From Vicinamibacterales bacterium (GTDB lineage: Bacteria > Acidobacteriota > Vicinamibacteria > Vicinamibacterales > SCN-69-37), in NCBI GenBank assembly GCA_046590915.1, contig JBKJTD010000412.1:1-41624 (forward strand): a stretch of DNA of 41,624 bases, written 5' to 3'. Shown piece by piece: positions 1 to 41,624 of the stretch; positions within the stretch are counted from its first letter, which is position 1, and the number at the start of each line of letters is the position of its first letter. The notes under the pieces are model-generated. The model was not told the origin of the DNA. It worked only from the letters and a program-made list of their open reading frames with translations, and ran no database searches. The position numbers and the translations under genes are program-made.

Positions 1-131
1 AGGGCCAAGGCCTGCACTCGCGCCACCGCTTCGTCTTGAGTCCGGCCATACGACAGGACTCCAGACAGGGCAGGGACTTCAGCAATCCATCGACCATCAC
101 CCTCACGATCAATCTCGATTTCAAATGTCAT
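1..131 (-). CDS. hicB: HicB-family type II antitoxin (partial, runs off window start)
   Basis: Manual translation of the minus strand from ATG at 131 (alternative in-frame ATG at 137): MTFEIEIDREGDGRWIAEVPALSGVLSYGRTQDEAVARVQALA..., the typical HicB pattern (E.DG.W.AEVP.L.G..sYG.T..EA). Not in the ORF track. Confidence 0.85.
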   Translation of the reverse strand, partial: MTFEIEIDREGDGRWIAEVPALSGVLSYGRTQDEAVARVQALA

Positions 132-164
132 CGACATGGCAATCACCCAAGGCTAATGTAGCCG

Positions 165-1167
165 TGTGAAATCCCAGGACTAGGGTGACATTTGCTGGCT
201 CTTCTACGATGGAGAGCCTATGACCAAGACAGAGCAGATGCGATTGACCGCCTGGCGGCAGCGGGTACTTCGCGAGGCCGAGGCCACACCCCGCACTATT
301 GCCCAGACGTGTCGGCATTTCGGGGTGTCCCGAAAGACGTTTTACAAGTGGAAGCGGCGCTTGGCCGAGCACGGCGACGCGGGGTTGACTGACCGGCCGC
401 GGATTCCGCGCCACTCGCCGCGGGCGACCCCGCAGGATGTCGTCAGCAAGATTCTGTATTTGCGGCAGCACTATCACTTCGGTCCAGGGCGGGTCGCCGC
501 CTATCTGGAGCGCTTTCATCAGGTGCGCATTGCTCCGTCGTCAGTCCATCGCATCCTGCAGCGACACGGGATGAACCGCCTGCCGGCCAATCAAAAGCAC
601 CGGTCCCACGGCAAGCGCTGGCAACGCTATGAGAAGCGCCAACCGGGACATCGGCTGCAGGTCGACGTGAAGTTTCTCGAGCGTATCCCCGGCACCAAGA
701 AGCGGCTGTACCAGTTCACTGCCATTGACGACTGCACACGGATTCGCGTGCTCAAGATTTTCGACGCCTGTGACCAGCGCACCGCGATCCGCTTCTTCGA
801 CGAAGTCGCGCGACGACTTCCATTTCGGATCTTCGTCGTGCAGACCGACAATGGCGCCGAATTCCAGTCGCGGTTCCACTGGCACGTGGAGGGCCTCGAC
901 GTGCGGCATGTCTACATTCGGCCGCGTACGCCCCATCTCAATGGGAAGGTTGAGCGGTCACACCGGGTCGACGACCAGGAGTTCTACCAGCTGCTCGACC
1001 AAGACGGCATTGCCGATGACATTCACCTGTTCAACGAGACGCTGCGAGAGTGGGAAGACTATTACAATTACCATCGGCCCCATGGCGCCCTAGACGGCCA
1101 AACGCCCTACGAGCGCCTACTGGCCAAAACTCAAGCCGGCGTGTTACCGAAGTCCTAGGACCTTACA
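165..1167 (+). mobile_element. IS481-family insertion sequence (~1.0 kb)
   Basis: Imperfect 26-bp terminal inverted repeats TGTGAAATCCCAGGACTAGGGTGACA (165-190) and TGTTACCGAAGTCCTAGGACCTTACA (1142-1167), 19/26 matching, with TGT...ACA ends flanking a single transposase. No target-site duplication seen. Confidence 0.85.
220..1158 (+). CDS. IS481-family DDE transposase
   Basis: N-terminal HTH (CRHFGVSRKTFYKW) and rve core motifs QVDVK, AIDDCTR, QTDNGAEF, NGKVERSH, YNYHRPH. The stop codon lies inside the right IR. Confidence 0.95.
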   Translation: MTKTEQMRLTAWRQRVLREAEATPRTIAQTCRHFGVSRKTFYKWKRRLAEHGDAGLTDRPRIPRHSPRATPQDVVSKILYLRQHYHFGPGRVAAYLERFHQVRIAPSSVHRILQRHGMNRLPANQKHRSHGKRWQRYEKRQPGHRLQVDVKFLERIPGTKKRLYQFTAIDDCTRIRVLKIFDACDQRTAIRFFDEVARRLPFRIFVVQTDNGAEFQSRFHWHVEGLDVRHVYIRPRTPHLNGKVERSHRVDDQEFYQLLDQDGIADDIHLFNETLREWEDYYNYHRPHGALDGQTPYERLLAKTQAGVLPKS

Positions 1168-1174
1168 GCGGCCG

Positions 1175-1250
1175 GCATAACACCAAGTGGAGCCGACGTC
1201 CTGGGCCCGCTCACGCGTGCCCGAGGCCGCAGCTCATTACGGCAGGGCCG
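1175..1250 (+). other. Degenerate integron attC-like hairpin
   Basis: GCATAAC (R''-like), ACCAAGTGGAGCCGACG, an inner stem (CCTGGGC...GCCCGAGG), then CGCAGCTCATT pairing with the left arm with bulged bases. The R' GTTRRRY box is missing. Confidence 0.45.
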
Positions 1251-1376
1251 CGCCACGGCTTCACGCAGACCCGCGACTTGGTGATTCCAGCCATGCGCGG
1301 ATAGCCGCAGTGCCTGAATCTCCGATCTAGGTCCGACCACGAGCCGCCCACGTCTCCGACCGATAGGCCTTGTCGA

Positions 1377-1517
1377 GGATGCCTTGTCCGCCTCCAAGCC
1401 GTCCAGATACTTGAGAAATAACAGCCACGTCCACTGCTCGGTGTAGTCGAGTTCGGTGGTGCACCCGGCTTCTTTGCGCAGGACGTTGTCGATGTTCCGG
1501 AAGGCATGTTCAATCAT
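1377..1517 (-). pseudogene. hsdM: N-terminal fragment (~47 aa) of a type I restriction-modification methyltransferase (HsdM)
   Basis: MIEHAFRNIDNVLRKEAGCTTELDYTEQWTWLLFLKYLDGLEADKAS matches the conserved HsdM N-terminus. The frame continues as unrelated low-complexity sequence with no SAM-binding or NPP motifs. Confidence 0.8.
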
Positions 1518-1556
1518 GGGCAGGCAGAGGGATTGCACCTCCGCCGGGAGCGTACA

Positions 1557-2492
1557 ATGTCGTCCGACATGAAGATCGCGATCATCGGTGCAGGCGCGGT
1601 GGGTGGCTACTACGGGGCGTTGCTCTCGCGCGCGGGGGGGGACGTCAGTTTTGTAGCGCGTGGCGCGCATCGGGACGCCATCCGAGCCAACGGCCTTCGC
1701 ATCATCGGCGTGCAGGGCGATTTCACGGTCCAGTTGCCCGCGGAAGACGACCCCTCGAAGATTGGCCCCGTTGACGTCGTCATCCTCACGGTCAAGACCT
1801 ACGACAACGGATCGGCGTTTCCGCTGATCACCCCTCTGCTTGGGCCGGACACCTGCGTACTCACGCTGCAGAACGGCGTGGACAGCGCCTCGGATCTGGC
1901 CGGCGTCATCGGTGAAAGCCGAGTGCTTGCCGGGCCCACCTACATCGCAACGGCGATCGAGGCGCCGGGTGTCATTCGCCAGACGGGCAGCCATCGCCGG
2001 ATCGTGTTCGGCGAAGTCTTCAGCCCGCCCGCCCAGGTGACACCCCGTGTAAAGGACCTCGCGGATCTCATGTTGGCCGCTGACATCCATGCCGAGCCGG
2101 TCTCCGACGCCCGCATTCCGCTGTGGGAGAAGTTCATTTACCTCGCCCCCTTTGCCGCTTTCACTGGCGCGGCGCGTAAACCGATTGGCGCCATATGGGA
2201 AGACGAAGAGGCGCGGGCGACGTTCATGGAGGCTGTTGCCGAAGTCGAGCGCGTCGCCCGCGCATCAGGGATCAACGTCAATGCCCACGTGCGTGACAAT
2301 ATTGCGACGTACACCGCCGGCATTCCCGCCTCGACCCGGTCATCACTGCTCATCGATCTTCAGGCCGGCAAACGTATCGAAGTGGAATCACTGCCCGGCT
2401 CGGTTGTGCGTCGCGGCCGCGCAGTCGGCGTCCCGACGCCCATCATGCAGGGTCTTTATGCTGTGCTCAGGCCGTGGGCAATGGGGCAATGA
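1557..2492 (+). CDS. panE: 2-dehydropantoate 2-reductase (ketopantoate reductase)
   Basis: MKIAIIGAGAVGG, VKTYD, LQNG, LWEKF, SSLLIDL...RIEVE motifs. Start at 1557 or 1569. Confidence 0.92.
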   Translation: MSSDMKIAIIGAGAVGGYYGALLSRAGGDVSFVARGAHRDAIRANGLRIIGVQGDFTVQLPAEDDPSKIGPVDVVILTVKTYDNGSAFPLITPLLGPDTCVLTLQNGVDSASDLAGVIGESRVLAGPTYIATAIEAPGVIRQTGSHRRIVFGEVFSPPAQVTPRVKDLADLMLAADIHAEPVSDARIPLWEKFIYLAPFAAFTGAARKPIGAIWEDEEARATFMEAVAEVERVARASGINVNAHVRDNIATYTAGIPASTRSSLLIDLQAGKRIEVESLPGSVVRRGRAVGVPTPIMQGLYAVLRPWAMGQ

Positions 2493-2500
2493 GGCAATGA
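2477..2500 (+). repeat. Octamer tandem repeat (GGCAATGR x3) at panE/tauE junction
   Basis: GGCAATGG GGCAATGA GGCAATGA; supplies the panE stop codon. Confidence 0.7.
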
Positions 2501-2504
2501 CGTC

Positions 2505-3320
2505 GTGCTGACGACGGTGTTTGTCATGCTGGCCGGGGCTGGGGCCGGCAGCCTCGGGGCGATGCTTGGCCTGGGCGGCGGCATTTTCCTGGTGCCACTA
2601 CTCAACATTGCGCTGGGCATTCCCATCGACAAAGCGATGGCCATCAGTCTGGTGACGGTAGTCGCCACGTCCAACTTTGTCTCGGTGTCTTCGGCCGGAC
2701 GCAAGTACGCCAATGCGCGACTGGCAATGGTGCTCCAAGTCGCGGCCGCGATCGGAGCATTATGCGGCCTGTGGATCCTCAACTACGTGGACGAGCGCTC
2801 ACGGGAACTGATCTTTGCCGGCACCGCGCTGCTGGTGGCGATCGTCATGATCGCGCGACTCAACGCCCGCAACGTGCTCGATCCTGGCGTCACCGACGTC
2901 GGTCTGCTTGGCGGCCGTGTTGAGGACCCTGACACCGGCGGCTTGGTGGCGTACCGCCTCAAGCGACTCCCGTTCGGACTGTCGGTCACCTTTGTCGCCG
3001 GTATCATTTCGTCGCTGGCCGGTGTGGGAGGCGGCGTACTCGTGGTCCCGGCACTCAACTCCTGGTGCGGCATCCCGATGCGCGTCGCCGCAGCGACCAG
3101 CGCAGTCATCCTCGGCGTTACCGCGATGCCCGCCGTGATCGACTATTACCTGCGCGGACACCTCACGATGCCCACGTTGGCCGCGGCCGCTGTGTTGGGT
3201 GTGCTCGCCGGGTCACGCGCCGGTTTCTGGATCAGCTCACGAGTGAGCGTGCGCGCGCTGAAAATCCTGATGGCGGTGATCCTCGCGGGGGTCGCAGCGG
3301 AGTACCTCTTCTTCAAATGA
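2505..3320 (+). CDS. TauE/SafE-family (TSUP) sulfite exporter-like membrane protein
   Basis: Two GLGGG/GVGGG..VP repeats, A.ATS motif, about 8 hydrophobic segments. Confidence 0.9.
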   Translation: MLTTVFVMLAGAGAGSLGAMLGLGGGIFLVPLLNIALGIPIDKAMAISLVTVVATSNFVSVSSAGRKYANARLAMVLQVAAAIGALCGLWILNYVDERSRELIFAGTALLVAIVMIARLNARNVLDPGVTDVGLLGGRVEDPDTGGLVAYRLKRLPFGLSVTFVAGIISSLAGVGGGVLVVPALNSWCGIPMRVAAATSAVILGVTAMPAVIDYYLRGHLTMPTLAAAAVLGVLAGSRAGFWISSRVSVRALKILMAVILAGVAAEYLFFK

Positions 3321-3661
3321 CGACCATCTCGCTCGCCACACGCCTTCGTTCGTCGCTGCGCATCGCGCTGGCCGCCACGTCCGCCTGCTTGGGCATGGGC
3401 TTGGTGATGTGGTTTCTGGTGTCAGGTCCCGCTCAAGCAGTCGCCACAGCGATGATCTGGGCCGGCCTCGCGCTGCTCGTCGTCATTCCCGCCATGAACG
3501 TCGTCGCGGTCCTTCTGGACGAATGGTCTGCCACGCCCCGTGCGTTTGCCTGGGCGGCCGCCGGCGTCCTGGCGCTGCTCGTCATCTCGACGGCATACAA
3601 GATCTGGAGGGCGGGTTCCTTCTTCGGATTGGGTTCCTTCGTCGGAGCCGTCGGGCTTTAG
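3317..3661 (+). CDS. Small membrane protein, DUF1634-like partner of TauE
   Basis: ATGA overlap with the tauE stop; 3 hydrophobic helices with GL.LL...P...V motif. DUF1634 commonly follows TSUP genes. Confidence 0.7.
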   Translation: MTTISLATRLRSSLRIALAATSACLGMGLVMWFLVSGPAQAVATAMIWAGLALLVVIPAMNVVAVLLDEWSATPRAFAWAAAGVLALLVISTAYKIWRAGSFFGLGSFVGAVGL

Positions 3662-3669
3662 CCCGACGG
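3642..3669. repeat. REP-like palindrome, copy 1
   Basis: GGAG-CCGTCGGGCT-TT-AGCCCGACGG; 24 nt match (1 mismatch) to the reverse complement of 22225-22248. Confidence 0.75.
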
Positions 3670-3718
3670 ACCTCAGTCGGGCTGATGCCCGGCTGCTCCG
3701 AAGAGAGCCCGTGCGGCA

Positions 3719-4747
3719 TCAGCGCAACGAGTCGTCGTCGGCGAACTCTTCCGGGCTCGAAGGGATGGTGCCGGAGTGGGCAGCCGCCTCTCGCAGCCGC
3801 TCGTCGGCGGCGTTGCGCATACGATCGAGCAGCGACGAAATCCGCTCGGTCTGACGCGCCACCTTCTCAATCTCGCCAGCCGCCGCCGGGTGCAGCTTCT
3901 GCATAATCCCGCACTGACCAGCGATCACCTGCAACCCGCTGTTGATTTCCGTGGCAATCGACAACGTCATCTCCGCCGTCGCCTCCATCGTCTTGAACCG
4001 ATCCAGCGCCAGATACTGCTGCTGAACCACGTAGGCAAACGCGAGCACTTCGGCGAGCGGCTGGAGAATGTCACGATGTGAGACGTCAAATGCGGCCGTC
4101 TGCTTCGAAATGACCGTCAATGCACCAATCGCACGGTTGCGTGAAATCAGCGGCAGGATCAGCAACGAGTGAAATCCCTGCGACGCAAGCACGCCGGCGT
4201 CATGGAAGTCGGACGCGAATGTCTTCGTGTCTTCGATCAGCACCGGCTCACAGGTGCGAATCACCTGACCGAAAATGCTCCGTTCCAGGCTGAACTGCAA
4301 TTCGGCGCGCGGGCGACGACGACGCTCGGGTTCGCTGACGCGGGAGCTGTAGACCTGGAGCGACTGGCCATCGTCTTTCACCAGTGCGAGTCCGATACGG
4401 TCGCAGGGGATCAGTGTGCCGATGCGGCGCGTGAGCGCCTGGAAGGCGAGTCCGACGTCCTTGGAGCGGCCCGCCATGGTGAGCATTTCGTTCAGCGTGC
4501 CGAGCTGAGCGAACTCCGTGAGCGTCGCTTCATGCTGGACGCGTCGCTGGTGAAGTTCCGATTTCAGTGTAGTGATGAGTCGGGACGCAGCGAGGGCGAA
4601 CCCCAGGATCGCGCCCCAGGCAATCACCAGGTGCAGCGCTGTGGCCTGGCCGGACGTCAACCACTCGCGCTCGGCGCCCGCCCACACAAGGGCCTGCAAT
4701 GCCGCGGCGGCAAGAACAGCGACCAGGAGCGTGCGGGACTGGTTCAT
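3719..4747 (-). CDS. Membrane-anchored GAF-domain protein with degenerate HisKA-like C-terminus
   Basis: Two N-terminal TM segments, GAF signature (SLLILPLISRNRAIGALTV...F), C-terminal IATEINSGLQVIAG resembling an H-box. ATGA overlap with the upstream gene. Confidence 0.8.
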   Translation of the reverse strand: MNQSRTLLVAVLAAAALQALVWAGAEREWLTSGQATALHLVIAWGAILGFALAASRLITTLKSELHQRRVQHEATLTEFAQLGTLNEMLTMAGRSKDVGLAFQALTRRIGTLIPCDRIGLALVKDDGQSLQVYSSRVSEPERRRRPRAELQFSLERSIFGQVIRTCEPVLIEDTKTFASDFHDAGVLASQGFHSLLILPLISRNRAIGALTVISKQTAAFDVSHRDILQPLAEVLAFAYVVQQQYLALDRFKTMEATAEMTLSIATEINSGLQVIAGQCGIMQKLHPAAAGEIEKVARQTERISSLLDRMRNAADERLREAAAHSGTIPSSPEEFADDDSLR

Positions 4748-7398
4748 TCGCTCTCGAGTTTGTACGCGTCCGCCGTGGGGCGCAACGGTCGATCAAACCA
4801 TGCAGGTCGCCGAGTGCCATCGGGTCCCGGCGCGGGACGCGTCTTGGCCATCCACTCTTTGTAGAGCTCGTGGGACTTGTTCGTGTCCACACAGACGTCG
4901 CCGTAGTGATCGTCTGGACCGGCTTTTTCGAGCCGCACTTTCTGGTGCCAGCAGTGCATGCCGGAGACCGGGTCGGGCTGAACCGGAAAGGTCAGATTCT
5001 GGTGCACGCCGACCTCGGTCCACCAGACGCGGCTGCTGTCAGGATCCTTGCTCGAGAACGGCTGGGCGCCATGGACCTGACGCATCTCGACCTTGCCGTC
5101 GGCGGATCGTGAAATCTTGACGAGCGCCGTCGCGTTGCGGGAACCGCCCTTGTCCTCGTCCAGCCGCCACCGGCCAAGGTGGTGAGACATGCCGACCACG
5201 CCGGGGCGAATGCCTTCGGTGACCCACGCGCGCGTCACAAAAAACCCGATGCCGGTGTGCACCTTGACGAGGTCGCCGGTGGCAATCCCGAGCCGCGCCG
5301 CATCCCCGGTCGCCATCCAGAGAGGGTTGCTGTGTGAAATTTCATACAGCCACTTCACAGGGGAGCGCGTGTGAATGAGTGTCGGCAACCGGAAGTTCGG
5401 CAGCAGATCGAATTCGTTTTCCGACCGGTTCAAGTCGCGCCAGTACACGTGCCCTGGTACGTAGCGGGGAATCGCGTGTTCGGGCCAGCCCCATTCGGCG
5501 AGTGTGGTCGAGTAGAACTCCAATTTCTTCGACGGCGTTGTGAAGCCGGAGGCCTCGTAGGCCTTGCTGTACGCGACCTCATCCACCTGAAACGCGCCGT
5601 ACTTGCGCATGTACTGCAGCGGCGTGAGGTCTTCCTTCGCGGCGGCCTCTGGCAGGCCGGGAACGGAGTTCTCAAACATCCAGCCGTAGTAGTCGTCCAT
5701 GGTGATCTTTTCGCCAGGGCGATACGGGGATTCAAAAAACTTGCGGATGCCGAGTGAGCCGTCCGGATCGATCTTCCAGGACAACGCGACCCAGAACTCG
5801 GACTCTTCCCACACCTCACCAGGATTGGCTTCGTGGGTGAGTGCCACCGGGTTGCCCTGTTTTTCGAGTGCAACACGTTTGACCGGCTGCCTGAAGCCGA
5901 GCCATCGGCCCGCATGGGTCTCCTGGCTCATCGTGTCGTGACGTTCAGTGCCCAGGCCCATCGGCAGGATGTAGTCGGCGAACCACGCGGTCTCGCTCCA
6001 GATCGGCGTGAGCGCGACGTGCATGCCGATCTTGGATTCGTCCTCGAGCACTTCCATCCAGGTGAAGCCGTCGGGGTTGGTCCAAAGCGGGTTGTAGACG
6101 CGTGTGAAGTACACGTCGAGTTTGCCACGGCCTTCTTTGAGAAAGTGGGGCAGCAAAAAACTCATCTCGTGGAAGGAGAGCGGGAACTCCTTCGGGAACA
6201 ACAACTCGTTCCAGTAGTTGGGTGCCGGTGGAGGATTGGGATGTTTCGGAACGAACTTGTTGGTGGTGTGCAGATTGACGCCACCCTTTTCGCCGATGGC
6301 GCCCATCAACGCGACGAGCAGGTACAGCGCGCGCGTGATCTGCCAACCCCACAGGTGGCCAGCGGCAGCTGCCCGCCAACTGTGTGTCGCGAATGCTGTG
6401 CCTGCAGACGCGATGGCTTCAGCGGCTTCGATAATCTTGTGCGCCGGCACCCCGCTCTCGATCTCGGCGTACTCGGGCGTGAAGAGCTCGTATTCCTGCT
6501 TCAGTGCGTCTTCGAATGCGTCGAACGTCCTGGGGAGATCGGGCCGCATCGCGTCGAGGTACTGCTCCCAGTTCACCCATTTCTCGACGTAGGGTCGGTT
6601 GTACTTCTTGTTGTCGATCAAATACCGCGCGATGGCCAGAATCAACGCGCCTTCGGTGCCGGGATTGGCCGGCAGCCACAAGTCGGACTTGGCCGACGTG
6701 TTCGACATGCGCGGATCCATCACGATGAGCTTGGCGCCGGCGGCTTTGCCCTCGATGATGCGCTGCGCGTGCGGGTTGAAGTAGTGACCTGATTCCAGGT
6801 GCGACGACAGCAGCAGAATCGTCTTGGCGTTGGCGTAGTCGGGTGACGGCCGATCCGCGCCGGTCCACAAGAAGTGGCCGAGGCGTGCCGAAGACGAGCA
6901 GACGTTGGTGTGGCTGTTGTGACTGTCGAGGCCCCACGACTGAATCACGCGATTCGCGTAACCGTCTTCGCCAGGCCGACCGACGTGGTACATGATTTCG
7001 CGCTTGCGGTCCTCGGTGATCGCCTTGCGCACACGGGCGCCGATGTCTTCCAGCACTTCGTTCCAGGTGACACGTTCCCACTCGCCGCCGCCGCGTTTGC
7101 CGATGCGCTTGAGTGGATACAGGATGCGATCCGGATCTTCGAGCTGATTGGGGGTGACCACGCCCTTTGCACAGGTCCGGCCGCGGCTGCCCGGATGGAC
7201 CGGGTTGCCTTCAATCTTGCGAACGTTCAGCGTGTCCTTGTCGACGTACGCGAGAATTCCACACGCCGACTCGCAGTTGAAGCAGATGCTGGGAATGATC
7301 CAGTAGTTGCGCCGGTCCTTCTTGGGCCAACTGGTGGACTCGAAGTCAACGTAGTTGTCCCAATCGGAAACCGGTGGGTGTGATCGAAACTCCGTCAT
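4744..7398 (-). CDS. Molybdopterin (bis-MGD/DMSO reductase family) oxidoreductase catalytic subunit
   Basis: CFNCESAC...CAKG 4Fe-4S motif, DRILYPLKR, SHTNVCSS (putative Cys ligand), DPR.S, ADYILP, C-terminal molydop-binding domain. No twin-arginine signal. Confidence 0.93.
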   Translation of the reverse strand: MTEFRSHPPVSDWDNYVDFESTSWPKKDRRNYWIIPSICFNCESACGILAYVDKDTLNVRKIEGNPVHPGSRGRTCAKGVVTPNQLEDPDRILYPLKRIGKRGGGEWERVTWNEVLEDIGARVRKAITEDRKREIMYHVGRPGEDGYANRVIQSWGLDSHNSHTNVCSSSARLGHFLWTGADRPSPDYANAKTILLLSSHLESGHYFNPHAQRIIEGKAAGAKLIVMDPRMSNTSAKSDLWLPANPGTEGALILAIARYLIDNKKYNRPYVEKWVNWEQYLDAMRPDLPRTFDAFEDALKQEYELFTPEYAEIESGVPAHKIIEAAEAIASAGTAFATHSWRAAAAGHLWGWQITRALYLLVALMGAIGEKGGVNLHTTNKFVPKHPNPPPAPNYWNELLFPKEFPLSFHEMSFLLPHFLKEGRGKLDVYFTRVYNPLWTNPDGFTWMEVLEDESKIGMHVALTPIWSETAWFADYILPMGLGTERHDTMSQETHAGRWLGFRQPVKRVALEKQGNPVALTHEANPGEVWEESEFWVALSWKIDPDGSLGIRKFFESPYRPGEKITMDDYYGWMFENSVPGLPEAAAKEDLTPLQYMRKYGAFQVDEVAYSKAYEASGFTTPSKKLEFYSTTLAEWGWPEHAIPRYVPGHVYWRDLNRSENEFDLLPNFRLPTLIHTRSPVKWLYEISHSNPLWMATGDAARLGIATGDLVKVHTGIGFFVTRAWVTEGIRPGVVGMSHHLGRWRLDEDKGGSRNATALVKISRSADGKVEMRQVHGAQPFSSKDPDSSRVWWTEVGVHQNLTFPVQPDPVSGMHCWHQKVRLEKAGPDDHYGDVCVDTNKSHELYKEWMAKTRPAPGPDGTRRPAWFDRPLRPTADAYKLESE

Positions 7399-7450
7399 TG
7401 GCCCATTGCCTCATTCCCCCATTGGCTCATTGACCACGGCCCCATTGGCT
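7396..7450 (-). repeat. Degenerate octamer tandem repeat (NNNCAATG) filling the nrfCD/molybdoenzyme intergenic gap
   Basis: Plus-strand units CATTGGCC CATTGCCT CATTCCCC CATTGGCT CATTGACC ... CATTGGCT with period 8. The terminal unit supplies the ATG of the downstream gene. Confidence 0.7.
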
Positions 7451-7452
7451 CT

Positions 7453-8976
7453 TTACGAGATGGGCACGCACTGTCCGGCCTCGACCCAGATGTATTCCCA
7501 TGCGAGTGAACCTGCGAGGGTAACCACGGCCATGGGGACCAGGGCAAGCATCGAGAAACCCGTGATCGACGCGAGCCAGAAGAGCAGCAGGGGGGCAATG
7601 CCGCCCAGACCGAGCGCGCCGGCCCAGAATAGTTTCGCGTAGGCGCCCGATCGAATCTGCCGCACGGCGAGTTCGTGATGGCGGCTATGGCTGCGGAACA
7701 CCAGGTTCTCCGCGACCAGAATCAGCAGGTGTACCACCGTGGCGCCGGCGAGTGTCCAGCCCAGTGACTGAAGTGTGGCCGCGTTCACGTCGATGAACAA
7801 CGCCGCCAGCAGCAACGCCGCGCTGCCTTCGGCTGCGGCCTGCGCACACAGATCCACCGTGTGATGCCATCCCTGCCAGAGATCACGTGCCAGGCCCTGC
7901 GCGAAGAGCAGTCCTGTGTAGGCAGTCGCCGCCAGCGCCACCGGCAACGCCAGCACCGCGAGCACGGTGATGACGACCGGGAGGTCAAGCAACCACGCAA
8001 ACATCCACAGTCCCGCGATGGCGCCATGCGCGGTCAGGATGAAAGCCCCGCGCGCCATCCACGACGTCCAGTTCGGCCGCGTCAGGATGTAATAAAACCG
8101 CTCCGGGCGTTCAAGGTCCCAGACCAGAACGGCGGCCGTCGCAATCGCAAACACCGTCGCGATCAGCGGAGAGACGATGCCCGTGAGGGTGGACGTGTCG
8201 CCCATCAGCCAGAATAACGCGCCGAGAAACAACGCCCCGGTCGAGATGCCTTTTGCGATCAGGTACAACACGAGATCCATGCCCCAGGCTTTTTTGTGAG
8301 GCGCGTCGTAGTCGACTCGCGGCACTTCGGGGTGCAGCGGATCGGGTTCAAGCGCACCCAACGGACGCAGATGGACGTTGCCTTCCTTGAAGATGAACGG
8401 CCGCGTCGCAATCTCCGGCTTCATGATGCTGTCGTCCGCCGAGAGATAGAAAATCTTCGGCCCCGTTCCCTTTTCCGGCTTGCGCACCGAAAAGTCCTGC
8501 TGGGCGACGATTTGGGCCACCTTGGTGGTCGGGTCGTCGAGGTCACCAAAAATGCGGCACTCGGTGGGACACACACTCACACAGGCCGGCTGCAACTGGT
8601 TTTCGATGCGATTCGCGCAGAAGTTGCACTTCTCGGCCGTCCGGGTGTTCGGGTCGATAAACAGCTGGTCGTAGGGGCAGGCGGCCATGCACGCCTTGCA
8701 CCCGATGCACGCGTCGCCATGTAGATCCACGATCCCGTCGTTGCGCCGGAAGAGGGCGCTGGTCGGGCAGATGTTCATGCACGGCGCATCCTCGCACTGG
8801 TTGCACAGGACCGGGAGAAACAAGCGTTCGGCGTCCGGGAACCGGCCCTTTTCGACCGTTTTCACCCAGCACCGATTCACGCCGACCGGAATGTCGTGTT
8901 CAGACTTGCACGCGATCGAGCACGCATGGCACCCGATGCACTTCTTGAGATCGATGACAAACCCATAGTTCGGCAC
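7453..8976 (-). CDS. Fused 4Fe-4S dicluster (NrfC/DmsB-like) + NrfD/PsrC membrane anchor
   Basis: CIGCHAC, CNQCEDAPC..ICP, CIGCKACMAACP, KCNFC...PACVSVCP, followed by DLERPERF / WTSWMARG NrfD motifs and multiple TM helices. Confidence 0.93.
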   Translation of the reverse strand: MPNYGFVIDLKKCIGCHACSIACKSEHDIPVGVNRCWVKTVEKGRFPDAERLFLPVLCNQCEDAPCMNICPTSALFRRNDGIVDLHGDACIGCKACMAACPYDQLFIDPNTRTAEKCNFCANRIENQLQPACVSVCPTECRIFGDLDDPTTKVAQIVAQQDFSVRKPEKGTGPKIFYLSADDSIMKPEIATRPFIFKEGNVHLRPLGALEPDPLHPEVPRVDYDAPHKKAWGMDLVLYLIAKGISTGALFLGALFWLMGDTSTLTGIVSPLIATVFAIATAAVLVWDLERPERFYYILTRPNWTSWMARGAFILTAHGAIAGLWMFAWLLDLPVVITVLAVLALPVALAATAYTGLLFAQGLARDLWQGWHHTVDLCAQAAAEGSAALLLAALFIDVNAATLQSLGWTLAGATVVHLLILVAENLVFRSHSRHHELAVRQIRSGAYAKLFWAGALGLGGIAPLLLFWLASITGFSMLALVPMAVVTLAGSLAWEYIWVEAGQCVPIS

Positions 8977-8985
8977 GCGAAGCGA

Positions 8986-11900
8986 CTATAACGCACCGGG
9001 GGGGACGGCGTACAAGGCTTGAACGAGGACGTTCAACTGACCGCGGAGTTCCGAGTCGCCGGGGTCCCGAGGTCCCGAAGTTCCGAGGTTGGCGAGGTCT
9101 CTTGCGAGAGTCGCGATCTCGTCCTGTAACGGCGACCCGGTCCACGGGGGGACCGGAAGGTTCTCCACCAGCGTCGTCGTGACGTGGCTGCCCATTTCGA
9201 GGCGGACGAGGCGATCCATCACTGCGGAGTTGAACACCCCGCACAAAAAATACTGCTGTTCGATCGCAATCTCCGTTTTCAGGCAGAACAACGTGTGTGT
9301 CGTGATGACGCCCGCGGGGATGATTGCGGCGACGAGCGCCTGGGTATTGCCGAACCCGGAGACGTCGCGGTACGCAAGTCGCGCGCGCGCAAATCGTCGA
9401 TCCGGAAACCGGCCCGCCAGTACAGCATCCTCAATCACCATCGAGGGCCTGCGCCGATCGAAGGTGAACGGTCCGATGTGTTTGCCCTCAGCGACCAGAT
9501 GGCCGGCTCGACCTGGCACCCGCGTTCTGAACAGATGTTTGTCGTCGGACGCGTTCAACTCCCGGCTGAAGGTGATCTGCCATCCGTCCGGGGAGCCAAG
9601 CGTGGGGAACCGGCGAACGTGGGTGATCCACTCCACGTCAGCAGGCTGCCGCAGATCGAGCCATCGTCGCGTGGGGCCGCCAAGAGTGGTCATCACGTCA
9701 CGAGTCAGCCGCACTGGCAGTGTGTCTGCGTCCTCTGGGTCGCCGTGCTCCGCAATTGCCTCGGCTTCCTCAATCGTCGTGACGCCGAATCGGGCCCGTG
9801 TCACACCACCGCTGCCGCCCGCGTTCGGCGATCGCATCACGACGACGGCGAATCGCACACCGCGGTGAATCGGGAAGAGTCCGTGGGAGTTGTCGAAGCC
9901 GACAATGGTATCGAGCGTGCCTGTATCGACCACCGCCCGGCGCAACTCCGCAGCACCATCGTCGACGGCCATGCCCCAGGGCAGCACGAGGCCGACGCGG
10001 CCGCGAGGGCTCGTTAGTTGAAGCGCGCGGTCGACAAAGGGTTGATACAGATTGATCTGGCCTCTGAAGCATCGTGGATACAGCGCGGACTCACGAATGA
10101 ATCGCACCAGTGAATCCCGATCGTGGCTCGATCGGTGTGAGTGCGCATCGCGTCGCAACATCTCCCAGGGCGGGTTGCCGATGACTGCGTCAAACCCGGA
10201 GTCAGAACGGGGTTGTCCGTACTGGTCGTAGAACACATCGGCAAATTCGACGGGCCAGTGGAAGAAGCGATGTTCCGCCGCACGGTCAAGGGCGATGTGA
10301 CGAAAGCGATCAACGTGGCCGCCGCCGATCACGTCCTGCCCGCGCAGGATGGATTCGATGGCGGCCGCAAGTTCTGCCGGAGCCGGTCGATGGCAGGTCG
10401 GCGGCCAGAACCATCGCGCGCACCACAGATGCATGGCGGTCAACCAGCGCGCCGCCGGGCCGTCGGAGGCCATCAAGCGTAACCACTCCTGTTCCTTGCG
10501 CCGCACATCATTGACCGATGTATCCGGCTGTGCGGCCATGGCGCGCAGTGGCATGGTCATTCCTCGCAGGCTGTGTTGCAGTTGCGACTCGAGCGCCTCG
10601 AATAGTGGCAGTGCGTGCGAGGTGGCACCAATCGGACGCCTGATGATGTCGGGGGCCGTCCCAATCAAGCTGTGGCCCACCCGGAGCCGGTGATCGAGAA
10701 AGCCCAGGGGCTTGCCGTGTGCGAGTGTGGCGAGCCATAACGAGAGGCGCGCCACCTGCACGGCCCTCGGATTGTTGTCGACACCGAAGAGGCATCGTTG
10801 CGCGATGAGGCGCCGGAAGGTCGCCCGCATGTCGTCATCAATTTCGAGCGGCGTGTAGCGCCCCTCGGCGACCAGTGATCGCTCGTAGGCCGATGACAGG
10901 TAGTGCAGGGCGGCGACCAGGAATGCTCCGCTCCCCATGGCGGGATCGACAATGCGAAGCGTGAGAATGTCGTCGGCGGATGCGCCATGAACCAAGGGGC
11001 CAAGCGTGCGGCGGATGGTCAGGTCGGCAATGGCCTGAGGTGTGTAGAACGTGCCGGTATCCTTGCGCGCCGCGCTGTGGTTTGAGCGTATCGCCGGAAT
11101 GGGGTGTGTGGTGCCGATGGTGTCTGGATCGAGGTCGAGCACACGCTCGTACACAGCGCCGAGTTGTTCGACGCCAAAGTCCCCGTAGTTGAGGGGCAGT
11201 CGTCCTGCGCGGTCGGTTCGCGTGCCCAGCGCCAGCAAGGTGTCGCGTAGCGCCTGGTCACGAGCGCGGCTGCGCGGCGTGGGACTGGTGTGACGCCGGT
11301 CCGATTCAAGCGACGGCGCGGAGCGTGCCGAAAAGAGGTGTCCGTTGAAGGGGAACACGCGCAACGAATCGACCGTTCCGCCGGTGCGTGAGAGTGTCGT
11401 GATGGCGGCGAGCGCGTCCCAAAGGCCGGATGAGCCGGCGCGCATGGCGTCATCACACAGCGCCGTGAGGGTGTACATCTCCCGATAGAGCGGGTGGTGC
11501 ACCGGCACCAGCGCGCGTGACTCGGCGAAGAGGAGGAACAGGACGCGATAGACGAGTGTGAGCGACTCGTCGAAGGCACTGGGGGCGACGTGCCCAGGTC
11601 GGCGCAGCACGCGCGTGAGCGCGTGCAGCGCCTCCACCACACCCGCCTGCAGGTGCCCGTGCAGGCGCGCGTGATATCCCGCGGCGTCGGCGAGCCGGTC
11701 ATTGAGTGCACGCGTGTCAAATGCCGACGCGTGCGCGAGCGTCAGCAGAATCCCTGCTGCGTCGCCCTCCACGGCGTCGGGAAATGTGAAGTCGAGCGCG
11801 CGCCGGCTCGCGTGCCCGCGAGCCGGCACGAGCGACAGGTGCGGCGGCGCCAGCACGAAACACCAGTCGGCGCCATGCAGACGCGCCGTCGCGATCGCGT

Positions 11901-12228
11901 CGCGCCATGGCGCGGGCGGGCGTGCCGCCCACCCGCGCCATCCCAGCACCTGCAGCGCGACCGCCTGACCGCGCGGCGTCACAAGCCGCGCGGTCAGGCC
12001 GTCACGCGACGCCGCCAGGTCCCGCGCGCGGAATCCCAGCCGCGCAAACAGCGGCATGGCGACGAGGTCGCAGACCGCGCGCGCGCCTGTGGCCGGCCCA
12101 CACTGACGCGCCACATCCGCCCACCACCGAGCGAGTGACGCCTGACGACGAGGGTCGACGGGCGCAGCGCGCTCGGCGAGCCACTGCGACGGAAATAGAT
12201 GGCCGCCAACGCCTGGCAGCGCGCTCAC
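8986..12228 (-). CDS. Eco57I/type IIG-like N6-adenine DNA methyltransferase (DrmMI/PglX-like)
   Basis: LGAVYERVL, RKDTGTFYTP, motif I DPAMGSGAFL, FGVD.NP.AV..ARLSLW, motif IV GNPPW, TRD-like C-terminus. Confidence 0.9.
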   Translation of the reverse strand: MSALPGVGGHLFPSQWLAERAAPVDPRRQASLARWWADVARQCGPATGARAVCDLVAMPLFARLGFRARDLAASRDGLTARLVTPRGQAVALQVLGWRGWAARPPAPWRDAIATARLHGADWCFVLAPPHLSLVPARGHASRRALDFTFPDAVEGDAAGILLTLAHASAFDTRALNDRLADAAGYHARLHGHLQAGVVEALHALTRVLRRPGHVAPSAFDESLTLVYRVLFLLFAESRALVPVHHPLYREMYTLTALCDDAMRAGSSGLWDALAAITTLSRTGGTVDSLRVFPFNGHLFSARSAPSLESDRRHTSPTPRSRARDQALRDTLLALGTRTDRAGRLPLNYGDFGVEQLGAVYERVLDLDPDTIGTTHPIPAIRSNHSAARKDTGTFYTPQAIADLTIRRTLGPLVHGASADDILTLRIVDPAMGSGAFLVAALHYLSSAYERSLVAEGRYTPLEIDDDMRATFRRLIAQRCLFGVDNNPRAVQVARLSLWLATLAHGKPLGFLDHRLRVGHSLIGTAPDIIRRPIGATSHALPLFEALESQLQHSLRGMTMPLRAMAAQPDTSVNDVRRKEQEWLRLMASDGPAARWLTAMHLWCARWFWPPTCHRPAPAELAAAIESILRGQDVIGGGHVDRFRHIALDRAAEHRFFHWPVEFADVFYDQYGQPRSDSGFDAVIGNPPWEMLRRDAHSHRSSHDRDSLVRFIRESALYPRCFRGQINLYQPFVDRALQLTSPRGRVGLVLPWGMAVDDGAAELRRAVVDTGTLDTIVGFDNSHGLFPIHRGVRFAVVVMRSPNAGGSGGVTRARFGVTTIEEAEAIAEHGDPEDADTLPVRLTRDVMTTLGGPTRRWLDLRQPADVEWITHVRRFPTLGSPDGWQITFSRELNASDDKHLFRTRVPGRAGHLVAEGKHIGPFTFDRRRPSMVIEDAVLAGRFPDRRFARARLAYRDVSGFGNTQALVAAIIPAGVITTHTLFCLKTEIAIEQQYFLCGVFNSAVMDRLVRLEMGSHVTTTLVENLPVPPWTGSPLQDEIATLARDLANLGTSGPRDPGDSELRGQLNVLVQALYAVPPGAL

Positions 12229-14420
12229 TTCACTCCTCCGCGGACAGGCGTCACCAGCCCCACGAGCAACCGCGGCTCACCGACGAGGACGACGTCGTGA
12301 AAATGAGCTCGGAGGCGATTTTCGGAAAAATCGCCTCCGAGCTCATTTTCTGGCGGGTGTTCAAACAGTCCCGGCTGCGCGGAGGACGGCGCCGGCGGCT
12401 GGGCTCGGGCCCGTATGGCCGCCCGAAGACGCAGGCGGTGCGTCAGCACACGCGCACGAGGCACCGCGCACTGCCTCAGCAGTTCAAGTGGCGCATCAAC
12501 ATCCACCGCAACGATCACCCGTTCGACCACATCTCCGCTCGGCGTCACCAGCGGGATCTCATAGGTCGCGACTCCCGCGGCGGGGCGTCCCAGCCAGCGG
12601 CACACCAGCAGCGAGCTCACAACGGCGATGCATCGATCGGTGGCGCCGGAATACCGCCAGCAGGCGGAGAGTCGGCGTTGACGGCCGTACCATTCGGCCA
12701 GGCCGACGGCTGCACGCGTCCACCGCCGACACGACAGCATCGACACCATGGAGGCCTCAGCGCCCTGCGCCGCGCGCGCATCAAGCCGCTCGTGCAACGA
12801 ACGATCGAACGGATGTCGCGACGTCAGCACGGTGCCGTGCACGCGCTGCGTCTGGCCGATGCGATCGATACGGCCCATGCGCTGTGCCAGCCGCAACGGT
12901 GTGGTCGGCACATCCACGCAGATGGCCCATCTGGCCGTCTCGTGCAGATTGAGGCCCTGACTCGCGACATCGGTGGCCACCAGCACGTCGGCGCGCTGCT
13001 CCAGAAACGTCTGCAGCGCCTGGTGTTGCTCGGAGAGCGTCTGACCGCCATGCATGACCACGCCGTGTCGACCGCGCGGCAGTGCCGCCACGATCGACGC
13101 CAGGGTGTCCCTGTACTGTGTGAAGACCACCGCCCGATCGGGACAGCGCCTCAGCAAGGTGGTCAACGCCTGCGCCCGACTGCCGCTCACCTGCCGCGAG
13201 CACAGATGCGTGAGACGCAGCAACCACGCGCGTTCCCGCTCGACCGGCAGACCACTCGCACTCACGAGCGCCTCCGCCTCATCTGCCGCAAACCCATCGC
13301 TCTCAAAGAGCCCCTGCTGACGCCAGTCATCTTCGGTGGGGAGTGGCCGCTGTTCGATGATCGCAAGGCGACGCGTGAGGGATGCGTGGAGTGCCGCCGG
13401 CGACGACAGCAGGCGTCGGCGGAACACCGCGCAGATGAGGGGCAGACCCGCGGTCAGCGGCAGAGCAACGGGATGCCGCAGCGATCGCTCGAACAGGTCG
13501 ATCATCTGCAGTGCGCGCAGGTCGTGCTCTTTGAGTCGCACCGGGAGCCAGCGGACACGTCGGCGACGGCGGTCGGCCTCGCGCGTGCGGCGAAAGATCG
13601 TGGGCGGCTCCCCGCGCGAACCCACCGACAGCAGTCGACGGAAGCGTGTCTGGTCGCCATCGTGGGGTGTGGCCGTCAACAGCACGACGGCGCGCGCGGC
13701 AGTGGCCAGGCCGTCCAGTGCGGCGTGCCTCTGCGAGTCGCCCGACAGCAGATGCGCCTCGTCAACGACGATCAGGTCCCACGGCGCGACCGGCAGCGCG
13801 TCCAACACATGGGGCTGCTTGAGGAAGTCGAGCGACGTGAGCCAGACGCCCGGCAACAGCCACGGGCTGCCCAGGTAAGGCAGGGCCCTCCGGAGCTTCG
13901 CGAGCGAGACGGTATCTGCCACGCGCGGGTCCATTCCGAAGCGCGTCGCAAGTTCCCCCTTCCACTGGTGCAGCAGGGTGGCGGGGGCGACGACAAGCAC
14001 ACGCGCATCGGGATGGTCGTCGAGCGTCGTCCTGACGATCAGGCCCGCCTGCACCGTCTTGCCCATCCCCACATCGTCTGCAATCAGCAGGCGTCGACGC
14101 CCAGCCAGCAGCGCCAGCACGGGCTCGAGTTGAAACGGGAGAATCGAGATATGAGTGTGGTTGAGTGGCCCCGGCGTGAATGCCAGCCGTGCTGACGCCA
14201 CATGGCCCGCCAGCCGGGCAACCGCCTGACGAGGCCTGACGCGCACGATCCCCGGCCGTCGTTGAACGACGACGAGGTCTCCCGGAATCAAAAAGGCGCG
14301 AGTTTCACCCGTATCCCGGGCTACCGCCCGCAGACACGTCAACCCTGTACCGTGGCGCTCCTCAACGACGCGCCAACGGCGTCGCCGAATCCACACATCG
14401 GACATCGCAGTTTTTGCCAC
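12225..14420 (-). CDS. SNF2-family helicase (DrmD/RapA-like)
   Basis: LLIADDVGMGKT, DEAH, LTATP, VVFTQYRDT, ATDVASQGLNL, QRMGRIDRIGQ. GTGA overlap with the methyltransferase. Confidence 0.92.
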   Translation of the reverse strand: MAKTAMSDVWIRRRRWRVVEERHGTGLTCLRAVARDTGETRAFLIPGDLVVVQRRPGIVRVRPRQAVARLAGHVASARLAFTPGPLNHTHISILPFQLEPVLALLAGRRRLLIADDVGMGKTVQAGLIVRTTLDDHPDARVLVVAPATLLHQWKGELATRFGMDPRVADTVSLAKLRRALPYLGSPWLLPGVWLTSLDFLKQPHVLDALPVAPWDLIVVDEAHLLSGDSQRHAALDGLATAARAVVLLTATPHDGDQTRFRRLLSVGSRGEPPTIFRRTREADRRRRRVRWLPVRLKEHDLRALQMIDLFERSLRHPVALPLTAGLPLICAVFRRRLLSSPAALHASLTRRLAIIEQRPLPTEDDWRQQGLFESDGFAADEAEALVSASGLPVERERAWLLRLTHLCSRQVSGSRAQALTTLLRRCPDRAVVFTQYRDTLASIVAALPRGRHGVVMHGGQTLSEQHQALQTFLEQRADVLVATDVASQGLNLHETARWAICVDVPTTPLRLAQRMGRIDRIGQTQRVHGTVLTSRHPFDRSLHERLDARAAQGAEASMVSMLSCRRWTRAAVGLAEWYGRQRRLSACWRYSGATDRCIAVVSSLLVCRWLGRPAAGVATYEIPLVTPSGDVVERVIVAVDVDAPLELLRQCAVPRARVLTHRLRLRAAIRARAQPPAPSSAQPGLFEHPPENELGGDFSENRLRAHFHDVVLVGEPRLLVGLVTPVRGGVK
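12300..12350. repeat. 51-bp intragenic palindromic element, copy 1 (in helicase C-terminus)
   Basis: 12299-12350 forms 24-bp perfect arms around a CGGA loop and encodes ENELGGDFSENRLRAHF in the helicase; 49/51 identical to 39846-39896. Confidence 0.95.
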
Positions 14421-14467
14421 CCCCTCGCACAGCTGCGTGAGCTGAGCGGAGTGACACCCCCTGCAGA

Positions 14468-14484
14468 AGCAACCCCGATGCCGG
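14468..14484 (-). promoter_or_regulatory. Putative sigma54 (-24/-12) promoter for the helicase-methyltransferase operon
   Basis: Minus strand CCGGCATCGGGGTTGCT: GG-N10-GC with GGCA...TTGCW, about 48 nt upstream of the GTG start at 14420. Confidence 0.6.
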
Positions 14485-14523
14485 CGGGATCGACAAAGCC
14501 CCGCCTCGGTGCCGTCCGCGACC

Positions 14524-17022
14524 TCACTGACCGTTAGGAAAGGCGAGGCGCTGCATTAAGGTGGCGAACCGTGGCTCACCCCGCAGGGTGTCGAACATCG
14601 GCTCAACCTTCAGATAGACGAGCAGACCGGAGCGGGACTCGCACGCCCGCTCGAGCCAGTCGAGCGCGTCGTTGCCGCGGCCCAGGCCGGCCAGCACCAG
14701 GCACAGGTCGTAGGAAGACGCCTCGCCCCGCCGGTAGCGCCGCTCGAGATCGCGCAGCACGTTCTCAGCCAGCCCGGTCCGCCCGGCCCGGCCGTAGATG
14801 TGGCCGAGCACCGCGCGCATCACGCTGCGCGGGTCATCGGCCGGCAACGCGGACTCGAAGTGAGCAATCGCCTCGTCATGCCGGCCGATCTGCGCGCACG
14901 CCATGCCAAGGTCGAAGTACGCTTGGACGAAATGCGCATCCATGTCGAGGGTGCGGCGGCACTGCGCGATCGCTTCGTCGTAGTTCCGCTGGAAGTGCAG
15001 GACGCGGCCGACCGCGGTGCTGATGATCAAGGAGAGCGGATCGAGTTCGTGCGCCCGCCGGATTTCCTCGGTCGCTTCGCCATGGCGCCCGAGCGCACTC
15101 AGCAGGAGGGCATACCGGTGGTGCGCGGCTGCGTGGCCTGGACTGAGCTTGCAGGCGCGGACGAACGCCGACTCCGCGGCACCCCAGTTCCAGTCGATGC
15201 GAAAGCGCACGAAACCGAGCGCGGTCTGGACTTCGGTGTCACCCGCATCGAGGCGCAGCGCCTGTTCCGCGGTCTCTCGCGCGCGGGCCATCGTCCGGGC
15301 CGACGGCTCTCCGTAGGCGGCGGCACTGAGCAGCGTCCAGCAGTCCGCAAGGCCGGCGTACGCCAGCGCGTAGTGGCTGTCTTCGGCAATGGCCTGCTCG
15401 AAGTAGCCGATGGCCTTCGTGAATCCGTCAAGCGTGCGTTTCGCGAGCTGATATCGGCCTTTGAGGTGCGCTTCGAATGCGCGCGGGTTGGCGGTGTGGC
15501 GTTTGACGATGCGCTTGCGCTCCGCCGGCGTCAGCCGCGGTCGCAGCTGTTCGGCGATCTCGGCGGCCGCCTCCTCCTGCAGCGTCAGCGCGTCGGAGGC
15601 GTGGCGCTGCATCTGTCCGCCCCATATCTGCGATCCATCATGCGTGTCGACGAGCTCGACAGCGATCACGACGCGGTCGCCGGCGGTGCGCAGCCGTCCC
15701 GTCAGCACCGCGCGGACGCCGAGCTCGCGGCCCACGGCCTGTGGATCCGCGTCGCGCCCCTTGTAGCGGAAGACCGTGCTTCGCGCCATCACCTTCAGCT
15801 GCGGCAACTGCGAGAGCACATTGATCAGGTTCTCCGTGAGGCCGTCGGCGAGATACTCGAGGCCCGCGTCGCCGCTCGCGGTCGCCAGCGGGAGCACCGC
15901 AATGGATTCGATCGTCTTGCCCGCCTTTTTCGGCCGCGTCACGAGACCGGCGCGATGACGGCCGCCTGACGCGGACACCGGGGCGTCGTACGCTTTCAGC
16001 GCCACGAGTGCGGCGTGCATCTCGCGTGCGCTCGGGAACCGTCCCGCCGGTTCCTTCGACAGCGCGCGCGTGAGACAGTCGACGAGCGCCGGCGGCGCGT
16101 TGGGCAACGGCGGTGGATCGTGCTCCAGAATCGCGACGAGGACATCGGCAATCGTGCGCCCGCTGAACGGAGCCGTGCCCGCGATCATCTCGTGCACGAC
16201 CACGCCGAGGCTCCAGACGTCGGTCCGCGCGTCGAGCGGCAGGCCCCGCGCCTGCTCGGGCGACATGTACCCGGGCGTCCCCATGATCGTGCCCGGCTGC
16301 GTCAGTGAGTTCGCGCGCGCCCCGTCGGCGGTGAACGTCTTCGCGAGGCCGAAGTCGAGCACCTTCACGTAGCCGTCGGGCCGCACCATGATGTTCTCAG
16401 GCTTCACGTCGCGGTGGACGAGGTCACGGCCATGCGCGGCGGCGAGTGCACTCGCCACCTGCGTTGCGATATCCACCGCCTCGATGATGCCCAGCGCTCC
16501 GTCGCGCAGCCGACACCGCAGCGTCCGTCCCTCGACGTACTCGGTCACCATGAACGGACGCCCGTCGATCTCGCCGAAGTCGTGAATGACGAGGATGTGC
16601 GGATGATTGAGCGACGACGCCGCTTTCGCTTCCTGGTGGAAGCGCTGCAGCTGCAACGGATCGGCGTGCACATGGCTCAAGAGCAGTTTCAGCGCGACGG
16701 GCCGATCCAGCTTGTCGTCGTGCGCGAGGTAGACCTCGCCCATCCCGCCGGAGCCCAGACGCGACAGCACGCGGTATCCGGCCGTCGTCTGTCCGCTGAG
16801 ATCCTCCTGCGGGGATTTTAGCGCTTCCACGAGCGATGGAGGCTGCTCGCGGAAAGCGGCGGCCGTTACGTGCGACGCCAGGAGCGCGTCGACCTGGGCG
16901 CGCAACGCCCGGTTCTCACCGCACGCGGCCGTGATGTATTCGATCCGCTGCGCACCAGTGCGCTCGACAGCCGTGTCGAAAATCTGTCTGACGCGTGGCC
17001 AGTCCTCGGGGCGGAAGGTCAT
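14524..17022 (-). CDS. Hanks-type Ser/Thr protein kinase with TolB-N-like domain and TPR repeats
   Basis: GSGGMGEV, VALK, HRDVKPEN, DFG, GTPGYMSPE, DVWSLG; SIAVLP...DGLTE.LI domain; C-terminal TPRs. Confidence 0.95.
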   Translation of the reverse strand: MTFRPEDWPRVRQIFDTAVERTGAQRIEYITAACGENRALRAQVDALLASHVTAAAFREQPPSLVEALKSPQEDLSGQTTAGYRVLSRLGSGGMGEVYLAHDDKLDRPVALKLLLSHVHADPLQLQRFHQEAKAASSLNHPHILVIHDFGEIDGRPFMVTEYVEGRTLRCRLRDGALGIIEAVDIATQVASALAAAHGRDLVHRDVKPENIMVRPDGYVKVLDFGLAKTFTADGARANSLTQPGTIMGTPGYMSPEQARGLPLDARTDVWSLGVVVHEMIAGTAPFSGRTIADVLVAILEHDPPPLPNAPPALVDCLTRALSKEPAGRFPSAREMHAALVALKAYDAPVSASGGRHRAGLVTRPKKAGKTIESIAVLPLATASGDAGLEYLADGLTENLINVLSQLPQLKVMARSTVFRYKGRDADPQAVGRELGVRAVLTGRLRTAGDRVVIAVELVDTHDGSQIWGGQMQRHASDALTLQEEAAAEIAEQLRPRLTPAERKRIVKRHTANPRAFEAHLKGRYQLAKRTLDGFTKAIGYFEQAIAEDSHYALAYAGLADCWTLLSAAAYGEPSARTMARARETAEQALRLDAGDTEVQTALGFVRFRIDWNWGAAESAFVRACKLSPGHAAAHHRYALLLSALGRHGEATEEIRRAHELDPLSLIISTAVGRVLHFQRNYDEAIAQCRRTLDMDAHFVQAYFDLGMACAQIGRHDEAIAHFESALPADDPRSVMRAVLGHIYGRAGRTGLAENVLRDLERRYRRGEASSYDLCLVLAGLGRGNDALDWLERACESRSGLLVYLKVEPMFDTLRGEPRFATLMQRLAFPNGQ

Positions 17023-17168
17023 GCGCGCGCCACCAGGTAGGTCTCGTTGACGAGCGCCGTCGTCTGCAGGACATGGTCGGGCCGCTCGGCCCGCATGTAA
17101 TGGTGGGGCAGGCGGCGCAATTCGTCATACACGAGCGGGACGAGATCGCCAGGGGTATCGGGGGCCAT
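17019..17168 (-). pseudogene. Truncated ECF sigma factor (TIGR02999-like), 49 aa
   Basis: Manual translation MAPDTPGDLVPLVYDELRRLPHHYMRAERPDHVLQTTALVNETYLVARA*. Its stop overlaps the kinase ATG (ATGA). Confidence 0.85.
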
Positions 17169-17264
17169 GGGTCGGGCCGGAATCTTATCCCATGAGTGAA
17201 ATGGCGCGCCGATGCCGCCTTATGAATTAAGATGCGCCCCACTCGTCGTCCCCAAGGAGGTTTC

Positions 17265-17816
17265 ATGTCCGTAAACCATGCACAGCGGGTAACCGCGGCA
17301 GCCACCGCGCTGGACGCGGCGACTGCAGCGTTCCTTTCGTTCCTGCACGGGCTGCCGGAAAGCACCGCGCTGCAGCCCCTAACTGGCGGATGGACTCCGG
17401 CAGGCCACGCCGCGCACATCGCTCTGACGAATGATGTTTTCCGGAGCGTCCTGGCGGGAGGTGCCGGGTGCAGCGGGCCGATCACGCCGTACGAAGGGAT
17501 TTCGGACTACGCGGAGACGACCTGGAACATGGACGCGCCTCCGCCCGCGACGGCGCCGCCGATCCTGATTCCGCCGACCGGGATTGGACGGGCGGACGCC
17601 GCTGAGCAACTGCGCCAGTCAGCCGCGCGCTTCAGGCCCGCGATCGTGGCGATGGATCCCGCGCTCGCGCGGTACTGCGTGCGCCTGCCGTGGGCCGCGG
17701 TGTCGGTGTACCAGATGTGTGAATGGGCCTCGGGACATACCGTCCGGCACATTGTTCAGGTCAACCGCGAGCTGCAGATCGGCGTGATGCGCGGCGTCGG
17801 AGGCGGAGGGGTGTAG
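17265..17816 (+). CDS. DinB/YfiT-like four-helix metal-binding protein
   Basis: AAGGAGG RBS; GGWT...HAAHI and C-terminal H..RH..Q motifs. Confidence 0.8.
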   Translation: MSVNHAQRVTAAATALDAATAAFLSFLHGLPESTALQPLTGGWTPAGHAAHIALTNDVFRSVLAGGAGCSGPITPYEGISDYAETTWNMDAPPPATAPPILIPPTGIGRADAAEQLRQSAARFRPAIVAMDPALARYCVRLPWAAVSVYQMCEWASGHTVRHIVQVNRELQIGVMRGVGGGGV

Positions 17817-17849
17817 CCGCACCCCGAACCCCTGGACCCTTGGACCTCG

Positions 17850-18188
17850 TTATTTGTGCGTCGCCGTCACCGTCGTCGTAATCCCGCCCCGGGCGGTGAA
17901 CGCCCCCGTCACCGTCATCCGCCGCGGCGAGCAAGCGGCGACCAGGTCGTCGAGGATCTTATTGGTGGCCGCCTCGTAAAAAATGCCCTGATTGCGGTAG
18001 TCGAGCAGGTAGTACTTCAGGGACTTGAGCTCGATGCAGGTGTCGCCCGGGACGTACTGAATCCGAATCTCCCCAAAGTCGGGCAGACCCGTCTTGGGGC
18101 ACATCGAAGTGAACTCGGGGCACCGGGTGTCAATCTCGTAATCGCGGTCCGGACGGGGATTCGGAAACGTCTCAAGCGTGGCGGCCAT
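17850..18188 (-). CDS. queF: NADPH-dependent 7-cyano-7-deazaguanine (preQ0) reductase
   Basis: EFTSMCPKTGLPDF, ELKSLK.Y, F.ARGG motifs. Confidence 0.95.
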   Translation of the reverse strand: MAATLETFPNPRPDRDYEIDTRCPEFTSMCPKTGLPDFGEIRIQYVPGDTCIELKSLKYYLLDYRNQGIFYEAATNKILDDLVAACSPRRMTVTGAFTARGGITTTVTATHK

Positions 18189-18282
18189 CCTGATATTGTA
18201 GTCAGCACGGGGTGCGGATGTGTTTGACACCCGTATGCCACGGGGCTACGATACCCGCCGATTTCACGATAGGAGTCTCAAC

Positions 18283-18582
18283 ATGGCTGACGCCCGCCGC
18301 ATGGGCAAGATGGAGTTGTTCGCCCACTTCGCTGACAAGTTCGACATGAAGCGGACCGTGGTGCGAGACCTCTTTGACGAATTACTGGTGTTGTCCGAGA
18401 AGGAGTTGAAACGGACCGGCGAGTTCACGCTCCCCGGCATGTGCAAACTCGTCGTGCAGCATCGTCTGGCTCGGGACGGCCGGAATCCGGCGACCGGCGA
18501 GACGATCAAGATTCCCGCCAAGACCGTGGTCAAGGCGCGAATCGCGAAGCAGCTCAAAGACGCTGTGCTGCCGCGCAAGTAG
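18283..18582 (+). CDS. hup: HU-family DNA-binding protein
   Basis: AGGAG RBS; R.GRNPATGETIKIPAK motif. Confidence 0.92.
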   Translation: MADARRMGKMELFAHFADKFDMKRTVVRDLFDELLVLSEKELKRTGEFTLPGMCKLVVQHRLARDGRNPATGETIKIPAKTVVKARIAKQLKDAVLPRK

Positions 18583-18609
18583 CCGCACACTTTTCACTCA
18601 GGAATCTGC

Positions 18610-18654
18610 CGCCCGTCCGGCCAGCGAGGTGCTGGCCGACGGGCGTCTTTTTTT
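18610..18654 (+). terminator. Rho-independent terminator after hup
   Basis: CGCCCGTC-CGGCCAGC...GCTGGCCG-ACGGGCG stem followed by a T-tract. Confidence 0.85.
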
Positions 18655-18710
18655 GTTAACGTAACTTGCTTGGCCATGCTCCCGTGGCTGATGCAGGAAG
18701 GACCGTGCTC

Positions 18711-20126
18711 GTGGCACAGGAGTTTGATGTTGTCGTCATCGGCGCGGGCACCGGCGGATACGTCGCGGCGATTCGCGCCGCGCAGCTGGGCCTCAAGACG
18801 GCGGTTGTTGAACGGCAGCCGTCACTAGGCGGCACATGTCTGAACTGGGGCTGTATTCCGACCAAAGCGCTGCTCGAACATGCCCATGCGTTGAAGATCG
18901 CGCAGGACGCCAAGGAGTGGGGCATCGTGCTCGGCGACGTCAAGCCGTCAATCGACATGAACCGCGTGAATGCCCGCCGCACCAAAGTGGTGACGGGGCT
19001 GACCAAGGGCGTCGAATTCCTTTTCAAGAAAAACAAGATTGAGTGGGTGAAGGGCACCGCGCGTCTGGCCGGCAACGGTCGGATTGACGTGACGGGCGAA
19101 CACTCCACCACCCTGCAGGCCAAAGAGATCATTGTCGCGACCGGATCGTACGCGCGCAGCGTGCCGGGAATCGAAATCGACCGCACGCACATCATCACGA
19201 GCGACGAAGCCATCAGCCTGACTGAGATTCCGAAGTCGATGGCCATCATGGGCAGCGGCGCGGTGGGCGTGGAGTTTGCGTCGATCTATCGCCGGTTCGG
19301 GAGTGAGGTGACGATCATCGAGTTGTTGCCACGCCTCGTGCCGAACGAAGACGAGGCCGTGTCCGCTGAACTCGAGAAGGCGTTCAAGAAGCGCGGCATC
19401 GTCGCCAAGACCGGAACCAGAGTGACGTCAGCTGTGGTGAAGGACGGTCAGGTGACCATCACGATGCAGAAGGGTGATGAGCCTGCCGTGTCGTTGACCG
19501 TCGAGAAATTGCTCGTGGCCACCGGTAGAGGGCCGGTGACCGATGGTCTCGGCGCGGATGTCGTCGGTCTCGCGATGGAGCGCGGATACATCAAAGTGGA
19601 TTCGTTGTTCCGCACGAACGTGCCCGGCATCTCCGCGGTGGGTGATGTCATCACGATGGGCGAAAAGCCGCATCAGCAACTGGCGCATCTGTCGTCGGCC
19701 GAGGGCATTCTGCTTGCCGAACGTCTCGCCGGCCGAGACGTGACACCAATCAATTACGACCAGGTGCCCGGCTGCACCTACTGCGATCCCGAGATTGGCA
19801 GCATTGGTCTCACGGAGAAGGAAGCTATCGCGCGCGGGTATGACGTGCGTGTCGGCGTCTTCCCGTTCGGCGTGCTTGGCCGCGCGAAGATCGCGAACGA
19901 AACCGAAGGCTTCGTGAAGATCGTCGCGGAGAAGAAGTACGACGAAATTCTCGGCGTGCACATGATCGGGCCCCGCGCCACTGAACTGGTGGCCGAAGCC
20001 GGTGTCGCGCTGCGTCTAGAAGCGACCGTTGAAGAACTCATCCGCACGATCCACGCGCATCCGACGATGTCGGAAGCGGTGGGCGAAGCGGCGCACGCTG
20101 TGCACGGCGCTGCGATTCACATGTAA
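18711..20126 (+). CDS. lpdA: Dihydrolipoamide dehydrogenase (E3)
   Basis: GAGTGGY, GGTCLNWGCIPTK redox disulfide, GSGAVGVE, HAHPTMSE. Confidence 0.96.
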   Translation: MAQEFDVVVIGAGTGGYVAAIRAAQLGLKTAVVERQPSLGGTCLNWGCIPTKALLEHAHALKIAQDAKEWGIVLGDVKPSIDMNRVNARRTKVVTGLTKGVEFLFKKNKIEWVKGTARLAGNGRIDVTGEHSTTLQAKEIIVATGSYARSVPGIEIDRTHIITSDEAISLTEIPKSMAIMGSGAVGVEFASIYRRFGSEVTIIELLPRLVPNEDEAVSAELEKAFKKRGIVAKTGTRVTSAVVKDGQVTITMQKGDEPAVSLTVEKLLVATGRGPVTDGLGADVVGLAMERGYIKVDSLFRTNVPGISAVGDVITMGEKPHQQLAHLSSAEGILLAERLAGRDVTPINYDQVPGCTYCDPEIGSIGLTEKEAIARGYDVRVGVFPFGVLGRAKIANETEGFVKIVAEKKYDEILGVHMIGPRATELVAEAGVALRLEATVEELIRTIHAHPTMSEAVGEAAHAVHGAAIHM

Positions 20127-20138
20127 TCGGAGTAGAGA

Positions 20139-21512
20139 ATGGCCATCGAAGTCACGATGCCCCAGATGGGCGAGTCAATTGCAGAGGGCACCGTCGTCCG
20201 CTGGATCAAGAAGGTCGGAGACAACGTCGACAAGGACGAGCCGTTGTTCGAAATCTCGACCGACAAGGTCGATGCGGAGATTCCAGCGCCTGGCGCCGGC
20301 GTACTGCTTGAGATCCACGTCAAGGAAGGCGAGACCGTTCCGATCAACAGCGTGGTGGCATTGATTGGCGCGGCCGGAGAGAAGCCGGCCGCATCGGCAA
20401 GCTCCGTCCCGGCAGCCTCGGCGCCAACTGAGCCGGCGGCGTCGGGAGGTCAAGCGTCGGTCTCTGGGCCAGACGGCAACGTGGCTGGAACAACAGCGCC
20501 GGAGACGTCGGCGTGGGCCGATGAAGTGGCCCCCGTGGCGCCGGCCGATCCCTCCAGCGCACTTGAAGCGCGGCTGCGCACCAAGTCGTCGCCTGTGGTC
20601 CGGAACATCGCGAAGGAACACGGCATCGACATCAGCAAGCTGATCGGCACAGGCATCTCCGGCCGAGTGACCAAGAAAGACATCGAATCTCAGATCGCTT
20701 CAGGCGTAGCAACTGCAGCGTCACCCACGCCATCCGCCTCCGCTCCTACGGAGCTACTGCGGACTTCGCCTACGCCACCCACGCCACCCACGCCACCTAC
20801 AGCGAAGCCGTTCCCCCCAGGCGAAAACGTCCGGATCGAACCGATGGGCGTAATGCGAAGGAAGATCGCCGACCACATGGTGATGAGCCTGCGCACATCG
20901 CCGCACGTGTACTCGGCGTACGAAGTGGACTTTGGCCGCATCGACGAAATTCGCAAAAGGAAAAAGGCCGAATTCGAAGCCATCGGCGTGAAATTGACCT
21001 ACACCGCATTCATCGCGAAGGCGACCGTGGACGTCATCCGCCAGTTCCCGTTCTCGAACGCATCGATTGACGGCGACAACATCATCTACAAGAAGGACAT
21101 CAATCTCGGCATCGCCGTCGCGCTGGATGCCGGCCTCATTGTTCCAGTCATCAAGAACGCGGACGAAAAAAACATGCTCGGGATCGCGCGCGCGATTCAG
21201 GATCTCTCCGGTCGTGCCAGAAGCAAGCATCTCAAGCCTGAAGAAGTGCAGGGGGGCACGTTCACCATCACCAACCCAGGGATCTTCGGCGCGGTGTTTG
21301 GCCTGCCGGTCATCAGCCAGCCGCAGGTCGCCATTCTTGGTGTCGGCAGTGTCGACAAGCGTGTCGTAGTGGTTGACGACATGATCGCCGTCCGCCCGAT
21401 GTGTTACCTCACCCTGGGCTACGACCATCGTCTGATCGACGGGGCCGATGCAGGGCGCTTCCTTCAGGCACTCAAAGAACGCCTCCAGGACTTTGAAGAA
21501 AGCTGGATCTAG
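20139..21512 (+). CDS. 2-oxoacid dehydrogenase E2 dihydrolipoamide acyltransferase (SucB/DlaT-like)
   Basis: Lipoyl domain (STDKVD), E3-binding domain, Pro/Thr/Ala linker, GGTFTITN, catalytic DHRLIDG. Confidence 0.93.
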   Translation: MAIEVTMPQMGESIAEGTVVRWIKKVGDNVDKDEPLFEISTDKVDAEIPAPGAGVLLEIHVKEGETVPINSVVALIGAAGEKPAASASSVPAASAPTEPAASGGQASVSGPDGNVAGTTAPETSAWADEVAPVAPADPSSALEARLRTKSSPVVRNIAKEHGIDISKLIGTGISGRVTKKDIESQIASGVATAASPTPSASAPTELLRTSPTPPTPPTPPTAKPFPPGENVRIEPMGVMRRKIADHMVMSLRTSPHVYSAYEVDFGRIDEIRKRKKAEFEAIGVKLTYTAFIAKATVDVIRQFPFSNASIDGDNIIYKKDINLGIAVALDAGLIVPVIKNADEKNMLGIARAIQDLSGRARSKHLKPEEVQGGTFTITNPGIFGAVFGLPVISQPQVAILGVGSVDKRVVVVDDMIAVRPMCYLTLGYDHRLIDGADAGRFLQALKERLQDFEESWI

Positions 21513-21521
21513 GAGGCGCTT

Positions 21522-22232
21522 GTGGTCCAGGGTCCTTCAGGGTCCACGGTCCCGGGTTCCAGTGCTGTGACGGTCCAAAGGCTCGGCACGGTTGACTACG
21601 CCGCCGCGCTGACGCTTCAGGCGTCGCTCGTCGACGATCGCAGGACTGGCCGCGTCGGCGACACGCTGTTGCTCCTCGAACATCCACCCGTCATCACGCG
21701 TGGCGTGAAGACGCGGCAGGGGCCCAATCACATCATTGCGTCCGAGGAAGAACTCGCGCGGCAAGGTGTGACGGTTCATGAGACTGGCCGTGGTGGTGAC
21801 GTCACCTATCACGGCCCTGGCCAGCTCATCGGGTATCCCATCATCGATCTGAAACCTGACCGCTGCGACGTGCACGTCTACGTCCGCGATCTGGAGGAAG
21901 TGCTCATACGCGCCATTGCGAATTTCGGAATGGTCGGCACACGCGTGAAGGGTTTGTCTGGCGTGTGGGTAGGTGAGTCCGGTCGTGAAAAGAAGATCGC
22001 CGCCATCGGTGTGCGGATCAGCCGCTGGATCACCAGCCACGGCTTTGCGCTGAACGTCGCCACCGACCTGCGCCATTTCCGACTCATCGTTCCATGCGGG
22101 ATCGCCGACAGAGACGTGACATCAATCGAGCAGGAACTCGGCCGCCCGGTGCCGATGTCTGATGTGGAAGATGCCGTGACGTCCGCTTTTGTCTCAGTGT
22201 TCGATCGGAGTTCAGATGGAGAGCCGGGCTGA
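21522..22232 (+). CDS. lipB: Lipoyl(octanoyl) transferase
   Basis: LLLEH.PV.T, RGGDVTYHGPGQL, KIAAIG, HGFALN, VPCGI. Confidence 0.95.
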   Translation: MVQGPSGSTVPGSSAVTVQRLGTVDYAAALTLQASLVDDRRTGRVGDTLLLLEHPPVITRGVKTRQGPNHIIASEEELARQGVTVHETGRGGDVTYHGPGQLIGYPIIDLKPDRCDVHVYVRDLEEVLIRAIANFGMVGTRVKGLSGVWVGESGREKKIAAIGVRISRWITSHGFALNVATDLRHFRLIVPCGIADRDVTSIEQELGRPVPMSDVEDAVTSAFVSVFDRSSDGEPG

Positions 22233-22248
22233 AGCCCGACGGCTCCGA
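22225..22248. repeat. REP-like palindrome, copy 2
   Basis: CGGGCTGAAGCCCGACGGCTCCGA; supplies the lipB stop codon; matches copy 1 in reverse orientation. Confidence 0.75.
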
Positions 22249-22252
22249 AGAA

Positions 22253-23089
22253 TCATCGAAGTGAATTCACGATGTCGGTCCGTTCGACCGGACTCAGGCT
22301 GGGCACAATGCGCGACAGGATTCGCCCATTGCCAAGTGTAAGCGGCAAGAGGCAAGCCACTCCACGCAGCTCGAACTCACCGGCAAGTACGGTCACGCCC
22401 GGTGTGTCCCGCCGCGTCCCGGAGATTAAACCCTCGATGACCGGCGCGGTGGCTGTCGCAATCGCGTTCGGCCCCGCAGGCCCGAGTACTTTGAGCTGCT
22501 GCGAAATGGCCAGGAGCCGGTGCGCCGGGATGCGGTCGGTCAGGAACGAGCCTCCCGCAGTCGCCGACGACCACGCCACCGTCAGCGCCGGCGGTCTGCC
22601 GGCAACCGTCAGTGACACATCGACACCTGAACCGTTGATTTCAAGTGCGGCCAGGCCTCTCGCAGCGGTGACCATCGCTGCAGCCGCCGTGCCGACGACC
22701 CGGTCAGGTGAGACATCCAGTTCCCGGACTACCGCTTCGATCAGCCAGGTCTGTTTGGTACCGGCAAAAACAAACGGCCCTGATGCGCCCGCAGCCACGA
22801 GTTGGCGGATCAGCGCGAGCCCCGCGTCGCCTTCCCACTCGCCGTTGGCGTGGGTGTCCGCGATAACAATGACGTTGGCGCCGACTGCCGCCAATGGATC
22901 GGCGATGCCCGATAGGCGCGTGTCGTAGCCCTCCACGGGCCCGGTCTGCCGGATGTCCAGTGCCTTGCCGGCCGCGACTGAGGTGGCCGCATCAATCAGG
23001 CGGATATCGCGCACCCTCGACCGACGTGCGAGGGTGTGCGCAATTCCGGCGCCGATGGGCCCGGCTCCAAGGATGGCGATTGTGGACAT
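22253..23089 (-). CDS. Malate/lactate dehydrogenase-fold protein lacking canonical catalytic residues
   Basis: ILGAGPIG Rossmann motif and GKALDI as in MDH, but no PRKPGMSR loop, NP, D..R or GGH motifs. Confidence 0.8.
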   Translation of the reverse strand: MSTIAILGAGPIGAGIAHTLARRSRVRDIRLIDAATSVAAGKALDIRQTGPVEGYDTRLSGIADPLAAVGANVIVIADTHANGEWEGDAGLALIRQLVAAGASGPFVFAGTKQTWLIEAVVRELDVSPDRVVGTAAAAMVTAARGLAALEINGSGVDVSLTVAGRPPALTVAWSSATAGGSFLTDRIPAHRLLAISQQLKVLGPAGPNAIATATAPVIEGLISGTRRDTPGVTVLAGEFELRGVACLLPLTLGNGRILSRIVPSLSPVERTDIVNSLR

Positions 23090-23131
23090 GCCACAGAGAT
23101 TCTACCGCCCATGCGATACTTGCGGGCGCCT

Positions 23132-23749
23132 ATGATTCCCGCGATTGAAGCTCTCGAACGACTCAGCGAAGGCAACCGCCGGTTTTGTGATGATGGCAGA
23201 GACAGTGAAGCGCTGACCAACAAAGCGCGCCGAAGCGCGGTGGCCGACGGTCAGGAGCCATTTGCCATCATCCTCGGATGCTCGGACTCCCGGGTCCCCG
23301 CCGAGATCATCTTTGACCAGGGGTTGGGCGACCTGTTTGTGATCCGTGTCGCCGGCAACATCGTGGCGCCATCGCAGGTAGGGAGCGTTGAATTTGCGGC
23401 CGCGCAGTTCAGCACACGCCTTGTGGTGGTGCTGGGGCATACCCAGTGCGGCGCTATCAGTGTGACCGTGGACGAGCTGAAGCGCCCACTGCTCGATCAG
23501 TCAAAACATCTGCGGTCGATCGTCGATCGCGTCAGGCCGTCAGTGGAGCCCCTGCTCGCCACCAATCTCCGCGACCGCCCGGAGGAGCTGCTCCGTGAAG
23601 CCGGCCGCGCGAATATCCGAATGTCGGTCAACCAGCTGCGACACGGATCCGAGATTCTCGAAAACCTGATCCAGAACGACGGTCTGCTCATCGTGGGTGC
23701 CGAATACTCACTTGAGACCGGCAAGGTTGATTTCTTCGAGCTGGGTTAA
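23132..23749 (+). CDS. Beta-class carbonic anhydrase
   Basis: GCSDSRV, FVIRVAGN, LGHTQCGA zinc ligands. Confidence 0.95.
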   Translation: MIPAIEALERLSEGNRRFCDDGRDSEALTNKARRSAVADGQEPFAIILGCSDSRVPAEIIFDQGLGDLFVIRVAGNIVAPSQVGSVEFAAAQFSTRLVVVLGHTQCGAISVTVDELKRPLLDQSKHLRSIVDRVRPSVEPLLATNLRDRPEELLREAGRANIRMSVNQLRHGSEILENLIQNDGLLIVGAEYSLETGKVDFFELG

Positions 23750-23770
23750 CCCTGCCGCTCGCGCGCGCTT

Positions 23771-24142
23771 TCACGACGTCGCATTTCCCTCGACCAGCAC
23801 CTGGAATCCGCCGTAGACCATCTTCTTCGAGTCGAAGGGCATGATCGCCGGATCAAAATCGGCGATGCGAGGGTCGGCGAGTACCTTCTTGTTCACCGCA
23901 TTCCTGTGCGCCTTCGACTTATAGACAATCCAGGACAGGATCACGGTCTCATTCCGCTTCGTCTTCGAAATCTTGGCGAACGATCCGACACCTTTGACGC
24001 TCATTTCGTCGCCGGTCGTCTCGAAATACGCAAGCGCGCCGTGATCGAGCCACACTTTGTTCGCCTTCTTGGCGAGCTTCTTGTACGCGGCAAGATTCTT
24101 GGTCGGGATCGGAATCAGGAAACCATCAACGTATTTGGCCAT
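23771..24142 (-). CDS. DUF1428 (YbaA-like) protein
   Basis: MAKYVDGF...W.DHGAL.Y.E...SWIVYKSK.HR...MPFD.K.MVYGGF. Confidence 0.9.
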   Translation of the reverse strand: MAKYVDGFLIPIPTKNLAAYKKLAKKANKVWLDHGALAYFETTGDEMSVKGVGSFAKISKTKRNETVILSWIVYKSKAHRNAVNKKVLADPRIADFDPAIMPFDSKKMVYGGFQVLVEGNATS

Positions 24143-24363
24143 GCGTGAAATGGTAAACCACCTCACCCCCCTCGCGATGTGGTTTGCCACCGCCAGCACC
24201 CTCAGCTACACTGCGCGAGGCCGTGGGGACAGGCAAGTCCGGCCACGCTGATCGGTCCTCAATCTGATGATTCGATGTTATTGATGCCCCGGAAACACCC
24301 GCCACATACGGACGCTCGGCCCACGCCCTTTCAGCACGACGTGACAGGTCAGGAGTGGTCGGC

Positions 24364-27300
24364 ATGAAAGTGGCCGGCGTGCACGCGAATTCGCTTCGCC
24401 GCGCACTCCAGTTCGCGTGCCTGCCCCTTCTGGCCGCGAGCGTTTCTGCCTCCGCGCAGCCCGTCTCGCCTCCTCCGGATCCCGGTGAGCCCGTCGCGCA
24501 GTACACCCACAATGTCTGGCAGCGTGCCGACGGTCTGCCTCAAAACACTGTCATGGCGATCGCCCAGACGCGCGACCGCTACTTGTGGGTCGCGACGCAG
24601 GACGGATTGGTGCGCTTCGACGGGGTTCGCTTCACGGTAATCAACACGACCTCCACGCCCGCGCTGCGCACGAACGACATCCAGGCGCTGTACACGGATC
24701 GGCGCGGACAGCTCTGGGTCGGCACAGCCGGCGGGGGCCTCCTCCAGTGGAACAACGGCCGCTTTGTGGTCTTCGGTGCCGAACACGGCCTTCCGAATCA
24801 GGTTGTCTCCGCGATCTACGAGGACGTCGGCGGCGTGCTGTGGGTCGGAACGGGTGGCGGCCTGAGCCGTCTCGAGGCTGGCCGATTCAAGACGTATACC
24901 GAGAGTGATGGTCTCGCGGATAACGATGTCACTGGCATTACCCAGGATGCCGCCGGGGCGTTGTGGATCAGCACGCAGTCTGGTGTCAGCCGGTTGATCA
25001 ACGGGCGATTTGACACCTATCGGGTCCGCAACGGACTGCCATCTGACGATGTGCGTGCCGTGTATACGGGCCGCGACGGCAGCATCTGGATCAGCACGGC
25101 GGGGGGTCTTTCCCGTTTTCGAGACGGCCGCTTCACGTCGTACACCACCAAGGACGGACTCACGAGCAGTTTCATCCGGAGCGTCTTCGAGGATCGCGCA
25201 GGCACGTTGTGGATCGGCACGGTGGACGGCGGACTCCACCGGATGGTTGAGGGGCGGATCACGCACTTCGACCGCCGGCAGCTCTCAGACACTGACGTAC
25301 GAACGATCTTCGAGGACGAAGAAGGCAGCCTCTGGATTGGGACCAACACTGGTGGGTTGAATCGCCTGGGGGTCTCACAGCTGATCACGTATGGCGTTCC
25401 TGAGGGCCTCTCGCACGATATCGCCCTCGGTGTCGCCGCTGACGCTGACGGGGACCTCTGGGTGGCGACGTATGGCGGCGGTGTGAATCGCCTTCACGAC
25501 GGCCGGTGGTCTGCCTACTCGACCAAACACGGCCTCTCCAGCGGCATCGTGCTGTCGCTCGCGCCGGCACGCGATGGCGGCATGTGGCTCGGCACACGCG
25601 CGGGTGTCGATCGATTTCGAGATGGACGGTTTGAGCACCTTGGGCGCGAGGTCGGCCTGCTCGACGAGCCCGTGCTGGCGCTCCTGGAGGATCGCCGGGG
25701 TGATCTCTGGGTCGGAACGCGAACGGGCATCAAGCGTGTTGCGGCCGGCGCAACGACCACATACACCACGACAGACGGTTTACGCAGTGAGATCATCGTC
25801 GCAATTCTGGAAGCCCGGGATGGGCGCATCTGGGTCGGTACCCAGGGCGGCGGCCTCAGTGTCTTTGAGAATGGACGCTTCCGAACCTACTCACCCGAGG
25901 AGGGGCTGCCGAACAGCGTCGTCTGGACCATCTCCGAAGACACGGATGGAACCCTGTGGCTGGGCACGAATGGAAGCGGACTGGTCCGGTTCCGGAATGG
26001 ACGCTTTTCCGCATACACGACGCGAGAGGGGTTATTCGATGACATCGTCTACCGCGTCATCGAGGACACGGCCGGTCACCTCTGGATGAGTGGAAGCCGC
26101 GGCCTGTTCCGGCTGCTGAAGCGCGACCTTGAGGCGTTCGACGCCGGAACAGCGACCCAGATCCCGATCGTGTCGTACGGCGAGGCCGACGGCATGCGCT
26201 CCAGCGAGGCCAATGGGGGCATTCAGCCCGCAGGGTGGCGGGCGCTCGATGGCCGCCTGTGGTTTCCGTCGATCAAGGGCGTCGTGCTGGTGGATCCCGA
26301 TCGGTTGATCTCGAACCGGCCGCCACAACCGGCGATTGTCGAGGAGGTGCTGGTCGATCGAGACGCCAGAGATCCACGCGTGCAGGTGGTGGGCGCGCCC
26401 GGCGTGCGCAGCCTCGAATTTCGCTACACCTCGCCCAGCTTCCTCCGACCGGCGAATATCCGATTCAGGTATCGCCTCGAAGGCTACGATCCCAATTGGA
26501 TCGAGGCTGACCATCGCCGTGCGGCGTACTATACGAATATCCCTCCGGGCGATTATCGTTTTCTCGTCGGTGTGAGTTATGACGGCGCCGTATGGAACGA
26601 CACGGGGTCGGCTGTCGCGGTGCGCCTGGCGCCACATTTTACTCAGACGCCTGCGTTCTACGTTCTGTGCGTGGGCGGCGTGATGCTGATCGTTGGCGGG
26701 CTGCACGGCGCACGCGTGAGCGGCCTGAAGGCCCGCGAGCAGGACCTCGTGCGATTGGCCGAGGAGCGCCGCCAGATCGTGGAAGCGCTGCGCAAGTCTG
26801 AGGCGAACTTTCGGGCGCTGTTCGACAACGTGCTCGAGGGTGTGTACCAAAGCACGCCGGACGGCCGCATCCTGTTGGCAAACCGCGCGTGTGCGCAGCT
26901 CCTGGGACACGAGTCCGCGGAAGAGATCACCGGCGCCAATATGCGCGATCTCCACGTCAATCCTGATGAGTGGACGCACATGGCGACGGCGCTGGCCGAG
27001 ACCGGCGAGGTGCGGAACCTCGAGGTGCTGCTGCGACGGCCGGATGGTGGCAGTGTCACCGTCCTGGAAAGCGTGCGGGCCGCCCGCGACCAGAGTGGCG
27101 CGATGGTGTCGTTCGAAGGCACGCTGTTCGATATCACGCAGCGGAAGGATTTTGAAGAACAGATCCGCCAGCTTCAAAAAATGGAGATCGTCGGCCGGTT
27201 GGCCGGCGGTGTCGCGCATGATTTCAACAATCTGATCACTCCCATTCTGGGATATTGCGACTTCGCTCTCGAGGCACTCGACGCCGACAGTCCCGTGTGC

Positions 27301-28287
27301 GCAGACATACAGGAGATCCGAAAAGCCGGTGAAAGCGCGGCGTCCCTGACGCGTCAGTTGCTTGCGTTCAGCCGTCAACAGATCCTCGAACCGCGGGTCC
27401 TGGATCTGAACGACGTCGTGCGTCACGTCGCCAACATACTTCAGCGCCTCATCGGCGAGCACATCAGGTTGACACTCCGGCTGGACCCACAGCGCGTCTG
27501 TGTCACGGCCGATCCTGGCCAGATCGAACAGGTGCTGCTGAACCTCGCGGTCAATGCCCGTGACGCGATGCCGTCGGGCGGGGCGCTGACGATCGAAACG
27601 TCCCATGTGACACTCGATGAAGATCGCGCAGCGCGAGTCGGTGTGGTGCCAGGACCGTACGTGATGCTGAAGATCGCCGACACCGGGATGGGGATTCCGA
27701 CGGACGTGCAGGCGCGTCTGTTCGACGCGTTCTTTACCACGAAGCGCCACGGCACCGGGCTGGGGCTGTCGACGGTTCACAGCATTGTGAAAAAGGCGGG
27801 AGGCTACATCCAGGTCGAAAGTGCGCCCGGACAGGGCGCCGCGTTTCTGACGCACCTGCCGATGGCTCGGGACGTGCCGAAGACGCCCGAACTCGCGTCC
27901 GCGGAGCCACCGGCCGGGGACGAGACAGTGCTTCTCGTTGAGGACAACGACGCCTTGCGCGATCTCGCGCGCCGGACCCTCGAGCGCGGCAGGTACCGCG
28001 TGCTCCCCGCGCGGGATGGCGACGAAGCCGAACGCATCGAGGCACAGCACACAGGGGAGATCCATCTGCTCCTGACGGACGTCGTGATGCCGGGGCTGAG
28101 CGGCCCTGCGCTTGCCGAACGCGTTCGCGCGCGCCGGCCCGGCGTGAGAGTGCTCTTCACGACTGGGTACATCGATGACGACACTGCACAGCACGGCCTT
28201 CTGCGGGGCTCGGCGGTGCTCCAGAAGCCGTTTACGCCGAATCTCCTCCTCCAAAAGGTCCGGGACGTGCTTCACCCAGTTGACTGA
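24364..28287 (+). CDS. Hybrid sensor histidine kinase (periplasmic beta-propeller repeats, Y_Y_Y, TM, PAS, HisKA, HATPase, receiver)
   Basis: Repeated ED..G.LWIGT.GGL propeller motifs; AGGVAHDFNN; NARDAM, DTG.G, GTGLGL; LLVEDN...LLLTDVVMP...LQKPF. Confidence 0.95.
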   Translation: MKVAGVHANSLRRALQFACLPLLAASVSASAQPVSPPPDPGEPVAQYTHNVWQRADGLPQNTVMAIAQTRDRYLWVATQDGLVRFDGVRFTVINTTSTPALRTNDIQALYTDRRGQLWVGTAGGGLLQWNNGRFVVFGAEHGLPNQVVSAIYEDVGGVLWVGTGGGLSRLEAGRFKTYTESDGLADNDVTGITQDAAGALWISTQSGVSRLINGRFDTYRVRNGLPSDDVRAVYTGRDGSIWISTAGGLSRFRDGRFTSYTTKDGLTSSFIRSVFEDRAGTLWIGTVDGGLHRMVEGRITHFDRRQLSDTDVRTIFEDEEGSLWIGTNTGGLNRLGVSQLITYGVPEGLSHDIALGVAADADGDLWVATYGGGVNRLHDGRWSAYSTKHGLSSGIVLSLAPARDGGMWLGTRAGVDRFRDGRFEHLGREVGLLDEPVLALLEDRRGDLWVGTRTGIKRVAAGATTTYTTTDGLRSEIIVAILEARDGRIWVGTQGGGLSVFENGRFRTYSPEEGLPNSVVWTISEDTDGTLWLGTNGSGLVRFRNGRFSAYTTREGLFDDIVYRVIEDTAGHLWMSGSRGLFRLLKRDLEAFDAGTATQIPIVSYGEADGMRSSEANGGIQPAGWRALDGRLWFPSIKGVVLVDPDRLISNRPPQPAIVEEVLVDRDARDPRVQVVGAPGVRSLEFRYTSPSFLRPANIRFRYRLEGYDPNWIEADHRRAAYYTNIPPGDYRFLVGVSYDGAVWNDTGSAVAVRLAPHFTQTPAFYVLCVGGVMLIVGGLHGARVSGLKAREQDLVRLAEERRQIVEALRKSEANFRALFDNVLEGVYQSTPDGRILLANRACAQLLGHESAEEITGANMRDLHVNPDEWTHMATALAETGEVRNLEVLLRRPDGGSVTVLESVRAARDQSGAMVSFEGTLFDITQRKDFEEQIRQLQKMEIVGRLAGGVAHDFNNLITPILGYCDFALEALDADSPVCADIQEIRKAGESAASLTRQLLAFSRQQILEPRVLDLNDVVRHVANILQRLIGEHIRLTLRLDPQRVCVTADPGQIEQVLLNLAVNARDAMPSGGALTIETSHVTLDEDRAARVGVVPGPYVMLKIADTGMGIPTDVQARLFDAFFTTKRHGTGLGLSTVHSIVKKAGGYIQVESAPGQGAAFLTHLPMARDVPKTPELASAEPPAGDETVLLVEDNDALRDLARRTLERGRYRVLPARDGDEAERIEAQHTGEIHLLLTDVVMPGLSGPALAERVRARRPGVRVLFTTGYIDDDTAQHGLLRGSAVLQKPFTPNLLLQKVRDVLHPVD

Positions 28288-28310
28288 ACATGGCCACGGC
28301 TGTCGCGAAT

Positions 28311-28430
28311 CTATACCTCGTTGGTGGTCGACTGCCGCGCGCCTTCTCGCACGAGGAGTTTGGCGCGAAACGCACTCCCAAGGCCGGCCTGTCGAAGCAT
28401 CGGCAGGTCACTGGCGCTCGCAACGTCAGC
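28311..28430 (-). pseudogene. Probable C-terminal remnant of phosphoserine phosphatase SerB
   Basis: ASDLPMLRQAGLGSAFRAKLLVREGARQS resembles the SerB motif GANDLPML..AGLGIAFRAKP.V...A.QS; no start and no N-terminal portion. Confidence 0.6.
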
Positions 28431-28449
28431 GACGCGCTGATCGCGGACA

Positions 28450-28668
28450 TCAGCCGGGTGCTGTTCCGGGGTGGTGAAACGCATCGGCATAGGTCTGCGG
28501 CGTGCCTGCGCCGGTCGCGACGCAGACCGCCACGGCAAGGTCAATCACGATCTGCGTCGCCTGCCAGAGATGCAGGATGACCGCATCCGAGGCATCGGAG
28601 GCGGCGACGCACTCATCGACGTGTCCGGGCGGCCGCTCCGCCAATACTGCTCGGTCGACCGGACTCAT
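28450..28668 (-). pseudogene. Truncated HEPN/DUF86 (HepT-like) toxin
   Basis: ATGA-coupled to the MNT gene. SDAVILHLWQATQIVIDLA...GTP.TYADAF is present, but the ORF stops at 72 aa before the RX4-6H motif. Confidence 0.75.
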
Positions 28669-29048
28669 TGCGGGAGGGCGTCCAACACCCTCGCGTACGC
28701 CGGTTGAAGCACCGGGACGAGGTCGCACCACACGCGCGCAGCCTCGATTTGAAATGTCTGGAATGTACCCGGTGCCTCTTCGTAAAGGGCTCGCCCGTGC
28801 GTGGCCACCCGATGTCGGAGCAGCGCCCCCGCGTGGTCCAGATCCGCCAGGTCCACTCGGTCTGCTCCGAGACTCTCGACCAGCACGGCCAGCAGGCCGT
28901 CGACGTCGAACCCGCGTGTCGCCATATAGGCGAAATCCCAATCGGACCGCGCATGCGTGTCGCCTCTCGCGCGCGAGCCATGGAGCACGAGGAGCCGGAG
29001 TCCAGGCTGCTGCGCAATCCTGGCAACCACGGCGGGCGACACGGGCAT
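28665..29048 (-). CDS. Minimal nucleotidyltransferase (MNT/MntA-like antitoxin)
   Basis: HGSRARG....SDWD (GSx10DxD), VDLADL..A..LLR..VA..G. Confidence 0.9.
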   Translation of the reverse strand: MPVSPAVVARIAQQPGLRLLVLHGSRARGDTHARSDWDFAYMATRGFDVDGLLAVLVESLGADRVDLADLDHAGALLRHRVATHGRALYEEAPGTFQTFQIEAARVWCDLVPVLQPAYARVLDALPQ

Positions 29049-29085
29049 GGCTGCATCGTATCGCAATCGGAGACGGCGGACTGAC

Positions 29086-29490
29086 TCACGCCCGACGGGC
29101 GTGCTGCCTGATCCAGTCCGTCAACGTGGACCCGGAGTGGGACCCGGATGCCAGGGCAATGATCGCGGTGACCACGTCGGCGTCGGTGGCGTCGAGCTCG
29201 TAGCCGTTGACGTCGATAAACGTCGCCATGGCGAGGAAACCAATCCGCTTGTTGCCATCGCGATACGGGTGGTTCTTCACGAGGCCAAACGCGTACGCGG
29301 CCGCGAGGGACGGCAGATCCGCCTCCGGGTCGTAGTGCCACTTCTGCTTCGGGCGGGCGAGGGCCGACTCAAGGACGTTCTCGTCGCGCACGCCTGGGAG
29401 CCCACCGTGTTCCCGGAGCTGGTCGTGGTGAATGGCGTCCACGACGATACGACTGAGCCACCTCGGCTCTTGCTGTGAATCAGCGGCCAC
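29086..29490 (-). CDS. doc: Doc (death-on-curing) family Fic-domain toxin
   Basis: GG.PGVRD...LESALARP, HPYRDGNKR. Confidence 0.93.
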   Translation of the reverse strand: MAADSQQEPRWLSRIVVDAIHHDQLREHGGLPGVRDENVLESALARPKQKWHYDPEADLPSLAAAYAFGLVKNHPYRDGNKRIGFLAMATFIDVNGYELDATDADVVTAIIALASGSHSGSTLTDWIRQHARRA

Positions 29491-29717
29491 TACTTCGCCA
29501 GTTCGCGGAGGGCTCCACGGAATTTCTTGGCGACCTTCGCGGCAGCCTCGAGTGCAGCCTCGGCGTCGGGATCAAACGGCGTCAGCAGGATCCCCTGGTC
29601 GGTCTCCACGGCGAGCACACGATCACCAGCCGCAAATCGCAGCCGAGCGGCCATGTCCTTGGGCAGCGTGGCACTCACAGACCCGCCTGCCTGCCTCAAC
29701 GTGAGTTCCTTGGTCAT
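29490..29717 (-). CDS. AbrB/MazE-family antitoxin partnering Doc
   Basis: LRQAGGSV..TLPK...GD.....T..GILLTP.DP, C-terminal ALRELAK; 1-nt overlap with doc. Confidence 0.9.
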   Translation of the reverse strand: MTKELTLRQAGGSVSATLPKDMAARLRFAAGDRVLAVETDQGILLTPFDPDAEAALEAAAKVAKKFRGALRELAK

Positions 29718-29726
29718 GACCGGAAA

Positions 29727-29744
29727 GTAGCACATTTATGCTAC
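29727..29744. promoter_or_regulatory. Inverted-repeat operator overlapping the -10 box of the abrB-doc operon
   Basis: GTAGCA-CATTTA-TGCTAC overlapping minus-strand TACTTT located 6 nt before the ATG. Confidence 0.6.
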
Positions 29745-29778
29745 AGGACACCTACGTCTGCCGAGATCGAGGTCTGCC

Positions 29779-30453
29779 TTGCTGTATACTGACTGTATTC
29801 TGCCTGATACCTCTCAAGTTGATCGTGCCTACGCCCGCATAAAGGCCGCCATCATTGACGGGCGCTGCCCGCCAGGTGCGCCGCTCTCGGAACCGGTGCT
29901 GGCCGGAAGCCACGGCATGTCGCGCACTCCAATCCGCGAAGGCCTGTCGCGCCTCTGGCAAGAGGGGTATCTCGATCGCATCCAGGGCCGTGGCTATTTC
30001 GTCGCCCGCGTGACCGTGCAGACCGTCCACGACAACTTCGACGTGCGCCGCCTGCTCGAAGGCGCCGCCGCGGCCCGCGCCGCCGAACTGGCGACGCTGG
30101 ACGACATCGGACTGTTACGCGAGTTGGCCGAACTGCCCTCGATGGACTACCGGGCGGTGGAAAAGGCCAATGCCCGATTCCACCTCGCAATCGCCCGGGT
30201 CGCCCGCAACACGCTGGCCACCGAGCTCATCGAGCGCTGCCTCGGGCAAATCGATCGTTTTATCTCACTGGGCGCGAGCCCCGGACAGTTCCAGGCGGGC
30301 GCCACCGAGGCGCACCGGGAGATTGTCGACGCCATCGCCCGTCATGACCCGGCGGCCGCCAAGGCATTGATGGAGGACCACCTCGACTGCGGCAGCGGTC
30401 GCATGAAAGAGGCGTTGCTCCGCGGTGAGATGCTCGGCGTCGGCGTGAAGTAG
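29779..30453 (+). CDS. GntR-family (FadR/FCD) transcriptional regulator; start uncertain
   Basis: PG..LSE..LA...GMSRTPIREGL..L..EG; FCD motifs N..FH..I and H.EI..AI. Confidence 0.9.
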   Translation: MLYTDCILPDTSQVDRAYARIKAAIIDGRCPPGAPLSEPVLAGSHGMSRTPIREGLSRLWQEGYLDRIQGRGYFVARVTVQTVHDNFDVRRLLEGAAAARAAELATLDDIGLLRELAELPSMDYRAVEKANARFHLAIARVARNTLATELIERCLGQIDRFISLGASPGQFQAGATEAHREIVDAIARHDPAAAKALMEDHLDCGSGRMKEALLRGEMLGVGVK

Positions 30454-30499
30454 CGGGTCAGTCTCGGTTGTTGTTCGGTTGTACTCCTGGAGGATATAG

Positions 30500-33448
30500 A
30501 TGAGATCACGAATGTGGAATTGGCTGGCGGTATTGTTGCTGACGGCAACGGTGGCGGCGGCCCAGCAAGGCACCTCTGAACTGCGCGGCCGGGTCGTCGA
30601 TGACCAGGGCGCGGTCCTCCCCGGCGTGACCATCACAGTCACCAACCAGGCGACCGGCATGTTCCGCGAAACCGTTTCCAGTGACGACGGCTCGTTCATT
30701 GCCAGCGGCCTCGTCCCGGGCACCTATCGCGCCACCGCGGAGTTACAGGGCTTCAAGAAGTTCGACCGCCAGGGCCTGCGGCTCGAGGTCGGCAAGACCA
30801 CCAGCATCGACGTCAACTTGTCGGTGGGCGGACTCGAAGAGACCGTCAATGTGACCGCCGTCTCGCCGATCGTCGACCTCACATCGAAGGAACTGGGCGG
30901 CAACATCACCAGCGACACGCTGGTGAAGCTACCCAGCGTGAACGGCAACATCATCGGCTTTGTCGGGCTGCTGCCCGGCATCGTCCCCTCGGTATCAACC
31001 GAGTCATTCGGTAGCGACTCACTTTCGACCAACGGCCAGGATCCCCGCAACAACAACTTCATGCTCGACGGTGGCAACAATAACGACGACGTGATCGGGC
31101 AGCGGGCGGGCTCGCAGGCGCGCACGCCGATCGAGGCAATCCAGGAGTTCCAGGTGATCACCGGCCAGTACGACGCGCAGCACGGCCGCACGTCGGGCGC
31201 CGTCATCAACGCGGTGACCAAGGCCGGCACCAACAACTTCCGCGGGGTGGCGTTTGGGTTTGTTCAGAACACCGCCCTGACGACCAACCACTTCTTCGCC
31301 AGGCGGAACAACCTGCCGAAGCCGGAAACCAAGTACCAGCGCTGGGGTGGCACTTACGGCGGCCCGATCGTGAAGAACAAGATCCACTTCTTCGGCAGCG
31401 TCGAGCGCTTCGCGATCGACCGGCCCAACGCTATCAACATTCCGGCCCGCCCCGACCTCAACGGCACGCAGCTGACCCGCGACCGGGTGTGGAACACCAT
31501 CATCCGCGGCGATCACCAGGTCAGCAACACGGCCACCTACAGCGTGCGCTGGCTCCGCGAGGCATCACCCCAGGTCAACCAGATCATCGGCGCGGTCACG
31601 CCGGCGGCGGGGCGTGAGGAATCGGACGTCGACCAGACGTTGTCGGGGAACCTCAACATGGTGCTGTCCAACACCAAGGTCAACACCTTCCGCCTGACCT
31701 GGACCCGTGAGAACGTGAGCTTCGCCAACAACTGCTTCAACACCAACGGCCGCGACATGACCAAGTGCCCGGTCACGCTGCAGTTCCAGGACTATACCGA
31801 TCAGCAGAACAGCGTCGCGCAGGCGCGCATCAACGACGGCATTCAGGTGGAGAACACGCTGGCGTGGTTTATCCCCGGCAAGGGTGGCGACCACGACCTG
31901 AAGATCGGTGCGCAGTACGCCTACTCCGTCGCTTACAACACCAACCAGGGCAATCTCAACGGTACCTTCCAGTTCCAGCGCAGCAACGTCGCCTTCAATC
32001 CGGCCGTGCCGTCGACCTATCCCGATCGGCTGACGGTGCGCGTTGGCGGCCCCAACGTGTTCTACCAGAGGGCGCACTACGTGTCAGGCTTCGTCCAGGA
32101 CAAGTGGCGGCTCGGTAACGGCGTGACCCTGAACCTTGGCGCCCGCTACGACCTCGAGCTGATTCCGTTCCCGGACGAAGACGACGATCCGCTGGTCGAC
32201 GAGCACCCGGTGGACAAGAACAACATTGCGCCACGGCTCGGGTTCACGTACGACATCGGCGGCAAAAGCGTGGTCCGCATTGGCGTTGGCCGTTTCTATG
32301 ACAAGACCCACTTCGAGGTGATTGGCGGCCTCTACACCGGCACCCCCTTCACCAGCTCGTTCCTCGTCAGCTTTCCGTCCGCGGCCGCCGACAACGGCCC
32401 GCGCAACGGCCGGTTGCCGACCGATCCGTTCCTGGTGAACGGACCGGTCCTCAACCGATCGCTGCTCGACCAGCTGTACCCGGGCGGCCAGCGGTTGCGC
32501 AACACCGGCGCCAACTGGGACAACCCCGACCGCCGAACCCCATACACCGACGAAGTCAGCATCGGCTATGAACGGCAGTTGCGGGCGGATATCAGCGTCA
32601 GTGCCGATTACATCTACTCGCGCGGGCGCGACCTGCTGATGCAGCGCAATCTCAACCCGCAGGTGCGCTCGAACGCAACGGTCGCGGCCTCGCAGCTGAC
32701 CCGCGTCCCCAGCGCCGACCTGACGGCCGCGGTGGCTGAGTTGGCCCGCAAGTATCCGGGCTTCGCACCGTTCATCGCCAATGTCCTGCAGCCCGTCAAC
32801 GTCGGCGAGCTTAACTACAACGCGCTGATGCTGCAGCTGAAGAAGCGCTTCAGTAACAACTACAGCGCGCAGATCTCGTACACGCTGGCCAAGTCGGACG
32901 GCAACACCTCCGGCAACGGCGCGCCGGCCAGCAACTTCCAACTGCGTAACGACCTGCGGCTCGACTTGAACGAGGGTCCCACCGACTTCGACAACCGTCA
33001 CAACCTGACCGTCAGCGGCACCGCGCTGATCCCACGGACCGGCGGCCTCAACATCAGCTGGGTGGCGCGGGCGCTGAGCGGACGGCCGTTCTCGCTGATC
33101 AACGCCAACGTCGATCCCGACCTCAATGGCATACAGGCCGAACCCCTGCCCGCGGGTGACTATCAAGGCAGCGGCAATAACGCCTACACGGTAAGCAACT
33201 ACAAGTCCCAGCGTAACGGGGCATATGGCCCAGGCTTCTTCGGCCTGGATATGCGCGTCGGCTACGGCTTCCGTGTCGGCGGCCAGCGCAAGCTGGAAGT
33301 CTCGGCGGACTTGTTCAACCTGACCAACCGCACCAACTTCGACAACCCGACTGGCAACCAGGCCTCGGCGCAGTTCCTGTTGCTGACGGCGTACAGCACC
33401 AGCTACTCGCCGCGCAAAGCGCAGATCGGCGTGCGGGTCGAGTTCTAA
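30500..33448 (+). CDS. TonB-dependent receptor with N-terminal carboxypeptidase-regulatory-like domain
   Basis: GGAGG RBS, signal peptide, G.V.D..GAVLPG, plug EAIQEFQV.T..Y.A..GR.SG.VIN..TK.GTN, QDKW...LNLGARYD, C-terminal F. Confidence 0.95.
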   Translation: MRSRMWNWLAVLLLTATVAAAQQGTSELRGRVVDDQGAVLPGVTITVTNQATGMFRETVSSDDGSFIASGLVPGTYRATAELQGFKKFDRQGLRLEVGKTTSIDVNLSVGGLEETVNVTAVSPIVDLTSKELGGNITSDTLVKLPSVNGNIIGFVGLLPGIVPSVSTESFGSDSLSTNGQDPRNNNFMLDGGNNNDDVIGQRAGSQARTPIEAIQEFQVITGQYDAQHGRTSGAVINAVTKAGTNNFRGVAFGFVQNTALTTNHFFARRNNLPKPETKYQRWGGTYGGPIVKNKIHFFGSVERFAIDRPNAINIPARPDLNGTQLTRDRVWNTIIRGDHQVSNTATYSVRWLREASPQVNQIIGAVTPAAGREESDVDQTLSGNLNMVLSNTKVNTFRLTWTRENVSFANNCFNTNGRDMTKCPVTLQFQDYTDQQNSVAQARINDGIQVENTLAWFIPGKGGDHDLKIGAQYAYSVAYNTNQGNLNGTFQFQRSNVAFNPAVPSTYPDRLTVRVGGPNVFYQRAHYVSGFVQDKWRLGNGVTLNLGARYDLELIPFPDEDDDPLVDEHPVDKNNIAPRLGFTYDIGGKSVVRIGVGRFYDKTHFEVIGGLYTGTPFTSSFLVSFPSAAADNGPRNGRLPTDPFLVNGPVLNRSLLDQLYPGGQRLRNTGANWDNPDRRTPYTDEVSIGYERQLRADISVSADYIYSRGRDLLMQRNLNPQVRSNATVAASQLTRVPSADLTAAVAELARKYPGFAPFIANVLQPVNVGELNYNALMLQLKKRFSNNYSAQISYTLAKSDGNTSGNGAPASNFQLRNDLRLDLNEGPTDFDNRHNLTVSGTALIPRTGGLNISWVARALSGRPFSLINANVDPDLNGIQAEPLPAGDYQGSGNNAYTVSNYKSQRNGAYGPGFFGLDMRVGYGFRVGGQRKLEVSADLFNLTNRTNFDNPTGNQASAQFLLLTAYSTSYSPRKAQIGVRVEF

Positions 33449-33487
33449 CCTCAGCCGCGGGCCAGCGGCCGCGGTATCGTCGTCGGC

Positions 33488-33525
33488 GCGCAGGGCGGGT
33501 CTTGGCTCCCGCCCTGCGCCTTTTT
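33488..33525 (+). terminator. Rho-independent terminator after the TonB receptor
   Basis: 12-bp perfect stem GCGCAGGGCGGG / CCCGCCCTGCGC followed by CTTTTT. Confidence 0.88.
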
Positions 33526-33565
33526 CAGCGGGGCGGCACGTTCGAGAAGCTCGCTATTCTCGCGC

Positions 33566-34411
33566 TCAGTTCCCGCCGTACGCATACGCGCCGAAGACCT
33601 TGAGCTCGACCGTCACGTCCCCCAATCTTGCGAGTGCCTCGCGCAGGTCGAGCCCTGCCGGAGCCGTGACCTCGACGATGAATCGGTATTCGAACGGCTG
33701 TCCGTGAACCGGCTGGCTCTCGATGCGCGTGAGGTTTAGGCCGGCCCTGGCGAGCGGATCCAGCGCGGTCTGCAGGGCTCCCGGTACATGCGGCAGGCCA
33801 AACGTAAGCAGCGCCTTGAGCCCGCCCACGGTATCGATCTCCTCGCCCTCAGGCGCAACAAGCAGGAACCGCGTCCAGTTCTCCGCGTGATCCTGAAACT
33901 GCTCGGCGACGATCACGGCTCCGTACAGACCGGCGCTACGCCGCGACGCCAGCGCGGCACTTCGACCGTCCGCGCCGCGCACGACCATCTCCACGGCGCC
34001 TGCGGTGTCGAAGACCGCGACGGGTTCGATACGGGGGTGCGCCGCGAAGAACCGCCGGCACTGCGCGAGGGCCACAGGATGCGACAGCACACGGGTGATC
34101 TCGTCGAGCCGCAGGCCTGGAGGCGCCGCCAGCACGTGGTCGATACGGACCCGGGTCTCGGCGATCGCCCGCAGGTCGTGCGAGAAGAGCAGCTCGTACG
34201 CGTTTGGCACGGCGCCAGTGAGGCAGTTCTCGACGGGGATGACGGCATGTCGCGCGTCGCCGGTTGCGACGGCTGTGAAGGTCGCGTCGAGGGTGGGGCG
34301 CGGCAGCAGCGCGGCGCCGGCGCCAAGCAGGGCCCGCGCCGCTTCCTCGCTGTACGCGCCAGGCACTCCCTGGTACGCGGCGTCGGCTGTGTGCTCACAC
34401 ACGAACACCAA
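33566..34411 (-). CDS. pheA: Prephenate dehydratase with ACT domain
   Basis: YQG.PGAYSE, PVEN, SHP.ALAQC, DTAGA, N.TRF, LNLTRIES.P; start approximate. Confidence 0.92.
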   Translation of the reverse strand: MVFVCEHTADAAYQGVPGAYSEEAARALLGAGAALLPRPTLDATFTAVATGDARHAVIPVENCLTGAVPNAYELLFSHDLRAIAETRVRIDHVLAAPPGLRLDEITRVLSHPVALAQCRRFFAAHPRIEPVAVFDTAGAVEMVVRGADGRSAALASRRSAGLYGAVIVAEQFQDHAENWTRFLLVAPEGEEIDTVGGLKALLTFGLPHVPGALQTALDPLARAGLNLTRIESQPVHGQPFEYRFIVEVTAPAGLDLREALARLGDVTVELKVFGAYAYGGN

Positions 34412-34532
34412 CCCTCGGGGCCGGGTCGACCACCGCAGCCTGCGCCAGCTCGGGCCGAGAAATCCCGGGCCGGCTCGCTTCCTGATGCAGGCGCGCGACG
34501 TGAGCTGATTCGAGTTCGAGGAGGACCTTCAT
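34395..34532 (-). pseudogene. Small 45-aa ORF, possible ribbon-helix-helix antitoxin remnant
   Basis: MKVLLELESAHVARLHQEASRPGISRPELAQAAVVD...: beta-strand + L..EA...GIS..EL...AV pattern. ATGA overlap with the MFS stop. Confidence 0.4.
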
Positions 34533-35773
34533 GGCTCTACCTTACGTCCGTGACAGGAGTTCAGCAAGGTGGTCGGCCTGGCCAGGAGCCAATAAAGTCC
34601 AGGAGCCCACAGGGAGAAGCCCACGATCGCCACAAGCACGTGCGGTGAGAAGTGGAAGACGTCGAGCGCTGTGGCGGTGATGTAAGAGACGACGGACTGC
34701 ACGACTGCGAGCGCGAAGAGTTCGGCGGAGAAGACGCGGCCGCGGAATTTGTCCGGAACGTTCATCTGCAGGAGAACGTTGCTCGACACCCAGAGGATCG
34801 AGCCGAAGACATGCGCGGCAATCACAGCGAGTGCGGCAACCCAGATCGTCGGCGCGATCGCGATGGACGCATAACAGGCGCCGGCGATCAAATACGAGGG
34901 TCCGATCATCCGGACGAGATTGCGCTGCCGGGCGGCGAGCACTGACACGATGAGCGATCCGGCCATCGCGCCGATGCCGCGAGCTCCGTAGAGCACGCCT
35001 ATGCCTGCGTCACTCGAGTCGCCGATGCGAAAGACACGGTCTCCGAACACGGTCAGTAGCAAGAGTGCCCCTCCGACCAAGGCCCATCCGCCTTTCACCA
35101 GCGCTATGCGCGCGACCTCCTTGTGTGCGCGCATGTAGGCGAGCCCTTCGAGCAGGCCCGTGAGCCCGGCCGAGGCCCGGGCACTCTCCGGGCGCGCCGG
35201 GATGCGCAGTTGCCAGAGGAAGACAGCGGAGAGAAAAAACGACGCGGCGTTAATGATGAAGGCGGCATCCCGCCCGAGCGTGGCCGCGACGAGCCCTCCG
35301 AGCGAAGCGCCAATGGCGAGCATTGCCGACCACGTGCCGGTCGAAATGGCGTTGGCGGCGACCAGCCGTTCGCGCGCAACGATCATTGGCACGGTGGACG
35401 ATCGCGCGGGTTCAAAAAAGCCGCTCGCCGATACCTGAATCGCGGTGACGACATACGCGAACCAGACGGTCTCCGGCGTGCGCACGAAGAGCAGCCCAAG
35501 CACCGCGCAGCCGCGGATCAGATCTGCCGCGATCATGATCTTGCGACGATCAAATCGATCCACCATCACGCCCGCCGCGGGACCAACGATGGCGACGGGC
35601 AGCACCTGCAGGACCATCAATATGGCCACGGCAGTCGCTGACCCGGTCAGTTCAAAAATGAGCGCGAAAATGGCTACCGTGTTGAACCAGTCGCCGAGTT
35701 GACTGACGATTTGGCCGAACCAGAGGAACCGGAAATTCCGGTTTGAGCGAACAAGCTCGATCAGGCTACGCAA
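34529..35773 (-). CDS. Major facilitator superfamily transporter
   Basis: NFR.LW.GQ.VS.LGD, motif A G.MVDRFDRRK, 12 predicted TM segments. Confidence 0.93.
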   Translation of the reverse strand: MRSLIELVRSNRNFRFLWFGQIVSQLGDWFNTVAIFALIFELTGSATAVAILMVLQVLPVAIVGPAAGVMVDRFDRRKIMIAADLIRGCAVLGLLFVRTPETVWFAYVVTAIQVSASGFFEPARSSTVPMIVARERLVAANAISTGTWSAMLAIGASLGGLVAATLGRDAAFIINAASFFLSAVFLWQLRIPARPESARASAGLTGLLEGLAYMRAHKEVARIALVKGGWALVGGALLLLTVFGDRVFRIGDSSDAGIGVLYGARGIGAMAGSLIVSVLAARQRNLVRMIGPSYLIAGACYASIAIAPTIWVAALAVIAAHVFGSILWVSSNVLLQMNVPDKFRGRVFSAELFALAVVQSVVSYITATALDVFHFSPHVLVAIVGFSLWAPGLYWLLARPTTLLNSCHGRKVEP

Positions 35774-36710
35774 GGATCCGCCGCAGCACCGCTTCGTCGA
35801 CGTTGCGGCCCGTGACCATCACACCGACGCGAGAGCCTTCGAGTCCGAGTCCACCTTGGAGCAGCGCGGCGACACCGGTGGCGCCCGCCCCCTCGGTGAC
35901 GAGGCGCTCGCGCCACACCAGCGAACGCATCGCCGTCTCGATCGAAGACTCCGCGACAAGGACGACCGCGTCCACCAGGTCGCTTACCATCGCAAAGGTC
36001 ATGCTGCCGGGCTCCAAGTTGCCCGCGAGGCCGTCTGCGAGGGTCTGATGCACCTGCACCGTTGTGATTTCACCGTTGGCCAGCGCCGCGGTAAACACCG
36101 GCGAGGCTTCCGCCTCGGCTCCAATCAGCCGCACCTTCCGGGGATGTTCCTGCGTGACCAGGCCGGCCCCCGCCAGTAAGCCGCCGCCACCGAGGGGGAC
36201 CACAATGGCGTCAAGCCCGGGTTCGTCCTCGAGCATCTCGAGGGCAACAGTTCCGGCCCCGGCGATCACATCCGGATGGTTGTACGGCGATATATACACG
36301 GTGCCGGTCGCCGTCGCGTCCTCGCGCGCGAGCCGCTCGGCTTCGTCGTAGCTGGCCTGTTCGATGAGCTCTGCCCCGTTGGCCGCGAGGGTCTTTTTTT
36401 TGGCGTCCGGCGCCGTCTTCGGCACGTGCACCCGAAGTGCAATGCCCAGTTCGCGGGCCGCGATCGACATGGCCACTCCATGATTGCCTGCCGACGCTGT
36501 CACCACCGAGGTCACCTCGGGCCGAGTGGCCTTGAGCCGCATCAATGCGTTGTAGGCCCCGCGAATCTTGAACGACCCGCCCGGCTGCACCGACTCGAGT
36601 TTGATCCAGACCTCTGCCTGGCACCGATCCGACAGCCATGCTGACTTTAGAAGGGGCGTCCGGCAGACGCGAAGCCTTCGGGCTGCTGCTTCAACGTCCG
36701 CACGGTTCAT
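35766..36710 (-). CDS. PLP-dependent threonine/serine dehydratase (catabolic type, no ACT domain)
   Basis: RTPL, KLE..Q..GSFKIRGA, SAGNHG, PLGGGGL, ADGL, EGAGA. Likely start MNRADV at 36710. Confidence 0.92.
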   Translation of the reverse strand: MNRADVEAAARRLRVCRTPLLKSAWLSDRCQAEVWIKLESVQPGGSFKIRGAYNALMRLKATRPEVTSVVTASAGNHGVAMSIAARELGIALRVHVPKTAPDAKKKTLAANGAELIEQASYDEAERLAREDATATGTVYISPYNHPDVIAGAGTVALEMLEDEPGLDAIVVPLGGGGLLAGAGLVTQEHPRKVRLIGAEAEASPVFTAALANGEITTVQVHQTLADGLAGNLEPGSMTFAMVSDLVDAVVLVAESSIETAMRSLVWRERLVTEGAGATGVAALLQGGLGLEGSRVGVMVTGRNVDEAVLRRILA

Positions 36711-36722
36711 AATCAAATTATG
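36708..36722. promoter_or_regulatory. Symmetric bidirectional leaderless promoter candidate
   Basis: CATAAT-CAA-ATTATG palindrome containing both divergent start codons. Confidence 0.6.
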
Positions 36723-37358
36723 CACATCTGGACCACCGCCGCGCCCCCCTTCCACAAAAACGGATACGTCGTGGCGTGCGAGGACACCCGCGACGCCATC
36801 GTGATCGATCCGGGAGACGATGTGCGGGAGCAGTTGGCGATTGTCAAACGTGAGGGAGTGAATGTGAAGATGATCCTGCTCACGCATGCGCACCTTGATC
36901 ACGTCACCGGCGTTGGACCCGCGAAGCACACGCTCGGTGTGGACGTATGGCTCCACCCCGACGACCTGTTTCTCTATGAACGTACCTCGGAGCAGGCGAA
37001 GATGTTCGGGATGCAGGCGGAGCAGCCCCCGCCGCCCGATCACTTCTACGGACCAGGGCAGACGTTTACGTTCGGCCACCTGAAGGTGGAGGTCGGACAC
37101 ACGCCCGGTCATTGTCCCGGCGGGGTGGTTCTGGCCATCGGACGACAGGGGCAGTCCGCACGTGAACTGTTTGTCGGGGATACGCTGTTCGCGGGTTCGA
37201 TCGGTCGTACGGATCTGCCAGGCGGGGATTTCGATACGTTGATCGCGTCAATCAGGAACGTACTGTTCGCGTACCCCGACTCAACCATCGTGCACTCGGG
37301 CCACGGACCCGACACGACGATCGGCGAGGAACGCCGAACGAATCCGTTCCTGACCTAG
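36720..37358 (+). CDS. MBL-fold metallo-hydrolase (glyoxalase II/YcbL-like)
   Basis: IDPG, THAHLDH, HTPGH, GDTLF, GRTD, SGHG. Confidence 0.93.
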   Translation: MHIWTTAAPPFHKNGYVVACEDTRDAIVIDPGDDVREQLAIVKREGVNVKMILLTHAHLDHVTGVGPAKHTLGVDVWLHPDDLFLYERTSEQAKMFGMQAEQPPPPDHFYGPGQTFTFGHLKVEVGHTPGHCPGGVVLAIGRQGQSARELFVGDTLFAGSIGRTDLPGGDFDTLIASIRNVLFAYPDSTIVHSGHGPDTTIGEERRTNPFLT

Positions 37359-37648
37359 TCTTCCTGAACCGTAAACGTCACACGTCCGACGCCGACCATA
37401 TCGCCGGTGCGAAGGACGGCGCGCGCGGTAGGCGTGCCGTTGACTGATGTCCCGTTGGTGCTGCCGAGGTCTTCCAAAACCAGCTGGCCGGTCACATCGG
37501 CCGTCAGGCGGCAATGCAGTCGTGACACGAGAGGTGCCTCGAAGATGAAATCGGCCTGCGCCCCACGCCCTATCGTCTTGGCCACTCCGGGCGTAATCCG
37601 CACCAGTCGCGGCGTCTCATCGTCACTCTGCAGAATCCATCCGGCCAT
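37355..37648 (-). CDS. Stand-alone FHA-domain protein
   Basis: IGR, VSRLH, DLGSTNGT.VNG, L..GD. Confidence 0.92.
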   Translation of the reverse strand: MAGWILQSDDETPRLVRITPGVAKTIGRGAQADFIFEAPLVSRLHCRLTADVTGQLVLEDLGSTNGTSVNGTPTARAVLRTGDMVGVGRVTFTVQED

Positions 37649-37672
37649 ATGGCGACAGAGTGTACACCGAGC

Positions 37673-39349
37673 TCACTTCTGCCGGGCGAACACCTCGCCG
37701 AGCCACGCGATCAGCGCATCGGTGATCGCCTTCGACACGTTCTTGTCGGGCAGGGTCGCGTACTCTTCCGCCTCGCCCGTTGTCGCGGGCACGAGCAGGT
37801 GATTCACGCCGGGCACCACGACTTTGCGCGTGGGCACCGCGGTGCGCGCGCGGCGCTTATTGGCCAGCCCCTCAAGTGCGTCGGCGTGTGATGGCGGGAT
37901 CTGAAAGTCGAGCGCTCCTTGCACGATGAGCACCGGCTGGTCCGTTCTGCGCATCGCTTCGACTGGATCAAATGACAGCCAGCTCTTGAACCAGAGCGTA
38001 TCGGCCTGCCTGCGCAGCTCGGGCGGGATGGTCTCCCATCCACGACCCGAGGTGACGGCATCCATCAATCTTGTTTGCAGCGCGATCTTCTCCTGTTGTG
38101 ACGCATCCGATTCCGAAGAGCGACTCAGGGCGTGGCGCTGTTGAGCCAGCGTGATTTCTCGACCGGTCGTTCCCGGCGCGGCCAGAAGCGCGATCGCATC
38201 GATGTCGCCCTTTTGCTGTCCCGCAGCAAGGAGCGCCACTGCGCCGCCTTCCGAATGACCGACCAGAGCCACGTGGTCGCGGTCGACATCCTGGCGGTGA
38301 CGCACCCACTGCACCACCGTGAGAGCATCCTCGGCGTAAGCCTGGATGGATGTGCTCTCGATACGGCCGCCACTTTGTCCCACGCCTCGTTTGTCATAGC
38401 GGACGACGAAGTAACCCGCGTCAGACAACCTCGCCGCAACCTGGCCGAGAATAGGGATGCCAAAGACGGTTTCGTCGCGATCCTGGGCGCCGGAGCCCGA
38501 CAACAGAATCACCACCGGGGCTTTGACGACTGGCGCCGCCGCGGGAGTGATCGTTGCCGCAATGTTGAAGCCGTTCGCGGGAATAAACAGTTCTTCGTCG
38601 CGCGGATGGCTGAAGCTGTCGAGCCGTGCCATCACGGTCGACAGGTCATCACGCACGACCGCCACGGATGCCACCGGAATGGCCAGTCGCGCCAGGCGCC
38701 CGCGCGCATCCACCCAGACCTCGATGTTCAATGGACCTGACGGGTTGGGGAAAATCAGATCGAACTGGCGCAGCTCGTACTTGGTTGAGGGCGTCTCCAT
38801 CCGGCGTGGCGTGATGCGATCGATACGCACGCCGAGCTCGGTCTGCGGTGCGATGTAGACAGGCACCATGTCGCCCACCGCGCTCACGTGCAGACGCATT
38901 GCAAGCGCCTCGTACGCCGAGTAGAAATTATTGGGAAGGATGACTGTCGACGTCGAGACCTTGTGCGTCAGCTTCGACTGTTGCCCCGCCTGCACCACCT
39001 CGGACACCGCGTCGTTGTTGGCAAATGTCGTCTTGAGCGACATCGGCTGGCCACGCAACTGGCCGCTGATCTCCAGCGACCGCGTGTCCCAGTTTGCGGC
39101 GTATCTGGCGATGAACGTGTCAAATGCAAAATTGAGCGGCGCGCCGGAGTTGCCGGTGGCCGTGATGGTCCAGCCATCAGACGCACGCGAGACCTCGACG
39201 TGTTCGGCGCCGACGCGCTGGCCACGGAGAAATATCGTGAAGTCCGCAGGGCCGGCCTGGTCGTGGGACTGCGCCGAAAGGGACGAGAGCGCGCACGTGG
39301 CGCCCACGGCCAGGACCAAGGCACTAGAATGACGAAGCCATCGATTCAT
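37673..39349 (-). CDS. Secreted alpha/beta hydrolase with N-terminal beta-rich domain
   Basis: Signal-like N-terminus, SGSG.QDRD, RYDKRGVG, nucleophile GHSEG, G..D.Q, NHL. Confidence 0.88.
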   Translation of the reverse strand: MNRWLRHSSALVLAVGATCALSSLSAQSHDQAGPADFTIFLRGQRVGAEHVEVSRASDGWTITATGNSGAPLNFAFDTFIARYAANWDTRSLEISGQLRGQPMSLKTTFANNDAVSEVVQAGQQSKLTHKVSTSTVILPNNFYSAYEALAMRLHVSAVGDMVPVYIAPQTELGVRIDRITPRRMETPSTKYELRQFDLIFPNPSGPLNIEVWVDARGRLARLAIPVASVAVVRDDLSTVMARLDSFSHPRDEELFIPANGFNIAATITPAAAPVVKAPVVILLSGSGAQDRDETVFGIPILGQVAARLSDAGYFVVRYDKRGVGQSGGRIESTSIQAYAEDALTVVQWVRHRQDVDRDHVALVGHSEGGAVALLAAGQQKGDIDAIALLAAPGTTGREITLAQQRHALSRSSESDASQQEKIALQTRLMDAVTSGRGWETIPPELRRQADTLWFKSWLSFDPVEAMRRTDQPVLIVQGALDFQIPPSHADALEGLANKRRARTAVPTRKVVVPGVNHLLVPATTGEAEEYATLPDKNVSKAITDALIAWLGEVFARQK

Positions 39350-40307
39350 GACGCTCCAGTATCGCACCATCGAAGAATCGGCCATGTCGGCCGACATCAG
39401 TTCACGGGGACGCCTGCGTTTTGAGGGGCCCGATGCCGCCTCGTTCCTGCATGCGCTCGTCACTAATGACGTCGAAGGCCTGCCACCTGGTCGGGGGTGT
39501 TACGCCGCATGGCTCACGCCACAGGGCCGGATGATCACCGATCTGCTGCTGCTTCGCGATGCAACCGGCGTCTGGGCGGAGGTCCCTGAGGGGATGGCGC
39601 CTGCCCTTCTGGTGCGCTTCGACCAGCTGATTTTTTCCGAACGGGTACAGGTCACCGACGTCACCGATTCGCACCGCGTGTGGCTCGTCGTCGGCAGTGG
39701 GGCAGTCGCCGCTGTGGCGGAGGCGACCGGTGCCGATCCCGCCACAATCGAAGCCCTGCCGATGTTCGGGCACCTGACCTCAGGTGATATCCAGGTGATC
39801 CGCACCGACGAGACAGCGCTGCCGACTTTCCAACTGTGGTCCCCTAAAATGAGCTCGGAGGCGATTTCCGGAGAAATCGCCTCCGAGCTCATTTTCGATG
39901 CCCTCCGCATCGAGGCCGGGCGCCCGAAGTTCGGGGTCGACATGACCACCGACACGATCCCGCTTGAAGCGGGCCTGCTCGGCCGCGCGATCAGCCAGAC
40001 CAAGGGCTGCTACGTTGGCCAGGAGGTCATCGTCCGCATCCTCCACCGAGGTGGCGGCAAGGTCGTCAAGCACCTGATGACCCTCGAGTTTGACGAGACC
40101 GTGACCGAGGTGCCTGCGGTGGGCACGACGCTCGCGGATGCCGGGAAGAATGACGGCAGAGATGTCGGCGTCCTCACCAGCGCAGCCCGCAGTCTCACGA
40201 CCGGCCGGATCATCGCACTTGGGTACGTCCACCGGGATGCAGCCACAGTCGGTCAGGGGCTGCATTCGACGGCCGGCGCTGTTACGATCACAGGCTTTGC
40301 TGGTTGA
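39348..40307 (+). CDS. ygfZ: YgfZ/GcvT-family folate-binding protein
   Basis: GPDA..FL....TND, L.PQGR, RIEAG, signature KGCYVGQE. Confidence 0.92.
   Translation: MTLQYRTIEESAMSADISSRGRLRFEGPDAASFLHALVTNDVEGLPPGRGCYAAWLTPQGRMITDLLLLRDATGVWAEVPEGMAPALLVRFDQLIFSERVQVTDVTDSHRVWLVVGSGAVAAVAEATGADPATIEALPMFGHLTSGDIQVIRTDETALPTFQLWSPKMSSEAISGEIASELIFDALRIEAGRPKFGVDMTTDTIPLEAGLLGRAISQTKGCYVGQEVIVRILHRGGGKVVKHLMTLEFDETVTEVPAVGTTLADAGKNDGRDVGVLTSAARSLTTGRIIALGYVHRDAATVGQGLHSTAGAVTITGFAG
39846..39896. repeat. 51-bp intragenic palindromic element, copy 2 (in ygfZ)
   Basis: 23-bp perfect arms around a CGGA loop; encodes KMSSEAISGEIASELIF in frame. Confidence 0.95.
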
Positions 40308-40327
40308 ATAGACAAAAACACACGAAC

Positions 40328-41344
40328 ATGTCCCAACTGCCCATCACCGAATTCATCCTCCGCAACTACAAGAACTTCAACTCGCGCGCCACCCGCGACG
40401 CGTTCATCGCGTACTGGCGCCACGTCGAAGGGGGCGGCAAGATGTTCTGGGCAGTCGCCGGCGCGATGTCGTCGGCGCAGCTGGGCATCACGCTTGCCCC
40501 GGCCATCAGAGAGGGACTGGTCCATGGGCTCTCGGTGACGGGGGCCAACCTTGAGGAGTCGCTCTTCCGACTCGTCGCGCACCATAGCTACAAGGACTTT
40601 CCCGAATACCGCTATTTCACCAAGCAGGACGACACACGCATCCTCAACGACCGCATGCGTCGCGTTACGGACACGTCGATCCCAGAGGACGAAGCGTTTC
40701 GTGCCGTGGAAAAATACGTCGTGCCAATGTGGAAACACGCCAGCGAGACGGGCACTCGCCGCTTCTGGCACGAGTATTTTTACGAACTGGTGCAGGTGAT
40801 CGACAAGGGTTCCTACGAGGGCAATCCTGACGAGTCGTGGCTGCTCGCTGCCGCGGAGAAAAAGCTGCCGATCGTGGTGCCCGGTTATGAGGACTCAACG
40901 TTTGGCAACATCTTCGCGGCACACGTGAAGGTCGGCGACTGCAACGCAAGCATCGCCAAGTCGGGCATCGAGTACATGGGCGAGTTGTACGACCAGTATC
41001 AGGTGTTGTCGGAGGGGGCAGGTGTGGGCTTCTTCCAGATCGGTGGCGGAATCGCGGGCGACTTTCCGATTTGTGTCGTGCCGTCGCTCAAGTACGACAT
41101 GGAATCCGAGGCCAAGCCGTGGGCGTATTTTTGCCAGATCTCAGACTCGACCACATCGTACGGGTCATACTCCGGCGCGACGCCGAACGAAAAAATCACC
41201 TGGGACAAGCTGACGGAAGACACGCCGATGTTTGTCATCGAGTCGGACGCCACCATCGTGGTGCCGCTGATGTTGAGCGCGCTGCTGGAGTGCAAACGCC
41301 ATCCGAAGGAAGCGGCGGCGTTGATTAACGGGTTCACCGGCTAG
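40328..41344 (+). CDS. Deoxyhypusine synthase-like protein (bacterial DHS family)
   Basis: AGAMSS, TGANLEE, PG.EDST.GN, IGGGIAGDF, YSGA.PNEKITW.K, ESDAT. Confidence 0.92.
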   Translation: MSQLPITEFILRNYKNFNSRATRDAFIAYWRHVEGGGKMFWAVAGAMSSAQLGITLAPAIREGLVHGLSVTGANLEESLFRLVAHHSYKDFPEYRYFTKQDDTRILNDRMRRVTDTSIPEDEAFRAVEKYVVPMWKHASETGTRRFWHEYFYELVQVIDKGSYEGNPDESWLLAAAEKKLPIVVPGYEDSTFGNIFAAHVKVGDCNASIAKSGIEYMGELYDQYQVLSEGAGVGFFQIGGGIAGDFPICVVPSLKYDMESEAKPWAYFCQISDSTTSYGSYSGATPNEKITWDKLTEDTPMFVIESDATIVVPLMLSALLECKRHPKEAAALINGFTG

Positions 41345-41346
41345 AG

Positions 41347-41624
41347 ATGTCCACGCTGGCCGGCTGGGGCCGGCTTCCCGAGCCGGGCACCGAGGTGCTC
41401 GATGAGGATCTCGAACGACTGACCCAGGGCGCCGCCCTGTCGCGCGGTCTCGGCCGTTCCTACGGTGACTCATCCTTGCCCGCGAGCGCGACTGACAAGG
41501 TTGCCGCCACTCGACTCGCCAATCGCATCCTCTCGTTTGACTCCGCCACCGGCGTGATGCGCGCGGAAGCGGGGCTCAGCCTGGTGAATCTCATCAGGCT
41601 CATGTTGCCGCGCGGATGGTTTCC
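41347..41624 (+). CDS. FAD-binding oxidoreductase (DprE1-like), partial at window end
   Basis: MSTLAGWGR...SRGLGRSYGDSSL...FDSATG...AEAG.SL; no stop before the window end. Confidence 0.85.
   Translation, partial: MSTLAGWGRLPEPGTEVLDEDLERLTQGAALSRGLGRSYGDSSLPASATDKVAATRLANRILSFDSATGVMRAEAGLSLVNLIRLMLPRGWF

What the first reader, a model, noticed from the sequence alone, without database searches (positions are those of the whole stretch)
12299..12350. A 51-bp, exactly 17-codon palindrome inserted in frame into two unrelated proteins (copy in SNF2 helicase; twin in ygfZ at 39846-39896)
Seen: AAAATGAGCTCGGAGGCGATTTT-CGGA-AAAATCGCCTCCGAGCTCATTTTC (12300-12350) and AAAATGAGCTCGGAGGCGATTTC-CGGA-GAAATCGCCTCCGAGCTCATTTTC (39846-39896) lie 27.5 kb apart and are 49/51 identical. 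The only two differences form a compensatory pair (T-A vs C-G) at the loop-closing position, which suggests the hairpin itself is maintained. The shared segment is 51 nt and codon-aligned in both hosts. It is read antisense in the helicase (ENELGGDFSENRLRAHF) and sense in ygfZ (KMSSEAISGEIASELIF). Flanks are unrelated and show no TSD. It is AT-richer than the host genes. Established: Rickettsia palindromic elements and some REP/MITE repeats colonise coding sequences and add peptides. Inference: this is a short selfish palindromic repeat family that lands in open frames and adds new peptide segments. Two copies in 42 kb could mean many genome-wide, and no mobilising enzyme is in the window.
Basis: partly seen in the sequence, partly recalled or inferred. 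Interest (0 to 1): 0.85.

Follow-up and report, generated by a model that had tools for sequence, protein, structure and literature searches.

The report
Transposase-linked hairpin repeats inside genes
The two palindromes are copies of a small hairpin repeat family, tied to one transposase-like gene elsewhere in this soil bacterium's genome, that sits even inside essential genes and is translated as an extra peptide; this kind of element is already known, but the case is unusually clear.

Summary

They belong to a family of 36 copies in this 3.6-Mb MAG, probably Vicinamibacterales. Each copy has two inverted, almost invariant ~20-nt arms around a hypervariable loop.

The predicted mobilising enzyme exists. 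A single REP-associated tyrosine transposase (RAYT) gene on contig C56 is flanked on both sides by the same palindrome. That locus is syntenic across the genus, and the flanking palindrome type differs between species.

So this is a REPIN/RAYT (REPtron/TIRtron-like) system, a known kind. Three features stand out:
- 14 of 36 copies here, and 18 of 41 in a sister species, lie in frame inside genes such as ThrRS, MetH, LpxK and homoserine dehydrogenase. Most other copies abut gene 3' ends, and some supply the TGA stop.
- At least half the copies are ancient and orthologous between species. Arms are 94% identical, flanks 72%, loops 41%.
- Arms at fixed loci carry species-wide variants, and five intragenic sites hold different palindrome types in different species. 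This indicates concerted evolution by in-place conversion.

Transposase activity and the insertion target were not shown.

The parts
12299..12350 (.). REPIN-like copy 1. Inverted arms lie at 12299-12322 and 12327-12350 around the loop CGGA. It is translated on the minus strand as ENELGGDFSENRLRAHF in the C-terminal linker of the SNF2 helicase.
   Evidence: 100% complementary 24-nt arms. Searches give the peptide and frame. One search shows that G006 carries the same element at the same site, with a compensated C>T / G>A change.
39846..39896 (.). REPIN-like copy 2. Inverted arms lie at 39846-39868 and 39873-39895 around the loop CGGA. It is translated on the plus strand as KMSSEAISGEIASELIF within the GCV_T domain of the YgfZ-like protein.
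   Evidence: Searches show that G015 and G008 carry variants of the same palindrome at the same site. G011, G009 and G012 carry a GACGTCGGG-type palindrome there, and G006 a CGACCTCAGAGGTCG-type one.
12225..14420 (-). Host gene 1: a 731-aa SNF2-family helicase (DrmD-like). The element lies about 24 codons before its stop.
   Evidence: Helicase_C 4.9e-16, SNF2-rel_dom 2.3e-13. (PADLOC DrmD 3.6e-62). Searches cover the orthologues.
39348..40307 (+). Host gene 2: a 319-aa YgfZ-like folate-binding protein (GCV_T plus GCV_T_C). The element encodes residues ~167-183.
   Evidence: GCV_T 1.5e-23, matched over residues 15-210. Searches found an orthologue in 31 of 31 genomes searched.

Best explanation
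The two palindromes are members of a REPIN-type repeat family: two inverted REP-like arms, consensus (A)AAATGAGCTCGGAGGCGATTT, around a short variable spacer. The family belongs to a single-copy, vertically inherited REP-associated tyrosine transposase (RAYT, an HUH/Y1 enzyme of the IS200 superfamily) at G000:C56:276-941, which is itself flanked on both sides by the palindrome.

Inferred mechanism, by analogy with IS200/IS605 TnpA and E. coli TnpA-REP: the RAYT recognises the hairpin in single-stranded DNA, cuts and rejoins it, and so copies or refreshes hairpins without a target duplication.

Selection then filters the copies. The arm is open in two of three frames on either strand, and the modal unit is a multiple of three (48 nt from AAAT to ATTT). 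Copies therefore survive inside genes only in tolerant loops or linkers, where they are translated as KMSSEAI..IASELIF or NELGGDF..NRLRAHF. In the third frame the arm gives TGA, and such copies survive only at gene 3' ends.

Copies persist at fixed loci for long periods. Their arms are kept matched to the genome's current master sequence by some form of in-place conversion, while the loop drifts freely.
For: Shown:
- Family size. There are 37+37 arm matches in the genome against 0+0 for the reversed control, forming 36 paired copies. The family is numerous only within the genus: G015 41/39 arm matches, G008 29/32, G011 20/16, G012 18/20. Outside the genus only scattered matches with mismatches are found.
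- The enzyme. One Y1_Tnp match exists in G000, at C56:561-905. The 221-aa ORF matches NCBIfam REP-associated tyrosine transposase (E 1.3e-21) and PDB 4ER8 TnpA-REP (E 1.7e-5), with the HUH and Tyr motifs aligned.
- Flanking. The window's palindrome flanks this gene on both sides (C56:232-283 and 975-1024). In 13 of 24 Y1_Tnp loci examined in the genus, a palindrome of the same build flanks both sides, but of species-specific sequence.
- Synteny. The RAYT lies between the same neighbour genes in 12 other loci. RAYT identity is 47-74% against 70-90% for the neighbour.
- Arms and loops. Arms are almost invariant across 72 arms, while 36 copies have 27 distinct loops. The closing pair and position 11 covary between arms.
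- Intragenic copies. 14 of 36 copies lie in one ORF with the same coding frame on both flanks. All 14 hosts have Pfam domains, and in 13 the domains span or flank the element. In G015, 18 of 41 are intragenic by the same codon model.
- Boundary copies. Of ORFs that read toward an element, 19 of 24 (G000) and at least 27 of 28 (G015) stop inside it or within 12 nt before it. Five and 16 of these use the element's own TGA.
- Age. 18 of 36 G000 copies are orthologous to G015 copies. Arms are 713/756 identical, flanks 3244/4519, loops 65/159.
- Concerted change. 28 of 30 G008 copies carry GGTCATT/AATGACC in both arms. This includes 12 of the 13 loci orthologous to G000 copies, which carry GGCGATT. 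At C212:14274 the loop and a locus-specific GAGCTG variant are shared by three species, while positions 11-12 follow each species' own type.
- Independent contexts. Soil-metagenome contigs hold the element with many unrelated flanks.
Against: - No transposition intermediate, clean empty site, target motif or enzymatic activity was seen. Every intragenic site examined (ygfZ, SNF2, ThrRS, DUF72, PBP) is a hypervariable loop without a clean before/after pair.
- The NCBIfam score (77 bits) is just under the curated cut-off of 80.
- The arms lack the GTAG/GTGG head of classical REPs, and a single type-A arm folds only weakly on its own (-1.7 kcal/mol).
- G011 keeps perfect type-A copies although its syntenic RAYT is flanked by a different palindrome, so maintenance may not need a cognate-flanked RAYT.
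- Arm conservation (94% against 72% for flanks) is not predicted by a purely selfish insert-and-decay model. It could instead reflect a host-level function.
- Only two further genomes (G015, G008) were compared locus by locus.
Confidence: 0.85

Rival explanations
1. The element is kept mainly because it does something for the host, and the RAYT link is secondary. It could be a bidirectional transcription terminator or mRNA-stabilising hairpin at gene 3' ends, or a binding site for a DNA-binding protein. Arms would then be conserved by host-level selection.
For: Arms are 94% identical between species against 72% for flanks. Most non-intragenic copies sit directly at 3' ends of tandem or convergent genes, and divergent contexts are rare (2 of 21 and 1 of 23). 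The hairpin is very stable (-38 to -42.5 kcal/mol) and is followed by TTTT on both strands. REPs are reported to act in termination and mRNA stability (abstract and passages of PMC3733652).
Against: About 40% of copies lie inside coding regions, including ThrRS and MetH, where a terminator would be harmful. The simple terminator scan does not flag the element. There is no Rfam match. Host function alone explains neither why the same palindrome flanks the RAYT in every species nor why palindrome type tracks the RAYT locus.
Confidence: 0.2
2. Species-specific arms at shared loci arise by repeated excision and fresh insertion of whole new elements into a few strongly preferred target sites, not by in-place conversion of resident arms.
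For: Five of five intragenic sites examined carry different palindrome types in different species. Loops at orthologous loci are mostly unrelated (65/159 identical). IS200/IS605 enzymes are target-specific (established knowledge). A mix of REPIN types in shared extragenic spaces is reported for Pseudomonas chlororaphis (passage of the REPORTH preprint).
Against: At C212:14274 the loop (ttcacgaa), the outer flanks and a locus-specific GAGCTG arm variant are shared by G000, G015 and G008, while positions 11-12 differ by species. The ThrRS copies of G000 and G015 share 13/19 loop positions. Loops within one genome are not alike, as fresh copies of one master would be.
Confidence: 0.2
3. The element is a miniature inverted-repeat element (MITE) or an excision footprint of a DDE-type insertion sequence whose terminal inverted repeats are the arms.
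For: It has two inverted ~22-nt ends with a variable interior of 5 to 65 nt.
Against: There is no target-site duplication. Apart from two chance-like single 2-mismatch sites, no arm matching within 2 mismatches stands unpaired, so no full-length element is marked. The only gene consistently flanked by the palindrome is a Y1/HUH RAYT.
Confidence: 0.03
4. The palindromes are assembly or library artefacts, or the 17-residue peptide is a conserved protein motif.
For: MAG contigs tend to break at the element, for example the G016 contig end. No single Logan contig spans the whole element with 31 nt or more on both sides.
Against: The same family is present at orthologous loci in separately assembled genomes. 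Contigs from soil metagenomes of two studies hold it, and one contig covers the left flank plus the whole element. The peptide is read in two frames and on both strands, and is replaced by other sequences in orthologues.
Confidence: 0.01

Closest known systems
REPIN-RAYT systems of Pseudomonas fluorescens SBW25 and Enterobacteria (Bertels & Rainey 2011, PMC3116915; Nunvar et al. 2010, PMC2817692)
   Same: Inverted doublets of a short repeat form a hairpin whose spacer is less conserved than the arms, with compensatory changes. They are dispersed in tens of copies. A single-copy, syntenic, vertically inherited RAYT is flanked by the same repeat (passages read; here).
   Different: The arms have an A-tract/T-tract build and lack the GTAG/GTGG head. 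The hairpin is almost perfect and short (about 48 nt against about 100). The host is Acidobacteriota. About 40% of copies are intragenic and in frame, whereas REPINs are described as residing almost exclusively in extragenic space (passage).
REPtrons/TIRtrons and intragenic REPs of Di Nocera et al. 2013 (PMC3733652)
   Same: That paper describes tyrosine-transposase genes flanked by REPs or by other inverted repeats (TIRYT), including a distinct group from Acidobacteria. It also describes REPs that supply the stop codon of the flanking ORF, and REPs entirely inside ORFs (Opitutus terrae, Rickettsia conorii) that encode 20-30 residues (passages read).
   Different: The order (Vicinamibacterales-like MAGs) and the repeat sequence are different. 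I could not see that paper's supplementary tables, so I cannot compare intragenic fractions. The locus-by-locus orthology and species-wide arm variants shown here did not appear in the passages I read.
Rickettsia palindromic elements (RPE)
   Same: They are palindromic repeats inserted in frame into genes that remain functional, adding peptide segments (as summarised in PMC3733652; otherwise recalled).
   Different: RPEs are longer (about 100-150 bp, recalled) and have no associated transposase. They occur in an obligate intracellular alphaproteobacterium. No sequence relationship was tested here.
'Orthoswitch' of REP classes at orthologous RAYTs (Nunvar et al. 2013, PMC3686654) and mixed REPIN types in shared extragenic spaces (REPORTH preprint, 10.1101/2024.10.14.618302)
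   Same: Orthologous RAYT genes are flanked by different REP classes in related strains, with the suggestion that new REPs may replace old ones. In 13 of 20 shared extragenic spaces a mix of REPIN types was found (passages read).
   Different: Here the shared sites are inside protein-coding genes, so the encoded peptide changes with the repeat type. One locus also shows the arm changing while the loop and a locus-specific variant stay.
IS200/IS605 family (IS608, ISDra2) and their palindrome-associated derivatives
   Same: They use a Y1 HUH transposase, recognise hairpins in single-stranded DNA, and leave no target duplication (established knowledge; PDB 4ER8 relative).
   Different: The RAYT here is single-copy and syntenic, and does not move itself. 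The mobile or maintained unit is only the hairpin.

Membership tests
REPIN-RAYT system | A RAYT gene (Y1/HUH transposase with the RAYT signature) is present in the genome, typically in a single copy | tested here: met
   There is one Y1_Tnp match in G000. NCBIfam REP_Tyr_transpos gives E 1.3e-21 at 77 bits, against a cut-off of 80. PDB 4ER8 TnpA-REP gives E 1.7e-5 with HUH and Tyr aligned.
REPIN-RAYT system | The RAYT gene is flanked by copies of the dispersed repeat | tested here: met
   C56:232-283 and 975-1024 flank the ORF at 276-941. Both-side flanking was found in 13 of 24 Y1_Tnp loci of the genus.
REPIN-RAYT system | The repeat is an inverted doublet forming a hairpin, with conserved arms and a less conserved spacer | tested here: met
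   There are 36 paired copies. Arms are almost invariant, with 27 distinct loops. Covariation was found at the closing pair and at position 11.
REPIN-RAYT system | The RAYT is vertically inherited at a fixed locus and does not copy itself | tested here: met
   The same left and right neighbour genes are found in 11-12 other loci of the genus. G000 has a single copy.
REPIN-RAYT system | Repeats lie in extragenic space | tested here: not met
   14 of 36 copies (G000) and 18 of 41 (G015) are in frame inside ORFs.
REPIN-RAYT system | The RAYT cleaves and joins its cognate hairpin | not testable with these tools
   This needs biochemistry or mobilome sequencing.
Classical REP (GTAG/CGTC-tagged) | A conserved GTAG/GTGG or CGTC tetranucleotide at one end of a short imperfect palindrome | tested here: not met
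   The consensus arm is GAAAATGAGCTCGGAGGCGATT, with no such head.
Rickettsia palindromic elements | Palindromic repeat inserted in frame into functional genes | tested here: met
   ThrRS is single-copy in each of 20 genomes and carries the element in G000, G015 and G003.
Rickettsia palindromic elements | Sequence relationship to the RPE families and an alphaproteobacterial host | not tested
   No RPE sequence was available from a tool. The host here is an Acidobacteriota-like MAG, judged from the record titles of the nearest RAYT relatives.
DDE-type MITE | Target-site duplication, and a parent insertion sequence with the same terminal repeats | tested here: not met
   There are no direct repeats at the flanks. 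No unpaired arms mark a full-length element.
Intrinsic terminator | GC-rich hairpin followed by a T-run | tested here: inconclusive
   The hairpin is strong but only four T follow it. The consensus scan does not flag it. No RNA data are available.

The most novel reading that the evidence does not exclude
Resident hairpin copies are rewritten in place. The arms, but not the loop, are converted to the genome's current master sequence as the RAYT and its recognition sequence co-evolve, either arm by arm through RAYT strand exchange or by short-tract conversion followed by palindrome symmetrisation. Intragenic copies would then be 'rewritable peptide cassettes' in essential proteins, whose sequence tracks a transposase's specificity rather than the needs of the protein. 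This genus would be a natural system for answering how REPINs are disseminated and what happens to a REPIN population when its RAYT switches specificity.
Probability: 0.35. Interest if true: 0.7.

Novelty: new member of a known kind. Interest (0 to 1): 0.45.

Why it matters
REPIN-RAYT systems are held to be long-lived, vertically inherited repeats of extragenic space. How the RAYT spreads or maintains them is unknown. In the passages I read, the question of what a RAYT switch does to the REPIN population is called open.

This genus offers three things together: one syntenic RAYT, several palindrome types, and dozens of copies at orthologous loci, many inside conserved genes whose reading frames give exact landmarks. 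That makes in-place conversion and re-insertion distinguishable, and one locus already points to in-place change.

The case also shows that essential enzymes (ThrRS, MetH, LpxK, homoserine dehydrogenase) tolerate a 16-20-residue peptide dictated by a DNA hairpin. This matters for gene annotation, for protein-family alignments, and for MAG assembly, which breaks at these repeats.

Tried and rejected
- Codon model. I replaced it with one trained on ORFs filtered by GC3, which picked the right frame in 99% of 300 test windows.
- Insertion target. I looked for clean empty sites to define the inserted length, target and any duplication at ygfZ, SNF2, ThrRS, DUF72 and PBP. Every site is a hypervariable loop, often occupied by another palindrome type, so no exact before/after pair was obtained and the target remains unknown.
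- Hairpin finder. My finder (stem of 13 or more) found no flanking palindrome at 9 of 24 Y1_Tnp loci (L059, L065, L067, L073, L075, L078, L080, L081, L082), and only one side at 2 loci cut by a contig or locus end. These include more distant Y1_Tnp paralogues.
- Terminator scan. It did not flag the element.
- Rfam. No match at gathering threshold in the window.
- RNA evidence. No RNA holder is listed, so nothing can be said on expression.
- Reads. Only Logan contigs were available. No single contig spans the whole element with 31 nt or more on both sides. One contig covers 12060-12349 and another 12320-12416. The best holder may be the source sample and so is not independent.
- Other inverted repeats near 11796-12007. 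I tested them as possible further families. One is unique, and the others match only as GC-rich low-complexity strings.
- RAYT group. I could not assign the RAYT to the published groups 1-6, because no reference sequences came from a tool.
- Supplements. They may hold comparable intragenic fractions.
- Not run. Structure prediction, complex prediction, the search for homologous proteins, the protein atlas and the representative search would not have changed the verdict.
Full report
**Observation.** Both palindromes are present exactly as described. They differ at two positions, and these pair with each other next to the CGGA loop. The repeat finder gives perfect arms of 24 and 23 nt with 4 nt between them. 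The 17-nt arm occurs four times in the window against 0.15 expected. The first copy lies 24 codons before the stop of a 731-aa SNF2/Helicase_C protein on the minus strand. The second lies inside the GCV_T domain of a 319-aa YgfZ-like protein on the plus strand. There is no flanking direct repeat.

**A genome-wide family.**
- The window is contig C164 of a 3,624,143-bp, 460-contig, 63.7% G+C assembly that is 90% complete.
- The arm matches 37 times on each strand (up to 2 mismatches) against 0 for the reversed control.
- Pairing arms gives 36 elements plus one truncated copy at C309:903. The remaining single hits are 2-3-mismatch sites in G+C-rich DNA that look like chance.
- Across the 72 arms, positions -4 to +15 are almost invariant, with consensus GAAAATGAGCTCGGAGGCGATT. 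The spacer has 27 distinct forms in 36 copies, and 26 of 36 copies have the modal length.
- The loop-closing pair is Watson-Crick in 30 of 36 copies (19.4 expected). A C/T polymorphism at arm position 11 covaries between the two arms (Fisher 0.027 in G000, 8.5e-5 in G015).
- A DNA palindrome can symmetrise itself by template switching. This covariation therefore shows that the hairpin is maintained, but not whether it acts as DNA or as RNA.

**Distribution.** Among 41 genomes, including G000, the pattern is numerous only in species of the same genus: G015 41/39, G008 29/32, G011 20/16, G012 18/20, G003 12/14. Outside the genus only a few unpaired 1-2-mismatch sites occur. Record titles of the nearest named relatives of the RAYT are Vicinamibacterales (Acidobacteriota) MAGs, so I take the genus to belong there.

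**The enzyme.**
- Pfam Y1_Tnp matches all 20 genomes of the genus, with one match in G000 at C56:561-905.
- The ORF (C56:276-941, 221 aa) matches NCBIfam 'REP-associated tyrosine transposase' (E 1.3e-21; 77 bits, just under the 80-bit cut-off). It also matches the solved E. coli TnpA-REP (4ER8, E 1.7e-5), with the HUH motif (NHFHL) and the catalytic-Tyr motif (RYVERNP) aligned.
- The window's palindrome stands on both sides of this gene, at 232-283 and 975-1024.
- Of 24 Y1_Tnp loci examined in the genus, 13 have a palindrome on both sides, 2 on the one side not cut by the locus end, and 9 none.
- The build is always A-tract, stem, T-tract, but the sequence differs by species:
  - G000, G015, G012: GAGCTCGGAGGCGATTT
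  - G008: GAGCTCGGAGGTCATTT
  - G003: GAGCTCGTAGCTGATTCT
  - G004, G019, G001, G009, G011: GACGTCGGGTGTCTTTT
  - G007, G017: CGACCTCAGAGGTCG
  - G006, G016, G013: further types
- The RAYT sits between the same two neighbour genes in 12 (right side) and 11 (left side) other loci. It is 47-74% identical to the G000 protein, while the right neighbour is 70-90% identical.
- This is the 'orthoswitch' pattern described for Pseudomonas and Stenotrophomonas (passages of PMC3686654).

**Where the copies sit.**
- A codon-usage model picked the right frame in 99% of 300 test windows. With it, 14 of 36 copies have the same coding frame on both flanks within one open frame.
- All 14 hosts carry Pfam domains, and in 13 the domains span or flank the element. 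The hosts are SNF2, YgfZ, LpxK, MetH, DUF72, a GidA-family protein, a MeaB-glyoxalase fusion, an amidohydrolase, homoserine dehydrogenase, an FG-GAP protein, an amine oxidase, a PBP1C-like protein and ThrRS. In the AcrB-family protein the element follows the end of the domain.
- Eight copies are read as ..MSSEAI..IASELI.. and six as ..NELGGDF..NRLRAH... The third frame of the arm gives A-AAA-TGA.
- Of the other 22 copies, 21 lie at gene boundaries and one is too near a contig end to classify. The contexts are 14 tandem, 5 convergent and 2 divergent.
- Of 24 ORFs that read toward an element, 10 stop inside it (5 at the element's own TGA), 9 stop within 12 nt before it, 2 stop 15-20 nt before it, and 3 read through it.
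- G015 repeats the pattern: 18 of 41 copies are intragenic (codon model only), and 16 of 28 approaching ORFs use the element's TGA.
- Pooled, the three frames are used 21, 11 and 21 times.
- This fits insertion blind to frame followed by selection. In-frame copies survive in tolerant loops, and the stop-frame copies survive only at 3' ends.
- Intragenic copies are still rarer than the usual coding share of a bacterial genome (about 85-90%, established knowledge) would give under random insertion.

**Age and conservation.**
- Both flanks of 18 of 36 G000 copies match, at the protein level, the flanks of G015 copies directly beside the element.
- In these pairs the arms are 713/756 (94.3%) identical, 120-nt flanks 3244/4519 (71.8%), and loops 65/159 (40.9%).
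- The ygfZ copy of the window is shared with G015 and G008. The helicase copy is shared with G006, with a compensated C>T/G>A change, and a G016 contig ends in it.

**Site re-use and concerted change.**
- At all five intragenic sites aligned across species, different species carry different palindrome types at the same place:

| Site | Type A (GAGCTCGGAGG…) | Other palindrome types | No palindrome |
|---|---|---|---|
| ygfZ | G000, G015, G008 | GACGTCGGG-type in G011, G009, G012; CGACCTCAGAGGTCG-type in G006 | native segment in more distant species |
| SNF2 linker | G000, G006 | other small palindromes in G015, G009 | |
| ThrRS loop | G000, G015, G003 | CGACCTCAGAGGTCG-type in G017, G019 | G016, G006, G011 |
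| DUF72 | G000 | GACGTCGGG-type in G006 | G015, G009 |
| PBP | G000 | G016's own type; a single GACCTCTGAGGTC hairpin in G015, G012 | |

- In G008, 28 of 30 paired copies carry GGTCATT/AATGACC in both arms.
- Thirteen G000 copies lie at loci orthologous to G008 copies. At 12 of them G008 has its own variant in both arms, where G000 has GGCGATT.
- At C212:14274 the loop (ttcacgaa), the outer flanks and a private GAGCTG variant of one arm are shared by G000, G015 and G008. Positions 11-12 are nevertheless CG in the first two species and TC in G008.
- At C220:2503 the three species have CG, TG and TC, each symmetric in both arms.
- Independent identical mutations at tens of loci are not credible. 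Some copying process therefore keeps resident arms matched to a genome-wide master while leaving the loop alone.
- Whether this is RAYT strand exchange arm by arm, short-tract recombinational conversion followed by palindrome symmetrisation, or re-insertion at hot spots is inferred, not shown.
- Against a simple dependence on a cognate RAYT, G011 keeps perfect type-A copies although its syntenic RAYT is flanked by another type.

**Not an artefact.** The family is found at orthologous loci in separately assembled genomes. Logan contigs of soil metagenomes from two studies hold the element at 35-240-fold summed depth against 4-14 for the flanks, with many unrelated flanks. One contig covers 12060-12349 and another 12320-12416. 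No single contig bridges the whole element, and the best holder may be the source sample.

**Comparison with what is known.**
- REPINs, RAYTs, their flanking arrangement, the less conserved spacer and compensatory changes are described in PMC3116915 (passages).
- REPtrons/TIRtrons, an Acidobacteria group of such transposases, REPs that supply stop codons, and REPs inside ORFs of Opitutus terrae and Rickettsia conorii are described in PMC3733652 (abstract and passages).
- The orthoswitch is described in PMC3686654.
- Mixed REPIN types in shared extragenic spaces are described in the REPORTH preprint.
[quoted passage not shown] The phrase 'gene conversion' does not occur in it.
- I found nothing on this family or on Vicinamibacterales REPINs, but I did not search by taxon.
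- I therefore file the finding as a new member of a known kind. Its unusually high in-frame intragenic share and its clear concerted evolution at fixed loci are the parts worth following up.

**Verdict.** Confidence is 0.85 that this is a RAYT-associated REPIN-type family. The mechanism of spread and maintenance is inferred. Interest is 0.45.

Noticed in passing
window 8986-17022 (minus strand): The helicase that hosts copy 1 is DrmD-like (PADLOC 3.6e-62). The overlapping downstream 1080-aa methylase is DrmMI-like / type IIG-like (1.7e-77). The upstream 832-aa ORF at 14524-17022 matches PD-T4-6 kinase-like defence models (1.1e-88). The two ORFs further downstream (7453-8976, 4744-7398) match nothing in PADLOC. 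This may be a partial DISARM-like cluster. The helicase is conserved in most of the genus.
   Followed up: partly
G015 loci L220:733-825, L233:733-825, L244:788-884: Three copies have 61-65 nt between the arms. In two of them the interior holds another, unrelated perfect palindrome, as if a second hairpin element had landed in the loop. All three are intergenic.
   Followed up: no
L076 (G012:C324), RAYT at about 1456-2119: The G012 RAYT aligns to the G000 protein in two pieces in different frames (residues 1-103 and 94-222), so it looks frameshifted. G012 nevertheless has many perfect arms. It could be a sequencing error.
   Followed up: no
G000:C192:2857-4353 and orthologues (L195-L216): MeaB-like GTPase and a glyoxalase-family (methylmalonyl-CoA epimerase-like) domain are one open frame in most genomes of the genus. 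The hairpin element sits in the linker between them in G000, G015 and G008.
   Followed up: partly
L042 (G011) and L043/L044 (G015, G009), 3' end of the SNF2 gene: Other small palindromes occupy the same C-terminal region. Examples are GGCGCGCT..AGCGCGCC, once in G009 and twice in G015, and two GC-rich hairpins after the conserved LLVR motif in G011. The genus therefore carries several hairpin families besides those flanking RAYTs.
   Followed up: no
window 11796-12007: Three GC-rich inverted repeats (17, 16 and 23-nt arms, 88-94% complementary) are clustered in the 5' part of the DrmMI-like gene. The 23-nt one is unique in the genome, and the others match only as GC-rich strings.
   Followed up: yes
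L071 (G011:C5:216000-225000): G011 has two RAYT genes 5.5 kb apart. The syntenic one is flanked by the GACGTCGGGTGTC type. The other has a different palindrome (AAACCTTTCGGGTAGGTTTTTCC) on one side only.
   Followed up: no
G000:C160:1-1518: An AcrB-family ORF reads on past the end of the ACR_tran domain, through the hairpin element, into about 140 further residues with a weak YtkA-like match. This may be an element-bridged fusion or a long tail.
   Followed up: no
L041 (G016:C61 start) and short G000 contigs C43, C46, C53, C56: Contigs of several MAGs end in or near the element, so the repeat is a likely cause of assembly breaks. Copy numbers from fragmented MAGs are lower bounds.
   Followed up: no
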